Assembly: GCA_934254835.1 (NCBI GenBank) | Contig: CAKQMI010000001.1 | Location: forward strand, 14,588-78,587 | Origin: an uncultured Clostridia bacterium | GTDB lineage: Bacteria; Bacillota; Clostridia; Christensenellales; CAG-917 | DNA: 64,000 nt | Reading direction: 5' to 3' | In this document: positions 1-64,000 of the stretch, one piece after another | Layout: every line of letters begins with the position of its first letter | How positions within the stretch are numbered: the stretch's first letter is position 1 | The notes under the pieces: generated by a model | Database searches by the model: none | The model's input: only the letters and a program-made list of their open reading frames with translations | Told to the model about the DNA's origin: nothing | Program-made: the position numbers and the translations under genes

Positions 1-1395
1 ATAGCCTGCCGCCTGACCGCGCGGGATAATGGACACTTCGTTGACCTCGTCGCAGTTTTTCAGAAGTTTGGCAACGATTGCGTGACCGCTTTCGTGATAC
101 GCCGTAATGCGCTTGTCGCGCTCACTGACGACACGGCTTTTCTTTTGCGGGCCCGCGATGACCTTATTGATTCCCTCGTTGATATCGCCCATCGAGATGA
201 CCTTTCTGTTGTCGCGAGCGCAAAGGATTGCAGCCTCGTTCAAAAGGTTTTCGATGTCCGCGCCGGTGAAACCCGACGTCAAACGAGCAAGCGTTTTGAA
301 ATCGATGTCGGGAGCAAGAGGTTTGTTCCTTGCATGAACCTTGAATATCGCTTCCCTTCCGCGCACGTCGGGGACTTGCACGTAAATCTGACGGTCGAAA
401 CGGCCGGGACGAAGAAGTGCGGGATCGAGAATATCCGCGCGGTTGGTCGCCGCCATAACGATAATGCCGTCGTTTTTATCAAAGCCGTCCATTTGGACAA
501 GAAGTTGGTTGAGGGTTTGCTCGCGCTCGTCGTGACCACCGCCCAAGCCCGTTCCGCGCTGTCTGCCGACCGCGTCGATTTCGTCGATGAACACTATGCA
601 CGGCATATTGTGCTTTGCCTGCTCGAACAGGTCGCGCACACGAGACGCACCGACACCGACGAACATTTCGACAAAGTCACTTCCGCTTATGCTGAAAAAC
701 GGCACGTTCGCCTCGCCCGCAACGGCTTTTGCAAACAGGGTTTTACCTGTGCCCGGAGGACCGACAAGCAAAACGCCCTTGGGAATTCTTGCGCCAATGT
801 CCACAAACTTTTTGGGGCTTTTCAAAAACTCCACGATTTCTTGCAGTTCTTCCTTTTCTTCTTCCGCACCCGCAACGTCGGCAAAGCGGACTTTGACCGT
901 CTGGGTGACGCGGGCTTTGGTCTTGCCAAAGTTCATTGCCTGTTGATTTTGCCCTTGGCTTTGGCGATAAATGATGAACATCACGACGCCCAAAAGCACG
1001 ACCGACAATATCGGCAACATCAAGCTGTACAACATCGAGCGACGTGCGGGATTGTCGTAAGTTATTTTGGGTGACGTCCAGCCGACCACAGTGGAACTTT
1101 TTTCACACTCGGCGATAACGTCGTAAATTTGTTGGACGTTTCTGTTGGGGATATAGCAAAACGCGTCGTACTTGTTGGGGAACGTTTTTTCGGAAATGTT
1201 GCTGTCCTTATATCTGACTTTCAAGACGTAGTCGCCCGAAATTTGGATATTTGCGACCTTGCCGTCCTTGATGTCCTTGACAAGCGAGGAGTAGCTTATC
1301 TCGTTTGCGCCGTTGTCCGACAACAACATTGCGATAAGCACGACCGCGACAAGACAAATCAGAAATATTACTATGCCTTTGGTTCTTTTTTTCAC
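1..1395 (-). CDS. ftsH: ATP-dependent zinc metalloprotease FtsH (N-terminal ~465 aa; C-terminus lies beyond window start)
   Basis: Own minus-strand translation (not in the ORF track because no stop lies in the window). GTG start at 1395 follows GGAGG. It shows an N-terminal TM helix, Walker [10 protein letters not shown], Walker [33 protein letters not shown] and zinc site HESGHA. The + ORF 82..1074 is its antisense shadow. Confidence 0.93.
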
Positions 1396-1531
1396 TTTGT
1401 AATAGCCTCCGCTTCCGTGATAAAAGCTGATAGAAAATCGTATTTATTTATCTTTATCACGAAGTTAGTACTATTATAACATAAATTGCCTAAAAATCAA
1501 CTAAATTTGAAAACGCGAGATTTTTGGATTT

Positions 1532-1984
1532 TCACGCCGAAAACAAAGCGCGATATAGCACAATCGCAATTTTAACGCTCGTTTTTTGCACGTTATCCCA
1601 CGATACTGACAAAAGAGCGTTCAGCGCGTCTTTGGACGGTTTTTCTACGACGGCAAGAACGCCGACGTCGCCCGTCGGGTTTTTGACGCCCGTCACCGCC
1701 CGTTTCGGATTTACTCCGCCCGAAACGATATGGACGTTTCCGCACGCTATGCCCTCGGAAAGACACGCGTCCACCGCGATAACGGGACTGTCGGGGTGTG
1801 CAAGTTCGATGAGTTTTAGGAACTCTTTCACGTTTTTTCCGTTGACGCTTTTCCCCGTTTCGCCATACACAAAACACCTTGCGTTCAGTTTATTTTTCAG
1901 AATATCGCCGACAATCGGCCCAACGCTGTCGCCTGCGATTTTGTCGCTTCCTATGCATAAAATTACCGGGATTCCCTGCTTCAT
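1532..1984 (-). CDS. yyaC: YyaC-family sporulation protein (GPR-like protease fold, DUF1256)
   Basis: 150 aa with CIGSDKIAGDSVGPIVG and AVDACL motifs typical of YyaC. RBS AAGGAGAG lies upstream. The origin-proximal location matches B. subtilis. Confidence 0.7.
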   Translation of the reverse strand: MKQGIPVILCIGSDKIAGDSVGPIVGDILKNKLNARCFVYGETGKSVNGKNVKEFLKLIELAHPDSPVIAVDACLSEGIACGNVHIVSGGVNPKRAVTGVKNPTGDVGVLAVVEKPSKDALNALLSVSWDNVQKTSVKIAIVLYRALFSA

Positions 1985-2121
1985 TTTTCTCTCCTTTGTG
2001 GAATTATTGCCCGAGATTTCAAAAATAAGCGTCTTTTTGATAAAATTTGTTTGATTTCTTCCATATATTTGGTATAATATTTATAACTATCGATAAATAT
2101 CGTAAAAAGAGGGATTATGGT

Positions 2122-2868
2122 ATGTTAAATTCTTTATGTGCGGCCGCGGTCAATCCATCGGATATAACCGTCCTTGTGGTTTTGGTCATCGGCTTAATTG
2201 CGGGCATCGTCGCGGGCTTTGCAAAAATGCTCAACGGTACGCTCGGCGGTCTTATCGCAATCGTTGCGACGGTTTGCTTGGGGTTCTTCCTTTCGGGCAT
2301 GCTCGCATCGAGAGTTCCCGCCTTTGTGGGATTACAGGATAAAATTACCAATTTCTTTTCCAGCAAGTTCGACGTCTGCGCCTACAACGCAAAAGTCGCC
2401 GACGGGGAACTTTTGATAAACGTCAGCGGTGACAAGTGGACAAGCGTTTCGGTTTTGTTTGACGGCTCGTCCAAACTCAAAATCGCGCTTCTTGTACAAA
2501 CCGTTTGTGTCAAACTTTTCAGCGGAGTGCTCACGGGCAGTATCTCGCTTGCAACTCTTGCGGGGCTTTTGGTGGTACGCGGACTTTGCGCACTTATCAT
2601 CTTCATCGTATCGATTATCGTGTTATCGATTTTGTTCTCGGTCATTTCAAGTATCCTTTCGAAAATCGCCGAAAAACAAAAATCCTTCCGCGCGCTTGAC
2701 CGCATCTTCGGTCTTATCTTCTCGGTTGCATTGACGGTCGCCCTCATCTTTGTGGTTATGTTCGCCATTGCAAAAGTCGGTCCGTCCGCGCAGGTCGCAA
2801 TCGACAATATCGAGGCGGGCACCGTCGCAAAATGGTTCTACGAAAACAACCCGTTTTTACTTCTGTAA
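2122..2868 (+). CDS. Polytopic membrane protein (possibly CvpA-like), function unknown
   Basis: ATG at 2122 follows AGAGGGA. Translation shows several hydrophobic helices. The family assignment is a guess. Confidence 0.5.
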   Translation: MLNSLCAAAVNPSDITVLVVLVIGLIAGIVAGFAKMLNGTLGGLIAIVATVCLGFFLSGMLASRVPAFVGLQDKITNFFSSKFDVCAYNAKVADGELLINVSGDKWTSVSVLFDGSSKLKIALLVQTVCVKLFSGVLTGSISLATLAGLLVVRGLCALIIFIVSIIVLSILFSVISSILSKIAEKQKSFRALDRIFGLIFSVALTVALIFVVMFAIAKVGPSAQVAIDNIEAGTVAKWFYENNPFLLL

Positions 2869-2912
2869 TTCTTGAAAATAAAAAATAAGCAAGGAGAATA
2901 TCCTTGCTTTTT

Positions 2913-4781
2913 TTATGCCCTTTTTGTTTTCTGTATTGTTTTGAGATATATCAGCAACACCGTGATGTCCGCGGGGCTGACGCCCGAAATTCTCGAAGCC
3001 TGTCCGAGCGTTGCGGGGCGTATCGCAGAAAGTTTTTGTCGCGCCTCGATACGAAGTCCGCTTAAAGCGTTATAATCGATATCTTCGGGCAAAATCTTTT
3101 CTTCCAGACGGCGCGCGTCCCTTATCGTGGCGTCTTCCTTTTCAAGATAGCCTGCGTACTTTATCATCACTTCCGCCGAAAACAGCGCGCTTTTTGAAAA
3201 GGACGAAAATGCGTCGGTCACCTCCGCGATCGCCTCGAACGTGATGCCGGGGTGCTTCAACGCCTCTTTTACGGGCATGGTTTTTTCGACCTGCACGCCC
3301 TCATACTTTTCAAATATTCCGCCGTTTTCCTTTTTGATTTTGACGATTTCGGCGGTTTTTATAATTTTATTTATTTCGTCGCGACGCGCCTGCATTCTCA
3401 AAAGTCGCTCTTCTGTCGCAAGCCCCAAATCGTATCCTTTTTCGGTCAGTCGCAAGTCGGCGTTGTCTTGTCTTAGGCGCAGGCGATATTCGGCACGCGC
3501 CGTCATCATACGATATGGCTCGTTGGTGCCTTTCGTGACAAGGTCGTCGATAAGGACGCCGATGTACGCCTCGTCGCGGTTTAATACAAACGGTTTTTTG
3601 CCGTCGATATACAACACCGCGTTGACGCCCGCCATAAGACCTTGCGCCGCCGCTTCTTCGTATCCGCTACTGCCGTTGATTTGCCCGGCGGAATACAATC
3701 CTTTTATCTTTTTGACTTGCAGTGACGAAGAAAGTTCCAGCGGGTTTATGCAGTCGTATTCTATCGCGTACGCGTACCTTATAAAACGCGCGCGCGTCAG
3801 TCCTTTTATCGAGTGGTACATTTCTTCCTGCACGTCTTTCGGAAGGCTGGACGACATTCCCTGTATATACATTAAATCGCTGTCGCGCCCTTCGGGTTCG
3901 ACAAAAATTTGGTGGCGGGTTTTATCGGGAAAGCGCATTACCTTGTCTTCAATCGACGGGCAATAGCGCGGTCCGACGCCCTGTATCGTGCCGTTATAAA
4001 GGGGGCTTCTGCCGATATTTTTTCTGATTATCGCGTGGGTTTCTTCGTTAGTGTAGGTCAACCAGCACGGCATTTGATTGTATAATTTTCCGTCGTGCAT
4101 GAACGAAAACGTGCCGATATCTTCCTCGCCGTCCTGAACGTCCATTTCGTCGTAGTCGATGCTGTCTTTTGCGATGCGGGCGGGGGTGCCCGTCTTGAAA
4201 CGGCGAATATCGATGCCCAATCCTATCAGGTTTTCGGTCAGATGAGTGGCGTTTTTGAAGCCGACGGGACCGCTGTCTTTTGTTTCCTCGCCAACTATCG
4301 TGCGCCCGTTCAAGTAAACGCCCGTCGCGATAACGACCGCTTTTCCCGCGATTTCGCCGTGGTTTAACGTCGCAATTCCGTTTGCTACGCCGTCTTTTAC
4401 AAGTATCTTCGTCGCCTCGTCGAAAAGAAGGTCAAGGTTTTCTTGCTTTGTCAAAACGTCCAGCATTATTTCGTGATAGACCGCTTTGTCGGCTTGCCCG
4501 CGAAGACTGAACACCGCAGGACCTTTCCCGCGATTCAGCATTTTGATTTGCAACAACGCCTCGTCCGCAGAAAGCCCCATCTGCCCGCCGAGCGCGTCCA
4601 CTTCCCTGACAAGGTGTCCTTTTGCCGTTCCGCCGATTGCGGGATTGCACGGCATAAGCGCGACGCCCGCCTTTTCAAGCGTCGTAAGCAGGGTTTTTTT
4701 GCCCATACGGGCGGTCGCAAGTGCCGATTCTATGCCGGCGTGCCCCGCGCCTATTACGATTACGTCGTAAGATTTTTCCAT
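2913..4781 (-). CDS. mnmG: tRNA uridine 5-carboxymethylaminomethyl modification enzyme MnmG (GidA)
   Basis: 622 aa with N-terminal FAD motif DVIVIGAGHAGIESA and full-length GidA-like sequence. Its start overlaps the mnmE stop by 1 nt. Confidence 0.95.
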   Translation of the reverse strand: MEKSYDVIVIGAGHAGIESALATARMGKKTLLTTLEKAGVALMPCNPAIGGTAKGHLVREVDALGGQMGLSADEALLQIKMLNRGKGPAVFSLRGQADKAVYHEIMLDVLTKQENLDLLFDEATKILVKDGVANGIATLNHGEIAGKAVVIATGVYLNGRTIVGEETKDSGPVGFKNATHLTENLIGLGIDIRRFKTGTPARIAKDSIDYDEMDVQDGEEDIGTFSFMHDGKLYNQMPCWLTYTNEETHAIIRKNIGRSPLYNGTIQGVGPRYCPSIEDKVMRFPDKTRHQIFVEPEGRDSDLMYIQGMSSSLPKDVQEEMYHSIKGLTRARFIRYAYAIEYDCINPLELSSSLQVKKIKGLYSAGQINGSSGYEEAAAQGLMAGVNAVLYIDGKKPFVLNRDEAYIGVLIDDLVTKGTNEPYRMMTARAEYRLRLRQDNADLRLTEKGYDLGLATEERLLRMQARRDEINKIIKTAEIVKIKKENGGIFEKYEGVQVEKTMPVKEALKHPGITFEAIAEVTDAFSSFSKSALFSAEVMIKYAGYLEKEDATIRDARRLEEKILPEDIDYNALSGLRIEARQKLSAIRPATLGQASRISGVSPADITVLLIYLKTIQKTKRA

Positions 4782-6103
4782 TATTTGCCCACGCAGAATT
4801 TGTCGAAAATGTCGTCGATGATTTTTTCGCTGACCGTCTCGCCCGTGATTTCGCCAAGCGCGGTATAGCCCTCGGTAAGCACTGAGATGACGCAGTCGGT
4901 CGTGACGCCCGCCCTCAATGCGGACAATCCTTCATCGACTTTGTCTTTTGCTTTCAGCACGGAAGATAGTTGTCTTTCGCTTGTCAGGACTTCTCCGTCC
5001 GCCGTCTTTCCCTCGTCGAAAAAGTCGGATATTATTTTCAAAAGGTCGTCAATTCCCTCGCCTGTTCTTGCGCTGACGAACACTTTGTTGTTGTCGTTTT
5101 TTGTCAAATTTACAAGGTCGCGCTTGTTGAAAACTTCAACGACTTTTTTGCCGACAAGCGCGTTGTCAAGAGCTTTGTTTTCGGCGCTGTCTTGCGTCGC
5201 GTCGTAAACGCGAAGTACCAAACGAGCGTCTTTAACTATCGAAATCGAACGGTTAATGCCCTCTTTTTCAATTTCGTCGTTACTTTCACGTATGCCCGCG
5301 GTGTCGCAAAGATTGATTTTTTTGCCGTTTAGTTCAAAGCTGTCCGAGATAAAATCGCGAGTGGTCCCTTTTATTTCGGACACTATCGCGCGGTCGTATC
5401 CCAAGATTGCGTTCATAAGGCTGGACTTTCCGACGTTGGTGTCGCCGACAAGCGCAACGTCCATGCCCTCTTTTATCATTTGCCCGTAGGCGCGACTTTT
5501 GGCAAGTTTTGACAGTTCCGACGATATTTTTGCAAGTTCTGTTTCAGCAGACGGCAAGGTTTCGTCCTCGAGTTCCTCGGGATAGTCCAGCACCGCCACA
5601 AGCCCCGTCAACACCGAGCGCAGATTGTTTTGCACGTCACGCACCGCCTTTGAAAGTTTGCCCGTCATAAGGCGATACGCCGTCTTGACCGCGTCCGCGC
5701 TGTCGGCGTTTATCATATCGATGACGCCCTCGGCGTCGGATAAATCCATTTTTCCGTTGAGAAACGCGCGACGGGTAAATTCGCCACGCTCGGCAAGTCG
5801 CGCGCCACGCTGTACGCACTCTTCGATAACGCCCTCGGCAATCCTTGTTCCGCCGTGGACGTGAAACTCGACGACGTCCTCGCCGGTATAACTTTTCGGC
5901 GCTTTGAAATAAACCATATAACAAAGGTCTGAAAAGTTTTTGGTGGTTATCTTTCCAAAGTACATATAGTTTGGCAGAATTTCGCCCTTTATCGCCTTGG
6001 ATTCAAAAACGGCGCGAGCAATCGTCAGCGGACTTCCGCTGAGCCTGATAACCGCTATACCGCCCTTTCCCGCGGGCGTTGACAATGCCACAATCGTTTC
6101 CAT
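4781..6103 (-). CDS. mnmE: tRNA modification GTPase MnmE (TrmE)
   Basis: 440 aa with G1 motif GDTNVGKSSLMN and the hallmark C-terminal CVGK. Confidence 0.95.
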   Translation of the reverse strand: METIVALSTPAGKGGIAVIRLSGSPLTIARAVFESKAIKGEILPNYMYFGKITTKNFSDLCYMVYFKAPKSYTGEDVVEFHVHGGTRIAEGVIEECVQRGARLAERGEFTRRAFLNGKMDLSDAEGVIDMINADSADAVKTAYRLMTGKLSKAVRDVQNNLRSVLTGLVAVLDYPEELEDETLPSAETELAKISSELSKLAKSRAYGQMIKEGMDVALVGDTNVGKSSLMNAILGYDRAIVSEIKGTTRDFISDSFELNGKKINLCDTAGIRESNDEIEKEGINRSISIVKDARLVLRVYDATQDSAENKALDNALVGKKVVEVFNKRDLVNLTKNDNNKVFVSARTGEGIDDLLKIISDFFDEGKTADGEVLTSERQLSSVLKAKDKVDEGLSALRAGVTTDCVISVLTEGYTALGEITGETVSEKIIDDIFDKFCVGK

Positions 6104-6166
6104 ACTAATTTACTTTATAATAAAAATTCTCACCAAAAATCGGCGAGAATTCCTTTCGCCATTCGC

Positions 6167-6306
6167 AAAATCGGCGATTCTATACACTCTAAAACGGCAG
6201 TCGCCATTTCTCTTTCTCCAAAATCGGCGATTTTATGCTCTCTAAAACGGCAGTCGCTACTTCTCTTTCTCCAAAATCGGCGATTTTATACTCTCTAAAA
6301 CGGCAG
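6167..6306. repeat. 53-bp tandem repeat, about 2.6 copies
   Basis: AAAATCGGCGATT..CTCTAAAACGGCAGTCGC..TTCTCTTTCTCC restarts at 6167, 6220 and 6273. The last copy merges into the hairpin unit. Confidence 0.85.
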
Positions 6307-6421
6307 AATTTTGATGAGATTACGGGGTTCTTGGCGGGTTCCGAAAAATCCAGTGTACTTTGCGTACACGATTTTTCGGGTTCTGCCAAAACGCCGTAAG
6401 GTCGCAAAATTATGCCGTTTT
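6297..6421 (-). repeat. 125-bp three-tier hairpin unit, copy A1
   Basis: Outer arms AAAACGGCAGAATTTTGAT / TCGCAAAATTATGCCGTTTT, middle stem TTGGC/GCCAA, apical hairpin GTGTAC-TTTGC-GTACAC. Read on the minus strand it begins 2 nt after the jag stop codon. Confidence 0.8.
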
Positions 6422-6423
6422 AA

Positions 6424-7236
6424 TTAAAAGTGTTTTTTGGTATAGCCAAAGGATTTAAACTTCGGCGGTCCGTTCTTCTTCAGATTAAACTCCGTTGCGG
6501 TGTCCTCGGCGGATTTCACGGCGGGGGCTTCGGTGCAATTTTCGCGACGTTCGCCGTTTCTTCCTCTGTTTCTGTCGTTGCGCCTGTTGTCGGGGCGTCT
6601 TCCGCCACGGTCGTTATCGTAGCCTTCGCGCACGCCTCCCTCTTTGGGGACGATGACGATATGACGATTCATATCCTCGCCCTCCGACTCGGTGGTGGCG
6701 AACTTGCTGTTTTGAAGCGCGGTGTGAATGACGCGACGCTCGAACGGGTTCATAGGTTCAAGCTCGACTTTTCTTCCGGTGCGGTACGCCTTGTAGGCAA
6801 GGCGGTTGGCAAGGGACTCAAGCGTTTCGACGCGTTTTTCGCGGTAGTTTTCGGCGTTGATGGACACGCGGATAAAGTTGTGTCCGCGCTCGTTCACGAG
6901 GATAAGCGCAAGATACTGAATGGCGTCCAGCACTTCCCCGCGATAGCCGATGATGACACCGCTGTCGCTTCCCGTGATATTGACGGTGATTTCCTCGTCG
7001 CTGACCTCGCAATCGGCGTAGCAACGAAGGTTCATTCTTTCAAAAAGCCCGTTCAAGAAATCGATGACGATGTCCGCGGGGGTTTCCTTGCGCGCCACGG
7101 TCACGACCGCTTTGCTGAAAATTCCGCCTTCTTGCAAAATCTCGATTTCGGCGTTATCTCTTTCGATGCCGAGCTCTTTCAAGCCTTCCTCGATTGCCTT
7201 TTCGACCGAGGACGCTTTGACTTCTATCTTTTCCAT
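6424..7236 (-). CDS. jag: Jag/KhpB RNA-binding protein (Jag_N-KH-R3H) with Arg/Gly/Asn-rich C-terminal extension
   Basis: 270 aa with R3H-type FERRVIHTAL. Position downstream of yidC is as in Bacillota. The tail reads DNDRGGRRPDNRRNDRNRGRNGERRE. Confidence 0.85.
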   Translation of the reverse strand: MEKIEVKASSVEKAIEEGLKELGIERDNAEIEILQEGGIFSKAVVTVARKETPADIVIDFLNGLFERMNLRCYADCEVSDEEITVNITGSDSGVIIGYRGEVLDAIQYLALILVNERGHNFIRVSINAENYREKRVETLESLANRLAYKAYRTGRKVELEPMNPFERRVIHTALQNSKFATTESEGEDMNRHIVIVPKEGGVREGYDNDRGGRRPDNRRNDRNRGRNGERRENCTEAPAVKSAEDTATEFNLKKNGPPKFKSFGYTKKHF

Positions 7237-7250
7237 AGGAGTTCTCCTTA

Positions 7251-8396
7251 TTATTTGAAGGTTGATTCCAGACGCTGTTCTTCGTGGCGTTTGTCGTTGA
7301 CCTTGACGCAGGCGTTGTAAATAAGCTGGAATACGGTGCTGAACAGGTTGCTTATTACCATATATACCGTGAACGCGGTGCTATATAAAAGCGCGAATAC
7401 CGCCAGCATTATGGGCATAAACCACTGCATCATCTTCATATTTGCCTGCATTGCGTTTTGCATATCTTTGCCGTTTCCGCCAGCCGTGGGGGGTTGAGGC
7501 GGTTGAGTTTGCTTCATAAGTTTTGTGGACGCAAAGGTGATAAGCCCGGTGATAATGGGCAACAACATAAAGCCGTTCCAACGACTTCCGCTCTTGCCGT
7601 TTCTCTTGACGTTGTTGTACTTTGCGATAAGCGGATCCATGACTTCTTCGTATTCGGTTTTATTTCCGTGCTCGATAGAAGCGGTGTCAATGCCGAGTTT
7701 GCCTATTCCGTTGCCGATGAAAGTTTCGTAGTTGGGGATAGGATTTTTCCAGCTGTCGGGCATAAACACGTTGTTTACCCACATAAATTTGATTTCGTTT
7801 TTGTACTTTTCTTCAAACTTTTTCAAGACATCGGCTTGTGCAAACGCGGTCGCTTTATCTTTTGCGATATTGCTTGCCGTGTCTTTTGCTTCCTGTTCGG
7901 ACTTGCCTTCGCCGATTAAACGGTTGTATTCCGCCGTGTTAATCGTCGATTTTTGCGCTTCGTACGTCGAAAAATACGTCGTGGAAAGGTCTTTGTACAT
8001 ATTCACGTTGTATTGCTTTACCATGCCGTTAAAGCCCGAAAAGACCATGAAGAATATGACAAGCGAGATTATCGAAGGAAGACAACTGCCAAGCATGCTG
8101 TACTTTTCCTTGCGGTAAAGTTCCATCTGCTTTTGCGAATAAAGTTCCTTATTTCCGGCGTATTGCTGTTGCAACTTCTCAAGTTGGGGCTTCATTCTCT
8201 CCATTGCGCGATTGTTCTTCGTCATGACAACTTTCTGCCATACGTCGAAGGGCGACATCGCCAGTTTTAAGATGAGAGTGAAGCATATTACAGCCACGCC
8301 GTAGTTACCGATGCCTTTGTTCAGAGCGTCGATAAGCCACATTACGCCTTCGGCAATTTTGTTCGCCGAAAGTCCCAGCTCCATTATACTAACCAT
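7251..8396 (-). CDS. yidC: Membrane protein insertase YidC/Oxa1 family
   Basis: 381 aa, multi-TM, in rnpA-yidD-yidC-jag synteny. ATG at 8396 has an AGGA RBS. An alternative ATG at 8384 forms a TAATG overlap with yidD. Confidence 0.85.
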   Translation of the reverse strand: MVSIMELGLSANKIAEGVMWLIDALNKGIGNYGVAVICFTLILKLAMSPFDVWQKVVMTKNNRAMERMKPQLEKLQQQYAGNKELYSQKQMELYRKEKYSMLGSCLPSIISLVIFFMVFSGFNGMVKQYNVNMYKDLSTTYFSTYEAQKSTINTAEYNRLIGEGKSEQEAKDTASNIAKDKATAFAQADVLKKFEEKYKNEIKFMWVNNVFMPDSWKNPIPNYETFIGNGIGKLGIDTASIEHGNKTEYEEVMDPLIAKYNNVKRNGKSGSRWNGFMLLPIITGLITFASTKLMKQTQPPQPPTAGGNGKDMQNAMQANMKMMQWFMPIMLAVFALLYSTAFTVYMVISNLFSTVFQLIYNACVKVNDKRHEEQRLESTFK

Positions 8397-8632
8397 TTTG
8401 CGTTTCCTTTATAGTTTTCTGCCACGGGATCGTATCCGCCCTCGTGGAACGGGTTGCATCGAAGTATCCTCTTTGCACCCATCACGCATCCTTTGAAGAA
8501 TCCGTGCTTTTCAATTGCCGTCAGGGTGTACATCGAACACGTCGGCACGTATATGCACGGACGCGTCAAATTTATCGAAATAAAACGTTTGTAAAATCCT
8601 ATTAAAATGCGGGCGAGCGTTTTCATAATCAC
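8384..8632 (-). CDS. yidD: Membrane protein insertion efficiency factor YidD
   Basis: About 80 aa with the YVPTCSMYTLTAIEKHG motif. GTG at 8632 overlaps the rnpA stop; an alternative ATG lies at 8626. Confidence 0.85.
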   Translation of the reverse strand: MIMKTLARILIGFYKRFISINLTRPCIYVPTCSMYTLTAIEKHGFFKGCVMGAKRILRCNPFHEGGYDPVAENYKGNAKWLV

Positions 8633-8970
8633 TTGGAATGGCTCAAAAGTTCGGCCTTTTTGAGGAGCGACCTCATCGAATCGGCAATTTCGCTACTTTT
8701 CTTGCCGTAGACTGTGCTTCTCGCCACGAATATCAGATTGTGTCCTGGGGTTATCTCGGTTATCGCTTGGCGGACGCTCTCGCGCATCTGCCTCTTTACC
8801 CTGTTGCGCTGGACGCTTCCGCCGACTTTCTTAGAAACCGAAAATCCGACTTTCAACGCCCCTTTCGTCTTTACTACGTACAAAACGAAATCGTCGTTTG
8901 AAAAAACCGTGCCTTTCCTGTAAATGTAGTTGAAAGACGCGCGCTTTTTTAACTTATATTCCTTTTGCAT
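8629..8970 (-). CDS. rnpA: Ribonuclease P protein component
   Basis: 113 aa basic protein located between rpmH and yidD. Confidence 0.9.
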   Translation of the reverse strand: MQKEYKLKKRASFNYIYRKGTVFSNDDFVLYVVKTKGALKVGFSVSKKVGGSVQRNRVKRQMRESVRQAITEITPGHNLIFVARSTVYGKKSSEIADSMRSLLKKAELLSHSK

Positions 8971-8998
8971 CGGTGCGACGAGCCCTCAGCCCGCACAA

Positions 8999-9139
8999 TT
9001 AGTTGTGCGGGGCAAGTCTTGCTCTGCCTTTGTTGCGACGACGTTTCAATACGTTGCGTCCTTGCTTGGTTTGCATTCTTTTCCTGAAACCGTGTACCTT
9101 GGTTACGTGTCTTTTCTTGGGTTGGAATGTCCTTTTCAT
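8999..9139 (-). CDS. rpmH: 50S ribosomal protein L34
   Basis: [49 protein letters not shown] at 9139 follows AAGGAGG. The ORF-track start at 9193 is too far upstream. Confidence 0.95.
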
Positions 9140-9202
9140 ATATGCCTCCTTAATAGGGATTATTTCTTCACTATTGTTATTATAATATAACAATGCCAGT
9201 CA

Positions 9203-9231
9203 ATTATAAGTAAATTTCCCCTCGGTGTCAA
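9203..9231 (-). promoter_or_regulatory. Putative sigma-A promoter of rpmH operon
   Basis: On the minus strand, TTGACA (9231-9226), a 17-nt spacer, then TATAAT (9208-9203). Confidence 0.5.
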
Positions 9232-9587
9232 CCGATTTGACGACTTTAAGGAAATGACGGCGTTAAGTTTTTTTGTGTTTATTTGATATATAATCAGACC
9301 TTGCTTTTCGATTTTCGGTTTTTCTTGCGCCTTTCGTGCAAGCATTGTGAATGCCACCCGAGAATGTTTCCAACTGTCTTCGCCCGCGTTTTTGTCAAAA
9401 GCCTTGTTGCACTCTCGGCAAAAACGCAAAGTATTAGACCGTTCGCGCGCCAAGTTTTCGCCATAAACCGCACGGCAACGCTCTCTCAACCCGTTTCTTT
9501 TATGATTTTTGAAAAGACGAGTGCGGTTGATATTTTTGTACAAAATGACCTTATCAAAAAGCAAGAATATCAGCGTTTTAAAAAAAC

Positions 9588-9619
9588 AAACCGTACAAAG
9601 TACGGTTTAACCTTTTTTC
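9588..9619. terminator. Bidirectional intrinsic terminator
   Basis: Stem AAACCGTA / TACGGTTT with loop CAAAG. An A-run lies on the left and a T-run on the right. It sits downstream of the SdpI-like gene. Confidence 0.65.
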
Positions 9620-9708
9620 TTTCGAGTTTTGCCGATTCTTGCGTTTTCTCGATTTGCAAAACAACTCGGTTTTTGTCGTTTTTCGAAAACCTTACATTTG
9701 TATAGTTT

Positions 9709-10080
9709 TTAATCGGTTTGCTTTTTGTTTTTATTTTCACGTTTTCTTTTTACAAAAAGCCTCGCTTCGGTAATAATAATCGGCGCAAGAATATTCACAA
9801 TGACGCTTCCTACAAAATACCAAAATAAGTCGATTTTGATATTAAAACAGTATTTTGATATTATCAGAGCTATGCCAACAACCATTGATGTTATTGCCAA
9901 AATTATCATTACTTTTGGGGCAAATTTGTTTGCATATTTCCAGTATTCCTCGTTTATTGATGACCGCTTGGTACGATACCCGTACAAACTGTTCATCGGA
10001 GGCGTTTTAATAAGCAATATTATTGATGCCAATATGAGCGACAGTTGAATACCGAACGTATAAAAAAGATCTCTCCACAT
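9709..10080 (-). CDS. SdpI/YhfL-family membrane protein
   Basis: 123 aa with 3-4 TM helices and the family-like motif NSLYGYRTKRSSINEEYW. RBS AAGGAGGG. Confidence 0.6.
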   Translation of the reverse strand: MWRDLFYTFGIQLSLILASIILLIKTPPMNSLYGYRTKRSSINEEYWKYANKFAPKVMIILAITSMVVGIALIISKYCFNIKIDLFWYFVGSVIVNILAPIIITEARLFVKRKRENKNKKQTD

Positions 10081-10525
10081 AATCCCTCCTTTTGTCAGAA
10101 AAAAACCCCTCCGAAATTAACTTTGTCGCACTTTACTTCTGAAAAAGCAAATATTCCGCTTTTAATCTTTTGAGGCCTTGAATTTTTCCAAGCAGTAACT
10201 CTGAAACTAAAAATTAACAGGCAAAAAAATAAACAAAAGATTTTATTTATTAAATTATATCATCTACTCTCTCCATTGTCAATATTTGTTCTTTTTCCGG
10301 TTTTTTCCTAAATCGAGCAAACGGGTTTTTTCTCCCTCGTATATCGAACTGCTCCGCCAATAATCAAACCACAAATCTCGCCTTTTCTTTTCGTTTCTCG
10401 TTTTTGTTCACCCAACAGTAACCCTGTCCAAATAACTCTGTCACAGAATCTTAAACGTAGTTGCCCTTCAAAAAACCGTCGCAAAATCGTTGAACCTTGC
10501 GAAACCATTCTTCCCGACAGACTAT

Positions 10526-10541
10526 CGTTTCACGCGAAACA
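10526..10541. promoter_or_regulatory. parS-like site 1
   Basis: CGTTTCACGCGAAACA matches the Bacillota parS consensus TGTTNCACGTGAAACA at 14 of 16 positions. Confidence 0.5.
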
Positions 10542-10773
10542 ATGGCTTTTTGCGCGCAAAAACCATTTACTAAAATCAACAATACCGCGCCGTCACCCCT
10601 TGTCAATGAGCCTAATCGGAACACAACATGCTCCACATGCATTCAGTCACAAGGTAATCATGGCTACAAAACGGAAAACCGCCGAACCGTTCAACAACTC
10701 GAAAGAATAAACAATGTCTCCGCCAAAAGGAACTATCCTCATCAACAACTCGGATAAATTTGTCGGACAAACA

Positions 10774-10797
10774 ATGCCAACCGTGAATAATACGAAC
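10774..10797. repeat. Conserved 24-mer ATGCCAACCGTGAATAATACGAAC, copy X
   Basis: Identical to 11907-11930 and to the reverse complement of 12161-12184, while the flanks are strongly diverged. Confidence 0.9.
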
Positions 10798-11075
10798 TGT
10801 ACTAATCCGAAACAACCTCTCTTTTGCAGTCAGACAGAACGAAAATATTAAAAATTGACGCCCCGTAAGCACGGGCGCATAATTTAACAACTAAACCACC
10901 ATACCATGAACATTAAACACGCAAGCCGACATTCGCACCCGAAACAATCCGTAATATACTTTTTGCTTTATTATACAACTATTTGTGGCACCACAAACAT
11001 TGCACATCCACATTGCCAAACTCACCCGCAATAGTTTTGCTTAAACAAAGCATTTTCTCTTCCATTCTTGTCATT

Positions 11076-11096
11076 GCACGCGAGCGGGTTAATACT
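11076..11096. repeat. Conserved 21-mer GCACGCGAGCGGGTTAATACT, copy W
   Basis: Identical to the reverse complement of 11989-12009. About 65 nt of weaker similarity follows in both copies. Confidence 0.9.
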
Positions 11097-11906
11097 CTAT
11101 TCCTAAGCCATAAGCGCAACAACAACTTTGTCAAAAATACAACGTCGGATCTGCGTGACCAAATCGTCAATAATTTTGACTATTTTTGAAAAAAGCAACC
11201 ACCACTACACTTGTCGTACAGAGGCGAATTTTTGCAAAACACGGATATTGCGACAATTTGGCAATGTTCATATTATCCTTGTCCGATAATAAAAACCCTA
11301 TTGTTTTTGCCTAACGAAATTATCACAAATTAAAAACAGGAACGCTGTTAAAGCAAGCAACTAATTCACTGAGAGTTTTGAAAAAAGTCTCAAATCTTTC
11401 TTTCGGAACCCTTTTTAATTTGAAAACCAAATACGACGTTACAAATAACCGAAAATATTAACCGGTCGCACATGTTCTATTTATAAAAGCATTCCTAACC
11501 GCATAAAAAAGAAACCTCCAAAAACCCCGTCTATTTTGGTAATAACAAGCTAAAACACGGCTATAAATCTTTTGCGCCACACAACACAGGAAATAACAAG
11601 GAAAGTATTCTCGAAGTCACGATATAACCATACTCGCATAATATTCTGTCTCTCACCAACCAATGTGCCCAATTTTCCCGATCTTTGAAAATTCGCCACT
11701 TGAAACACAGTAACAAGCAATTAACAAAAACATAATAAACAAACATATAAACGTCACTCAAATCCGCCAAAACCACGCTGACAAATTAAAAATCGGACAA
11801 ATACAATGATATATCGTTTCAAGAAAAGGCCAAACAAGGGCAAAACCATTACAAAAACATCAAATTTATTCAACGGGGCACGAATTTGATTTTTTATTTT
11901 TATAAT

Positions 11907-12184
11907 ATGCCAACCGTGAATAATACGAACCGTGGTCTTGCTCCGTGTTTTTGACCAAAACCTCGTTGCGCTCACGGCTTATACATACAGTATTAACCCG
12001 CTCGCGTGCCTTGTTTTCGTCTAAAAACGCGGGGGCAATACTCCTTAGACCAAACCACCGAGAATTTCGATGATTTTTGGGAAAAATGAACGCAGTTGTA
12101 CTTTTGGTACTACAAGCGAGTTTTTGCAAAAAAGCACGGAAATATCGGCGATTTCTAACAGTTCGTATTATTCACGGTTGGCAT
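11907..12184. repeat. 278-bp inverted-repeat element with perfect 24-bp termini (MITE-like or long-hairpin locus)
   Basis: The termini at 11907-11930 and 12161-12184 are exact reverse complements. The subterminal ~90 nt of both halves are recognisably related (CAAAAACACGGA next to the 24-mer). No ORF and no obvious target-site duplication. Confidence 0.6.
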
Positions 12185-12474
12185 GCAACGGCTATTCAAA
12201 CGGCGAGAAAAACATAATAAACCAAAGAAACACCCGCTTTACTATATTTTTCTCGCTATTGCAACATAAACAAATTATCAAACACAACCAATCGAAAAAT
12301 AGAACGTAAACAAGATTTTCAAAAAGCACGTTGACAGGCAATTCTTTTTTTTCAATAATATGTTAAATATACATAAACCCTGTCAACATAAAACATTCTT
12401 TGAGGTCGATTATCTCAAATATGACGTTTCTATCCGTTGACATTATGTAGATTTTCTGGGAAAAGAGCAAAAAG

Positions 12475-12483
12475 ATATCCACA
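12475..12483. promoter_or_regulatory. DnaA box-like 9-mer (1 mismatch)
   Basis: ATATCCACA versus consensus TTATCCACA. Confidence 0.45.
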
Positions 12484-12497
12484 ATGTTACTATCGAA

Positions 12498-12513
12498 CGT
12501 TTCACGTGAAACA
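12498..12513. promoter_or_regulatory. parS-like site 2
   Basis: CGTTTCACGTGAAACA matches the parS consensus at 15 of 16 positions. Confidence 0.65.
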
Positions 12514-12564
12514 ACGATGATTTTACGCTATTTTTGCTTGTCTAAAAATTGTTCCGTTTTCATA

Positions 12565-12580
12565 TGTTTCACGCGGAACA
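12565..12580. promoter_or_regulatory. parS-like site 3
   Basis: TGTTTCACGCGGAACA matches TGTTTCACGTGGAACA at 15 of 16 positions. Confidence 0.65.
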
Positions 12581-12585
12581 AAAAG

Positions 12586-12594
12586 TTGTCCACA
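12586..12594. promoter_or_regulatory. DnaA box-like 9-mer (1 mismatch)
   Basis: TTGTCCACA, sandwiched between parS-like sites 3 and 4. Confidence 0.45.
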
Positions 12595-12596
12595 AT

Positions 12597-12612
12597 TGTT
12601 CCACGCGGAACA
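12597..12612. promoter_or_regulatory. parS-like site 4
   Basis: TGTTCCACGCGGAACA matches at 14 of 16 positions. Confidence 0.5.
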
Positions 12613-12736
12613 AAACGGTGCTTTTTGGCGGGTTTTTGGGCGTTTTTCCTTGGTTTTAAGCGGTTTATTGCGGTTTGTTTGCGGTGAATTACGGCATTTT
12701 CGTTTCTTTCTCCGTGTAAAATTGGCATACCGCTTT

Positions 12737-12745
12737 TGTGGATAA
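12737..12745. promoter_or_regulatory. DnaA box (perfect consensus, reverse orientation)
   Basis: TGTGGATAA is the reverse complement of TTATCCACA. Confidence 0.6.
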
Positions 12746-12829
12746 CTTTTGCTATTTTTTGGACAAGTATAATCATCGTGCTTTGTGGCAATAATATAAG
12801 CAATTTATTAAGGAAAATGGTGGTTTTTT

Positions 12830-12976
12830 ATGAAATGTACGTCGTGTAATGAGGCTTTTTCGCCTGATAAAATGTTTGTTTGTAAGTCTTGTGGCGCTTG
12901 TTTTTGTGAAAACTGTGTGAAAAACAACGATAATTCTTGTTTGAAATGCGGTACCGTGCTTGACAGATTTAACTAA
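12830..12976 (+). CDS. Hypothetical 48-aa Cys-rich (zinc-ribbon-like) small protein
   Basis: Own ORF, below the track size cutoff: MKCTSCNEAFSPDKMFVCKSCGACFCENCVKNNDNSCLKCGTVLDRFN, with four CxxC pairs. GGTGG lies 6 nt upstream. Caveat: the G/T-rich strand inflates TGT/TGC codons. Confidence 0.3.
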   Translation: MKCTSCNEAFSPDKMFVCKSCGACFCENCVKNNDNSCLKCGTVLDRFN

Positions 12977-13004
12977 ATGCGCAATTTTTGCCAGCAAAAA
13001 GGCG

Positions 13005-13020
13005 TGTTTCACGTAAAACA
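13005..13020. promoter_or_regulatory. parS-like site 5
   Basis: TGTTTCACGTAAAACA matches at 15 of 16 positions. Confidence 0.6.
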
Positions 13021-13530
13021 TTGTCGTTTTTTTTGCCTTGCTTTTTTATCGGTTTTTGGTTATTTTTTCAGCAAGAAATTATTTCTTTTAGGCTCAAAAT
13101 GGCTTTTTTTTGCATATAATCGGCGACATTTGGTTTGCAACTTGTCTGCTACTGCTACAACGTTATTTCTTTGTTTTCTTGCGGGTAAATAGGCTTATTC
13201 TTGCAACGAATTTGTCTTTGTGCGCGCACGGTGAATCGCATTGTTTTCGAAACGTTATTGTTTTTCAAAAGTTGTTGGCATAACTATTGGGTTTTTGTTA
13301 AAAACAAGAAGTTCTCTGGCTTTTATGGTTTATTTTATTTTGGGAGTATTACGCTTGTCCGCCATGGGTTTTGCGATTTTTTAACTGCGACGGATTCTCT
13401 TTATGAAATAGCTTGCTTTCAACTATTTGTTATGTTGATTGTTTTTCAAAACTTGTTATGTTCGGTTACTTTGTTTGCTATTTGTTCTTTCAATTATTTT
13501 CAAAAACGATAAGGTATTTGTGTTAATTCC

Positions 13531-13556
13531 AAATAAAAACCCCGCCGTCGGCGGAG
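13531..13556 (-). terminator. Intrinsic terminator downstream of luxS
   Basis: GC stem CCGCC-GTC-GGCGG followed on the minus strand by TTTTTATTT. Confidence 0.5.
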
Positions 13557-13580
13557 TAACCATTGTATATGCGCGGATAA

Positions 13581-14003
13581 TTATTTTATAAACGGAAGAA
13601 AAGCACGGATTTCGGCTTTTGCGCCGTCCAAGTCGTGATCGAGATAGTTTCCGCACTCGTGGCGTTTTGCGCCCGGAATTTCATTTATTTCAAGGCATTT
13701 TTCAAAGCACTCTTTCACGATAGGTTTGACTTCGTCGAGGGTGGTGTCAAACATAAGCAGATAAAACCCCGTGCGACAACCCATCGGTCCGAAATAAACA
13801 ACCTTTTCTTTGACCGCGCTGTTTCTGATGACGGTCGCAAAAATATGCTCGATTGTGTGTGCGGACGCTGTTGACAAAAAATCGCCCTCGTTCGGATTTT
13901 TGAAGCGTAGGTCGAAAGTGGAAATATTCCTTTCGGTGTTTGAAAGGAAAACCCCTTTTGAAAGCGTGTCGTGATTTACAAGAAATGACGTGACTGTTTC
14001 CAT
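13581..14003 (-). CDS. luxS: S-ribosylhomocysteine lyase LuxS
   Basis: 140 aa with the HTIEH metal motif and GCRTGFY. It lies adjacent to mtnN. Confidence 0.9.
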   Translation of the reverse strand: METVTSFLVNHDTLSKGVFLSNTERNISTFDLRFKNPNEGDFLSTASAHTIEHIFATVIRNSAVKEKVVYFGPMGCRTGFYLLMFDTTLDEVKPIVKECFEKCLEINEIPGAKRHECGNYLDHDLDGAKAEIRAFLPFIK

Positions 14004-14091
14004 AGTTTTGAATTTTATATATTATATAATAATATATAAAATTTTGCTCCTTGTTTTTCGTATGCTTTTTGCGTTTCTTGCGCCTTTAAGG

Positions 14092-14790
14092 TCAGTCCTT
14101 AATTCTTGCGACCTTGTCGATAACGTCAACGATGATTTTTGCGCAATCGCGCGTTCCCTCATTGGCGATTTCGGCAAAGCTCACGGGACTTTCCTCGTCG
14201 GCGTTGTCGCTGACGATTTTTATACTTATCGCGGGGACGGCGTTTTTGTTGGCGACGATACATACCCCCGCGCCTTCCATATCGCATATTTCCGCGTCGA
14301 AGTCGGAAATGAGTTTGTTTTTGACCTCCGACGACGAAATAAACTTGTCGCCGGAAGCAAGACGCACAAGTTTTAAGGCGGGGAAACTCTTTTTCACGAC
14401 GTCCAAAAGTTTTTTGTCGAAATAGAAATAGGGATCGGGATTTTCGTCGTAATGCCCGACCTTCACGTTGTCGATTGCCGACGTATCGATTTCGTAATGC
14501 ACGACTTTTTCGCACGCGACGACCTCTTTGCATTTAAGATACCCGACGAGCGAGCCGACAAATCCGAAGTTGAAAATCGCGCCGACGCCGTACTTTGAAA
14601 TCAAAAACTGCGTTGCCGACGCGGACGAAATCTCGCCCATTCCCGACACCGCGACGAACAACTCGGCGTTTTCGCGACGCACGAGGTAAGTATCGAAGGG
14701 GACTTCCCCGATTTTTTCGACTTTTCCGAACGCCTCGAGCACGCCTTTGACCTCGCGTCCGATGGCGATGACCATACCAAACTTTTTCAT
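14092..14790 (-). CDS. mtnN: 5'-methylthioadenosine/S-adenosylhomocysteine nucleosidase
   Basis: 232 aa PNP_UDP-type fold with ICDMEGAG and a SGDKF-like motif. It is paired with luxS (activated methyl cycle). Confidence 0.85.
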   Translation of the reverse strand: MKKFGMVIAIGREVKGVLEAFGKVEKIGEVPFDTYLVRRENAELFVAVSGMGEISSASATQFLISKYGVGAIFNFGFVGSLVGYLKCKEVVACEKVVHYEIDTSAIDNVKVGHYDENPDPYFYFDKKLLDVVKKSFPALKLVRLASGDKFISSSEVKNKLISDFDAEICDMEGAGVCIVANKNAVPAISIKIVSDNADEESPVSFAEIANEGTRDCAKIIVDVIDKVARIKD

Positions 14791-14926
14791 AGCAATCCTT
14801 TTTTGATAGTGATTATCATTTTTTCGATTAAATCACCATAAGTATAGCATACAATTGCAGTTTTTCAAACAAATGATTTGTTAAATCTCGCGCGCGTATG
14901 GTATAATTTTGGACAAAGAGGTATTT

Positions 14927-16339
14927 ATGAAATTTGATAAGAAGAACGTCGTCTTGGCATCGCTGGTTTTCGGCTGGATTTCGATATTCTGGAACGTTTA
15001 CGACCAACTTATTCAATCAATCAACACTTACTCTTTCGCTCTCGAGCCGTACGAAAGCGGATGGATTCTTGCAATCGACAACATAATCGGGCTGTTTGTC
15101 CTGCCGTTATTCGGACATCTTTCGGACAAATGCAAGAGCCGATTCGGAAAGCGCACGCCTTATATTTATATCGGCACGGCGGTGTCTCTCGTTGGGCTGG
15201 CTCTTGTTGGCGTTTTCGCCTCAAAACGGCTACTTTGGCCGTATATCGTGACGCTGACGATCACTCTTTTTGCAATGGCGGGATACCGAAGCGCAGGGCT
15301 GTCGCTCGTCCCCGACTTCGTTTACGAACCCGACAGGGGCAGAGCAAACTCGATTGCAAACCTTGTTTCCGTTGCGTTCACCGCCGTGGGAATCGTGCTT
15401 GCGATGTTGTTTATGCCCTTAAAATCCGCAAAAAACGCGCAATTCCTGCCGGTATGTCTTGCGGTCGTGGGGTGCAGTCTGATAACGGTTGCGGTGTACG
15501 CGTTCACGTTCAGCGAAAGGCGCGTCACCGACGACTTCAACCGCCGTCTTGACGAATATAAGCGCGACTTCCCCGAAAAATTCAAAAGCGAAACCGTCGT
15601 CGTCGAGGAGCTGGACGAAGTCCAAATGCAAAGCAACCTTTTCAACAAGGTGTTTATTTTGTTGAGCGTTTTCTTCTTTTATATCGCGTACAACGCGCTT
15701 GTGTCCAATTTCACCGTTTACAGCGACGTAATGCTCGGGTTCAAGATGCCACAGCTTCCGCTGGTATTTGTCATTTTGGGCGCGCTTCCGGGGTTTATAT
15801 TCGCAAATCCCGTCGCGAAAAAGCTGGGCAGAAAATATACGATTACCATAGGTCTTCTTTTGATGATGGTGGCGCTTCTTGCCTCGATGCCGTTTTCAAA
15901 ACGAGATTCGGGACTCGAACTCAAAATTCCGCTTTTATTTTTCTTTATTCTGGCGGGCGTCGGCTACGGCTTTGCAATGGCGAATTTGTACCCGTTTTAT
16001 CTGGAACTCAGCAAGGCGAAAAACATCGGACAAAATACCGGTATCTTTGCGGGTTCTACGACAGCCGCGATGGTCATCACCCCCGTTCTTGCGGGATACA
16101 TAATCAAAGAAGTCGGAAAGACAACGGGCAAAACCTACGTCATCGAACAAGTCGTCAACGGCGTGAATACCGAGGTTGTGAAAGTGGGCGATTACAGCGT
16201 GCTTCTGCCGTACTGCGCCGTGGCGTGCTTTATCGCGCTTGTTTGCATACTCATTGTAAAATCAGACTACGCAAAGGGCGGACTTCGCGACCACGCAAAA
16301 CAATATATGGAAAGAAAAAGAGAGAAGAAAAATGACTGA
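14927..16339 (+). CDS. MFS-type transporter (glycoside-pentoside-hexuronide/SLC45-like)
   Basis: ATG at 14927 follows AAAGAGG. About 12 TM helices, with a GKRTPYI loop after TM2. Substrate unknown. Confidence 0.7.
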   Translation: MKFDKKNVVLASLVFGWISIFWNVYDQLIQSINTYSFALEPYESGWILAIDNIIGLFVLPLFGHLSDKCKSRFGKRTPYIYIGTAVSLVGLALVGVFASKRLLWPYIVTLTITLFAMAGYRSAGLSLVPDFVYEPDRGRANSIANLVSVAFTAVGIVLAMLFMPLKSAKNAQFLPVCLAVVGCSLITVAVYAFTFSERRVTDDFNRRLDEYKRDFPEKFKSETVVVEELDEVQMQSNLFNKVFILLSVFFFYIAYNALVSNFTVYSDVMLGFKMPQLPLVFVILGALPGFIFANPVAKKLGRKYTITIGLLLMMVALLASMPFSKRDSGLELKIPLLFFFILAGVGYGFAMANLYPFYLELSKAKNIGQNTGIFAGSTTAAMVITPVLAGYIIKEVGKTTGKTYVIEQVVNGVNTEVVKVGDYSVLLPYCAVACFIALVCILIVKSDYAKGGLRDHAKQYMERKREKKND

Positions 16340-17042
16340 TTCCTTTTATAAAACACTGAAATCCTCGGCTGAAAACGTGGGTGTTTTGGTCACCGACGAA
16401 CAGTGTGAAAAACTCTTTATGTTTTACGAAACGGTGGTTGAGTACAACAAAAACGTCAACTTAACTGCCATTACCGACGAAACAGAGTTTGTCGTTAAGC
16501 ATATTGCGGACAGTATTTCGGCGGTAAACTTCATCGAAAAAAACAGTGCGGTAGTCGATATCGGAGCAGGTGCCGGCTTTCCGTCGATTCCCATAAAAAT
16601 CGTGCGCGACGACGTTCAGATTATTATGTTGGACGCCCTTCAAAAACGCGTCGATTTTTTGAATTTTGCGATAAGCGAACTGTCCTTAAAAAACGCCGTG
16701 GCAAAGCATATGCGGGCGGAAGAAGCGGGCGAAAAATTCCTAAGGGGCAGTGCCGACGTCGTCGTTGCAAGGGCGGTCGGGAGCACGAATATTTTGTTGG
16801 AACTTTCAATCCCTCTTTTGAAAAAGCACGGCGTATTCATAAACTATAAGGGCAAAGATTTGTCCGACGTCGAGAGCGCAAAAAATGCCGAAAAAACGCT
16901 TTTTGCAACGCTGAAAACTATCCATAATTTTTCGCTCCCAAAAAACGCAGGGGAAAGAAACCTTGTGATATACGAAAAAGTCGCAGACACCCCAAAAATT
17001 TATCCAAGGAAATTTGCGACGATAAAAAAGAACCCGTTGTAA
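16332..17042 (+). CDS. rsmG: 16S rRNA (guanine527-N7)-methyltransferase RsmG (GidB)
   Basis: 236 aa with SAM motif VVDIGAGAGFPSIPIKI. It overlaps the upstream gene by 8 nt. Confidence 0.9.
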   Translation: MTDSFYKTLKSSAENVGVLVTDEQCEKLFMFYETVVEYNKNVNLTAITDETEFVVKHIADSISAVNFIEKNSAVVDIGAGAGFPSIPIKIVRDDVQIIMLDALQKRVDFLNFAISELSLKNAVAKHMRAEEAGEKFLRGSADVVVARAVGSTNILLELSIPLLKKHGVFINYKGKDLSDVESAKNAEKTLFATLKTIHNFSLPKNAGERNLVIYEKVADTPKIYPRKFATIKKNPL

Positions 17043-17060
17043 AATTAAACATATTATGAA

Positions 17061-17084
17061 AAGTCGTGCAACACGGCTTTTTTT
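17061..17084 (+). terminator. Intrinsic terminator after rsmG
   Basis: Stem AAGTCGTG / CACGGCTT followed by a T-run. Confidence 0.6.
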
Positions 17085-17269
17085 GTTGCTTTCGCACGGC
17101 GGATTTTTGAAAATTTCGGAATTTCCCTATCCTAAAAAACCCTTTTTCGACTTATTTTTTGAATGTTCCACAAAAAAATAATGTTTCACAAATTTTTGTA
17201 AATCGTTGATTATTCGCCTCTTTAATGCTATACTTAAATAAAATAAAAACAAAATTAAGAGGTGTTTTT

Positions 17270-18154
17270 ATGTCAAACAAAGGTATTGGAAAAGGTCTTG
17301 CGGCGTTGCTCGGCAACATGCAGGAAGAAGAAGCGGTGGCGGAAAAACTCGATTCGACCGTCTCTCGCGAGATAATGAACGTCGATATTTCCCTTATCGA
17401 CACCAACCCTTATCAACCGCGAAAAATCTTTGACAAATCGGCACTTGAGGAGTTGGCGGCGTCCATAAAGTCGTTCGGCATTATTCAACCGCTGATCGTT
17501 TTGAGAAGCGGAAACCGTTACGTCATAATCGCGGGCGAAAGGCGTTTCCGTGCGGCGCGTCTTGCGGGATTGACGTCGGTACCTTGCGTCGTCAGGGAAC
17601 TCACCCCTCGTGAAATGCGAGAAATCGCCCTTATAGAAAACCTTCAGCGCGAGGATTTGAACCCCGTCGAGGCGGCAGAGGGCATAGCCGAACTTATAAA
17701 GTCTTACAACCTCACCCAAGAAGAAGCGGCGGAGCGTATCGGTATGGGCAGACCTACCGTCACGAATTTACTGCGTCTTTTATCGCTTGACAAAGAGGTG
17801 TTGGAACTTGTGCGCGCCGGCAGACTTTCGGGAAGTCATGCAAGGTGCTTGGTGGTTGTCACCGATCCCGAAGTGCAGGTTTATTACGCCAACAAAGCGT
17901 GCGACAACAAAATGTCCGTCAGAGATTTGGAACAACAAATCCAACTTTACCTCGGACGCAAACTTATCCCCGCGGGCGTCAGAAAAGAAAAACAATCGAA
18001 GGAACTCAAAACCTTTGTCAACGATATGAAACGCATCTTCGGCACAAAGGTCAAAATTTTGGGCAACGACGAAAAAGGTCGTATCTGCATCGATTATTTC
18101 TCCAACGACGATTTACAACGTATTTATGACTTAATCGATAGTTTACGCCACTGA
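17270..18154 (+). CDS. parB: ParB/Spo0J (or Noc) family partition protein
   Basis: ATG at 17270 follows AAGAGGTG. It shows GKGLAALLG, NPYQPRK, ParB box IIAGERRFRAA and an HTH. No parA/soj gene is adjacent. Confidence 0.9.
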   Translation: MSNKGIGKGLAALLGNMQEEEAVAEKLDSTVSREIMNVDISLIDTNPYQPRKIFDKSALEELAASIKSFGIIQPLIVLRSGNRYVIIAGERRFRAARLAGLTSVPCVVRELTPREMREIALIENLQREDLNPVEAAEGIAELIKSYNLTQEEAAERIGMGRPTVTNLLRLLSLDKEVLELVRAGRLSGSHARCLVVVTDPEVQVYYANKACDNKMSVRDLEQQIQLYLGRKLIPAGVRKEKQSKELKTFVNDMKRIFGTKVKILGNDEKGRICIDYFSNDDLQRIYDLIDSLRH

Positions 18155-18169
18155 TTTTCACGATAAAGT

Positions 18170-18640
18170 ATGAAAACTACAAGAATAACCCTTCCAAAAA
18201 TCACACTTATCGGCAAGTGCGGATCGTCGAAAGACGGCAAAGATTTCGTCAGAGATTTGTGGACCGAGTTGAATAAAAACTTCAACGAGATTTCCTATCT
18301 TGCAAAGTGGGACGAGTCGGGCGCGTTAAAGGGCTTGTGGGGCGCAATGAGCGACGAAACCCTGTCCTTTAAGCCGTGGGAAGGCGGATATGAAAACGGG
18401 CTGTATTTGGCGGGATTTGAGGCAGTGGACGACGCGGTCGCACCAAAAGGCTGGACAAAGTGGGTGATACCTTCTTTTGAATATATAAAAGCGAAGGTCG
18501 AGTCCACCGAAACGTTCAAGGAACTCATCGGATATCTTATCGCCAACAAAATAAACCTTGTGGGAAGCGTGCAAAATTTAACATATCCTAAAACCAACGA
18601 AAACTTTCTTATGTTTCCGATAAGGAAAGTCGAGGAATAG
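18170..18640 (+). CDS. GyrI-like / effector-binding (SOUL-fold) domain protein
   Basis: 156 aa. The overall pattern resembles stand-alone AraC-effector-binding/GyrI-like proteins. Assignment is by recall only. Confidence 0.45.
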   Translation: MKTTRITLPKITLIGKCGSSKDGKDFVRDLWTELNKNFNEISYLAKWDESGALKGLWGAMSDETLSFKPWEGGYENGLYLAGFEAVDDAVAPKGWTKWVIPSFEYIKAKVESTETFKELIGYLIANKINLVGSVQNLTYPKTNENFLMFPIRKVEE

Positions 18641-18686
18641 AATATTATTTAAAAAACCCGATAAAAACAAATAAACGATAAACAAA

Positions 18687-18715
18687 AACACCGATAAAAA
18701 AATCGGTGTTTTTTA
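18687..18715. terminator. Bidirectional terminator between GyrI-like gene and dnaN
   Basis: Stem AACACCGAT / ATCGGTGTT with an A6 loop, flanked by A-runs and T-runs. Confidence 0.75.
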
Positions 18716-18738
18716 TATATGTTTTGTTTCAGCCTTTT

Positions 18739-19848
18739 TTAGTTTATAATGCGCACGGGCAAAATAAGGTAAAGATATTCGTCCGCTTTCTTTTCAGTGG
18801 GGACGATGACGCCGGGCGCGGTGGACGTCGTAAAGCAAAGTTTGACAAAGTCGTCGCTTATCGCGCGGAGGCTGTCCGAAAGGTATCTTGCGTTAAATCC
18901 GATGTTAAGGTCGTGTCCCAAAAGGTCGATTGCGACGATTTCGTTGATCCCGCTGATTTCGCTCTCGGCGGAAATGGACATTTTCTTTTCGCGGATTTCA
19001 AGTTTTACGACGCTCTTCTTTTCGGTGCGGGTTGCAAGCGACGCACGGTCGATTGCGGTGTCAAACGCCTTTTTATCGACAAACACGGTCGTTGTGAAGT
19101 CGGTGGGAATAATCTTGTTGTAGTTGATATATTCGCCCTCGATAAGCCTTGTGACGATTTTGGTATTGCCGAGGTCAACCATAAAGTAGTTTTTCTCGAT
19201 ACTGACTTTTACGTTTTCGTCGCTGTCGTCAAGAAGTTTTGAAATTTCGCTCATACTTCTTGCGGGGACGATAATTTTTATATCCGCTCCGCCGTACTCG
19301 ATTTCCTTTTTGCAATAAGCAAGGCGATATCCGTCCGACGCGACGCCTATAATCTTATTGTCCGAAATTTCGATACTGCAACCTTTGAGGGTGGGGCGAT
19401 TGTCTTCGTTTGCCGTGCAGAAAATAATTTTTTCGATAAGGTTTTTTAGTTCCTTTTTTACGATATAAAAAGAATTTTCGTCGTTGACGTTTTTGAACAC
19501 GGGGTACTCGTCGGCTTCCATCGTCTGGATATAACCGCTGTTTTCGCCGTATGTAAGCTTAAGCGTTGTTTCGTTCGTCGTGTCGATAATGACGTCTTCC
19601 TTATCGATTTTTCGGACGTATTCGGTAAAGTACTTTCCGAGAATAACCGTTTCGCCGTCGATGAAGATATCGGCGTTGATTTTTTTCTCGATCGAAAGTT
19701 CCAAATCGGTTGCGGTGAGTGTCAACGTATTGTTTTCCGCCTTAAGTTTTATGCCGTTAAGAATGGGCATAACTTTCTTAAGAGGAAGCGCTTTCCCGAC
19801 CTGTGTTAATGCATCGGATAATTCAAGGCTGTCGCAAGAGAGTTTCAT
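18739..19848 (-). CDS. dnaN: DNA polymerase III beta sliding clamp
   Basis: 369 aa, three-domain clamp-like sequence immediately downstream of dnaA. Confidence 0.95.
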   Translation of the reverse strand: MKLSCDSLELSDALTQVGKALPLKKVMPILNGIKLKAENNTLTLTATDLELSIEKKINADIFIDGETVILGKYFTEYVRKIDKEDVIIDTTNETTLKLTYGENSGYIQTMEADEYPVFKNVNDENSFYIVKKELKNLIEKIIFCTANEDNRPTLKGCSIEISDNKIIGVASDGYRLAYCKKEIEYGGADIKIIVPARSMSEISKLLDDSDENVKVSIEKNYFMVDLGNTKIVTRLIEGEYINYNKIIPTDFTTTVFVDKKAFDTAIDRASLATRTEKKSVVKLEIREKKMSISAESEISGINEIVAIDLLGHDLNIGFNARYLSDSLRAISDDFVKLCFTTSTAPGVIVPTEKKADEYLYLILPVRIIN

Positions 19849-20040
19849 CGGTTTCTCCTTATATTTATATTGTTTTATATTTCTTTGATAATGATTTTGT
19901 TAATAAGGCTTGTGGAAAAGTTGAAGTTGAACGTTTCGCACAAAATATAGACAAAACCAAAATTTAAGAGACAATATAGTGTGGTTTTTAATGTTAATAA
20001 CTTTGTTTACAACTTTTTTTAATTATAAACATATCTACAA

Positions 20041-21408
20041 TCAGCGTTTATATAACATGTCTTTTATGTCGTTGATTTGTATTTTCAGTTTTTGAGCAGA
20101 CGCGTTATTGGACGAAAGGGCGTCGGTGATTTTATCGCGCGAGTGAATAATAGTCGCGTGGTCGCGCCCGCCGAAAATACTGCCGATTGACACGAGAGGC
20201 ACCGACAACATATCGCAAATAAGATAAATAGCGACCATTCTCGGCTCGACAAATTCCTTGTTTTTCTTTTTGCCGATGACGTCGTTTTCGGACACGCCGA
20301 AGTATTTGCACGTCGTTGAAAGAACGTCGTAGGCGTCGAAATGCTCCTTTTTAGTCTCGATATACCCGGAGAGCGCCTCTTTCGCAATGGCAAGCGACGC
20401 GGGTTGACCTGAAAGTTGAGTGTAAAACATAACTTTGTTCAAAAGCCCTTCGAGGTCGCGGATATTGTTTTCCATATTACTTGCGATAAAAGACGCGACT
20501 TCGTCCGACAAAAAGAAGTTTTCGGCGTCGGCTTTCTTTTTCAAAATCGCGATTCTCGTTTCGATGTCGGGCGGTTGAATGTCGGCAAGCAGTCCCCACT
20601 GGAAACGCGTCCTCAGCCTTTCTTCAAGCGGGGCGATTTCCTTTGGCGGACGGTCGGACGAGATGATGATGTGTTTGTCGTTTTGATAAAGGTCGTTGAA
20701 GGTGTGGAACAACGCTTCTTGCGTGCCTTGTTTTGAGGCGATAAACTGAATATCGTCAATCATCAAAACGTCGACAGAGCGGTATTTTTCACGGAAAGCA
20801 ACGCTGGTTTTGGAGTCTCTGATAGACTCGACATAGTCGGCGATATACTTGTCCGTCGTGATGTACATAATGCGTTTTTTAGGAAATTTTGCGTTGATAT
20901 AATTTCCTATCGCGTGCATAAGGTGAGTTTTTCCAAGCCCGACACCGCCGTAAATAAACAGGGGATTGAAGCGTCCGCCGGGGTGCTCGGACACGGCTTG
21001 CGCGGCGGCAAAAGCAATCTCGTTGGACTTCCCGACGACAAAGTTGGAAAAGGTATATTTTTTATTGAAAGAAAACCCGGTGTCGTCGGCTTTTTCAACC
21101 TTTTTCACGACAAGTTCGTCACCCAAAGTATAGTCTTGTTGTTTCAAGCAGTCGGCTTTTTCCGACTCGATAATAATCTTGACGTCGGAGATAATTGGGT
21201 TGACTTCTTTCACCGCTTCCAAGATGGTGTCGCGGTAATTTTTGACGATGGTGTTTTTGCTACTTTGACTGCCCGATTGCAGTACGAGAGTGTGACCGAT
21301 AAAACATATCGGTTCCAACTTTTCAATCCAGACCTCATAGCTTATCGCCTGCAGTCTTGCGGACAATTTAATTTTGGTGTCGTTCCAAAGGGTATTGATG
21401 TCGATCAT
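20041..21408 (-). CDS. dnaA: Chromosomal replication initiator DnaA
   Basis: 455 aa with Walker A GGVGLGKTHL, box VII, and the C-terminal DNA-binding motif GGRDHATIIHS. Confidence 0.97.
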   Translation of the reverse strand: MIDINTLWNDTKIKLSARLQAISYEVWIEKLEPICFIGHTLVLQSGSQSSKNTIVKNYRDTILEAVKEVNPIISDVKIIIESEKADCLKQQDYTLGDELVVKKVEKADDTGFSFNKKYTFSNFVVGKSNEIAFAAAQAVSEHPGGRFNPLFIYGGVGLGKTHLMHAIGNYINAKFPKKRIMYITTDKYIADYVESIRDSKTSVAFREKYRSVDVLMIDDIQFIASKQGTQEALFHTFNDLYQNDKHIIISSDRPPKEIAPLEERLRTRFQWGLLADIQPPDIETRIAILKKKADAENFFLSDEVASFIASNMENNIRDLEGLLNKVMFYTQLSGQPASLAIAKEALSGYIETKKEHFDAYDVLSTTCKYFGVSENDVIGKKKNKEFVEPRMVAIYLICDMLSVPLVSIGSIFGGRDHATIIHSRDKITDALSSNNASAQKLKIQINDIKDMLYKR

Positions 21409-21504
21409 AATAATTATATGATACCATTATTAATCAAAAAAAACAAACAAAATGATAGTATAATATAAAAATAAGAAAGATTTATTTATAAGAAAAAACC
21501 GCCG

Positions 21505-22608
21505 TTATTTCAGCGGTTTTTCAGTGATTGTGCCGTTCTTCACACAATAGAGTTTTGACAAATTCAGGGGTTTAACATCAAATTCCGTACATGTAATCAC
21601 CGTTTGCGTGCGGTTGGCAAGTTCGATGAGTTTTTCGCGACGAGCAACGTCCAGCTCGCTCAAAACGTCGTCCAAAAGTAAAATCGGGGCTTCGCCCGTT
21701 TCGTTTTTGAAAAGCGACAACTCGGCAATTTTTATTGAAAGCGACACGCTTCTTTGTTGTCCTTGCGACGCAAATTTTCTGGCATCCACGTCGTTCAAAA
21801 CGATTTTTATATCGTCGCGGTGAGGTCCTTGCGTGGTGTACATAAGGGCGCGGTCGCGCTCCACCGACGACGAAAATGCCGATAAAAGATTGTTGAATAT
21901 TTCGTCGTAAGTTTCGCCTTTTATCGAACATTCGTAGTTAAGCGACAGTGTTTCTTTGCCGTCGGAAAGCTCGAAGTGAGAGTCCTTTGCGAGGGTTGAA
22001 AGTTTTTTGACGTAGTTTTTTCTGGCAAGTATCAAATTCGCGCCGACTTCCGCCATTCCGGCGTCCCAAATGGAAAGCAAAGACGGCAGATTTTCGTTGC
22101 GGTTTTCGTTTTTCAAAAGGGTGTTGCGCTGTTGCAAAATCTTGTTGTATTTTGCAAGGGATTTGAAGTAAGTTTTCGATTGTTGCGACAATGAAATGTC
22201 CAAAAAACGCCGTCTTTCGTCGGGGCCCGCCTTGACAAATCGCATTTCGTCGGGCGAAAAATAAACGACGTTGACGATGCCGATAAGTTCCGACAGCCTT
22301 TTCACGGGCAAATTGTCGATTTTTATTTTTTTCGCGCCTTTGTTTTCGATGACGAGCTCGATGACGTGCGTGCGGTATTTTTTGGCGATTTCCGCCTTGA
22401 TATAAGCGCGCTCCATAGAAAAGGAAATAAGCTCCTTTTCACGGCTTGTACGGGGGGATTTTCCGAGTCCCAACAAATAAATCGCCTCAAGCATATTCGT
22501 TTTTCCGCTCGCGTTTTCGCCCGACAGCACGTTGATGCCTTGCCCGAACGTAACGGACGCCGACGAATAGTTTCTGAAATTTTTGAGTTGAAGCGACTTG
22601 ATAAACAT
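21505..22608 (-). CDS. recF: DNA replication and repair protein RecF
   Basis: The start MFIKSLQLKNFRNY is at 22608. It shows Walker A GENASGKTN, signature SQGQQRS and Walker B LLLDDV. Confidence 0.93.
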   Translation of the reverse strand: MFIKSLQLKNFRNYSSASVTFGQGINVLSGENASGKTNMLEAIYLLGLGKSPRTSREKELISFSMERAYIKAEIAKKYRTHVIELVIENKGAKKIKIDNLPVKRLSELIGIVNVVYFSPDEMRFVKAGPDERRRFLDISLSQQSKTYFKSLAKYNKILQQRNTLLKNENRNENLPSLLSIWDAGMAEVGANLILARKNYVKKLSTLAKDSHFELSDGKETLSLNYECSIKGETYDEIFNNLLSAFSSSVERDRALMYTTQGPHRDDIKIVLNDVDARKFASQGQQRSVSLSIKIAELSLFKNETGEAPILLLDDVLSELDVARREKLIELANRTQTVITCTEFDVKPLNLSKLYCVKNGTITEKPLK

Positions 22609-22897
22609 ACGATTATTATACCATAACAAAAAATAAAGTAAAAGGAATTGAGAAAATTTACCTCAAAACAAAAAATAAAACGAAAAACCCGCTGTGCAGG
22701 GCATACAAGCGCACAAAAAAATGACCGTACAAGTCCACGGAGATTAAAAAACCGCCGTCGTAGCCCCCAAAATCCCCCTGAAAAGGACAAATTATTAAAA
22801 ATTAGCAAAAAACGGTTTGCATATTATTGATAATATGTTATACTTAATGTACTTATTATTTTATGCGTGCGCACGCATAGCGTACGCGAGAGGGATT

Positions 22898-25052
<2,155 letters not shown>

Positions 25053-25064
25053 GGAGAGAAGAAT

Positions 25065-27725
25065 ATGATAATCAAAAATAACGATTCTCAAAAAGATAAA
25101 GATTTCGTCGAGCATCTCGGGATGTCGAAAATCGTCAAAATCGATATAGACCAAGAAATGAGAAGGTCGTTCATCGCCTACGCGATGGCGGTCAACGTAT
25201 CCCGTGCGATTCCCGACGTCAGGGACGGCTTAAAGCCCGTTCACCGTCGTATCCTTTACAGCATGGGCGAGCTTAACTTGACATGCGACAAGCCGTTCAG
25301 AAAGTGCGCGCTCATCGTCGGTGACGTTTTGGGCAAGTACCACCCCCACGACGACAGTTCGGTTTACGACGCTCTCGTAAGGCTTGCGCAGGACTTTTCC
25401 ATTCGTTGTCCGCTCATCGACGGTCACGGCAACTTCGGTTCGGTTGACGGCGATCCGGCGGCAGCGTATCGTTACACCGAGGCAAGGCTTTCCAAAATCG
25501 CCAACGAGATGATCCGCGACCTCGACAAACGCGTCGTGGACTTCTGCCCCAACTTCGACGACACTCGCGAACAGCCCGTCGTGCTTCCCTCGCGTTATCC
25601 CAACCTGCTTGTCAACGGTTCGGACGGTATTGCCGTCGGTATGGCGACGTCCATTCCCCCGCACAACCTCGGCGAGGTTATCGACGCCACGGTCGCGCTT
25701 ATGGACAATCCCGAGTTGGAGATCGAAGACCTTATGAAATTCGTCCCCGCGCCCGATTTCCCGACCGCAGGCATAGTTTTGGGACGCGCGTCGATACGTC
25801 AGGCTTACAAAACGGGACGCGGAGGTTGCATTATTCGCGCCCGCACCGAAATCGAGGAAATGCCCAACGGCAGGACGAGAATCGTCGTCACAGAACTTCC
25901 TTATCAGGTCAACAAAGCCCGTCTTATCGAAAATATCGCAGACCAGGTCAAAGATAAACGTATCGAGGGAATTTCGGACATCAAGGATGAGTCCGACCGC
26001 CACGGCTTACGCGTCGTCATCGACATCAAAAAGGACGCAAACGCACAAGTCGTTCTGAACACGCTTTTCAAACAAACCCAAATGCAAATCGGGTTCAGTA
26101 TGATCATGCTTGTTTTGGCGGACAAGAAACCGCGTATTCTCAACCTCAAAGAGATTTTGACCTACTATATCAAGCACCAGGAAGACGTCATTATCCGCCG
26201 TACCAGGTTCGACCTCGAAAAGGCGGAAGAACGCGAACATATCTTGAAAGGCTTGGCAATCGCGCTTGCCAATATCGACGAGGTCATCAAAATCATCAAA
26301 GAAAGCGCGGACAACGAGTCGGCGTCCAACGCCCTTATGGAAAGGTTCGAGCTGAGCGACAAACAAGCCTCCGCAATCCTTGAAATGAGACTTCGCAGAC
26401 TCACCTCTTTGGAAGTCGAAAAGATTAACGAGGAACTTGCGCAAAAAGAAGTCGAAATCGCCAACTACAAAGAAATCCTTGCCGATATCAACAAGGTCAA
26501 CGATATCGTCAAAAAGGAACTTTTGGAAGTCAAAGAAACCTACAATAACCCGCGTCGTAGCGAGGTGTCCTATGACTATTCCGAAATCAATATCGAAGAC
26601 CTTATCGAAAGGGAAGATATCGTCGTTTCGATGACGCACGGCGGATACGTCAAACGTCAGCCCGTCGCCGAATACAAGAGCCAGCACCGTGGCGGAGTGG
26701 GTATCACCGCTCACAAGACCAAGGACGAAGACTTTGTGGAAAGTATCTTCACCACGTCCACTCACGACGACCTTATGTTCTTCACCAACTTCGGCAAGGT
26801 TTACGTCATAAAGGGATACGAAATTCCCGAGGCGTCCAGAAATTCGAGAGGGCGCGCGGTCATCAATATTTTGCAACTCGATCCCGGCGAAAAGGTCGCG
26901 ACGCTCCTGCCTGTGCCCGAACGCGGAGAAGGCTATCTTATGCTCGCAACAAAACAAGGGCTTATCAAGAAAACGGCATTATCCGAGTTTGACAGCATCA
27001 GAAAGACCGGTAAAAAGGCGATTCGGTTGGTTGACGGCGACGAACTTATCTCGGCAATGGTCACCACCGGCAACGAGGAACTCATCATCGCATCGCACGA
27101 AGGCAAGTGTATCCGCTTCCGCGAGGCAGACGTCCGCGCAATGGGACGCGACTGTCAGGGCGTCCGCAGTATGAAACTGAACGAGGGCGATTACGCCGTC
27201 GATATGGCGCTTGTCGAAGAGGGCAAAGAAGTCTTGACAATTTCCGAAAACGGCTTTGGAAAACGCTCGTCGCCCGATGAATATCGCGTGCAAGGTCGCG
27301 CAGGTATGGGCGTCAAAGCGGGCGTGTTCAATGAGGAAACCGGCAAGCTCGTCTGCCTCAAAATGATCGACGCCGACAACGATATTATGATTATCGCCGA
27401 CAACGGTATCATTATCCGCGTATCCGCCGAAGAAATTCGCAAAATCGGCAGAGATACCAAGGGCGTCAAGGTCATGAACCTCAGGGAAGGTAGCAAGATT
27501 ATGTCGATTGCCGTCGTCCCGCACGAGGAGCCCGAAGAGGTCGAACTCGACGAAAACGGCAACCCCGTCGTCAAGGACGAGGCAACCGCCGAAGCAAACG
27601 AAGCGACAGCGGACACCGCCGACAACTCCACCGAATTCCCCGCCGACAATTTGGCGGAAGAAGAAAGGGCAGAAGTCGAGCAAGCGTCCGAATCCACCGA
27701 CGAAGCCGTCGCAGACGAAGAATAA
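25065..27725 (+). CDS. gyrA: DNA gyrase subunit A
   Basis: 886 aa with the [10 protein letters not shown] catalytic Tyr region, a QRDR reading [12 protein letters not shown], and an acidic C-terminal tail. Confidence 0.97.
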
Positions 27726-27769
27726 TTCATAGCACAACAAAGAAAAGCACCGCAATGGCGGTGCTTTAT

Positions 27770-28135
27770 GCTTGCGCAGGATTGTGCCTACGGCACGATA
27801 GTTGCCTGTCGGCACGAAGCGGTGCCTTCCCAGGGGATTGTCACGTCACTTCGTTCCTCACAATGACAACTCTGTTTGTCATTCTATGGCATTGCGAGAG
27901 GATTCTCTCTTCTGTCTTTCTGTTGCGTTGCGAGAGTATTCTCTTTTCTGTCATTCTGAGGCATCGCCATAGGAGATGCCGTGAGAATCTCCCGGAAGGG
28001 ACACCTTGTGAAAAGAGGAGTCTCTGTACGATGTGTGCCTGTCGGCACGAAGCGGTGCCTTCCCAGGGGATTCCCGCGCTTCGCTCGGAATGACAAAACT
28101 GCATTGCCATTGTGAGAGAAAGGGGTACATTCGTC
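27770..28135. repeat. Intergenic repeat cluster B
   Basis: Several copies and arms of the GTCATTCTGAGG...GTGAGAATCTC family in both orientations (for example 27949-28005 forward, 28037-28094 reverse). Confidence 0.85.
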
Positions 28136-28341
28136 CATCGTTGGTTTTTCTATGGCAAAGCCCATTGTAAATTTTAAGTACTTTTTATGAAAATTTTATA
28201 ATTGTTTTTAGGATTGTGCGCAATAATGAAGTCACAAGAGCAGAGTAAAACCGAAGCATTAAGCCATAATTCCTTAATCTAAAACAATATCCTTACAAGG
28301 CAAAACCACCGTTTTCGCGGTGGTTTTGTCATTATTTGGTA

Positions 28342-28563
28342 TCAAAAATCTTTTCTGCCGACAATATAGTCAATCGACACGTCGAAAAAGTCGGCAAGTT
28401 TCCAAAGACTTTCGACGCTCGGTTCTTTCTTTCCGTTCAGCCAGTTGCAAATGGTGCTTTGGCTGACGTTAATGCTTTTTGCGAGCGCGTATTGCGAAAG
28501 CCTTTCGGTCATCATCAAATCTTTAATTCTTTCAACAATCAATATTTCCATATCCATTGACAT
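28342..28563 (-). CDS. XRE-family HTH transcriptional regulator
   Basis: 73 aa with the HTH LSQYALAKSINVSQSTICNWLNG. The C-terminus ADFFDVSIDYIVGRK is shared with the neighbouring paralog. Confidence 0.85.
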   Translation of the reverse strand: MSMDMEILIVERIKDLMMTERLSQYALAKSINVSQSTICNWLNGKKEPSVESLWKLADFFDVSIDYIVGRKDF

Positions 28564-28650
28564 TATATGCCTATGGAAATATACTTATGTGGAATACTTG
28601 TCCTTGGGCAAGTATCAAAAAGGAAGAAATCGAGTTGAAAAAAGAGAAAA

Positions 28651-28860
28651 CTACAGGTTCTTTCTTCCGATAATGTAGTCGATTGATACGTCGAAGAAAT
28701 CCGCAATCTTATAAAGCGTTGAGATTCTTGGTGATTTTTTGCCCGACAACCATGAGCAGACCGTACTTTGTTTTACGGAAATCGCTTTTGACAATTCAAC
28801 TTGATTTATGTTTTTCGCATTCATAAGAGAACGCAGTCTTTTTGGAAAAAGATTGTTCAT
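28651..28860 (-). CDS. XRE-family HTH transcriptional regulator (paralog)
   Basis: 69 aa from ATG 28860 (RBS AAGGAG 8 nt upstream), beginning MNNLFPKRLRSLM, with QVELSKAISVKQSTVCSWLSG. The ORF-track start at 28986 is too far upstream. Confidence 0.85.
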   Translation of the reverse strand: MNNLFPKRLRSLMNAKNINQVELSKAISVKQSTVCSWLSGKKSPRISTLYKIADFFDVSIDYIIGRKNL

Positions 28861-28951
28861 ATAGGCAGGCTCCTTATTGTTTAAGGAAAGAATAGCAGAA
28901 AAACAAGAGGGGGAAATAAAATAGCCCCTTGGGGATATTTTGTGAGGTGGT

Positions 28952-29407
28952 ATGGTTATTTCGTTTTTCGGACATGGCAGATACACTTACGGGGAAAAAG
29001 AAAAGGAAAAGTTATACTCGGTTGTCAAAGGGATTGCGGAGGGGCAAGTTGTGTTTTATATCGGCGGATACGGCAACTTTGACCGCATTGCGTATGATTG
29101 CGCGGTACGATACAAAAAAGAAGTCGACGGCACGGCAAAGATTGTCTTTGTTACACCGTATATCGACGAAATTTATCTGAAAAACAAAACCGAATTTTGG
29201 GACTTTGACGAGGTTTTATATCCTCCTCTGGAAACCGCGCCGAAAAAACTTGCCATACTTTTGCGCAACGAATATATTGTGGAAAAATCGGATTATATCG
29301 TGTTTTACGTTGACCATAATTTCGGCGGAGCGACGCAGGCATTAGAGTTTGCCAAAAGAAAGAACAAGCGCATATTTAATATTTCAGCAGACAAAAACGA
29401 CGGTTAA
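28952..29407 (+). CDS. SLOG-superfamily protein (DUF1273/YpsA-like)
   Basis: 151 aa, divergent from the XRE gene, RBS GAGGTGG. It shows the pattern ISFFGHG..GGYGNFD..VTPY..RNEYIVEKSDYIVFY. Assignment is by recall. Confidence 0.55.
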   Translation: MVISFFGHGRYTYGEKEKEKLYSVVKGIAEGQVVFYIGGYGNFDRIAYDCAVRYKKEVDGTAKIVFVTPYIDEIYLKNKTEFWDFDEVLYPPLETAPKKLAILLRNEYIVEKSDYIVFYVDHNFGGATQALEFAKRKNKRIFNISADKNDG

Positions 29408-29409
29408 AC

Positions 29410-29890
29410 CTCCGATTTTGCCAACTTGCGATTTGTCGGCTTTTGACATTCCGAGGCATTTATGCGGTGCCTTCCCAGGGGATTGTCACGTCACCCGTCG
29501 CACACTTCACTTTTGAAATCACGTTAACGCAAGCGATAACGCTCGCTCTTTTGCTCGTGTGCGCCTTTTTCTCCACGCAAGTACAAAAGAATCTTGCGTG
29601 GGTTTTAACAAGGTGTCCCTTCCGGGAGATTGCCACGCTACGCTCGCAATGACATAAAGTGAGTTGCACCGAATAGCAAAAGAGAGCACGAAAATCTGCT
29701 ATTTTTTAACAAGCAAACCGTTTTCCCCTTCTGCACGAAGTACTTAATGTCTTTCCAAGCGAAGAGTGGCGTTCATCTCTCTTCTGTCATTCTATTGCGT
29801 TGCGTGAGGATTCTCTCTTCTGTCATTCTGAGGCATCGCCACAGGCGATGCCGTGAGAATCTCGTGGGAACGAACCTTATGAAATGATGA
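29410..29890. repeat. Intergenic repeat cluster C
   Basis: Contains a ~95-nt module homologous to the reverse complement of 38518-38612 and GTCATTCTGAGG-family copies (29821-29873 forward, 29590-29655 reverse). Confidence 0.85.
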
Positions 29891-30042
29891 GCCTTTCGGC
29901 ACGTTGCGGTGTCGCGAGGAAGGGCGAGAGGACGGCACGACTTTACAAAACAAATGAAAAAATTACTTTTGTTTGCAAAAAATATTGAAATAAACCTTTA
30001 TATTATGCTATAATTACTATATCTTGAAATTTGGAGGAAATT

Positions 30043-31314
30043 ATGGCAGATTTTGACTTCAAAGTCGCATCCGAAAGTATGATGGACTTTATCAAAAAAG
30101 TCGAGACAGAAATCGGTCCGCGTCTTCCCGGCTCCGACGAGGAACGCGCCGGCGCAAAACTCATCAAAGAAGAGTATGAAAAAAACATTGGTATTAAGCC
30201 CGTGTCCGAACCGTTCAAGGTTGCCCCCGAAAGCGGAATCGGCTCGATTCCTTATATCGGTATCGGCGGACTTATCGCACTCATCGGCTTTTTCATTTAT
30301 CCGATAGTAGGCGCGGTTATCGCGGTGCTTTGCTTCCTGTACTTTGCGGTTATGGGCGGATTTTACACCCAGATTTTCGACTTCCTGTGGAAAAAGAAAG
30401 ACACCGAAAACTTCTATACCGTGCAAGAGCCGTTGTCGGGCAAGGTTGACTACACAATCGTATTGTCGGCGCACTACGACAGCAGTTGGAACTGGAATCT
30501 TGCAAAGAAAAACCCCAAAACCTTCATTCCGAAAATCGTATACGGCGTCGTGGGACTCCTTTCGATTTTGGTGTTCGGTTTCGTGTTGCAATTCGCGGAT
30601 AAAGGGGCGTACGCTCAGCCCTTGTGGACAAACGCCGCTTCAATCACTACTTGGAAATGGTACGTCTATCTCGGCTATATCCTGCCCATCGTCTGCATAC
30701 CGGGGCTTTACTATATCACGCAATTCTTGTCGCACGACAAAACCATCGCGTCCCCCGGCTGTATGGACAACCTCACGGGCATCGGCTTGAACCAAGAAAT
30801 CGCAAAACACTTCAACCGTCACCCCGAAGATTTGCCCGAAAACTGCCGTCTTATCTGCGCCGCTATGGCGTGTGAGGAGTCCGGACTTCGTGGCGCACGC
30901 GCTTTCGTCAAACTCCACAAGGACGACGGTATGCTCAAAAATTGCTATCAAATCAACGTCGACAGTATCTCGGACGAGGACTACTTCGAGGTCATTCAAG
31001 GCGACGCAATTCAAATGTGCAAATTCGATATGGAACTGGGCGATATGCTTTACGAATCCTTGCAGGAACTCGGTCTTGTCAAAAAGACAGGCAGAATTTG
31101 GAACCCCGTCGGCGGTTGCGACAGCACCCCGTTCTGCCGTGCAGGCGTGAAAACAATCACCTTCGCCGCGCAAAACCCCATCGCCACCGACTACTACCAC
31201 ACTTCCAACGATAAGTCGGATCGCTTAAAGACCAGCGTGTTCGAGGGAGGCATCGAGGCGGTGTATAGGACTATTAAGAAAATCGGCGCAAAAGAAGACG
31301 CGAAACGTCAATAA
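30043..31314 (+). CDS. M28-family peptidase-like membrane protein
   Basis: ATG at 30043 follows GGAGG. It has internal TM helices, SAHYDS and CEESGLRGA motifs, and a paralog at 43448..44761. Confidence 0.65.
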   Translation: MADFDFKVASESMMDFIKKVETEIGPRLPGSDEERAGAKLIKEEYEKNIGIKPVSEPFKVAPESGIGSIPYIGIGGLIALIGFFIYPIVGAVIAVLCFLYFAVMGGFYTQIFDFLWKKKDTENFYTVQEPLSGKVDYTIVLSAHYDSSWNWNLAKKNPKTFIPKIVYGVVGLLSILVFGFVLQFADKGAYAQPLWTNAASITTWKWYVYLGYILPIVCIPGLYYITQFLSHDKTIASPGCMDNLTGIGLNQEIAKHFNRHPEDLPENCRLICAAMACEESGLRGARAFVKLHKDDGMLKNCYQINVDSISDEDYFEVIQGDAIQMCKFDMELGDMLYESLQELGLVKKTGRIWNPVGGCDSTPFCRAGVKTITFAAQNPIATDYYHTSNDKSDRLKTSVFEGGIEAVYRTIKKIGAKEDAKRQ

Positions 31315-31427
31315 TTTGCGATCTTTTGAGTTTTTTCGAGAACCTGAAAATCCGTGTACGCAATAGTACACTAGGATTTTCAGAACCCCGAAAGAAACGT
31401 CAAAACCTCATCAAATTCTTGACGTTT
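31303..31427 (+). repeat. 125-bp three-tier hairpin unit, copy D1
   Basis: Arms AAACGTCAATAATTTGCGAT / ATCAAATTCTTGACGTTT, apical hairpin CTGAAAATCC-GTGTAC-GCAATA-GTACAC-TAGGATTTTCAG. Its first 12 nt encode the last three codons and the TAA stop of the upstream gene. Confidence 0.85.
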
Positions 31428-31604
31428 CGTACAACATATATAATCGCACTTTTTGAGTTTTCGGCAGAACTTGCTCGGTTGCGTACGAAATAGTACGCGC
31501 GCTCGCAAAACCTGCCGAGAAACGTCAATGGGGCCCCCGCGAGATACTTTGTACTCGTGGGGCATAGAGGCATCAAATTCTTGACGTTTCGTACAACATA
31601 TATA
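31428..31604 (+). repeat. Variant hairpin unit D2 with an extra inserted hairpin
   Basis: Shares the inner left arm and full right arm with D1. It carries GCGTAC-GAAATA-GTACGC and GGGGCCCCCGCGAGATACTTTGTACTCGTGGGGC hairpins. The direct repeat TTGACGTTTCGTACAACATATATA occurs at both ends. Confidence 0.75.
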
Positions 31605-31610
31605 AATTAA

Positions 31611-31637
31611 AGCATCTCGAACGAGGTGCTTTTTTTG
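31611..31637 (+). terminator. Intrinsic terminator downstream of the D1/D2 repeats
   Basis: Stem AGCATCTCG / CGAGGTGCT followed by T7. Confidence 0.7.
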
Positions 31638-31740
31638 TGTCGTTTTCCCCATTCAGGGAACCCGCGCGTCGCTAACCCTGAATTCCCCTTTCACGGGTTT
31701 TGAAAAGCGTGGTTTTCAAAAACCGAACAGCGGTGGATTA

Positions 31741-32045
31741 ATTATAATATATCATAAGATGTCATTCTGAGGAGCGAAGCGACGTGAGAATCTCCCGGAA
31801 GGGAACCTTGTTGCTTATGCAGTGATATGCCTACGGCGTGATATTGTCTTCGACAGTGATATTGCGTTGCAGTGATATTTGCCCTGTGGGCAAGTTGCGG
31901 ATAAACACCTTAGCTTTGGCGACAGCCAAAATATAACTTTGACGAAGTCAAAATATAATTTGCATTGCAAATATAACTTGCGTAGCAAATTTAACTTGCG
32001 TAGCAAATTTAACTTGCGAAGCAATCTAACCCACGCAAGACACTT
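31741..32045. repeat. Repeat cluster D, distal part (GTCATTCTGAGG arm plus mini-hairpin arrays)
   Basis: 31761-31807 is a family arm. 31819-31900 holds GTGATAT plus a small hairpin, four times. 31935-32027 holds five ~18-nt units of the form AACTTGCNNNGCAAAT. Confidence 0.8.
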
Positions 32046-32162
32046 GTACTTGTGTGGAGAAAATGTGAGTATTGACAAAAAGCCGTGGAATAAAGTATAA
32101 TTTTATCAAGTCGTTGTCGCTTTTTCAATGAAAATACAAAAGACAACAAAAGGGAGAAAAAT

Positions 32163-33077
32163 ATGAAAAAGAAACTTGTTTTAGTTTTGACAGCGTTCGC
32201 GTTTTTCACGACGCTGTTTTCTTTTACCGCGTGCGCAAAAGACAAGGTAAATATCAAAAAAGGAATGAAGCCCGAAAAGGTTTTTGAAATGCTTGCAAAT
32301 GCAAAAATCACTTCGTTTACGACAGAGGGAAAAAGAGGAGAAGAAGTGACGCGTCGGACTTTTACTGCGGAAGGATATACGATGATGAAAACAGGAGGAG
32401 AAGACGCGGGCATTGAAGCGGAAATCTATGACGGAAAACGACGTTATTCCATAACAAAAAATGCAGAAGAAGACAGCATCGAAATTATGGATATGATGGG
32501 AGTAAAATACGACAACTTTGACGGAAAGAATTTTGTCCTTAATACAGATCTTTTTTGGCCACTTTCCAATTATATTTATAACGAGAGAAACGGTTATAAA
32601 AACAATTTTACGGTAAACTTCGAGAAAGACAAAATAATATTCGCTTACAAAAACAATTATACATTTACAATTTACGGAATCAACAACACAACGCTCGAAA
32701 TACCCGATAAATATAAAGATTATGCGACGCGTCCGACAACCAAATATCTTGCGAATTTTGAAGACACAGAATACGGGTTTGCATTTACAGGGCTGAATAC
32801 GTGGATAGATGATGAGTTTGTCATTCCCGAAAAATTTGACAAAAAGGACGTTGTGGCGATAAAACTTGTTGAAAGCTTTTACGACTGCGAAAAACTTACA
32901 ATCCCCGTCAGCATAAAGAAAATTGATGGTTTTTCATACTTTTTTGGCGATATCGATGAAATGTATTATGCAGGAACAAAGGAGCAATGGAACGCCATTG
33001 AGTTGACGGGAGCCGAAGTTTATAAAGACATCGTTGTGAAATGCTCGAACGGCGACGTCGTCATCACAAAGAACTAA
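32163..33077 (+). CDS. Putative lipoprotein, unknown function
   Basis: 304 aa with a signal peptide and lipobox (FSFTAC). The C-terminal block YYAGTKEQWNAIE..KDIVVKCSNGDVVITKN is shared with the next gene. Confidence 0.7.
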   Translation: MKKKLVLVLTAFAFFTTLFSFTACAKDKVNIKKGMKPEKVFEMLANAKITSFTTEGKRGEEVTRRTFTAEGYTMMKTGGEDAGIEAEIYDGKRRYSITKNAEEDSIEIMDMMGVKYDNFDGKNFVLNTDLFWPLSNYIYNERNGYKNNFTVNFEKDKIIFAYKNNYTFTIYGINNTTLEIPDKYKDYATRPTTKYLANFEDTEYGFAFTGLNTWIDDEFVIPEKFDKKDVVAIKLVESFYDCEKLTIPVSIKKIDGFSYFFGDIDEMYYAGTKEQWNAIELTGAEVYKDIVVKCSNGDVVITKN

Positions 33078-33090
33078 GGGGGAAAGAAAC

Positions 33091-34089
33091 ATGAAAAAGA
33101 AAATCATATTGATATTAACAGCAATAATGATTGTCCTTTCCACGGCGATAGTGTGCGTTGCATGCAAAGGCGCAAAAACCGTAAAGTTTGATAAAAAAAT
33201 GGGAATAGGCGAAATAATGTCGGCGCTTGTAAAAACCGATATTAAAAATTTCACCAAGGTTACGATAGAAAAAGAGGTCACCAACGAAGAATACGTTACA
33301 AAAACATACTACACGCAAAGCGGATATGGAAGCGTTTACGAAAAAAACGGAGAAAAAATAAGCGCGTACGCACAGTTTTTTGAGGGCAACAGATATTACG
33401 ATCTAACAAAATACAGCGACCAAAGAACAGCAAAATACGTTTGCTCGATTGGTGACAACGAGGTAAAAAAAGAAAGTATTGACATTACGCAAAACAGTCT
33501 TTCCGACTTAATCGTAAGTCTATATTCAATAAAAGAATGTGGAGGGAAATCCGGTTTTAGCAACCGGTATGAAGGCGCAAAGGTTTACGTTGAAGACAAA
33601 AATGGTTTTGTTATTGAAACACAAAGAGACAAACAAATATTCAAAGATTTCAACAAAACAAAGTTGAACGTTGACGAGTTTGAAGGCTATAAGAATTGTG
33701 ACGCAATACCAATTGATAATTGCAAAGAATCCGAAGACGGGACGTACTATGAGTCTCTTGGCATTTTGGAATATTTCGGACCATATATACACATAACAAT
33801 GCGTATGAAAAGCTATACGATTCAACCGCAATTTACAAAAGACGGCAAGACATTGCCCGTAAAAGTTGCCCATTTAAGTGATTATAGAATCGATAAATTC
33901 ATTATTCCAACGAGTATCGAAAAGGTCTTTTTCGACGACTACGCCGAATATAAAGAATACTGTTATTTGGGGACGAAAGCAGAGTGGGAAAGCAAAGTAA
34001 CCGTTGAAAAAAAGCCTAATAAAGACATCGTTGTGAAATGCTCGGACGGCGACGTCACGGTGAAAAAACAAGCAACGGAAAACCCGTAA
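33091..34089 (+). CDS. Putative lipoprotein, paralog of 32163..33077
   Basis: 332 aa with lipobox VCVAC. Its C-terminus reads CYLGTKAEWESKV..KDIVVKCSDGDVTVKKQ. Confidence 0.7.
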   Translation: MKKKIILILTAIMIVLSTAIVCVACKGAKTVKFDKKMGIGEIMSALVKTDIKNFTKVTIEKEVTNEEYVTKTYYTQSGYGSVYEKNGEKISAYAQFFEGNRYYDLTKYSDQRTAKYVCSIGDNEVKKESIDITQNSLSDLIVSLYSIKECGGKSGFSNRYEGAKVYVEDKNGFVIETQRDKQIFKDFNKTKLNVDEFEGYKNCDAIPIDNCKESEDGTYYESLGILEYFGPYIHITMRMKSYTIQPQFTKDGKTLPVKVAHLSDYRIDKFIIPTSIEKVFFDDYAEYKEYCYLGTKAEWESKVTVEKKPNKDIVVKCSDGDVTVKKQATENP

Positions 34090-34114
34090 AACAAAACAAA
34101 ATATCCACAAAAAA

Positions 34115-34136
34115 AGCACCGTTTCGGTGCTTTTTT
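34115..34136 (+). terminator. Intrinsic terminator after the lipoprotein pair
   Basis: Stem AGCACCG / CGGTGCT followed by T6. Confidence 0.75.
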
Positions 34137-34274
34137 GATAGATGGAATTCTATATTGTATATAAAAAATACATAATGCTTGCAAATATATTTTTGATATA
34201 GTATTATAATTATTAATAAATAATGCGATATTATGTCGTTTCGATAATAAATCGGACGGCTTGTTGGAGGAAAT

Positions 34275-37200
34275 ATGAAAGGCGCTTTGGGAAGATTTCT
34301 CACATTTCTTTTAGGGCTTGTCGTGGGCGTACTGCTTGTTGGCGGGACGATTGCGGGTGTCGTTTACTATGCGGTGGCGGGCGTCACCATTAACGACGTC
34401 GAAAATTACACGAAACAAGAGTTTACCTTTATCGACAAAAATGCGGAAATCCGCGGGAAGTCCCTGTTGGATATTTACGATATGATGAAGGGCGGAAACA
34501 TAAGAGAGACCACGGTGGCGGACGCCAAGCGCGTATTCGGCATCGACATTATCACCATACTCGAAAACACGCTGGAAATCAAAGTCGACGACAAAAACCG
34601 CGACAAACTCAGCGCATTGAAAGTTACCGAAATTTTCAAAGGCGACAACTTAAAAACCGTCCTCAACTGCGTGACTCTCGGCGATATCCTGCAAAAAACG
34701 GGCGTTGACACGACGACGGGGCTTGCAAGCAAACCTATTTTGCAAGAGCATATCAACGAGCCCGTCATCGACGGACTTAACGCAATGTTGAAGTCTTTTG
34801 AAATAAACAATATGACTATTGCCGAAATGCAATATTTGCTTGGCGTGTCGTTTGGCGCGGGCGGAGTGCTGGACACCATCGCGAACGTAAAAATCGGCGA
34901 ACTTAATTCGGCAATCAACAACGTAAAATTTGAAGACATTTTGCCCGACTTCGACCGCGACCACTATACAATGTGGGACAGCGCGAATAAAAAAGCCGTC
35001 AGATTCTCGCGAAAGAGCGCGCAATTCACGGTCAATAGCCTTTTCAAAACGGACGGAACAAGCGACTTCTTTGAGTATGTCCCGACCGATAAAAAAGTCG
35101 GTGGCGAAACTTATTACGCTTTGGACGCCGAAAAAGGAATTATCAAAGTCAGCGACAACGGCAACTGGAAATTGAAAGAGGGTAAGGAACTGCCCGATTT
35201 CAGGAACAGATACGACAAAGAAGGCAACCAAAACCGCTTTGGCATCGCATACGTCGTGCCCAAAGACAGCCACGGTATGACCGTCACCGAAAGATATAAG
35301 GATGACGCATGCACGATAAGCGACGAAAGCGGATTGTTCTATTACGAATATACCGAAAACGCAAGCGGTGATTATTACCGTGTCGGCGCGGCGATCCGCA
35401 CGAAGATTCAGGACGCAACCGCGACCGAACCCGCAAAATACAGCGAAATCATCGAATGGCGCGGATACGTCGAAAAGACAAAAGCCGACTACTTCGAAGC
35501 CGAGCCTTGGAAAACTTACGGATACAGCAGGAGCGGTGAAGTCACCGACGAAAAACTTATGGAACACGATAGTGACGACGCCCTTGCAATATACGCACTT
35601 ATGCACGTCGGAAAGAGCGAGCCCGTCCTCAAAGCACTTGCGGACGAAACGCTGAACACCCTTGACGGCGCAATCGGCGATATGAAACTCGGGCAGATTG
35701 TCACAATCAACGACGACAGCCCCGCCATCTTGAAAGAACTGAAAAACAGCAGTATATCAAGTATCGGTGAAGACATCAAAAAAATCAAAATCGGCACGAT
35801 TATGAAAGTCAATGCCGACAACGTCGCAGAAAAAGCGACGGACGGCGAATATATCGCGCTTCCCGCGGGCAAAGAATACAAAGGCACGTTTATCACCGCA
35901 AAAGACGGGGATAAAACCGTGTATCTTGTGAAATACAAGAAAGGGCTTGTCGGGTTTGGCGAAAGATATAATATCACCGAAAAGGCGAGTAACGGCGTTG
36001 TCGTCGCGCTTGCCGACAAGACCATCGGCGACCTGCAAGAAAGAGGTATCGACGACCTTATCAACGACGCTCTGCTTTCCGACGTTATGGATATCGACGG
36101 CGACGTGTTCGTTGAGGACGCGTCGGGCGAGTTCGTGTTTGACACTGACACCGCGGGCAAAAACGGATTTTTCCGTCTTGCGACGGCGGGCGAGGACGCA
36201 ACGCACAAGAGAGTGTACGAGGGCGCAAGCAACGCCGTTGTCAAAAAACTTTCAACTGTCGGCGTACAAAATATAGCCAACCGTATGGACGACGTTGTTG
36301 ACAGCACGCTCTTAAAGGAAGTCGTTGACGTACAAGAAAGATACGAATTAAGAAAAGCAACCACCGATGAAATCGCCAACAACGCCGTCAAAAAATACTT
36401 CGACTTGACCGCCATATACGGAGATAAAGATACGGTGTTTGAAGGCACGTTCAACGTGGGTTACGACCAAGACGACGAAGACAAAAAAGACATCAGATTT
36501 GTGAGCGTGGGCGACACCTCTCTCCCCGCCGGCACGACGCAGTACGTCATCGTCAAAAAGGCGAGTTCCGGGGTGCTTGTCGGATTGCAGGACAAAACGA
36601 TTGGCAACCTTTCTTCGGGCGTTGACGTCGTTGTCGGAGGAACGAAACTTCACGACGTTTTGGAAATCGACGGCAGAGTTTACGTCAAGGCAAACAATTA
36701 TGAAGAAGCGGTTGCAAACAGCGTCACCGGCACCGCATATTATAAGGACGGCAACCTGTTCCTTGAGGCGGACTATATCAGAAATAAAAACGGAAAATAT
36801 GTGAAGATAGACGGCAAGTATTATGAGTTTGGAAACCTCTATAAAGAAACGGCGGGCGGTTACGTTGTTGACAACGCCAACGGCACGCACTTCTTGTATG
36901 AAGGAAACTATTATAAAATCGCCGACTACAAACGCTATAACTTCGACGGCGAAACCGTGACCGAGTTCTACGCCTGCGTCTATGAGGGCAAGACCGAAAA
37001 AATCCTTGCCAAAATGGCGACGATGACCGTTCAGGACCTCGCAAAAGACGGCACAATGGAAAAGGTCATGAACGATATGAGGCTCAACGAGGTTATGAAA
37101 ATCAAAGACAGCACCAGCATTTTGTACGGGCTTGACAACAGCAAACTTTCCTCTGTCGAGGCGGAAGTGACCGACAAAATAAAAGATGCAACCTTGCGCG

Positions 37201-37352
37201 AACTGAACAACTGGGGCAATCTCGGGCTTAAAGAAACCGACGATGAACTCAAAAAGAAAGTTTACTACAACGGCGCAACAATCGAGGTTGGCGATATGAA
37301 AGCGGTCGAATTCTTAATCCTTGCTATCAAAGCATTGCCGACGCTACCATGA
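34275..37352 (+). CDS. Large (1025 aa) N-terminally membrane-anchored repeat protein, unknown function
   Basis: RBS GGAGGAAAT. One N-terminal TM helix, then at least six copies of a ~40-aa module, for example ALADKTIGDLQERGIDDLINDALLSDVMDIDG and GLQDKTIGNLSSGVDVVVGGTKLHDVLEIDG. Confidence 0.75.
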   Translation: MKGALGRFLTFLLGLVVGVLLVGGTIAGVVYYAVAGVTINDVENYTKQEFTFIDKNAEIRGKSLLDIYDMMKGGNIRETTVADAKRVFGIDIITILENTLEIKVDDKNRDKLSALKVTEIFKGDNLKTVLNCVTLGDILQKTGVDTTTGLASKPILQEHINEPVIDGLNAMLKSFEINNMTIAEMQYLLGVSFGAGGVLDTIANVKIGELNSAINNVKFEDILPDFDRDHYTMWDSANKKAVRFSRKSAQFTVNSLFKTDGTSDFFEYVPTDKKVGGETYYALDAEKGIIKVSDNGNWKLKEGKELPDFRNRYDKEGNQNRFGIAYVVPKDSHGMTVTERYKDDACTISDESGLFYYEYTENASGDYYRVGAAIRTKIQDATATEPAKYSEIIEWRGYVEKTKADYFEAEPWKTYGYSRSGEVTDEKLMEHDSDDALAIYALMHVGKSEPVLKALADETLNTLDGAIGDMKLGQIVTINDDSPAILKELKNSSISSIGEDIKKIKIGTIMKVNADNVAEKATDGEYIALPAGKEYKGTFITAKDGDKTVYLVKYKKGLVGFGERYNITEKASNGVVVALADKTIGDLQERGIDDLINDALLSDVMDIDGDVFVEDASGEFVFDTDTAGKNGFFRLATAGEDATHKRVYEGASNAVVKKLSTVGVQNIANRMDDVVDSTLLKEVVDVQERYELRKATTDEIANNAVKKYFDLTAIYGDKDTVFEGTFNVGYDQDDEDKKDIRFVSVGDTSLPAGTTQYVIVKKASSGVLVGLQDKTIGNLSSGVDVVVGGTKLHDVLEIDGRVYVKANNYEEAVANSVTGTAYYKDGNLFLEADYIRNKNGKYVKIDGKYYEFGNLYKETAGGYVVDNANGTHFLYEGNYYKIADYKRYNFDGETVTEFYACVYEGKTEKILAKMATMTVQDLAKDGTMEKVMNDMRLNEVMKIKDSTSILYGLDNSKLSSVEAEVTDKIKDATLRELNNWGNLGLKETDDELKKKVYYNGATIEVGDMKAVEFLILAIKALPTLP

Positions 37353-37924
37353 CCTATCACGTTAGAAAATACAAAGACGAGGATCGCGACGCCGTAAGGA
37401 AGATTTGTCACCTCACGGCAACCGCGCCCGCCTACGTCAAAAATCCCGAACTTGTCGCAACGCTTTACGCCGATTATTACATCGAGTTCGAGCCCGACGG
37501 CATTTTCGTTTTGGCGCGCGACGAGGACGACGTGGCGGTCGGCTATATCCTGTCGAGCCTTGACTACAAATCATTTTTGAAAACTTTCAATAAGTACTTT
37601 ATGCCACGGGTAAGGAAACTTTCAAGGCTTGAAGCGTTCACGCACTTTTTCGCTTTCCGCCAAAGTCTTTATATGGACGCGAAAAAATACCCCGCGCACC
37701 TGCATATCGACATTTTGCCCGGGGCGCAACACCAAGGATACGGCGCGAAACTTATGGACGCACTCATGGACTACCTCTTTGAAAAGGGCGTGAAAGGCGT
37801 GCATCTGGGCGTCGGCGCGGACAACGCGGGCGCAATCAGGTTTTACGAGAAGTATGGGTTTACGATGATACACAACTTTAAATCTTTTGGCAAAGTCTTC
37901 GCCAAAACAATAAAACGGCGATAA
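37349..37924 (+). CDS. GNAT-family N-acetyltransferase
   Basis: 191 aa with an acetyl-CoA motif region QHQGYGAKLMDAL and AIRFYEKYGF. An ATGA overlap links it to the upstream gene. Confidence 0.8.
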   Translation: MTYHVRKYKDEDRDAVRKICHLTATAPAYVKNPELVATLYADYYIEFEPDGIFVLARDEDDVAVGYILSSLDYKSFLKTFNKYFMPRVRKLSRLEAFTHFFAFRQSLYMDAKKYPAHLHIDILPGAQHQGYGAKLMDALMDYLFEKGVKGVHLGVGADNAGAIRFYEKYGFTMIHNFKSFGKVFAKTIKRR

Positions 37925-38035
37925 TTTGCGATATTCTGCTTTTTCGGCGGAACCCCGCTCGGTTACGTACGTCAGTACGCGCCCTCGCGAGAACCCGCCG
38001 AGAAAAACACAATCTCATCAAATTCTCGCCGTTTT
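37912..38035 (+). repeat. 124-bp three-tier hairpin unit, copy E1
   Basis: Its outer 43 nt and 45 nt are identical to copy F1 (50812-50936), but the apical hairpin differs (ACGTAC-GTCA-GTACGC core). Its first 13 nt encode K-R-R and the TAA stop of the GNAT gene. Confidence 0.9.
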
Positions 38036-38080
38036 ATAGGGAAAGAATTATCTCATCAAAATTCTGACTTTTTAGAGGCA

Positions 38081-38250
38081 GGGGACCCCGCGGGATACTG
38101 TGTACCCGTGGGGAGAAGGAGCAAACGAGCATAAGACAAACAAACAAATGAAATGAGATTGTTTGGTCAAAAGCGAGATTTGCGACGCGTACACTAGGAT
38201 TTTCAGAACCTGCAAAGAACCCCAAAAATCCATCAAATTCTCGCCGTTTT
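38081..38250 (+). repeat. 170-nt conserved module, copy E2
   Basis: About 90 percent identical by eye to 51207-51377. It has a GGGG..CCCGCGGGATACT.TGTAC..CG.GGGG hairpin, a CAAACAAACAAA tract, GCGACGCGTACACTAGGATTTTCAGAAC, and ends in ATCAAATTCTCGCCGTTTT. Confidence 0.85.
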
Positions 38251-38289
38251 AATTAAGATTATTATTTTTACGTTGCACAAAATCTGCCG

Positions 38290-38800
38290 TTTTTAATAGA
38301 TTTTATTTGTCATTGCGAGCGTCGTGACGTTTCTTTCTTCTGTCATTGCGAGGAGCGAAGCGACGTGGCAATCTCCCGGAAGGGTATCCTTTTATGTCAT
38401 TCTGAGGAGCGAAGCGACGTGAGAATCGCCTGGGAAGGCACCATATCATACTGGCATTTATGAGGTTTCGTTCCCACGAGATTCCCACGCTACGCTCGGA
38501 ATGACAACAAGAGTTTCTCACACAAGCAAAAGAGTGAGCGTTATCGCTTGCGATAACGTGATTTCAAAAGCGAAGTGTGTGACGCAGTGACGTGGCAATC
38601 TCCCGGAAGGGTATCCTTTTATGTCATTCTGAGGAGCGAAGCGACGTGAGAATCTCCCGGAAGGGCAACCTTGTTGCTTTCGCAGTGATATTGTCTTCGA
38701 CAGTGATATTTGCCCTGCGGGCAAGTTGCGGATAAATACCTTAGCTTTGGCGACAGCCAAAATATAACTTGCATTGCAAAAATAATCGTTCTTGTCCTCG
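38290..38800. repeat. Repeat cluster E, distal part
   Basis: Contains GTCATT(C/G)(T/C)GAGG-family arms at 38341, 38395 and 38623, the 95-nt module at 38518-38612, and a GTGATAT mini-hairpin array at 38681-38783 homologous to 31819-31960. Confidence 0.85.
38395..38506. repeat. 112-bp palindromic element of the GTCATTCTGAGG family
   Basis: TGTCATTCTGAGGAGCGAAGCGACGTGAGAATCGCCTGGGAAGGCACC, a 21-nt loop, then GGTTTCGTTCCCACGAGATTCCCACGCTACGCTCGGAATGACA. Homologs are at 50969-51080 and 51483-51600. Confidence 0.85.
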
Positions 38801-38822
38801 GTGCACAAGTTACGGCGTATAG

Positions 38823-38851
38823 TTGACAATTTTCGCAATAATAAATATAAT
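38823..38851 (+). promoter_or_regulatory. Sigma-A-type promoter of the cysE-cysS leader
   Basis: TTGACA (38823-38828), a 17-nt spacer, then TATAAT (38846-38851). Confidence 0.65.
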
Positions 38852-38857
38852 ATATTA

Positions 38858-39082
38858 AACTCACAGGCGATGAGAAACAAGAGTAGCGCAGGACGCCACA
38901 CAGAGAGAAAACCCTTTTGGCTGTAAGGTTTTTTGGATAATTGCGTGAAGTGCGGTTTTGAGCCTTGCGGGAGGAAATGCCCGCGCGTGTGCGCAAGCGG
39001 AATTGCGCTATCCTTGCTTGAGGTGGAACAACGGAGTAATATTTGCCCGTCCTTAAAGGAAACTTTTTGGACGGATTTTTTA
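38858..39082 (+). promoter_or_regulatory. T-box riboswitch leader (expected Cys specifier) controlling cysE-cysS
   Basis: Stem I signature GCGATGAGAAACAAGAGTA, AGAGAG box, T-box-like GAGGTGGAACAACGG (39018-39034), and a terminator CCGTCCTTAAAG-GAAA-CTTTTTGGACGG plus T-run (39047-39082). Several TGC triplets are present but the specifier was not assigned. B. subtilis cysES is T-box regulated. Confidence 0.75.
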
Positions 39083-39098
39083 TTAAAGGAAGGAAAGA

Positions 39099-39782
39099 AT
39101 GTCGGGATATCTCAAAAGTTACATTTCGTCTGCGATGGAAAAGGATCCTGCCGCGACCAGCAAAATCTTGGTGCTGTTCACCTATCCAGGGGTAAAGGCG
39201 CTGATGTGGCATCGTCCCGCCAACTGGTTTTACAGGCACAAGATGAAGTTTTTTGCGCGCGTCATATCGCAAAACGTGCGGTTTTGGACGGGCATCGAAA
39301 TTCATCCGGGCGCAAAAATCGGCAAAGGCGTGTTCATCGACCACGGCGCGGGCGTAGTCATCGGCGAAACGGCGGAAATCGGCGACAACGTCACGTTGTA
39401 TCAGGGCGTGACCTTGGGCGGAACGGGCAAAGACGTCGGCAAGCGTCACCCGACCATCGAGGATAACGTCGTGATTGCGGCGGGCGCAAAAATTCTGGGA
39501 CCGTTCACCGTCGGGAAGGGCAGTAAAATCGGCGCGGGAAGCGTCGTGCTGAAACCGGTGCCCGAAAACTGCACCGTCGTGGGCGTGCCGGGACGCATAG
39601 TAAAACAGGACGGAAAGCGAGTGGATAACCTCAACCAAGTGGAACTCCCCGATCCGATTTTTGAAGAACTGCGCCGAATAAACTCGCGACTTGCACAAAT
39701 CGAAAGCCTTGCGGGAATTAACTGTTCTCGTTATTCGATAGCAAACGAAGAAAATAATTCAACTGACCAAAGTGACAGATAA
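39099..39782 (+). CDS. cysE: Serine O-acetyltransferase
   Basis: 227 aa with hexapeptide repeats (IHPGAKIGKGVFIDHGAGVVIGETAEIGDNV). It lies upstream of cysS. Confidence 0.92.
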   Translation: MSGYLKSYISSAMEKDPAATSKILVLFTYPGVKALMWHRPANWFYRHKMKFFARVISQNVRFWTGIEIHPGAKIGKGVFIDHGAGVVIGETAEIGDNVTLYQGVTLGGTGKDVGKRHPTIEDNVVIAAGAKILGPFTVGKGSKIGAGSVVLKPVPENCTVVGVPGRIVKQDGKRVDNLNQVELPDPIFEELRRINSRLAQIESLAGINCSRYSIANEENNSTDQSDR

Positions 39783-39796
39783 AAGGAGCGAAAAGT

Positions 39797-41200
39797 ATGG
39801 TTAAAGTCTATAATACGCTGACAAGAAGAAAAGAAGAACTTGTCCCCTTGAACGGCAACAAACTGAATATGTACGCCTGCGGTATCACCGTTTCGGGCGA
39901 CGCGCACATAGGTCACGCCTATCAGGCGCTCATCTATGACATCATCAGAAAGTACCTTGTGAAAAGGGGCTTTGACGTGACGTACGCCAGAAACTACACC
40001 GACGTTGACGACAAGATTATCGCAAAGTCCAAAGAGACGGGAATCCCCGCCGACAAGTACGCCGAGATGATGATAAAACGCATCGATAAAGTCATGCGCG
40101 AGTTCGACGTGGACGATCCCGACATTTGGCTGAAAGCGACCTGCAATATCGACAACATAATCGACTTTATAAAAGGTCTTGAAGAAAAGGGATTTGCCTA
40201 CGCAACGCCCGAAGGCGACGTATATTTTGCCGTCGAAAAATTCCCCGCGTACGGCGCGCTCAGCAACAGAAAAACCGAAGAAGCGTTTTCAAGCGTCCGT
40301 ATCGAAAACGAGGACAACAAAAAAAGCGCGCTTGACTTTGCGCTGTGGAAATCGGCAAAAGAGGGCGAAATTTCGTGGGACAGCCCGTGGGGCAAAGGAC
40401 GTCCCGGCTGGCATATCGAATGTTCGGCGATGAACCGCGCGGCGTTTGGCGACCAAATCGACATTCACGGCGGTGGACGCGACCTTATTTTCCCGCACCA
40501 CGAAAACGAAATCGCGCAGACCGAGGCGTTGACGGGCAAAAAGTTTGTGAAATATTGGATTCACAACGGACTTATCAAAGTCAACGGACAAAAGATGAGT
40601 AAGTCGCTGGGCAACAGTCTGCTCCTTGAAGACCTTCTGAAAAAATACTCGGCGGAAACGATAAAACTTGCGCTGTTGCAGACCAACTATCGCGCCGACA
40701 TCAACGTCACGGACGACCTGTTCCCCACCGCCGAAAAGCACCTTGTCGATTTTTATAGGGTGCTGGAAGAAGCCGAGAAATCGGGGCTTGCAAGCGACAA
40801 AAAGACCGAAAAAATCGAGGAAGAGTTCGTGCACTGCATGGACGACGATTTCAACACCGCCCTTGCGATAAGCAATCTTTTCGGATACTTCAAGGCAATC
40901 AAAAAGAAACTGAAAGCGGGCGACGTCACGGCAATCGAGGACGTCAACGCCATTTCCGAAAACTACGACATTTTGGGATTGTTCAGAACCCCCGCCAAAG
41001 AGTTTTTGAAAAAGTACGACAAAGCGGACGTCGAGGACAATCTGTCGGTGCCCGAGGAAATTTTTGCGCTTGCCGAAAAGAGAAAAACCGCCAAAGCCGA
41101 AAAGAACTACGCGCTTGCCGACGAGATAAGAAAGGAAATCGCGGACAAAGGCTTTATCCTTGTCGACACCAAAGACGGGTTTACGCTGAAAAAGGCATAA
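39797..41200 (+). CDS. cysS: Cysteine--tRNA ligase
   Basis: 467 aa with a HIGH-type motif (AHIGHA) and KMSKS. Confidence 0.95.
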   Translation: MVKVYNTLTRRKEELVPLNGNKLNMYACGITVSGDAHIGHAYQALIYDIIRKYLVKRGFDVTYARNYTDVDDKIIAKSKETGIPADKYAEMMIKRIDKVMREFDVDDPDIWLKATCNIDNIIDFIKGLEEKGFAYATPEGDVYFAVEKFPAYGALSNRKTEEAFSSVRIENEDNKKSALDFALWKSAKEGEISWDSPWGKGRPGWHIECSAMNRAAFGDQIDIHGGGRDLIFPHHENEIAQTEALTGKKFVKYWIHNGLIKVNGQKMSKSLGNSLLLEDLLKKYSAETIKLALLQTNYRADINVTDDLFPTAEKHLVDFYRVLEEAEKSGLASDKKTEKIEEEFVHCMDDDFNTALAISNLFGYFKAIKKKLKAGDVTAIEDVNAISENYDILGLFRTPAKEFLKKYDKADVEDNLSVPEEIFALAEKRKTAKAEKNYALADEIRKEIADKGFILVDTKDGFTLKKA

Positions 41201-41251
41201 AAGGAAATCGGGCGCGCGCATGCGCCCGTTTTATTAACTTAAAAAAATTTA

Positions 41252-41281
41252 TTGACTATATTAAGATAATGTGTCTATAAT
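41252..41281 (+). promoter_or_regulatory. Putative promoter of glnN
   Basis: TTGACT, an 18-nt spacer, then TATAAT. Confidence 0.4.
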
Positions 41282-41312
41282 ATAGTAATTAAAAAAGGAA
41301 GAAGGTTGCGTT

Positions 41313-43442
41313 ATGGCATACAACGAAAGACAAAATATCAAAGATATCTTTCAGGAAGAAGTGTTCACCGACGAAGTTATGCGCCGATATATGACGAAAG
41401 AGGCGTATCAGGCGTTGCAAGAAGTTATCGCGCGCGGTGACGAACTTCCCAGAAGTCTTGCCGACGAGGTTGCCTCGGCTATGAAGACGTGGGCTGTCGA
41501 AAAGGGCGCCACGCACTATACGCACTGGTTCCAACCGATGACCGAATACACGGCGGAAAAGCACGACAGTTTCATCTCCGTTGACAAAAGCGGGAAGGTG
41601 CTGTTGGATTTTTCGGGCAAGAGTCTTTCAAAGGGCGAGGCGGACGCGTCCAGTTTTCCGTCGGGCGGAATTCGCGCAACGTTCGAGGCGCGCGGATACA
41701 CCGTATGGGATTGCAGTTCCCCCGCTTTCATAAAACGCTCGAAGGGCGGTGCGGGTGTACTGTGCATACCCACGGCGTTCTGCGCCTATACCGGCGAAGC
41801 GTTGGACAAAAAAACTCCCCTTCTTCGCAGTATGGACGTTTTGAACCGCGAGATTTTGAGGCTGTTGAGGCTCCTTGGCGACAACGAAACGCAAAAAGTT
41901 ACCCCCGTCGTCGGCGGTGAGCAGGAATATTTCTTGATTGACAAAAACCACTATATGCAACGCGAGGACTTGAAGTACGCGGGACGCACGTTGTTCGGCG
42001 CGCCCCCCGCAAAAGGGCAGGAAAAGTCCGACCAGTACTACGCGACGATTCGCGACCGCGTTGCCTATTTTATGGAGGATTTGAACCGCGAACTTTGGAA
42101 ACTCGGCATCGCCGCTAAGACCGAACATAACGAGGTCGCCCCCGCACAGCACGAGCTCGCTCCCATTTATACCTCCGCCAATATCGCGACCGACCAAAAC
42201 CAACTCATAATGGAAACGATGAAAAAGGTTGCCGAAAAGCACGACCTTGCGTGTCTTCTGCACGAAAAGCCGTTCAACGGCGTCAACGGCAGTGGCAAGC
42301 ACAACAACTGGTCGATTGTGACGGACGCGGGCGTAAACTTGTTGGAGCCCGGCAGTAACCCCGCCGAAAACCGCATTTTTATGATAATGATACTGGCGGT
42401 CATCGCAGGCGTGGACGAGTACGCCGACCTTGTCAGAATGAGCGCGGCAAGTGCCGGCAACGACAATCGTCTGGGCGGAAACGAGGCTCCGCCGTCCATC
42501 ATCTCGGTATTCGTCGGCAACGACCTGTACTCGGCGTTCGAGACACTGAAAGAGGGCAAAACCGCCGTTACGAAGATAAAAGAATACATCAAAATGGGAT
42601 TGCCGTCCTTCCCGAAACTCAAAAAGGACAACACCGACAGAAACCGCACCTCGCCGTTTGCGTTTACGGGGAACAAGTTTGAATTCCGCATGGTCGGAAG
42701 CAGTGCGTCCCTTGCGACGTCCAGCATAGTCCTCGATACGATAACCGCCGAAATGGTGCGCCGTATCTCCGACGAAATCGAAAAGAAATTGTGCTCGGGC
42801 ACCGATTTGGACCACGCATTGTCCGAAATCATCGTGGACTATATCCGCGCTCACGGTCGCATAATTTATAACGGTAACAATTACAGCAAAGAGTGGATCG
42901 AAGAAGCCAAACGTCGCGGGCTTCACATGACGTCCAACAGCCTCGACGCGTTCAGGTGCATGCTGGACAAGGATATTATAAACCTGTATGAAAGAAACGG
43001 CGTTTTGAGCGAAAAGGAATTGGTAAGTCGCTACGAAATCTTTGTTGAAAACTACGCAAAGACAGTCAATATCGAGGCTCTTGCCATGAGAAATATCGCA
43101 AGAAAACAGATTTTGCCGTCGGTAATGCGCTCGGAAGGAAAACTTGCGGGATACATAAAAGACGTGCGTCTTGTCAATGCAAAACTCGGGGCGGCGGACG
43201 AAAGACTTGTCACCGCAATGGACGCCCTTATCGACGAAACAGACCGTCGCACGACCGACCTCGAAGTGGCTCTTGCAAAGGCGCAAAAGTGCGAGGACTT
43301 TGAAAAACGCGCCGAGTTGTATCGTGACAAAGTGCTGGTCGCAATGAACAAATTGCGCGAAAGCGTTGACAAGCTCGAACTTATCACCGAGAAGAAAGAA
43401 TGGCCGTTCCCGTCATACGGCGACATTCTGTTTTATGAATAA
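41313..43442 (+). CDS. glnN: Glutamine synthetase type III
   Basis: 709 aa with N-terminal GATHYTHWFQPMT..AEKHDSF, characteristic of GSIII. Confidence 0.9.
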   Translation: MAYNERQNIKDIFQEEVFTDEVMRRYMTKEAYQALQEVIARGDELPRSLADEVASAMKTWAVEKGATHYTHWFQPMTEYTAEKHDSFISVDKSGKVLLDFSGKSLSKGEADASSFPSGGIRATFEARGYTVWDCSSPAFIKRSKGGAGVLCIPTAFCAYTGEALDKKTPLLRSMDVLNREILRLLRLLGDNETQKVTPVVGGEQEYFLIDKNHYMQREDLKYAGRTLFGAPPAKGQEKSDQYYATIRDRVAYFMEDLNRELWKLGIAAKTEHNEVAPAQHELAPIYTSANIATDQNQLIMETMKKVAEKHDLACLLHEKPFNGVNGSGKHNNWSIVTDAGVNLLEPGSNPAENRIFMIMILAVIAGVDEYADLVRMSAASAGNDNRLGGNEAPPSIISVFVGNDLYSAFETLKEGKTAVTKIKEYIKMGLPSFPKLKKDNTDRNRTSPFAFTGNKFEFRMVGSSASLATSSIVLDTITAEMVRRISDEIEKKLCSGTDLDHALSEIIVDYIRAHGRIIYNGNNYSKEWIEEAKRRGLHMTSNSLDAFRCMLDKDIINLYERNGVLSEKELVSRYEIFVENYAKTVNIEALAMRNIARKQILPSVMRSEGKLAGYIKDVRLVNAKLGAADERLVTAMDALIDETDRRTTDLEVALAKAQKCEDFEKRAELYRDKVLVAMNKLRESVDKLELITEKKEWPFPSYGDILFYE

Positions 43443-43447
43443 AAAAG

Positions 43448-44761
43448 ATGTTTAACGTTGAAAACGACAACATAAACCCCGAAAACGGCAGGATTGTCCC
43501 GTCGGAAGTTGACCTTAAAAGGGCAAACATAATTGCCGACACTTTTGTGGAAAAGGTCGAAACGACCGCGCCCGTCAGGATTGCGACAAGCGTCGACGAG
43601 AAAAAAAGCGCGGTAAAAATTCGGGAAATGTACGAAAAGATTTTGGGGCTTTCGGCAAGGACCGAACCCACCACCGTCGCGCCTCTTGCGGGACGCTTCG
43701 GCATACCCGTTTACGGCGTGATTTTCGCCGTCGCGTTGGCGTTTTATATTTTGGGCGTACTCATCGACGACAAAGCCGTCACCTATGCGTTTCTTGCGCT
43801 GTCGATACTTGTGACGATAATGGTGGGGGCGATGCTGTTCGTGCAGGTCTTGACCAACAAAAACACATTCAACAAACTTTTCCCGAAGCGCACGTCCTAC
43901 AACGTGTTGTCCACGATAATGCCGAAAGGTCCCGTTGAAAACACGCTGGTGCTCGGCAGTCACTACGACAGCGATATGGACAGGTCGGATTTCGTAATGT
44001 TTTTGAAAGACAAAAACCTGCCCAAGTGGGTGTCGCGCGTGCTGAAGATTTTGTCGATAATCAGTATTCCCGTGCTTTTCGTGTTTGAAGTTATCGCGAT
44101 AAGCCTGCCGAAGCTGAATGCCGGCGACAAAGCGGTGATGTTCTTGTTTCCGACGATTTTCTGCGGATTTGCGATATTTTATCTTTTGACGATGTTTTCG
44201 TACAAAAAGCGCAACAGCAACATAGGTCACGAGGGCTTGCAGGCGGCGGGATTGTCGCTTGCGGTGGCGGACTATCTGAGGCTTCACCCTGAACTTATCC
44301 CCGAAAACACCAAGGTGGTGCTGGCGTGCTTCGGCGCAAAAGAGTGCGGTGCAAAGGGCGCGGAGCAACTTATTTTGCAACACTTCGGGCGTGACGAGTT
44401 TTTGGTAAACCCCGTTGTTTTGAACTTTGCGAAAGTCGGCGACTCGGACGATGTGGTGATTCAGGGCGACAGGCAATACAAAAATATCTATGACCTCAAA
44501 ATCAACAACGTCGCTTACACCGCGATGAAGGACGAAGGCTCGGACGTTTCGTTCCGGTACAGCACGGCGCTGTTCACCGACAGCACGCCGTTTGCAAAAC
44601 GCAAAATCCCCACGACTACAATCGAGTTCAGAAAGGGCGATAACGAACTGACCTCGGCGTACGACAACGCCTTTAAGGGTGCGCTCAATCTGACGGTCGG
44701 GGTGATGAAATATATGCAGGAGCGTCAGCAACTTTTCCGCGGTGAAAAAACCATAATGTAG
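43448..44761 (+). CDS. M28-family peptidase-like membrane protein (paralog of 30043..31314)
   Basis: 437 aa with the same architecture as the paralog: N-terminal soluble segment, TM helices, GSHYDS, and a CGAKGAE region. Confidence 0.6.
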   Translation: MFNVENDNINPENGRIVPSEVDLKRANIIADTFVEKVETTAPVRIATSVDEKKSAVKIREMYEKILGLSARTEPTTVAPLAGRFGIPVYGVIFAVALAFYILGVLIDDKAVTYAFLALSILVTIMVGAMLFVQVLTNKNTFNKLFPKRTSYNVLSTIMPKGPVENTLVLGSHYDSDMDRSDFVMFLKDKNLPKWVSRVLKILSIISIPVLFVFEVIAISLPKLNAGDKAVMFLFPTIFCGFAIFYLLTMFSYKKRNSNIGHEGLQAAGLSLAVADYLRLHPELIPENTKVVLACFGAKECGAKGAEQLILQHFGRDEFLVNPVVLNFAKVGDSDDVVIQGDRQYKNIYDLKINNVAYTAMKDEGSDVSFRYSTALFTDSTPFAKRKIPTTTIEFRKGDNELTSAYDNAFKGALNLTVGVMKYMQERQQLFRGEKTIM

Positions 44762-44922
44762 TTGCTTTTAACGGTCAAACCCCTACAAGTCCTGCAGAAA
44801 AACTGCGGGATTTTTTATTTTACGAAAGAAAACGCACGAAAACCTTTGAAAAAGGAAATACGTTTGACTTTTACAAGATAATTCATTAAAATCTTATTAA
44901 CTATAAATAAGGAGAGCGGAAA

Positions 44923-46125
44923 ATGAAATCCGAACCCGTCAATATACTTCCCGAAATCGAGACCAACCCCGTTGTCTTTCAGCAGAAAGAACCCGACAAA
45001 AAGTGGAAAGCCACTGCCAAAAAGTACGCCAATCGTTACTTCATCGACGCCTTTTCAGGCATGGCGCAGGGGCTTTTCGTCACCCTCATCGCAGGGACGA
45101 TATTAAAGCAAATCGGCAGTTGGTGCGGTGCGAACTCGGGCTTCGGCGCATTCCTTATTCTCATCGGAAATATCGCCTGCACGCTTATGGGCGCGGGTAT
45201 CGGCGTCGGTATCGCCAAGAAACTGAAAGCGCCCGACCTTGTCGTTTTTGCGTGTGCGGTGGCAGGTTTTGTGGGCGCGTTCTTGCCCGACAAAGTGTAC
45301 ACGCTTTGCACGGACAACGCCTTTTCGTTCAAGGCGGTGGCAGACTCGATAACGGCGTTCAAACTGGGCGCACCGGGCAACCCCATTGGCTCGTACGTGT
45401 CGACGCTTATCGCTTTGGAAATCGTTTTGTTGGTGCAGGGCAAAACCAAGCTTGATATCCTAATCGTACCTTTAACGGTTATGTTTGCAACGATAATCTC
45501 AATGTTTGTTGCATATCCCGCAATCTGGTTTATAAAAGTCATTCAAAAATTCATCGAAATTTCGGTGACGGCGCAACCCTTTATTATGGGCGTCGTGATA
45601 TCCGTCGTAATGGGCATTTTGCTTACGATGCCCACGTCTTCGGCGGCAATCTGGATTGCAATCGCAACGGGCAGTACGTCGGACGCGATGATGCTTGCGG
45701 GCGGGGCGGCGGTCGTCGGGTGCGCGGCGCAAATGGTCGGCTTTGCCGTGATGACTTTCAAAGAAAACGGAGTCGGCGGACTTATCTCGCAAGGTATCGG
45801 CACCAGCATGTTGCAGATTCCCAACATTATGAAGCACCCTCTCATTTTCGTCCCGCCGATTATTGCTTCCGCAATCGTAGGACCAATCGCGACGTGCGCG
45901 TTCAAACTTCGTTGTACCGCGGGTGGCGGAGGAATGGGCACAAGCGGACTTGTCGGCGTATTCGGAGCGGTCGAGGCGTCGAAGGGCGTCGTGTCGGACG
46001 CGAATATCGCGCTTGCCATAGTGCTTTTGATGTTCGTAATCCCTGCCGTCGTGTCGCTACTGTTCAGAATCCTTTTTGAAAAGAAAGGCTGGATCAAAGG
46101 CGAGTGGATGAAACTCGATGTTTGA
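44923..46125 (+). CDS. PTS EIIC-like polytopic membrane protein (orphan, no EIIA/B nearby)
   Basis: 400 aa, about 10 TM helices, Gly-rich loops. The family was recalled only loosely. Confidence 0.45.
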   Translation: MKSEPVNILPEIETNPVVFQQKEPDKKWKATAKKYANRYFIDAFSGMAQGLFVTLIAGTILKQIGSWCGANSGFGAFLILIGNIACTLMGAGIGVGIAKKLKAPDLVVFACAVAGFVGAFLPDKVYTLCTDNAFSFKAVADSITAFKLGAPGNPIGSYVSTLIALEIVLLVQGKTKLDILIVPLTVMFATIISMFVAYPAIWFIKVIQKFIEISVTAQPFIMGVVISVVMGILLTMPTSSAAIWIAIATGSTSDAMMLAGGAAVVGCAAQMVGFAVMTFKENGVGGLISQGIGTSMLQIPNIMKHPLIFVPPIIASAIVGPIATCAFKLRCTAGGGGMGTSGLVGVFGAVEASKGVVSDANIALAIVLLMFVIPAVVSLLFRILFEKKGWIKGEWMKLDV

Positions 46126-46302
46126 GAAGGCGCAATAAGAAAAATCAACGATAAAAGGCGTGCAAATTGCGCGTCTTTTTTATTTTTCCGAGAGTTTGAA
46201 AAATCCCGCAGTGCTTATATTTTCGTCAAATCCTTGCCTTAATTATAAAATAAGTATATACTTTGTATTATCTTTAACACTTATGACATTATCGGAGGCA
46301 TT

Positions 46303-48027
46303 ATGCTTTTATCCAAACTTGTGGGGGAGCGCGTCAAAGAAACTCCCTCGGACGTCACAATTTTAAGCCATGCGTTGCTGGTGCGCGCGGGGTATATCAA
46401 GGCGGTTGCGAACGGCATTTACACGCTCACTTCCCCCGCCCAACTTATGGCGAAAAACATCGAAGATATCATTCGTGACGAAATGAACAAAATCGACGGG
46501 CAAGAGGTCAAATTCCCCGTCGTTATGCCCAGGGAACTGTGGGAGCAGTCGGGGCGATACACGAGCATCGGCAGTGAAATGGTGCGCTTTAAAGACAGGG
46601 GCGGAAAAGATATGCTCCTCGGAATGACGCACGAAGAGGCGTCGGTGCAACTTGCAAAAAACACCGTTTCAAGTTACAACCAACTTCCGTTTATGATTTA
46701 CCAAATCCAGACGAAGTTCCGTGACGAGCCACGTTGCAGGGGCGGACTTATCCGCGTCAGAGAGTTCACGATGAAAGACGCCTATTCTTTCCACATGACC
46801 GCGGAGGATTTGGAAAAGCATTATTACAAGCAATACGACGCCTACAACAACATTTTCCGCCGTATAGGGCTGAAAAAGTTTATCGCGGTCAAGTCGGACA
46901 GCGGTATGATGGGCGGAAGCGTCGCGCACGAATTTATGCTGTTGACCGACGTCGGCGAGGACACCCTCGTGCTTTGCGACGAATGCGGATACAAGTCGAA
47001 TATGGAAGTCGCGACGGGCGTGCGCCCCGAGGTCGATTTCGGTGCGGACGCCGAAAAAGAAGAAGTTTTCACCGGCGACGCAAAAGACATTGCCGAGGTC
47101 AGCGAATATCTGAAAATCCAACCTTATCAGACGATAAAGGCTGTCGTTTACGCCGTCAAGGGCGAAAAAACCGTCGTCGTCGCGTTCATCAGGGGCGACC
47201 TCGAGGTCAACGAAGCCAAACTCAAAAAGGCGATTATGAAAAATATCGTCCCGTGGGAAGCCGACGAGGAATCGGGACTTGTCGCGGGCAATATCGGTCC
47301 CATCGGACTGGACGTCAAAGACAGCATTTTGGTTTTTGACAAATCTTTGGAAAACGCTCATAATATGGTCACCGGCGCCAACAAACCGCTGTACCACGTC
47401 AAGGGCGTCAACGTTGCGCGGGATATTTGTCCCAAGTCGTTCGTCGATATCGCCAAGGTCAAAGACGGCGACAAATGCCCCGTCTGCGGAAAACCTCTGC
47501 ACCTTGAAAACGGCATCGAAATCGGCAATATCTTCCAGCTCGGCACGAAATATACCGAAAGCATGGGCATGACCGTCCTGAACGAAAAGGGCGAAGCCGT
47601 CAATCCCATTATGGGGTGCTACGGCATAGGCGTCGGTCGTGCAATCGCGGCAATCGCGCAGGAAAGCAACGACAAAGCGGGGCTTATTTTGCCCATCACC
47701 GTCGCGCCGTACAAAGTGCATATCTGCCCCTTGCGCATAGACGACCAAAACGTTCGCGAAAAAGCGTTCGGGCTTTACAACGCGCTTCTTGAAAAGGGAG
47801 TCAACGTCATTATCGACGACCGCGAAAACGTCTCGAACGGCGTCAAGTTTGCCGACGCCGACCTTATGGGTATGCCGATTCGTGTCGTCGTCAGTCCGCG
47901 CGGGCTCCAAAACGACGAAATCGAGGTCACCGATCGCGCCACTCTCACGGCGGAAAAGGTGAAAGTTTCGGACGCGCTTTCTTATATCGACCAAATGATG
48001 AAAAGAAAGTATGAGGAATTGAAATAA
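46303..48027 (+). CDS. proS: Proline--tRNA ligase (bacterial type with INS editing domain)
   Basis: 574 aa with class II motifs (FRDEPRCRGGLIRVREF; GCYGIGVGR). Confidence 0.95.
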   Translation: MLLSKLVGERVKETPSDVTILSHALLVRAGYIKAVANGIYTLTSPAQLMAKNIEDIIRDEMNKIDGQEVKFPVVMPRELWEQSGRYTSIGSEMVRFKDRGGKDMLLGMTHEEASVQLAKNTVSSYNQLPFMIYQIQTKFRDEPRCRGGLIRVREFTMKDAYSFHMTAEDLEKHYYKQYDAYNNIFRRIGLKKFIAVKSDSGMMGGSVAHEFMLLTDVGEDTLVLCDECGYKSNMEVATGVRPEVDFGADAEKEEVFTGDAKDIAEVSEYLKIQPYQTIKAVVYAVKGEKTVVVAFIRGDLEVNEAKLKKAIMKNIVPWEADEESGLVAGNIGPIGLDVKDSILVFDKSLENAHNMVTGANKPLYHVKGVNVARDICPKSFVDIAKVKDGDKCPVCGKPLHLENGIEIGNIFQLGTKYTESMGMTVLNEKGEAVNPIMGCYGIGVGRAIAAIAQESNDKAGLILPITVAPYKVHICPLRIDDQNVREKAFGLYNALLEKGVNVIIDDRENVSNGVKFADADLMGMPIRVVVSPRGLQNDEIEVTDRATLTAEKVKVSDALSYIDQMMKRKYEELK

Positions 48028-48029
48028 TA

Positions 48030-48701
48030 ATGGTGAGCATCGGCAACAGTTGGGACGAGATTTTGCGGGGCGAGTTTTCGGGCGAAAACTACCAAAAAAT
48101 CCGCGAATTTTTGAAAGAAGAATATTCGTACCACGTCTGCTATCCGTCGATGTACGACATTTTCAACGCGCTGAAATACACCGATTACTACGCCGTCAAA
48201 GCGGTGATAATCGGGCAGGATCCTTATCACGAAGAAGGACAAGCCCACGGGCTTTCGTTTTCGGTGAAGAAGGGAGTGGCAATACCGCCGTCGCTCGTCA
48301 ATATCTATAAGGAGCTGAAGTCCGACCTTAAAATCGAGCCTCCGACACACGGTTGTCTTGAAAGCTGGGCGCAACAAGGCGTGCTTTTATTGAACTCGGT
48401 TTTGACGGTGCGCGCACACTCGGCAAACAGCCACAAAAACTGCGGGTGGCAGATTTTCACCGACGATATTATCAAAAAACTGAACGAGCGCGACACCCCA
48501 ATCGTGTTTATTTTGTGGGGCGCAAACGCTCGTGCAAAAAAGCAATATATTACAAATCCGATACATTACGTTATCGAAAGCGCACATCCAAGCCCGCTTT
48601 CTGCATACAACGGGTTTTTCGGAAGCAAGCCGTTTTCAAGGACGAACGATTTCCTCACAAAAAACGGCGTCGCCCCGATTGACTGGAAATTGAAGGATTG
48701 A
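48030..48701 (+). CDS. ung: Uracil-DNA glycosylase
   Basis: 223 aa with GQDPYH and HPSPLS motifs. Confidence 0.95.
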   Translation: MVSIGNSWDEILRGEFSGENYQKIREFLKEEYSYHVCYPSMYDIFNALKYTDYYAVKAVIIGQDPYHEEGQAHGLSFSVKKGVAIPPSLVNIYKELKSDLKIEPPTHGCLESWAQQGVLLLNSVLTVRAHSANSHKNCGWQIFTDDIIKKLNERDTPIVFILWGANARAKKQYITNPIHYVIESAHPSPLSAYNGFFGSKPFSRTNDFLTKNGVAPIDWKLKD

Positions 48702-50098
48702 TGAAAGAAAAAGAAGAGTCGCATATAATAAAAATGCGCAGACAACTGAAAACTTTTATGACGCCGACAAGGTACGTCTTGCTCGGGTTCATCAGCGTAA
48801 TCGCATTCGGCACGATTTTGCTTCTTCTCCCGTTTGCCTCGACAAGCGGGAAGACGATGGGGTTTGTGTCGGCGCTGTTCACCTCGACGACGTCCGTTTG
48901 CGTGACGGGGCTGACCGTCGTCGATCCCGCCACCGACCTTACGATTTTCGGACAACTTGTCGTGCTGTTTCTTATACAAGTGGGCGGGCTGGGGTTCATG
49001 ACCACGACGACGCTCATGTTCATACTTATCGGCAAAAAAATCAGTCTGAAAGAGCGCATGACCATTCAGGAGTCCTTGGATCAGGACAACCTGAAAGGCG
49101 TCGTGAAACTTGCAAAGCGAATTGTTGCGTTCACGTTCATTTTCGAGGCGTTCGGCAGTGTTATGCTTATGACCAGATTTGTGCCGTTGCTCGGTGCGCG
49201 CGGGATATACGTTGCGATATTCACGGCGGTTTCGTCGTTCTGCAACGCCGGCATCGACATTATGGGCAAAGACTTCGGCGCGTATTCCAGCCTTTCGGCG
49301 TTTTCGGGCGATCCCGTGGTGCTTATCACCGTTGCGGTGCTGATTATATCGGGCGGGCTCGGATTTTTGGTTTTCAACGACGTATTAAGAAAAAGGAAAA
49401 ATCGTCCGCTTCGTTTGCACACGCGCGTGTCGCTTGCAATGACGGCGGTATTGCTTGTCGTCGGCACGGCGATTTTCCTCGGCATAGAGTACAATAATCC
49501 GCAAACCCTCGGCAAAATGGACTGGGGCGACAAAATCATGAACGCGTTCTTCCAGTCCGCCACCTCAAGGACGGCGGGTTGGTCGTCGTTCAATCAGGCA
49601 GGGCTCACCGACGGCGCAAAGGTCGCGACAATCGCGCTTATGTTCATCGGAGCGTGTCCCGCATCGACGGGCGGTGGCGTCAAAACGACAACCGTATTCG
49701 TCATGCTCGCGCTTATCGTGTCGGTGTTCCGCGGAAAGGACGATATCGTCGTCGGCAAGGAAACAATCAACTCGAAAACGGCGAAAAGGGCGGCGGTCGT
49801 CACCACGGTATATTTGGTCGGCGCGTTCGCGCAGGCAATCATCATCTGGGCAAGCGAGGCGGGATACGGCATGCACTTGTCCTTTGTCGACAGTTTGTTC
49901 GAGGCGTTCAGCGCGTTCGGCACCGTCGGCGTTTCGGCAGGACTTACGACGTCGTTGCACGCGCCCGCTCTTCTTACAATGTGTCTTTCGATGTTCATCG
50001 GGCGTCTTGGGCTGTTGACAATCGGCTCCGCCATTATGAAATCAAAAAATCAATCGGCAAATATTAAATACCCCGATGCCAAAATTCTTATCGGATAA
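48698..50098 (+). CDS. ktrB: Potassium uptake protein, TrkH/KtrB family
   Basis: 466 aa polytopic protein with repeated selectivity-filter-like segments (TGLT, NAG, TAGW, STGGG). It has an ATGA overlap with ung. Confidence 0.88.
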   Translation: MMKEKEESHIIKMRRQLKTFMTPTRYVLLGFISVIAFGTILLLLPFASTSGKTMGFVSALFTSTTSVCVTGLTVVDPATDLTIFGQLVVLFLIQVGGLGFMTTTTLMFILIGKKISLKERMTIQESLDQDNLKGVVKLAKRIVAFTFIFEAFGSVMLMTRFVPLLGARGIYVAIFTAVSSFCNAGIDIMGKDFGAYSSLSAFSGDPVVLITVAVLIISGGLGFLVFNDVLRKRKNRPLRLHTRVSLAMTAVLLVVGTAIFLGIEYNNPQTLGKMDWGDKIMNAFFQSATSRTAGWSSFNQAGLTDGAKVATIALMFIGACPASTGGGVKTTTVFVMLALIVSVFRGKDDIVVGKETINSKTAKRAAVVTTVYLVGAFAQAIIIWASEAGYGMHLSFVDSLFEAFSAFGTVGVSAGLTTSLHAPALLTMCLSMFIGRLGLLTIGSAIMKSKNQSANIKYPDAKILIG

Positions 50099-50113
50099 GC
50101 GGAGGTTTATTTT

Positions 50114-50806
50114 ATGAAAAATAAAAACAAATCCAAAAACAGACAATCCAAAAATAAACAGTTTGCGGTCATAGGTCTTGGAAGATTCGGCTCCACCGTC
50201 GCCAAAACCTTGTTTGAAAAAGGCGAGGAAGTGCTTGCCGTCGATATCAGGGAAGAAATTATCACCGAGGCGCACGAATACACCACCCACGCCGTCGTCG
50301 CCGACGTCACCGATGAGCGTACCTTGCGCGCGCTCGGCATCGAAAACTTTGACGTCGTCATCATCGGCATTGCCAGCGACTTGGAAGCAAGCGTCTTGTG
50401 CACCCTCACTTGCAAGGAAATCGGCGTCAAAAAGGTCATCGCAAAGGCGGAAAACCTTAAACATAAGCTCGTGTTGGAGCGCGTCGGCGCGGACGAGGTC
50501 GTCATTCCCGAAATGGAAATGGGCGAAAAAATGGGCGCACGCCTTTCCAACCCATTGCTCCACGACATTATGACAATCAGCAGTAAATACAGCATCATCG
50601 AGATGGAACTGCCGTCCAGCTGGGCGGGAAGCTCGCTCATCTCTCTCGATATCCGCAAAAAGTACGACGTCAACGTTTTGGCGGTCGAGCGCGACAACGA
50701 CGTCATTCTCAACTTCGCCGCCGACGAACCCCTCCTCGAGGGCGATACCTTGCTTGTCGGGGGGAGTAGGGAGATGCTTGACCTTCTGCAAAACCAATAC
50801 AACTAA
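50114..50806 (+). CDS. ktrA: Potassium uptake protein, TrkA/KtrA (RCK) subunit
   Basis: 230 aa with the Rossmann motif FAVIGLGRFG and an RCK_C region. Confidence 0.9.
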   Translation: MKNKNKSKNRQSKNKQFAVIGLGRFGSTVAKTLFEKGEEVLAVDIREEIITEAHEYTTHAVVADVTDERTLRALGIENFDVVIIGIASDLEASVLCTLTCKEIGVKKVIAKAENLKHKLVLERVGADEVVIPEMEMGEKMGARLSNPLLHDIMTISSKYSIIEMELPSSWAGSSLISLDIRKKYDVNVLAVERDNDVILNFAADEPLLEGDTLLVGGSREMLDLLQNQYN

Positions 50807-50811
50807 AACGT

Positions 50812-50936
50812 AAAACGGCGATAATTTGCGATATTCTGCTTTTTCGGCGGAACCTGAAAAATCGTGTACGGTCAGTACACTGGATTTTTCAGAACCCGCC
50901 GAGAAAAACACAATCTCATCAAATTCTCGCCGTTTT
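50812..50936 (+). repeat. 125-bp three-tier hairpin unit, copy F1
   Basis: Starts 6 nt after the ktrA stop. The outer arms are identical to E1. The apical hairpin is CTGAAAAATC-GTGTAC-GGTCA-GTACAC-TGGATTTTTCAG. Confidence 0.9.
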
Positions 50937-50968
50937 GAATTTTGAGACATTCTGCCGTCGAAAGATTA

Positions 50969-51080
50969 TGTCATTCTGAGGAGCGTAGCGACGCGAGAAT
51001 CCCCTGGGAAGGCACCATATCATACTGACGTTTATGCGGTTTCGTTCCCACGAGATTCCCACGCTACGCTCGGAATGACA
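50969..51080. repeat. 112-bp palindromic element of the GTCATTCTGAGG family
   Basis: Homolog of 38395-38506 with the same loop sequence ATATCATACTG.C.TTTATG. Confidence 0.85.
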
Positions 51081-51206
51081 GAAAAGAGCGTTAAGCCACG
51101 CTACGCTCGGAAAGACAACAAGTGCGTCGCACGCAAGGAACACGCTTTCATTACAACCACTTTGGATAGGTACATTCCACTGTCATTCTGAGGCATCGCC
51201 CATTAT

Positions 51207-51377
51207 GGGGCCCCCGCGGGATACTATGTACTCGCGGGGAAAAGGAGCAAACGAGCATAAGACAAACAAACAAACAAAATGAGTTTGTTAGGTCAAAAGT
51301 GAGATTTGCGACGCGTACACTAGGATTTTCAGAACTCCGAAAGAAACGTCAAAAATCCATCAAATTCTCGCCGTTTT
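51207..51377 (+). repeat. 171-nt conserved module, copy F2
   Basis: Homolog of 38081-38250. Confidence 0.85.
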
Positions 51378-51482
51378 GGGAACATATAATTCTGCTGTTT
51401 TGAGCATCATTTCATTAAATTCTTGCCGTTTTAGATATGTTAGTTTACGTCATTCCGAGTGTAGAGTGACGTTTTTCTTTTC

Positions 51483-51600
51483 TGTCATTCTGAGGAGCCC
51501 CAACGGGGCTCCGTGAGAATCTCGTGGGAACGAAACCGCATAAACGTCAGTATGATATGGTGCCTTCCCAGGGGATTCCCACGCTACGCTCGGAATGACA
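51483..51600. repeat. 118-bp palindromic element, central part inverted relative to 50969-51080
   Basis: The loop GCATAAACGTCAGTATGATAT is the reverse complement of the loop in the 50969 copy. One arm carries an extra GC hairpin, AGCCCCAACGGGGCT. Confidence 0.85.
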
Positions 51601-51793
51601 ACAAGTGCGTCGCACGCAGATAACCTCATTATTCAAAAAAACTTCACAAAAAAACCGTATTCATAAGCAAAAAATAACAGGTAGTCACGAATACCCATAC
51701 ACGCTTATTTTTCAGAAACAAAAAACGGCTGTTAATCTATATAGCAAGAGTGTCCCCTTGACAGTCGAAAAAAAAGGAACGACTTGTGAGCAA

Positions 51794-51820
51794 AGAAAAA
51801 CGCACCGTCGAAACGGTGCG
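51794..51820 (-). terminator. Intrinsic terminator after rpsR
   Basis: Stem CGCACCGT / ACGGTGCG with a tetraloop, followed on the minus strand by TTTTTCTTT. Confidence 0.75.
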
Positions 51821-51837
51821 TTGTTTGTTGGTTGAAA

Positions 51838-52089
51838 TTAGTCTGCTTTGTAGGGGAGCAGAGCCATCACGCGGGCGCGTTTGATTGCGTCGGACAAGAA
51901 GCGTTGATGTTTCGCGCAGACGCCGGTCATACGACGGGGCATCATCTTGCCTTTTTCGGTGATGTATTTGCGAAGTTTTGCGACGTCTTTGTAGTCGATT
52001 TCGGTTGCTTTATCGACGCAGAATTGGCAAACCTTCTTTTTGGGAATTCTCTTACCGCCCTGAACGGGGCGTTTTACTTCTTCACTCAT
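51838..52089 (-). CDS. rpsR: 30S ribosomal protein S18
   Basis: 83 aa with [15 protein letters not shown] and [12 protein letters not shown]. Confidence 0.95.
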
Positions 52090-52133
52090 TTTAATATACC
52101 TCTTAATTATTAAGCCCGAAACGGGGGCGTAGG

Positions 52134-52523
52134 TTAGAAGGGCAGATTTTCGTCAACGGCTTTGAGGTCGTCAAAGACGCCGTCGTTGGCGGTTGCTTCG
52201 TCATCGGCTTTTGTGCTGAGGAATTGAACCTCGTCGGCGACGATTTCGGTGATATATCTGCGACTTCCGTCGGGAGCGTCGTAACTGCGGGTTTGAACTG
52301 ATCCGGATACGGCGGCTTTGCTTCCTTTTTTCAAGTATTTGTTGCAATGTTCGGCTTGTGTTCTCCACACGACAACGGGAAGGAAGTCGGTTTCTCTGAC
52401 GCCATCGCGGTTGGAGAAACTGCGGGACACGGCGAGCGTGAACTTGCAAACGGGAATGCCCGAGCCTGTGTTGGTGAGTTCGGGATTCTTGGTTAAGTTA
52501 CCGATTAAAAATACTTTGTTCAT
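52134..52523 (-). CDS. ssb: Single-stranded DNA-binding protein
   Basis: 129 aa starting [16 protein letters not shown], with an OB fold and an acidic tip ending in DENLPF. Confidence 0.95.
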
Positions 52524-52542
52524 AAATAAACCCCTTATGCGA

Positions 52543-52824
52543 TTATTTGCGGATAATCATCTGACGTACGATAGCGTCGGTGATTTTCATCTGACGATCG
52601 ATTTCGGCGGGAGCGGTTGCGTCTGCCGTAAAGTTCATCAAGACGTAGTAGCCTTCGTTCTTATCGTTGATGGGATAAGCGTATTTGCGGGTACCCCACT
52701 TGTCAATGCCGTCGACGGCTCCGCCGAGTTTCACGACGAGATCCGAAAATCTGTCGACGAGAGCAGTCTTGTCTTCTTCCGAAACGTCATTGTCGATGAT
52801 GTAAAGGATTTCATACTTGTTCAT
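52543..52824 (-). CDS. rpsF: 30S ribosomal protein S6
   Basis: The start MNKYEILYII is at 52824 after AGGAGGT. The ORF-track start at 52902 is too far upstream. Confidence 0.93.
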   Translation of the reverse strand: MNKYEILYIIDNDVSEEDKTALVDRFSDLVVKLGGAVDGIDKWGTRKYAYPINDKNEGYYVLMNFTADATAPAEIDRQMKITDAIVRQMIIRK

Positions 52825-52952
52825 CTTTTTATACCTCCTTGTGGACTTTGTGGCCTGCGTAAACAGGCAAGGAAAATTCGTCGATAATATATCAACGTGC
52901 ACTTATTATAATTAATTTATTTGGTTATGTAAAGCAAAAAACCGCTAAAAAG

Positions 52953-53513
52953 TCAGGAATTCAGCGATTTTTTCAGGGATTTTCGTATTTTTTGAAGGGT
53001 GTTGTCTACTTTTTTTGTGGAAACGGAAAGGGAAGTCGCGATTTCCTTATAAGAATTTCCGTTGAGATAGGCGTCAAAGATTTTCTTTTCCTCGTCCGAC
53101 AAAATCTTGTCGATTTCTTGAAGCAACAGTTTTTCGCGCTCGTCTTCGATATAAAGCGTTTCGGGATTGTTATACGGCGTTTCGACCTCGTCCAAAGGCA
53201 CGCTGTCCAAAAGCGCGCGGTTTTTCACGCTGGTCGATTCCCTTATCAAATCGTAAATACGGCGTCTGACGCAAAGATAGGCAAACGTCTTGAAACTTGC
53301 GCCCGCCGATTCGTCAAAACTCATGATGGCGTTGTACAGCGCAAGAGTGCCTTCCTGCATCAAATCATCGTTGTCGCCAAAGGGCAAAAAGAAACGACGG
53401 ACAGCCTTGTTGACCGTGGATTTGTGACGGCGCAAAAGTTCGTTGACACAAGACGTGTCGCCCGATTTTGAAAGAGCGACAAGCTCCTCGTCGCAAAGAG
53501 AATCGTAGTTCAT
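52953..53513 (-). CDS. sigH: RNA polymerase sigma factor, SigH-like (sigma-70 family)
   Basis: 186 aa with region 2 DLMQEGTLALYNAI..FKTFAYLCVRRRI and region 4 KKVDNTLQKIRKSL. It follows mrnC-rlmB as in B. subtilis. Confidence 0.7.
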   Translation of the reverse strand: MNYDSLCDEELVALSKSGDTSCVNELLRRHKSTVNKAVRRFFLPFGDNDDLMQEGTLALYNAIMSFDESAGASFKTFAYLCVRRRIYDLIRESTSVKNRALLDSVPLDEVETPYNNPETLYIEDEREKLLLQEIDKILSDEEKKIFDAYLNGNSYKEIATSLSVSTKKVDNTLQKIRKSLKKSLNS

Positions 53514-54235
53514 TTTCTGTCCTGTCTGACCTTTTCGTAAATAACGATTGCGGCGGCGACCGAGGCGTTCAGACTGTTGATTTTTCCGCTCATCGGAATG
53601 GATACGACGCCGTCGGCAAGCTCCTTGGAAAGTCGTTTGACACCGCTGTCTTCACCGCCGACAAGAAGCGCGACCGCCCCTGTGAGATTTGCACGATACA
53701 TAGGTTCACCGTCCATATCTGCACAATAAACATACACATTTTGCGATTTCAGATAATTTATCGCGTCGTTGACGTTGGTGACTTTTGCGATTTTTACGTG
53801 CTCGGCGGCACCTGCCGAACATCTTAAAACGGTGTCGTTGACGGTGACACCGCGGTGCTTTCCGATGACTATGCCGTGCACGCCCGCGCACTCCGCCGTA
53901 CGAATGACGCTTCCCAAATTATGAGGGTCCGAAAGTTCGTCCAAAATGACGATGAAAGGGGGCTCGTTTTTGGATTTTGCGAAGTCCAAAATATCGTCCA
54001 GCGACGAATAAATAAACTCCGTCTGCGTCAGTGCGACGCCCTGATGTTTGGCGTTTTGGGTGATGCGGTCGAGCGCGGTTTTGTCGACAAACGTCACGAT
54101 GATTTTCTTTTCTCTGGCAAGCGCGACGATGTTTTTGACGACGCCCGTCGTTTCGCCTTTTTGGACGTAAAGTTTTTCGACGGTTGCGTCCGAGCGCAAC
54201 GCTTCGTACACTGCGTTTTTTCCCGAAATTAACAT
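53510..54235 (-). CDS. rlmB: 23S rRNA (guanosine-2'-O)-methyltransferase RlmB (SpoU/TrmH family)
   Basis: 241 aa with SpoU motifs DPHNLGSVIRTAECAG, LLVGGEDSG and INSLNASVAAAI. Confidence 0.88.
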   Translation of the reverse strand: MLISGKNAVYEALRSDATVEKLYVQKGETTGVVKNIVALAREKKIIVTFVDKTALDRITQNAKHQGVALTQTEFIYSSLDDILDFAKSKNEPPFIVILDELSDPHNLGSVIRTAECAGVHGIVIGKHRGVTVNDTVLRCSAGAAEHVKIAKVTNVNDAINYLKSQNVYVYCADMDGEPMYRANLTGAVALLVGGEDSGVKRLSKELADGVVSIPMSGKINSLNASVAAAIVIYEKVRQDRK

Positions 54236-54244
54236 AAAATCTCC

Positions 54245-54646
54245 TTATTCGATTGAGAGTAACTCATTCAGGCGGTCGTGTTGTCCGGTGAGGTAAAGGT
54301 AGCCGAGAAGAGCCTCGAACCCGCTCGCCTTTTTATAGTCGCCTATGCTTGCGTTTTTTGCCGACGACGAATAATGTGCGTTTCTGGCGCGCTTGAACAC
54401 GGCGACCTCGTCGGGGGTAAGGACGGGCAAAAGATTTTCGATTTTGTCGGCTTGCGCCTCCGCCTTGATTTCTTCGGTTGCGAGTTTGTGGAGTGCGCCC
54501 GACTTTTTGTCGGACGAGATTGCAAGCCGAGTTCTGACGTAAAGTTGTTGCACCGAGTCGCCGACAAACGCCAAGACAAGCGGATTCATTTCGTCCGCTT
54601 CGGCTTTTGTGATTATCGTCGAAAGAAGTGGAATTGTGTCTTGCAT
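54245..54646 (-). CDS. mrnC: Mini-ribonuclease 3
   Basis: 133 aa with the RNase III signature LAFVGDSV and FEALLGYLYL. Confidence 0.88.
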   Translation of the reverse strand: MQDTIPLLSTIITKAEADEMNPLVLAFVGDSVQQLYVRTRLAISSDKKSGALHKLATEEIKAEAQADKIENLLPVLTPDEVAVFKRARNAHYSSSAKNASIGDYKKASGFEALLGYLYLTGQHDRLNELLSIE

Positions 54647-54730
54647 ATCACCGATTATATCATATTAAGGTTGCTTTAACAAGAAAAAATCATATTGACC
54701 TTTCAATAAGTTTAGTATAAAATATAAACT

Positions 54731-57220
54731 ATGAAACGCGAAAGATTTTTGAAAATTACGATAATTACCGCTCTTATCGCCTTGCTTACGGCGGTTCTTT
54801 GCGGATGCTCGCTGATTGGCGGATTGCTGGGCTCGAAGACGAGCTTTGAACTCTTGGAGTCCGAGATAACCCTAAAAATCGGCGACAATTACGAGGTCGA
54901 ACTTAAAAACGGCAACAAGGAAGAGTTTAAGCTGTCCTCGTCGGACGAAACAAAGGTTGAAGTTTTCGGAAAAACGGGGATAAAAGCCGTCGGCAAAACC
55001 ACGACTCCCGTCACCGTCACTGCAACCAACAACAACGGCGACACGGCGAAACTCAAAGTCACCGTCAATTACGCCGACGTCAAAAGCGTATCGATAAAAG
55101 CGGACAATCAGTATCAACTGTTGAAGAAGGGAGAAAGCCCAAATCTCGTCACGCTCACCGCGAAACTTAACGACGGTGCCGATCCGAATACCGAAATCAA
55201 GTGGACTTTCACCGACGCCGAAGAAAACGTCATCAGAGAAACAGCGGGCAATCCCGTTGTATTCACCCCGGAAAAGGACAAACGATACTTTGTCACGGCA
55301 GAGGCGGGCGGGGAAACCGCAAGCACCGACGTTATCGCGTGCGAGGGCATGATTGCCTACCTTGACAAATACCATATCGGGACGAAAGAAAAAATCCGTG
55401 TCCACGCACTGTATTTCGACACCTCTTATGTTGGGAAAAAAGTAGGCGTATACATCTCTGACAGCAGTGACAACTTAATTTATGCCGAGGAGCTCAAACC
55501 AACGCGCGAAAACGATCTCGGGATAGTCAATGCTCTCCTAAACAAAACTTTTGAGACGGGCGAATATACCTTGAAAATCACGGCGGGCTCCGACTCCAAA
55601 ATTCTGGCGTTCACCGTCAAAGACTATATCTCGGCAAACCATATAAACGTGGAGGTAAACGGAGCACTTGACCAGACAAATCCCTCGGCGGTCAAGTTCA
55701 CCGCAACTCTTTCGCCCGAAAACGCCGACGTCTCAAGCGTAAAATGGTACGTCAACGGCGAGTATAAGAGCAAGGGCAAAACGCTCAGCGTCACTCCGTC
55801 CCAAAAAGGCGAGTATCACGTCACGGCGGAAATCAACAAAATCACCAAAACCCGCACGATAGTTTATCTTCCCGCGGGCGACGAGGCAAGAGAGTATGCC
55901 GAGCACTTCCACGACTACGGCGGATATCCGCAAAACAGATATATCACCTCGAAAGAGGAGTTGAAAAACCTTATTCTGCACGTTTTGGAGAACCAAATAA
56001 AAGGACAAATCAAATTTTATGCAGGGTACTCAACCGTTGACAAAGTGAAAAGCGATATCGAAGAGGTCGAGAGACAGGTTGAAGAATCGGGATATACCCG
56101 CAAAAAACCGCCATATTCAAACGGCAATGTTATTACTATTGAATTTTTGTTTTATATAGGCGATATTATAACGGAACCGATAGTTAATTCGCCCACAATG
56201 GACGCTCCCGATATTGTGCAAAATACCAAGCAAAACACATATTCCGAGCCTCATTATAACAGCACGCCAAAGTCGAGGAATTTTTATATCGACACCGTTT
56301 CCGACGAAATGGAAGTCCGCACCAGCAATATGCTTTATAAAGCGGTGTCGTGGGGATATAAACCCAAATTTGTCGGCGAACACGCAAGCGAACTGCAACA
56401 AATTTATAAGAACGCAAAAGACGCGCTTTCTTGTATCGTGTCCGACGAAATGACCGAGTACGAAAAAGTGCACGCCATTTACGACTACATAATCTACAAC
56501 GTCCGCTATGACCACGACTGCGCCTCTGCTGACGAAGGAATAGACATCAACGTAAAGATGACGTATTACGGCTACTATCTCGAAGGCATTTTCCTCGATA
56601 AGTTTTATAACAAAGATATGCACGCCGTGTGCGACGGAAAGTCGAAAGCGTTTGTCTTAATGTGCGGTATTGAGGGCATAACCTCTGTGCGTATTACAGG
56701 AGAGGCGTCAAGCGACGGCGTCAACTTCAGCGGACACGCCTGGAACAAAGTTTTACTGGACCTTCAGGGCAACGGCGAAAAGGAATGGTACTTTGTCGAT
56801 ACGACTTGGGGCGACGTCAGATTTGGCGGTCCGGACGAATATCTTTCGCACGCCTACTTCCTGTTGAACGACGCGCAAACAAGCGCCACTCACAGAGAAA
56901 AGGAAAATCACGACTATCCGAAAGCCGAGGGCAACTTCGATTATTACGCCTACGAAACCTTTAACTTTGGCACGGCGGAATACAACTACAAACTGATAAG
57001 CGCGACCACCGCGTCAAATCAAATTGCAAATGCATTAAAAGCGCACCCGACACAGCAAGTTTTCGAGTTTGAATTTGCGTTTTCCGTCGACCAGGCGACG
57101 GCGGGAGATTACGCTAGTAAAGCGATGGAAAAGGCAAAACGCTACGGGCGATACAGCACCGCGCTCATTCGTTCAAACGTATTGATTATTATGTTCGAGC
57201 CCGCCCTGCAAGTAGCGTAA
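54731..57220 (+). CDS. Lipoprotein with Ig-like (Big_2-type) repeats and a transglutaminase-like cysteine protease core
   Basis: 829 aa with lipobox LCGC. The Cys-His-Asp core candidates are AVCDGKSKAF, GHAWNKV and FVDTTWG. Confidence 0.7.
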   Translation: MKRERFLKITIITALIALLTAVLCGCSLIGGLLGSKTSFELLESEITLKIGDNYEVELKNGNKEEFKLSSSDETKVEVFGKTGIKAVGKTTTPVTVTATNNNGDTAKLKVTVNYADVKSVSIKADNQYQLLKKGESPNLVTLTAKLNDGADPNTEIKWTFTDAEENVIRETAGNPVVFTPEKDKRYFVTAEAGGETASTDVIACEGMIAYLDKYHIGTKEKIRVHALYFDTSYVGKKVGVYISDSSDNLIYAEELKPTRENDLGIVNALLNKTFETGEYTLKITAGSDSKILAFTVKDYISANHINVEVNGALDQTNPSAVKFTATLSPENADVSSVKWYVNGEYKSKGKTLSVTPSQKGEYHVTAEINKITKTRTIVYLPAGDEAREYAEHFHDYGGYPQNRYITSKEELKNLILHVLENQIKGQIKFYAGYSTVDKVKSDIEEVERQVEESGYTRKKPPYSNGNVITIEFLFYIGDIITEPIVNSPTMDAPDIVQNTKQNTYSEPHYNSTPKSRNFYIDTVSDEMEVRTSNMLYKAVSWGYKPKFVGEHASELQQIYKNAKDALSCIVSDEMTEYEKVHAIYDYIIYNVRYDHDCASADEGIDINVKMTYYGYYLEGIFLDKFYNKDMHAVCDGKSKAFVLMCGIEGITSVRITGEASSDGVNFSGHAWNKVLLDLQGNGEKEWYFVDTTWGDVRFGGPDEYLSHAYFLLNDAQTSATHREKENHDYPKAEGNFDYYAYETFNFGTAEYNYKLISATTASNQIANALKAHPTQQVFEFEFAFSVDQATAGDYASKAMEKAKRYGRYSTALIRSNVLIIMFEPALQVA

Positions 57221-57482
57221 ATAACAGTTCAACAATACAAAAACCAACGATAAAACCTGCGATTTGGTAAAAACGAATGTTTCCACCGCAGGTTTTTTCA
57301 AAGGCAAAAAACAGCAAAACAAGCGTCGCCACCGAAAATACCACGTCGGACAAAGTGACAAAAAACCTCTTTTTCACAACCCGTCTTAAAGCGCGCAAAA
57401 CAGAGTAAAGAAGAGACGACGCCATACCGCACAAAACGAGCGTCAAAAAGACGAAACTTTCGGACAGAATAAGTCGCGTCAT
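57189..57482 (-). CDS. yabQ: Spore cortex biosynthesis protein YabQ
   Basis: 97 aa, three TM helices, with a 4-nt overlap with yabP. Confidence 0.7.
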   Translation of the reverse strand: MTRLILSESFVFLTLVLCGMASSLLYSVLRALRRVVKKRFFVTLSDVVFSVATLVLLFFAFEKTCGGNIRFYQIAGFIVGFCIVELLFTLLAGRART

Positions 57483-57739
57483 CTGAACAATTTTTTGATA
57501 AGTCCCGCTTTCGTCAGCGTTTCCGAAAACTTGATTTCTTTCACTTTGCCCGTTGCCGACAGTCTGCCCGACTCAAGGTTGATTTCGGTGACGGACAGTC
57601 CGTCGCCCATTATTGTCAGCGTTTCTTTGTTTTGCACAAGCACGATTGATTTGTCGCAGGAAGTGATGACTTTTGTGACAGCAGTGACCGTCAGGCGGTC
57701 GTTTTCAAGCGCAAGCGCTCCTCTTTTTTCGTTTTCCAT
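57479..57739 (-). CDS. yabP: Sporulation protein YabP
   Basis: 86 aa with the YabP-like pattern LENDRLTVTAVTKVITSCDKSIVL..LTIMGDGLSVTEINLESGRL. Confidence 0.8.
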   Translation of the reverse strand: MENEKRGALALENDRLTVTAVTKVITSCDKSIVLVQNKETLTIMGDGLSVTEINLESGRLSATGKVKEIKFSETLTKAGLIKKLFR

Positions 57740-57838
57740 AAAAACAATGTATGCATTGAGTTTTCATAAATTGACAAACTCTTCTTCCTTGATTATAATA
57801 ATTCTATTATTAAGTTAAGTTGGCAATCAGAGGAGAGA

Positions 57839-58729
57839 ATGTTATTTGGAGTCATCGACATCGGAAGTACGTCGGTCAGGCTTATGGTCACCGACGGCGC
57901 GCGTGTCGAAAAAAGGGTGAACACGACGCGTCTTGCCGAAAACATGGACGTGATGAATACCTTGCAACCCATCAGTATCGAGCGAACGGCTCAGGCGGTT
58001 GCGGAGTATTATTTTGTCGCGATGCAAAACGGTGCGGAGGACGTGTACGCCTATGCGACCGAAGCGGTGCGCTCGGCGAAAAACAAATATAGATTGGTGG
58101 ACAGAGTGCGCGAACTTTGCGGGCTCGAAATCGACGTTTTGGACAAAAAAACGGAAGCCGAGATAGGCTTTTTGGGCGCAAGCACGGCGGGACGTTGCTG
58201 TGTCATCGATATGGGCGGTGCCAGCACCGAGATATCCGTCGGCGACGGCGAAAACATTTTGTATTCCAAAAGTATCCCTTACGGCATAGTCCGTCTGTCG
58301 GCAATCGAGCGCGAAAAAATCGAGATGACGCCGTTCATCAACGACTGTCTTATGGGCTACGGCGAAATTCCCGCGTTTGACAGCGTGGTGGCAATCGGCG
58401 GTACGATATCGACAATGTCGGCAATCCAAAACCAACTTGTCAAATACGATCCGAACGTCGTCAACGGGAGCGTCCTGACGCTTTCGGACATCGAAAATAT
58501 GTATGCAAAAATCAACGCCATGACCATGGAGGAACGACGCCACGTCAAGGGGCTTCCCGAAAAGCGCGCGGATATCATCGCCCCCGGCATTTTGATGTAT
58601 TCGCTTATTCTGAAGTATCTCGGCGCGGACGCTTTGACGGTCAGCGAGGGCGACGGCGCCGAAGGCTACCTCATCAAACTCGGCTTGCTCCCCCGCGGTT
58701 TTCAGGCGGTTTATTCAAAGATAATTTAA
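57839..58729 (+). CDS. Ppx/GppA-family phosphatase
   Basis: 296 aa with N-terminal VIDIGSTSVRL (ASKHA fold) and DMGGAST. Confidence 0.8.
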   Translation: MLFGVIDIGSTSVRLMVTDGARVEKRVNTTRLAENMDVMNTLQPISIERTAQAVAEYYFVAMQNGAEDVYAYATEAVRSAKNKYRLVDRVRELCGLEIDVLDKKTEAEIGFLGASTAGRCCVIDMGGASTEISVGDGENILYSKSIPYGIVRLSAIEREKIEMTPFINDCLMGYGEIPAFDSVVAIGGTISTMSAIQNQLVKYDPNVVNGSVLTLSDIENMYAKINAMTMEERRHVKGLPEKRADIIAPGILMYSLILKYLGADALTVSEGDGAEGYLIKLGLLPRGFQAVYSKII

Positions 58730-58742
58730 TTGAAGGATATTT

Positions 58743-60527
58743 ATGAAAAATCTTACCAGTAACGAACTTCGCAAAATCTATCTCGATTATTACAAATCCA
58801 AAGGACACGCGGTCATTTCCAGCGCGTCGCTTATCCCCGAAAACGATCCCACGGTTTTGTTCACGACGGCGGGTATGCACCCCCTCGTGCCTTATCTTTT
58901 GGGCGAAAAGCACCCCGCGGGCAATCGTCTTACCGACGTACAGGTTTGCGTCCGCACGGGCGATATCGAGGAAGTCGGCGATCCGACGCACTGCACCTTT
59001 TTTGAAATGCTTGGCAGATGGTCGCTTGGGGACTACTTCAAGGAATACGCGATTTCCTGCTCCTACGACTTTTTGCTGAACCATTTGGAATTTGACAAAA
59101 GCAAGTTCGCCGTGACGGTTTTTCAGGGCGACGACGACTGCCCCCGCGACGACGAAAGCGCGGAATACTGGAGAAAAATGGGCATCGCAGACGACCATAT
59201 TTTCTTCCTGCCGAAAGCCAACAACTGGTGGGGACCTGCAGGCGTAACCGGTCCGTGCGGTCCCGATACCGAGATGTTTATCGACACGGGCAAGCCAAAA
59301 TGCTCAGAAGAATGCTCCCCCGCGTGCGACTGCGGAAAATATGTGGAAATCGGCAACGACGTCTTTATGCAATACTTCAAAAACGCCGACGGCACTTTCT
59401 CCCCCTTGAAACAGAAAAACGTGGACGAGGGCATGGGGCTCGAGCGTATGCTTTGCATTTTGAACGGCTATAAATCGGTGTACGAAACCGACCTGTTCAA
59501 ACCCGCCATCGCGCTCATCGAAAAACTGTCGGGACACACCTATGACGAAAGCGAAGCTGTGACGCGCGCCATGCGCATTATCGCCGATCATATCCGCACC
59601 TCGACGTTCCTCATCGGCGACGTGAAAGGCATTGTCCCCAGTAACGTTGACCAAGGATATATTCTGCGCCGTCTTATCCGTCGCGCCGTGCGTTTCGGAC
59701 GCACCATCGACCTTCCCGAACGCTCCCTTTCCAAGATTGCCGAACAGTACGTTTCGCAATATCAGGACGTTTATCAGTATCTTTTGACCAATAAAGACAG
59801 GATTGTGGCGGAACTTGACAAGGAAGAAATCAGATTTTCCAACACCTTGCAACAAGGACTTAAGGAATTTGAAAAGGTCATCACTCACATTCCCACAAAG
59901 ACAATTAGCGGAAAAACCGCGTTCCGCCTATATGACACTTTCGGCTTCCCCATCGAGATGACCGAGGAACTTGCGCGCGAAAACGGCTTTGAAGTGGACG
60001 TCAAAGGATACGAAGAAGCGTTCAAGGAGCACCAGAAAAAATCGCAGGCGGGTGCCGAGCAAAAATTCCACGGCGGACTTATCGACAACTCCGAAGAAAC
60101 GACAAAACTCCACACCGCAACGCACCTTTTGCATTCCGCGCTTATGAAGGTTTTGGGCGGAGAGGCTCGTCAACGAGGAAGCAATATCACCGCCGAAAGA
60201 TTGAGGTTCGACTTCGGTTTTGACCGCGCAATGACGGCGGACGAAATAAAGGCGGTTGAAGACCTTGTCAACGAACAAATCAAAAAGAATATCCCCGTCG
60301 TGTGCGAGGAAATGACCGTTGACGAGGCAAAGGCGCAGGGCGCAATCGGCATTTTCGACAACAAGTACGGCGAAAAGGTCAAAGTTTATACCATCGGCGA
60401 TTTCAGCAAAGAAATTTGCGGTGGACCGCACGCAAACAACACGGGCGACTTAAAATCTTTCAAAATCACGAAAGAGCAGTCAAGCTCCGCGGGCGTCAGA
60501 CGAATAAAAGCCGTCATCGGTCAATAA
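58743..60527 (+). CDS. alaS: Alanine--tRNA ligase, short form (catalytic, tRNA-recognition and editing domains; no C-Ala domain)
   Basis: 594 aa with FTTAGM, FFEMLGRWSLGDYFK, GPCGPDTE, editing-site HTATHLLH and CGGPH. The protein ends right after GVRRIKAVIGQ. Confidence 0.85.
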   Translation: MKNLTSNELRKIYLDYYKSKGHAVISSASLIPENDPTVLFTTAGMHPLVPYLLGEKHPAGNRLTDVQVCVRTGDIEEVGDPTHCTFFEMLGRWSLGDYFKEYAISCSYDFLLNHLEFDKSKFAVTVFQGDDDCPRDDESAEYWRKMGIADDHIFFLPKANNWWGPAGVTGPCGPDTEMFIDTGKPKCSEECSPACDCGKYVEIGNDVFMQYFKNADGTFSPLKQKNVDEGMGLERMLCILNGYKSVYETDLFKPAIALIEKLSGHTYDESEAVTRAMRIIADHIRTSTFLIGDVKGIVPSNVDQGYILRRLIRRAVRFGRTIDLPERSLSKIAEQYVSQYQDVYQYLLTNKDRIVAELDKEEIRFSNTLQQGLKEFEKVITHIPTKTISGKTAFRLYDTFGFPIEMTEELARENGFEVDVKGYEEAFKEHQKKSQAGAEQKFHGGLIDNSEETTKLHTATHLLHSALMKVLGGEARQRGSNITAERLRFDFGFDRAMTADEIKAVEDLVNEQIKKNIPVVCEEMTVDEAKAQGAIGIFDNKYGEKVKVYTIGDFSKEICGGPHANNTGDLKSFKITKEQSSSAGVRRIKAVIGQ

Positions 60528-60543
60528 AAAGCACAAAAAAACA

Positions 60544-60571
60544 GGGACGATTTCTCGTCCCTTTTCTTTTT
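60544..60571 (+). terminator. Intrinsic terminator after alaS
   Basis: Stem GGGACGA / TCGTCCC with loop TTTC, followed by a T-rich run. Confidence 0.75.
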
Positions 60572-60575
60572 CAAA

Positions 60576-61352
60576 TCAGCGGTTACTTATTAAAAATTTG
60601 TCGATATAGTTGCCGACGCTTAACGCGTGTTCCAGATATTTATCGGGCGAGGCGTCGTAAACATAGGCGGCGTCCTTCGTTTCAAGCGTGGTCGTGCCGC
60701 GGTAGCTTGTTTTTGCAAGGCGCGGTAAGACGTACTGCCAGTCGATACTGCCGTCAAAGGGGATAAAGTGAGAGTCCTTATCGGCGAAATTGTCGTGCAG
60801 GTGCAGGGCGAAAACCCTGTCGCCGAAAAGCCCCAGCCAGTCTTGGACGCGCCAGTAGTGGTCGTGTCCGACGTCATAGCAAAGCCCGACGTACGGCGAG
60901 GGGAAATTTTCCAAAACGTAGGTGACGTGGTCTTTCGTGATGACGTTTTCAAAGGCAAGTTTTACGTCGGCGGACTCGGCAAATTTTATGAGGTCCTCGA
61001 TACGTTTTGTGCCGATCGTCGATACAAACGGCGGAAAATCGCCGTGCGTCAGGTGGCAAACCACCGTTTTTACCCCGTGTTTGGCGGCGGAGGAAATTTC
61101 GTCCTTGAAGCGGGAAATGCGGTCATCGCCTTCCTTGCATTCAATCCACATTTCGTTCAGGTGGTCGCAACTCAGATGAAAGTTTTCGATAAAAAGCCCT
61201 GCGCGTTCCGCAAGGGTGGCGCGCTCGTCCGCGTTTTCCTTGGCGTCGGGACCGAGCCAAATCATGACCGAGCCAAATCCTTTTTCCTTGAATTTGTCAA
61301 ACCGCTCTGCCATATTAAGGTTCATAAGATTGTTGGAAGTTATACCTACCAT
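60576..61352 (-). CDS. Sugar phosphate isomerase/epimerase (xylose isomerase-like TIM barrel)
   Basis: 258 aa with LAFEN, DVGH and LHLHDN metal-ligand-like motifs. Confidence 0.7.
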   Translation of the reverse strand: MVGITSNNLMNLNMAERFDKFKEKGFGSVMIWLGPDAKENADERATLAERAGLFIENFHLSCDHLNEMWIECKEGDDRISRFKDEISSAAKHGVKTVVCHLTHGDFPPFVSTIGTKRIEDLIKFAESADVKLAFENVITKDHVTYVLENFPSPYVGLCYDVGHDHYWRVQDWLGLFGDRVFALHLHDNFADKDSHFIPFDGSIDWQYVLPRLAKTSYRGTTTLETKDAAYVYDASPDKYLEHALSVGNYIDKFLISNR

Positions 61353-61502
61353 AAAATAATCATTACCTCGTTTGGAAAATTATATCACCGATTTTGAAAG
61401 TTGTAAAGAGTTTGGCGTTTTTGAGAAGTCGACGGCGAAAACTCGCGGGGAAAACGGCGATATTAAATGACAAATCCTTATATATTTTGTATAATCGTTT
61501 TT

Positions 61503-63389
61503 ATGAGAATCGAGATTATAAACGGCGCGGTCGAGTACGACGGGACAACCGTCCTTTCCGAAATAAATTTTTCGGTGTCGGACAAGGAAAAAATCGCGCT
61601 TGTCGGGCGCAACGGCTCGGGCAAAACCAGCATTTTGAAAGGAATTTGCGGAGAGGTGCAACTCGTCGCGGGCGAGGGGGACGAAAAGTTTTCGTTCACT
61701 ATGTCGGGCGCGCCGAAAATCGGATATCTTCAGCAAGTTTCTTTGCATGACGACCTGACGTTGAAAGACGAGGTGCTTTTGGCGTACAAGGACGTCGTGG
61801 AACTTGAAAACAAAATCAAAATCCTTGTCGAAAAGATGAGCGACAACCCGTCCGCCGAAAACGTCGGCGCGTATTCCCGCGCAATGGAACGCTTTGAAAA
61901 CCTCGGCGGATACCTTTATAAAAAGGAATATTTGACGGCGGTGAGCAAGTTCGGATTTACAACCGCCGACCTCGACAAAAAACTGTCCGAGTTTTCGGGT
62001 GGACAGCGCACAAAAATCGCGCTTATCAAACTCCTTTTGGAAAAACCCGACGTGCTTTTGTTGGACGAACCTACCAACCACCTTGACATTTCGGCGGTGG
62101 AGTGGCTTGAAGGATACCTCAAAAATTATAAAAAATCCGTTGTCATCGTGTCGCACGACCGTATGTTTTTGGATCGCATCGTCGGCGTCGTTTACGAAAT
62201 CGAGTACGGCGTCGCCACAAGATACAAGGGCAACTACACGGCGTTTTTGGCGCAAAAACAGCAGGCGTACGACAAGGCGTTGAAGGACGCAAAATGGAAA
62301 TCCGCCGAAATCGAAAGGCTCAAAAAACTTGTGGAAAGGTTCCGCTATAAGGCGACGAAAGCCTCGATGGCGCAGTCCAAACTCAAAGAAATCGAAAGGC
62401 TTGGCACGGCAGACGCTCCTCGCAGGTTCGATACGGCGACGTTTTTCTCGTCGTTTCAACCCGAGTACGAAAGCGTTCGCGACGCCCTTATCGTCAACAA
62501 TCTGGAATTCGGCTACGACAAACCTTTGGGGCGCATTTCGCTGAACGTCGAAAGAGGTCAAAAAATCGGCGTTATCGGCGGGAACGGCACGGGGAAATCC
62601 ACCCTTTTGAAAACGATAACGGGACGCGTCCCGGCACTTTCGGGCGACGTGCGATTCGGCGTTAAAACCCGCGTCGGATACTTCGACCAGTCAATCGCTT
62701 CGTCCGACAGCGAAAGTAGCGTCATCGACGACTTCCGCGCGGAATTTCCGGAACTTAACGACGGCGAAATAAGAAAATGTCTGGGCGGATTTTTGCTGTC
62801 GGGCGACGACGTCTTCAAACGCGTCAAAGATTTGTCGGGCGGGGAAAAGGTGCGTCTTGCGCTTGCGAAAATCTTCAAACACCGTCCCAACTTCCTGATT
62901 TTGGACGAGCCCACCAACCACATGGATATCATCGGAAAGGAAACGCTTGAAAAACTTCTTATCGATTTTTCGGGCACCGTCATCGTCGTGTCGCACGACA
63001 GATACCTTATAAACCGCGTCGCAAAAAGTCTTGTCGTGTTTGACAAAAACGGCGCAAAATACTTCGACGGCACTTTTGAAGAGTACGAGGAAAGTCTTGT
63101 CGCGATTGACGAAAAAGAAGAAACCGAAAAAGCGGAAAAACCAAAAAAGTCGGGCGGGGCAAGATACATCGAAAGCAAAGAGGAAGCACGTCGCAAGCAT
63201 CGCATTGCGTTTTTGGAAGAAAAAATCACCGCGCTTGAAAAGGAACTGGGCGTTGTGAAAAAGTCGCTTGAAGATGCGGCGGTCAACACCGATTACAAAA
63301 AAGTGATGGCGGTCGAGGAAGAAATTAAGACAATCGAGGACAAGTTGGAGCCTCTGCTTTCGGAGTGGGCGACGCTTTCTGAACAATAA
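61503..63389 (+). CDS. ABC-F family ATPase (two ABC domains plus C-terminal coiled coil)
   Basis: ATG at 61503 (MRIEIINGAV). It has two Walker A motifs (GRNGSGKTS, GGNGTGKST), two signatures (LSGGQ, LSGGE) and no TM domain. Confidence 0.88.
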   Translation: MRIEIINGAVEYDGTTVLSEINFSVSDKEKIALVGRNGSGKTSILKGICGEVQLVAGEGDEKFSFTMSGAPKIGYLQQVSLHDDLTLKDEVLLAYKDVVELENKIKILVEKMSDNPSAENVGAYSRAMERFENLGGYLYKKEYLTAVSKFGFTTADLDKKLSEFSGGQRTKIALIKLLLEKPDVLLLDEPTNHLDISAVEWLEGYLKNYKKSVVIVSHDRMFLDRIVGVVYEIEYGVATRYKGNYTAFLAQKQQAYDKALKDAKWKSAEIERLKKLVERFRYKATKASMAQSKLKEIERLGTADAPRRFDTATFFSSFQPEYESVRDALIVNNLEFGYDKPLGRISLNVERGQKIGVIGGNGTGKSTLLKTITGRVPALSGDVRFGVKTRVGYFDQSIASSDSESSVIDDFRAEFPELNDGEIRKCLGGFLLSGDDVFKRVKDLSGGEKVRLALAKIFKHRPNFLILDEPTNHMDIIGKETLEKLLIDFSGTVIVVSHDRYLINRVAKSLVVFDKNGAKYFDGTFEEYEESLVAIDEKEETEKAEKPKKSGGARYIESKEEARRKHRIAFLEEKITALEKELGVVKKSLEDAAVNTDYKKVMAVEEEIKTIEDKLEPLLSEWATLSEQ

Positions 63390-63395
63390 AAAAGA

Positions 63396-63427
63396 CAAGA
63401 CGGCAAAAATGCCGTCTTGCTTGTTTT
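63396..63427 (+). terminator. Intrinsic terminator after the ABC-F gene
   Basis: Stem CAAGACGGC / GCCGTCTTG followed by CTTGTTTT. Confidence 0.7.
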
Positions 63428-63510
63428 AAGGTTTTAACAACATAAAATAAAACAATAAAGTGTTTATTGTTGAAAAACACGAAAAAGTGCAATAATCCGC
63501 CGTCGGCGGA

Positions 63511-64000
63511 TTATTTTATAGAAACGACTTCGTATCCTTCGTCGGTGACGGCGGATTTCAATGCGTTGTCCGACACGTCCTTCGACAAGGTCACAACGGC
63601 GGTTTTGTCGTCAAGGGAAACAACGACGTCCGTCACGCCGTCGATTTTTGAGAGGGCGGATTTTACGTGCGCAACGCAGTGCGCGCACATCATACCGTTT
63701 ATCGATAATGTTTTTTGCATAATAGTATCTCCTTTTTTATTTTCGATTTTTTGTTTGTCGGGAAAAAGGGTGACGTCAAGCGAGTTCACTTTTTTCCTGC
63801 GTTTTAAGGGTTTGTCGAGGTTAATAAGGTTGAGCCTTAATGCGTTCAAAACCACGCATACGCTGGAAAGACTCATTGCGCCCGCGCCCCACATCGGCGT
63901 TAGCGTCACGCCGAGCGACGAGAAAATGCCTGCCGCCACGGGTATGCACACCATATTGTAAATGAACGCCCAAAACAGGTTTTCGCGGATATTCAAAAGG
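63511..64000 (-). CDS. copA: Heavy-metal (copper-type) P-type ATPase, 3' end, read in frame into a C-terminal HMA domain
   Basis: Partial gene continuing beyond the window end. The last TM segments read [16 protein letters not shown], then a linker, then [19 protein letters not shown] (MxCxxC HMA) without an intervening stop. AAGGAGA lies 8 nt before the internal ATG. Confidence 0.75.

Follow-up and report, generated by a model that had tools for sequence, protein, structure and literature searches.

The window, which is the whole 64,000-nt stretch analysed here, comes from an uncultured Clostridia bacterium (Christensenellales) and contains four full copies of a non-coding palindromic unit of ~125 bp, along with at least six fragments of it (Table 1). 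All four copies listed by the first-pass annotation were recovered, a covariance model found no fifth in the window, and the palindrome proved to extend 1–3 nt further into the flanks than had been given. Each copy lies at the end of a gene. The 37912 unit shares the final codons and the stop with a GNAT gene (37349–37924), whose ORF ends K-R-R-TAA inside the unit; relative to its orthologues, the GNAT C-terminus has been replaced by this unit-encoded KRR and stop. The ORF of an M28 peptidase (30031–31314) ends K-R-Q-TAA within the 31302 unit, the 50812 unit begins 6 nt past the TAA of trkA (50114–50806), and the 6297 unit begins 3 nt past the stop of jag/khpB (6424–7236, minus strand). Among the fragments, the 5′-truncated unit at 31444 has a 33-nt GGGG hairpin (31530–31562) nested in its right arm, after which its right end follows (31571–31590), and the right end plus flank of the preceding full unit is duplicated exactly over 35 nt (31409–31443 equals 31571–31605). 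The diverged relative at 12052 has better-conserved orthologues in many related contigs. The window holds no tRNA or tmRNA gene, and an origin of the units from either was dropped on that ground.

Table 1. Palindromic units, fragments and associated features in the window.
Feature	Position	Strand	Description	Covariance model
Full unit	37912–38035	+	Outer stem O1 (CGGCGA/TCGCCG), middle module 'a', apex type B	110.5 bits
Full unit	50812–50936	+	Outer stem O1, middle module 'a', apex type A	133.4 bits
Full unit	31302–31428 (first-pass annotation: 31303–31427)	+	Outer stem O2 (CGTCAA/TTGACG), middle module 'b', apex type A	124.1 bits
Full unit	6297–6421	−	Outer stem O3 (CGGCA/TGCCG with AATTTTG), apex type A	122.6 bits
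Second unit, 5′-truncated	31444–31590	+	Middle and apex type B at 31453–31528	48.1 bits
Right half-unit	38189–38250	+	Apex GTAC to right end; joined at GTAC to 'G module' 38081–38188	
Right half-unit	51315–51377	+	Joined at apex GTAC to 'G module' 51207–51314	
Solo right-end fragment	51387–51432	+	CATTAAATTCTTGCCGTTTT	
Solo right end	38050–38078	+	Outer type O4; ATCTCATCAAAATTCTGACTTTTTAGAGG; 14 nt past full unit 37912–38035	
Tandem repeat, 53 nt, 2.7 copies	6166–6306	−	Unit right-end terminus CTGCCGTTTTAGAGAG in each copy; directly downstream of the 6297 unit	
Diverged relative, 104 nt	12052–12154	−	GTAC-N5-GTAC apex; adjoins DnaA-box cluster	32.2 bits, E 2e-6
Purine-rich 3′ tail	38036–38045	+	ATAGGGAAAG; family consensus T[AG][AG]G[AG]GA; follows the hairpin in the core clade	

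Each unit folds into a single long imperfect hairpin, with −46 to −56 kcal/mol on the strand used in the first-pass annotation, z-scores of −5.9 to −9.8 and no equally stable sequence among 200 shuffles. The 37912 and 50812 units do carry completely different apical hairpins within identical outer parts, the shared outer segments measuring 44 and 46 nt. The GTAC-N4-6-GTAC apex is present in all four full units; in the window as a whole this motif occurs eight times against 1.6 expected, five times in units or unit fragments and once in the diverged relative. Matches to the right-end sequence numbered seven (0.02 expected) and matches to the left-end sequence three (0.05 expected).

Covariance-model and pattern scans beyond the window, in gut metagenomes and the genomes of related gut bacteria, recovered over 100 distinct relatives, and the sets analysed below comprise 62–101 distinct units from two GTDB genomes and ~100 human-gut metagenome contigs. 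Rfam 15 gave no match at gathering thresholds, and its E-value mode returned only sub-threshold generic hairpins (miRNA precursors); the REP tags are absent as well, in line with the first-pass annotation, which did not recognise the element as any described RNA family or REP type. The single IMG/VR match lay in host-gene context at a contig end, and phage carriage was rejected. We assign the units to a large family of small palindromic repeats, comparable to REPIN, MITE and ERIC elements, that had not been described before and has expanded in one clade of uncultured human-gut Christensenellales.

The paired arm changes read from the four copies (CGGCGA/TCGCCG to CGTCAA/TTGACG or CGGCA/TGCCG, and the mid-stem variants) are real, and covariation between the arms is statistically strong on 62–101 distinct copies. 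Double-sided changes affected 21 of 40 RNAalifold pairs in 13 units. With 62 units, both sides had changed at 16 pairs and in 185 cells, compared with 56 ± 6 cells in shuffles (0/500 shuffles reached the observed value) and at most six pairs in slid controls, although such shuffle statistics overstate significance because the copies are phylogenetically non-independent. Four outer-stem types were distinguished, the arms matching in ~89% of 101 units, and a more distant species carries a fifth covarying type. The covariation spans the whole interior of the unit and not the ends alone. Both apical GTAC motifs and both GAAC motifs (a GAAC...GAAC direct repeat) were invariant in 62/62 units while the neighbouring stems varied, a pattern that would suit a protein-binding site in double-stranded DNA (for a nucleoid-associated protein, gyrase or an operator protein) centred on the GTAC-N4-7-GTAC apex and the GAAC pair, with the palindrome as a by-product. 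REP/BIME and Correia elements do bind gyrase or IHF (PMC2649163). We nevertheless regard such a site as highly improbable, since it leaves unexplained both the covariation of 40+ pairs and the strand asymmetry described below, and it offers no reason for the association with stop codons or for gene polarity.

The most distinctive feature of the family, missed in the first-pass annotation, is its anchoring to stop codons with fixed polarity. Sixty of the 69 distinct contexts contained a co-oriented ORF, 80 codons or longer, with a stop whose end fell between −15 and +16 relative to the start of the unit (most often +1, +2, +12 or 0); 59 of these 60 stops were TAA. The A-rich left end of the unit overlaps or supplies the TAA of the upstream gene, the element giving TAA in two of the three frames. 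Not one unit was truly reversed relative to its gene (60:0); an apparent exception, the unit after trkA in L156, abuts the stop of a convergent gene and obeys the rule. Replication alone is unlikely to set the orientation: of the window genes located right of the origin, about one-third run in the other direction, and no unit is gene-reversed. The associated genes (trkA, GNAT, M28, jag and many others) are functionally unrelated. Within 120 nt downstream of the unit, a canonical terminator was found in 34 of 96 contexts, and as units usually lie upstream of the intrinsic terminator of the gene itself, we infer that they are transcribed as part of the 3′UTR.

The two strands of the units differ sharply in how they pair. 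On the gene-sense strand, the cells that depart from Watson–Crick pairing comprised 311 A·C and 9 G·U, so that the antisense strand is the one that folds with wobble pairs; 98.5% of cells can pair on the antisense strand and 86.9% on the sense strand. The A·C variants, as seen on the sense strand, were carried by 3–41 copies in nine variable columns, and the G·T variants, in eight columns, occurred only as singletons or doubletons. The antisense strand was more stable by 7–20 kcal/mol in 13/13 units, also with DNA parameters. The best-folding strand is thus the complement of the one written in the first-pass annotation, and it is antisense to the adjacent gene. A regional mutation bias as the source of the asymmetry was excluded by the co-resident 33-nt GGGG hairpin, which is co-oriented (88:0) and shows the opposite sign on the sense strand, with 16 G·T and no A·C. 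The asymmetry, which palindromic duplication alone would not produce, speaks for a fold that is important in one single strand. To this extent the earlier proposal of selection for the fold, in RNA or in single-stranded DNA, is borne out; a stand-alone structured RNA gene is not supported, and the units are not a new RNA gene.

The strand data bear on two readings in which the active form is RNA. According to one, the antisense transcript would act as a terminator or insulator that protects the 3′ end of the gene against convergent or antisense read-in, or as a cis-antisense RNA. The confinement of G·U to the antisense strand, the higher fraction of pairing cells there and the absolute polarity relative to the gene would all be expected, two of the four units in the window have a convergent gene facing them, and the hairpin, with an A-tract on one side and a T-tract on the other, resembles the typical bidirectional terminators of this genome. 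However, only four U follow the ~55-bp stem in either direction, whereas a canonical terminator has a short GC-rich stem-loop and a U-tract of ~5–8. The 31302 and 6297 units sit between co-directional genes, where antisense transcription is not expected, no promoter-like site feeds the antisense strand, and the patchy presence, within-species replacement and arm-mismatched chimeras described below fit a required function poorly. We consider this reading rather unlikely.

The other RNA reading assigns the function to the sense strand, as a 3′UTR element that would stabilise the message against 3′ exonucleases, terminate transcription in part or impede ribosomes at the embedded stop. Liang, Rudd and Deutscher reportedly found in 2015 that E. 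coli REPs within 15 nt of stop codons impede ribosomes. The units are always sense-oriented, start at the stop and precede the terminator, hence their inferred place in the mRNA; at −45 to −57 kcal/mol the hairpin retains high stability on the sense strand, and A·C mismatches spaced along its stem could block RNase III cleavage. Selection on the sense fold, however, would be expected to yield many G·U and few A·C, the reverse of the 9 and 311 observed, and it sits badly with upstream genes of unrelated function, with sites that are empty in sister species and with the occurrence of chimeras. This explanation, too, is doubtful.

A mobilising enzyme was sought among the neighbours of the units, the first-pass annotation having suggested a search for RAYT or IS200/IS605 TnpA-like genes. 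Pfam revealed neither these nor a transposase of any other kind in the window. In 99 loci with units, on contigs that together span 0.86 Mb, 1263 ORFs were clustered by the variability of their neighbours, and no cluster recurred in multiple contexts. Inverted pairs of units flanking a gene, as at RAYT loci, were absent from the 0.86 Mb of flanks, and left and right ends enclosing an ORF, as in an autonomous IS, were absent from the loci examined. The unit flanks showed 3-nt direct duplications in 0/66 units and no non-palindromic direct 2-nt repeats; direct matches were only the palindromic TA/TA or AT/AT, with TA...TA in 24/66 units, and non-palindromic flanks were inverted-complementary (CA/TG, AA/TT) and never direct.

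One alternative is that the family is a classical MITE, derived by deletion from a DDE transposon (for example of the IS630/Tc1-mariner type) and inserting at TA, with the palindrome representing extended terminal inverted repeats; the TA of TAA or TAG stops would be tolerated as target and the terminal A of the element would regenerate TAA. The units do have MITE traits, namely terminal inverted repeats of 17–19 nt, small size (~125 bp), no coding capacity and presence or absence at orthologous sites, and the TA...TA flanks and the stop codons supplied in two of three frames agree with such an insertion. However, TA/TA is indistinguishable from an extension of the hairpin, the other flanks are inverted-complementary and 3-nt direct repeats are wanting, so a TA target duplication was rejected. 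Elements with terminal inverted repeats normally insert both ways, in contrast to the 100% gene-polar orientation here; covariation runs throughout the interior, a double-stranded mechanism leaves the strand-specific wobble asymmetry unexplained, and no transposase was found in the window or in the 0.86 Mb. We judge this origin unlikely.

Comparison of orthologous sites showed turnover of the units. At the GNAT, M28 and trkA sites, some species carry a unit and sister species lack it. Within a species, the flank of one strain matched that of the window at 98.6% identity, but its unit at the same site was only 78% identical; across species, a unit was 94% identical within flanks of 83%. The claim that apical hairpins are swapped is right as to the swapping, but much of it reflects recent replacement or gene conversion between copies (the two identity comparisons above) rather than stepwise compensation in situ. 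Chimeras with non-matching arms and composite units also occur. Because the apical hairpin is flanked by GAAC direct repeats, its nested insertion into a GAAC loop was considered; no 'empty' two-tier units were found, and gene conversion of a central tract was preferred to this idea. Simple cut-and-paste does not account for the excess of right ends over left ends. At empty sites the flanks were too diverged for any insertion or excision junction to be reconstructed.

Taken together, the data are best accounted for by a modular palindromic repeat that is non-autonomous, is of the same kind as REPIN, MITE and ERIC elements, has a single-strand hairpin intermediate and exchanges its modules by gene conversion, a reading to which we give a probability of about 0.5. 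Copying or filtering of the unit probably acts on a single-strand hairpin, with gene conversion homogenising the copies. The element would be propagated or retained only when its bottom strand, antisense to the gene, folds into the ~55-bp hairpin. On that strand G·T/G·U wobbles appear to be tolerated and A·C not, which points to a single-stranded intermediate, most plausibly ssDNA, that may be handled by a strand-specific enzyme as in REPIN/RAYT or IS200/IS605-type elements; selection for the bottom-strand fold would leave the sense-strand (mRNA) hairpin weakened by A·C mismatches. Selection presumably also acts on the orientation of the units. Copies appear, from indirect evidence, to swap nested modules (outer stem, two middle stems and apex) by gene conversion or recombination, and this exchange would yield the swapped apical hairpins, the same-site replacement within species and the occasional chimeras.

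A more radical proposal is that the template-strand (antisense) hairpin is the active form of a transcription-polar system anchored at stop codons. A single-strand-specific enzyme coupled to transcription or translation termination might mobilise the units, and the excess of 5′-truncated copies that keep the right end could then hint at copying from the 3′ end. Alternatively, the units might be a domesticated insulator against antisense transcription. We hold either version to be improbable; if true, its targeting or functional logic has not been described for bacterial palindromic repeats.

REPINs are among the closest parallels to the family. They, too, are extragenic multi-copy hairpins of ~100 nt with compensatory changes between the arms and an asymmetric single-stranded tail adjoining the hairpin, the tailed hairpin having been described as an intermediate (PMC3116915; PMC6006769). 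Both families form higher-order clusters and decayed singlets without target duplication, and the mechanism proposed for REPINs is likewise based on ssDNA and strand-specific (PMC3116915; PMC6006769). Unlike those of REPINs, the arms are not REP sequences: the 5′ GTAG/CGTC tag was absent from 66/66 units, and the alignment showed no general REP-like sub-palindrome within each arm. No RAYT was found in the window or the 0.86 Mb. REPINs are described as random in extragenic space, whereas placement here is strict with respect to stop codon and gene orientation, and the host belongs to the Bacillota (Christensenellales) and not to the Proteobacteria or Cyanobacteria in which REPINs occur.

ERIC elements are found in either orientation, show high sequence conservation and are not modular, and we know of no report of wobble asymmetry or stop-codon anchoring in them. 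The enterobacterial ERIC/IRU (127 bp) and the related RU-1, RU-2 and RU-3 are nearly equal in size to the units and are likewise imperfect palindromes in transcribed intergenic locations (PMC2759123); ERIC is MITE-like and at times extends into reading frames (PMC2759123), but no sequence relation to it was seen. The Correia elements of Neisseria (CREE/NEMIS) and the pneumococcal BOX, RUP and SPRITE resemble the units as inverted-repeat elements of 100–150 bp that are co-transcribed with their neighbours, form RNA hairpins cleavable by RNase III, and have modular or mosaic copies and strain-specific presence or absence (PMC2649163). Correia elements differ in having a TA duplication, promoter and IHF sites, no duplication being demonstrable here, and the absolute polarity and the better-folding antisense strand set the present family apart from all four.

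Integron attC sites are imperfect palindromes of 57–141 bp that are recognised as the folded bottom strand. They resemble the units by analogy only, in lying directly after a stop codon in fixed orientation and in keeping fold over sequence. The R″ (RYYYAAC) and R′ (GTTRRRY) core sites were absent from all 66 units, there is no cassette array or integrase, and the neighbours are housekeeping genes; with core sites and tags lacking, membership in attC or REP was rejected. The palindrome-associated elements derived from IS200/IS605 (PATE) have distinct subterminal hairpins at both ends on one strand, a specific 4–5-nt target 5′ of the left end and an orientation tied to the replication fork. The strand-specific fold of the present units and their lack of a duplication would agree with such elements, but each unit is a single hairpin and its orientation follows the genes (60:0); no TnpA was found in the window or the 0.86 Mb. 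Transposition of ssDNA in the IS200/IS605 manner predicts polarity with replication direction; here polarity follows gene direction.

Small hairpin repeats shape bacterial 3′UTRs and intergenic regions, and for most families neither the active strand nor the mobilising enzyme is, to our knowledge, established. The present family is unusual in its strict gene polarity and strand asymmetry. The wobble asymmetry allows the folding strand to be read from sequence, with an internal control module that shows the opposite sign, and if the polarity is mechanistic and not selective, it would point to a novel way in which mobile DNA is targeted. In an abundant uncultured human-gut lineage, the element rewrites the C-termini and stop codons of genes. 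Its units also explain why assemblies frequently break at gene ends, where the units lie, and why intergenic regions are enlarged, as in the trkA–rpsR interval, which spans 163 nt in a repeat-free relative and ~1 kb here.

The four palindromic hairpin units described in the first-pass annotation, named here by start coordinate, were all confirmed in the window, and a covariance model recovered the same four full copies and no other (110-133 bits). Each forms one long imperfect hairpin, with energies of -49.1, -56.1, -46.4 and -54.3 kcal/mol in the orientation first read and z-scores of -5.9 to -9.8; none of 200 shuffles was equally stable. As that annotation had claimed, units 37912 and 50812 share identical outer segments (44 and 46 nt, by repeat finder) and differ in their apical hairpins, and the apex carries a paired GTAC motif: GTAC-N3-8-GTAC occurs eight times in the window vs 1.6 expected, six of the eight inside units or their relatives. 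A 20-mer from the right end, one of the two outer termini, has seven matches in the window (0.02 expected) and the left end three (0.05 expected). Each copy of a 53-nt tandem repeat closes with the right-end terminus CTGCCGTTTTAGAGAG on the minus strand.

Units, fragments and neighbouring repeats in the window
Feature	Coordinates	Description or source
Full units	6297-6421 (-), 31302-31428 (+), 37912-38035 (+), 50812-50936 (+)	covariance model
Internal unit fragment	31453-31528	covariance model
Diverged unit relative, 104 nt	12052-12154 (-)	covariance model
Right-half or right-end fragments	38189-38250, 51315-51377, 51387-51432, 38050-38078, 31571-31590	repeat finder and direct reading
53-nt tandem repeat	6166-6306, between jag and mnmE	2.7 copies, 93% match; tandem right-end termini of units
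33-nt GGGG hairpin	31530-31562, 38081-38113, 51207-51239	GGGGNCCCC[5 nt]ATACT..GTA[5 nt]GGGG
G module, ~105 nt	38081-38188, 51207-51314; contigs L028 (~5190-5420), L100, L136	
Abundant intergenic repeat	27808-28100, 29460-29890, 31760-31810, 38300-38680, 50966-51140, 51440-51620	core GTCATTCTGAGGAGCGAAGCGACGTGAGAATC(C/T)CC..GGGAAGG
Gut-1-like match	38666-38731	Rfam RF01706
16-nt repeat	31819-31879	TRF
DnaA-box-like cluster	12400-12800	TTATCCACA variants
27-nt sequence, three copies	10774-10800, 11907-11933; inverted, 12158-12184	
65-nt inverted pair	11076-11140, 11945-12009	
18-nt tandem repeat	31929-32024	AAATATAACTTGCGTAGC, 5 copies

The proposed covariation of the arms was borne out on a larger set. 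RNAalifold on 13 units predicted 40 pairs, 21 of them with double-sided changes. Regex and covariance-model searches yielded an alignment of 62 distinct units (about 101 under a looser definition), in which 16 pairs and 185 cells of a 42-pair structure changed on both sides. Shuffled controls gave 56±6 such cells and reached 185 in 0/500 trials, counts that are not probabilities because descent and conversion link the copies; slid-partner controls gave at most 6 pairs and 33 cells. The stems come as discrete complementary variants: CGGCGA/TCGCCG, AAGTCA/TGACTT, CGGCA/TGCCG and CGTCAA/TTGACG in the outer stem, with CGGCTTAAACAAG/CTTGTTTAAGCCG in a more distant species; GGCA/TGCC, GACG/CGTC, TGCA/TGCA, CCGA/(C)CGA and CGGCG/CGCCG in the upper-middle stem; and TTTTGAG/CGTCAAAA, TTTCGGCG/CCCCGAAA, TTACGGCG/CCCCGTAA and TTTTGC/ACACAA in the lower-middle stem. 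Arms match in ~89% of units; ~5% are chimeric, with outer arms that do not match each other, and ~6% are composites. Every pairwise combination of outer, middle and apical modules was seen, and the copies therefore recombine; apex-less two-tier units were not found.

The window covers the chromosomal origin region (rnpA, yidC, jag, mnmE, mnmG, gidB, parB, dnaN, dnaA, recF, gyrB, gyrA). Hadza gut metagenomes contain contigs 100% identical to it, and its close homologues at the protein level belong to MAGs labelled Christensenellales, Christensenellaceae or Eubacteriales. When one genome per species was scanned with a right-end 19-mer, only CP091734.1 and MSGY01000006.1 carried the family besides the window, the remaining matches being lone chance occurrences. 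A metagenome scan returned at least 120 matching stretches, mainly from human gut.

Units are anchored at stop codons. Of 69 distinct left-flank contexts, 60 have a co-oriented ORF (at least 80 codons) whose stop codon ends from -15 to +16 relative to the unit start, most commonly at +1 (19), +12 (13), +2 (12) or 0 (5), and the stop is TAA in 59 of the 60. The A-rich left end thus finishes the stop codon (TA/A), or the ORF runs AAA-CGG-CGA-TAA into the unit. The other nine contexts comprise locus edges, sites right behind a terminator and second members of tandem pairs. The rule holds for each of the window's four units, which lie behind the genes for a GNAT protein, an M28 peptidase, TrkA and Jag. 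A few 'convergent ORF' cases proved to be spurious ORFs over repeats, each with a co-oriented gene present as well. The lone apparent polarity exception, a seemingly inverted unit behind trkA in a species whose TrkA is 77% identical, was also rejected: it adjoins the stop codon of a convergent gene, which keeps the rule, and a second unit there comes directly after a co-oriented gene.

The usual terminators of this genome are A-tract/stem/T-tract hairpins directly at stop codons. The outer stem of the unit is terminator-like but is followed by just four T, and in the core clade a purine-rich tail, T[AG][AG]G[AG]GA, lies behind the hairpin. Among 96 right-flank contexts, 34 have a perfect-stem terminator no more than 120 nt downstream, typically at 10-30 nt, which places the unit between stop codon and terminator. 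The unit is thus presumably transcribed in the sense orientation as a 3'UTR. A regulator acting from the sense 3'UTR and a terminator or insulator on the antisense strand each retain an appreciable probability. The absolute gene polarity may be mechanistic; alternatively, it may reflect selection, since the mRNA then bears a mismatch-weakened hairpin and not a near-perfect 55-bp duplex.

The two strands differ in folding. In all 13 units tested, the complement of the orientation first read was more stable by 7-20 kcal/mol, with 4-6 G·U pairs vs 1-2, and with DNA parameters an antisense advantage of 2.5-7 kcal/mol was kept. Read in the sense orientation, the 62-unit alignment holds 2254 Watson-Crick, 311 A·C and 9 G·U cells, so that 86.9% of cells pair on the sense and 98.5% on the antisense strand. 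A·C is invariant in three columns and present in 3-41 copies in nine variable ones, whereas G·T states appear in eight columns in one or two copies apiece. Mutation therefore yields both, and only variants that pair on the antisense strand become common. An internal control is provided by the 33-nt GGGG hairpin of the same intergenic regions (97 instances in 22 covarying variants), which is co-stranded with the units (88:0) and, opposite to them, shows on the sense strand only G·T and never A·C. Regional strand-specific mutation bias is thereby excluded as the cause. The wobble asymmetry shows that proliferation or retention of the units depends on folding of the antisense strand. A binding site in double-stranded DNA, as a rival reading, keeps an appreciable probability.

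Comparison of related genomes revealed both turnover and replacement. A sister species (glutamine synthetase III 85% identical) and two more remote ones have empty GNAT and M28 sites; with filters off, no unit turned up in 22-kb syntenic regions. The GNAT protein of the empty sites has a longer, unrelated C-terminus. The window GNAT (37349-37924) ends K-R-R-stop, with these residues and the stop encoded by the unit and the ancestral C-terminal ~12 residues lost (compared with locus L165, 6914-7507); elsewhere, in a second species, this gene closes with K-K-S-stop supplied by another unit subtype. The family thus reshapes the C-termini of proteins. Of two genomes that encode the identical TrkA protein, only one carries a unit at the site, which is also empty in species at 64-72% identity. 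The trkA-rpsR intergenic region measures ~1025 nt in the window (50806-51831) vs 163 nt in a repeat-free relative (L160, 3669-3832), the extra sequence being nearly all repeat modules. In one strain of the window's own species the flanks are 98.6% identical over 4 kb and the unit only 78%, with different middle modules; in other species the flanks are 83-84% identical and the unit 94%. Right ends outnumber left ends, by 248 to 148 in an ascertainment-biased count across loci and by 9-11 to 4 in the window; often they follow directly on a full unit and are of another outer type.

No transposase, recombinase or reverse transcriptase was found in the window, and 0.86 Mb of unit-bearing DNA contained no ORF cluster that recurred across numerous contexts. 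Neither inverted unit pairs flanking a gene nor a phage association was found. Target-site duplication was not found (3-nt direct repeats, 0/66): direct flank identity is confined to the palindromic dinucleotides TA and AT, and inverted-complementary flanks (CA/TG, AA/TT) lengthen the palindrome. A TA-targeting DDE MITE likewise keeps an appreciable probability. The evidence best supports a modular, non-autonomous palindromic repeat that would insert or persist at gene 3' ends, its copies homogenised by gene conversion; a single-stranded DNA intermediate with strand-specific handling, a mode proposed for REPINs and demonstrated for IS200/IS605 (PMC3116915; PMC6006769), would be the most economical mechanism.

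Compensatory changes in hairpin repeats are already known from REPINs (PMC3116915), ERIC elements are imperfect palindromes (125-127 bp) of transcribed intergenic regions (PMC2759123), and Correia repeats are processed within mRNAs (PMC2649163). The features that define REP/REPIN and attC are absent from the units, which contain no REP tags and no attC cores, and Rfam gave no match, in keeping with the earlier remark that the element was not recognised as any described RNA family or REP type. With no demonstrable target duplication either, they are classed as a new family within a known kind of repeat, outside any named family. Its unusual features are strict stop-codon anchoring, absolute polarity, and antisense wobble asymmetry with an adjacent control of opposite sign.

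Other repeats accompany the units. The GGGG hairpin, with covarying pairs CCCCGCGGG/CCCGTGGGG, CCCCAAAAG/CTTTTGGGG and CCCCACAAG/CTTGTGGGG, occurs nested in right arms of units. It opens the G module, followed by AAGGAGCAAACGAGCA, a second variable small hairpin and GAGATTTGCGACGC. In the window, the apex GTAC is the exact point of fusion between this module and unit right halves; in other contigs the module lies between left and right halves of a unit, a placement resembling insertion or recombination at the hairpin tip. Copies of the GTCATTCTGAGGAGCGAAGCGACGTGAGAATC-core repeat run in either direction and form inverted pairs of up to 72 nt with 96% complementarity; part of the repeat may resemble the 5' end of the enterobacterial ERIC consensus. 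A weak, sub-threshold Gut-1 match (27.8 bits, E 0.004; gathering score 50) lies within a part of the intergenic mosaic that carries CAGTGATAT repeats, with a similar stretch at 31800-31890.

The DnaA-box-like cluster sits where cumulative GC skew reaches its minimum, and it probably marks oriC. The layout is unusual: the minus-strand genes dnaN, dnaA and recF are 6-10 kb to the right of the cluster (18739-22629 region), adjoined by gyrB and gyrA on the plus strand. At 10100-12400, ~2.3 kb of 37% GC lacks any ORF of at least 100 aa and has a strong C>G skew (-0.29); the second and third 27-nt copies enclose the diverged unit relative. The 18-nt tandem repeat stands just 5' of a perfect sigma-70-like promoter, TTGACA-18-TATAAT (32072-32101), which serves the gene at 32163.
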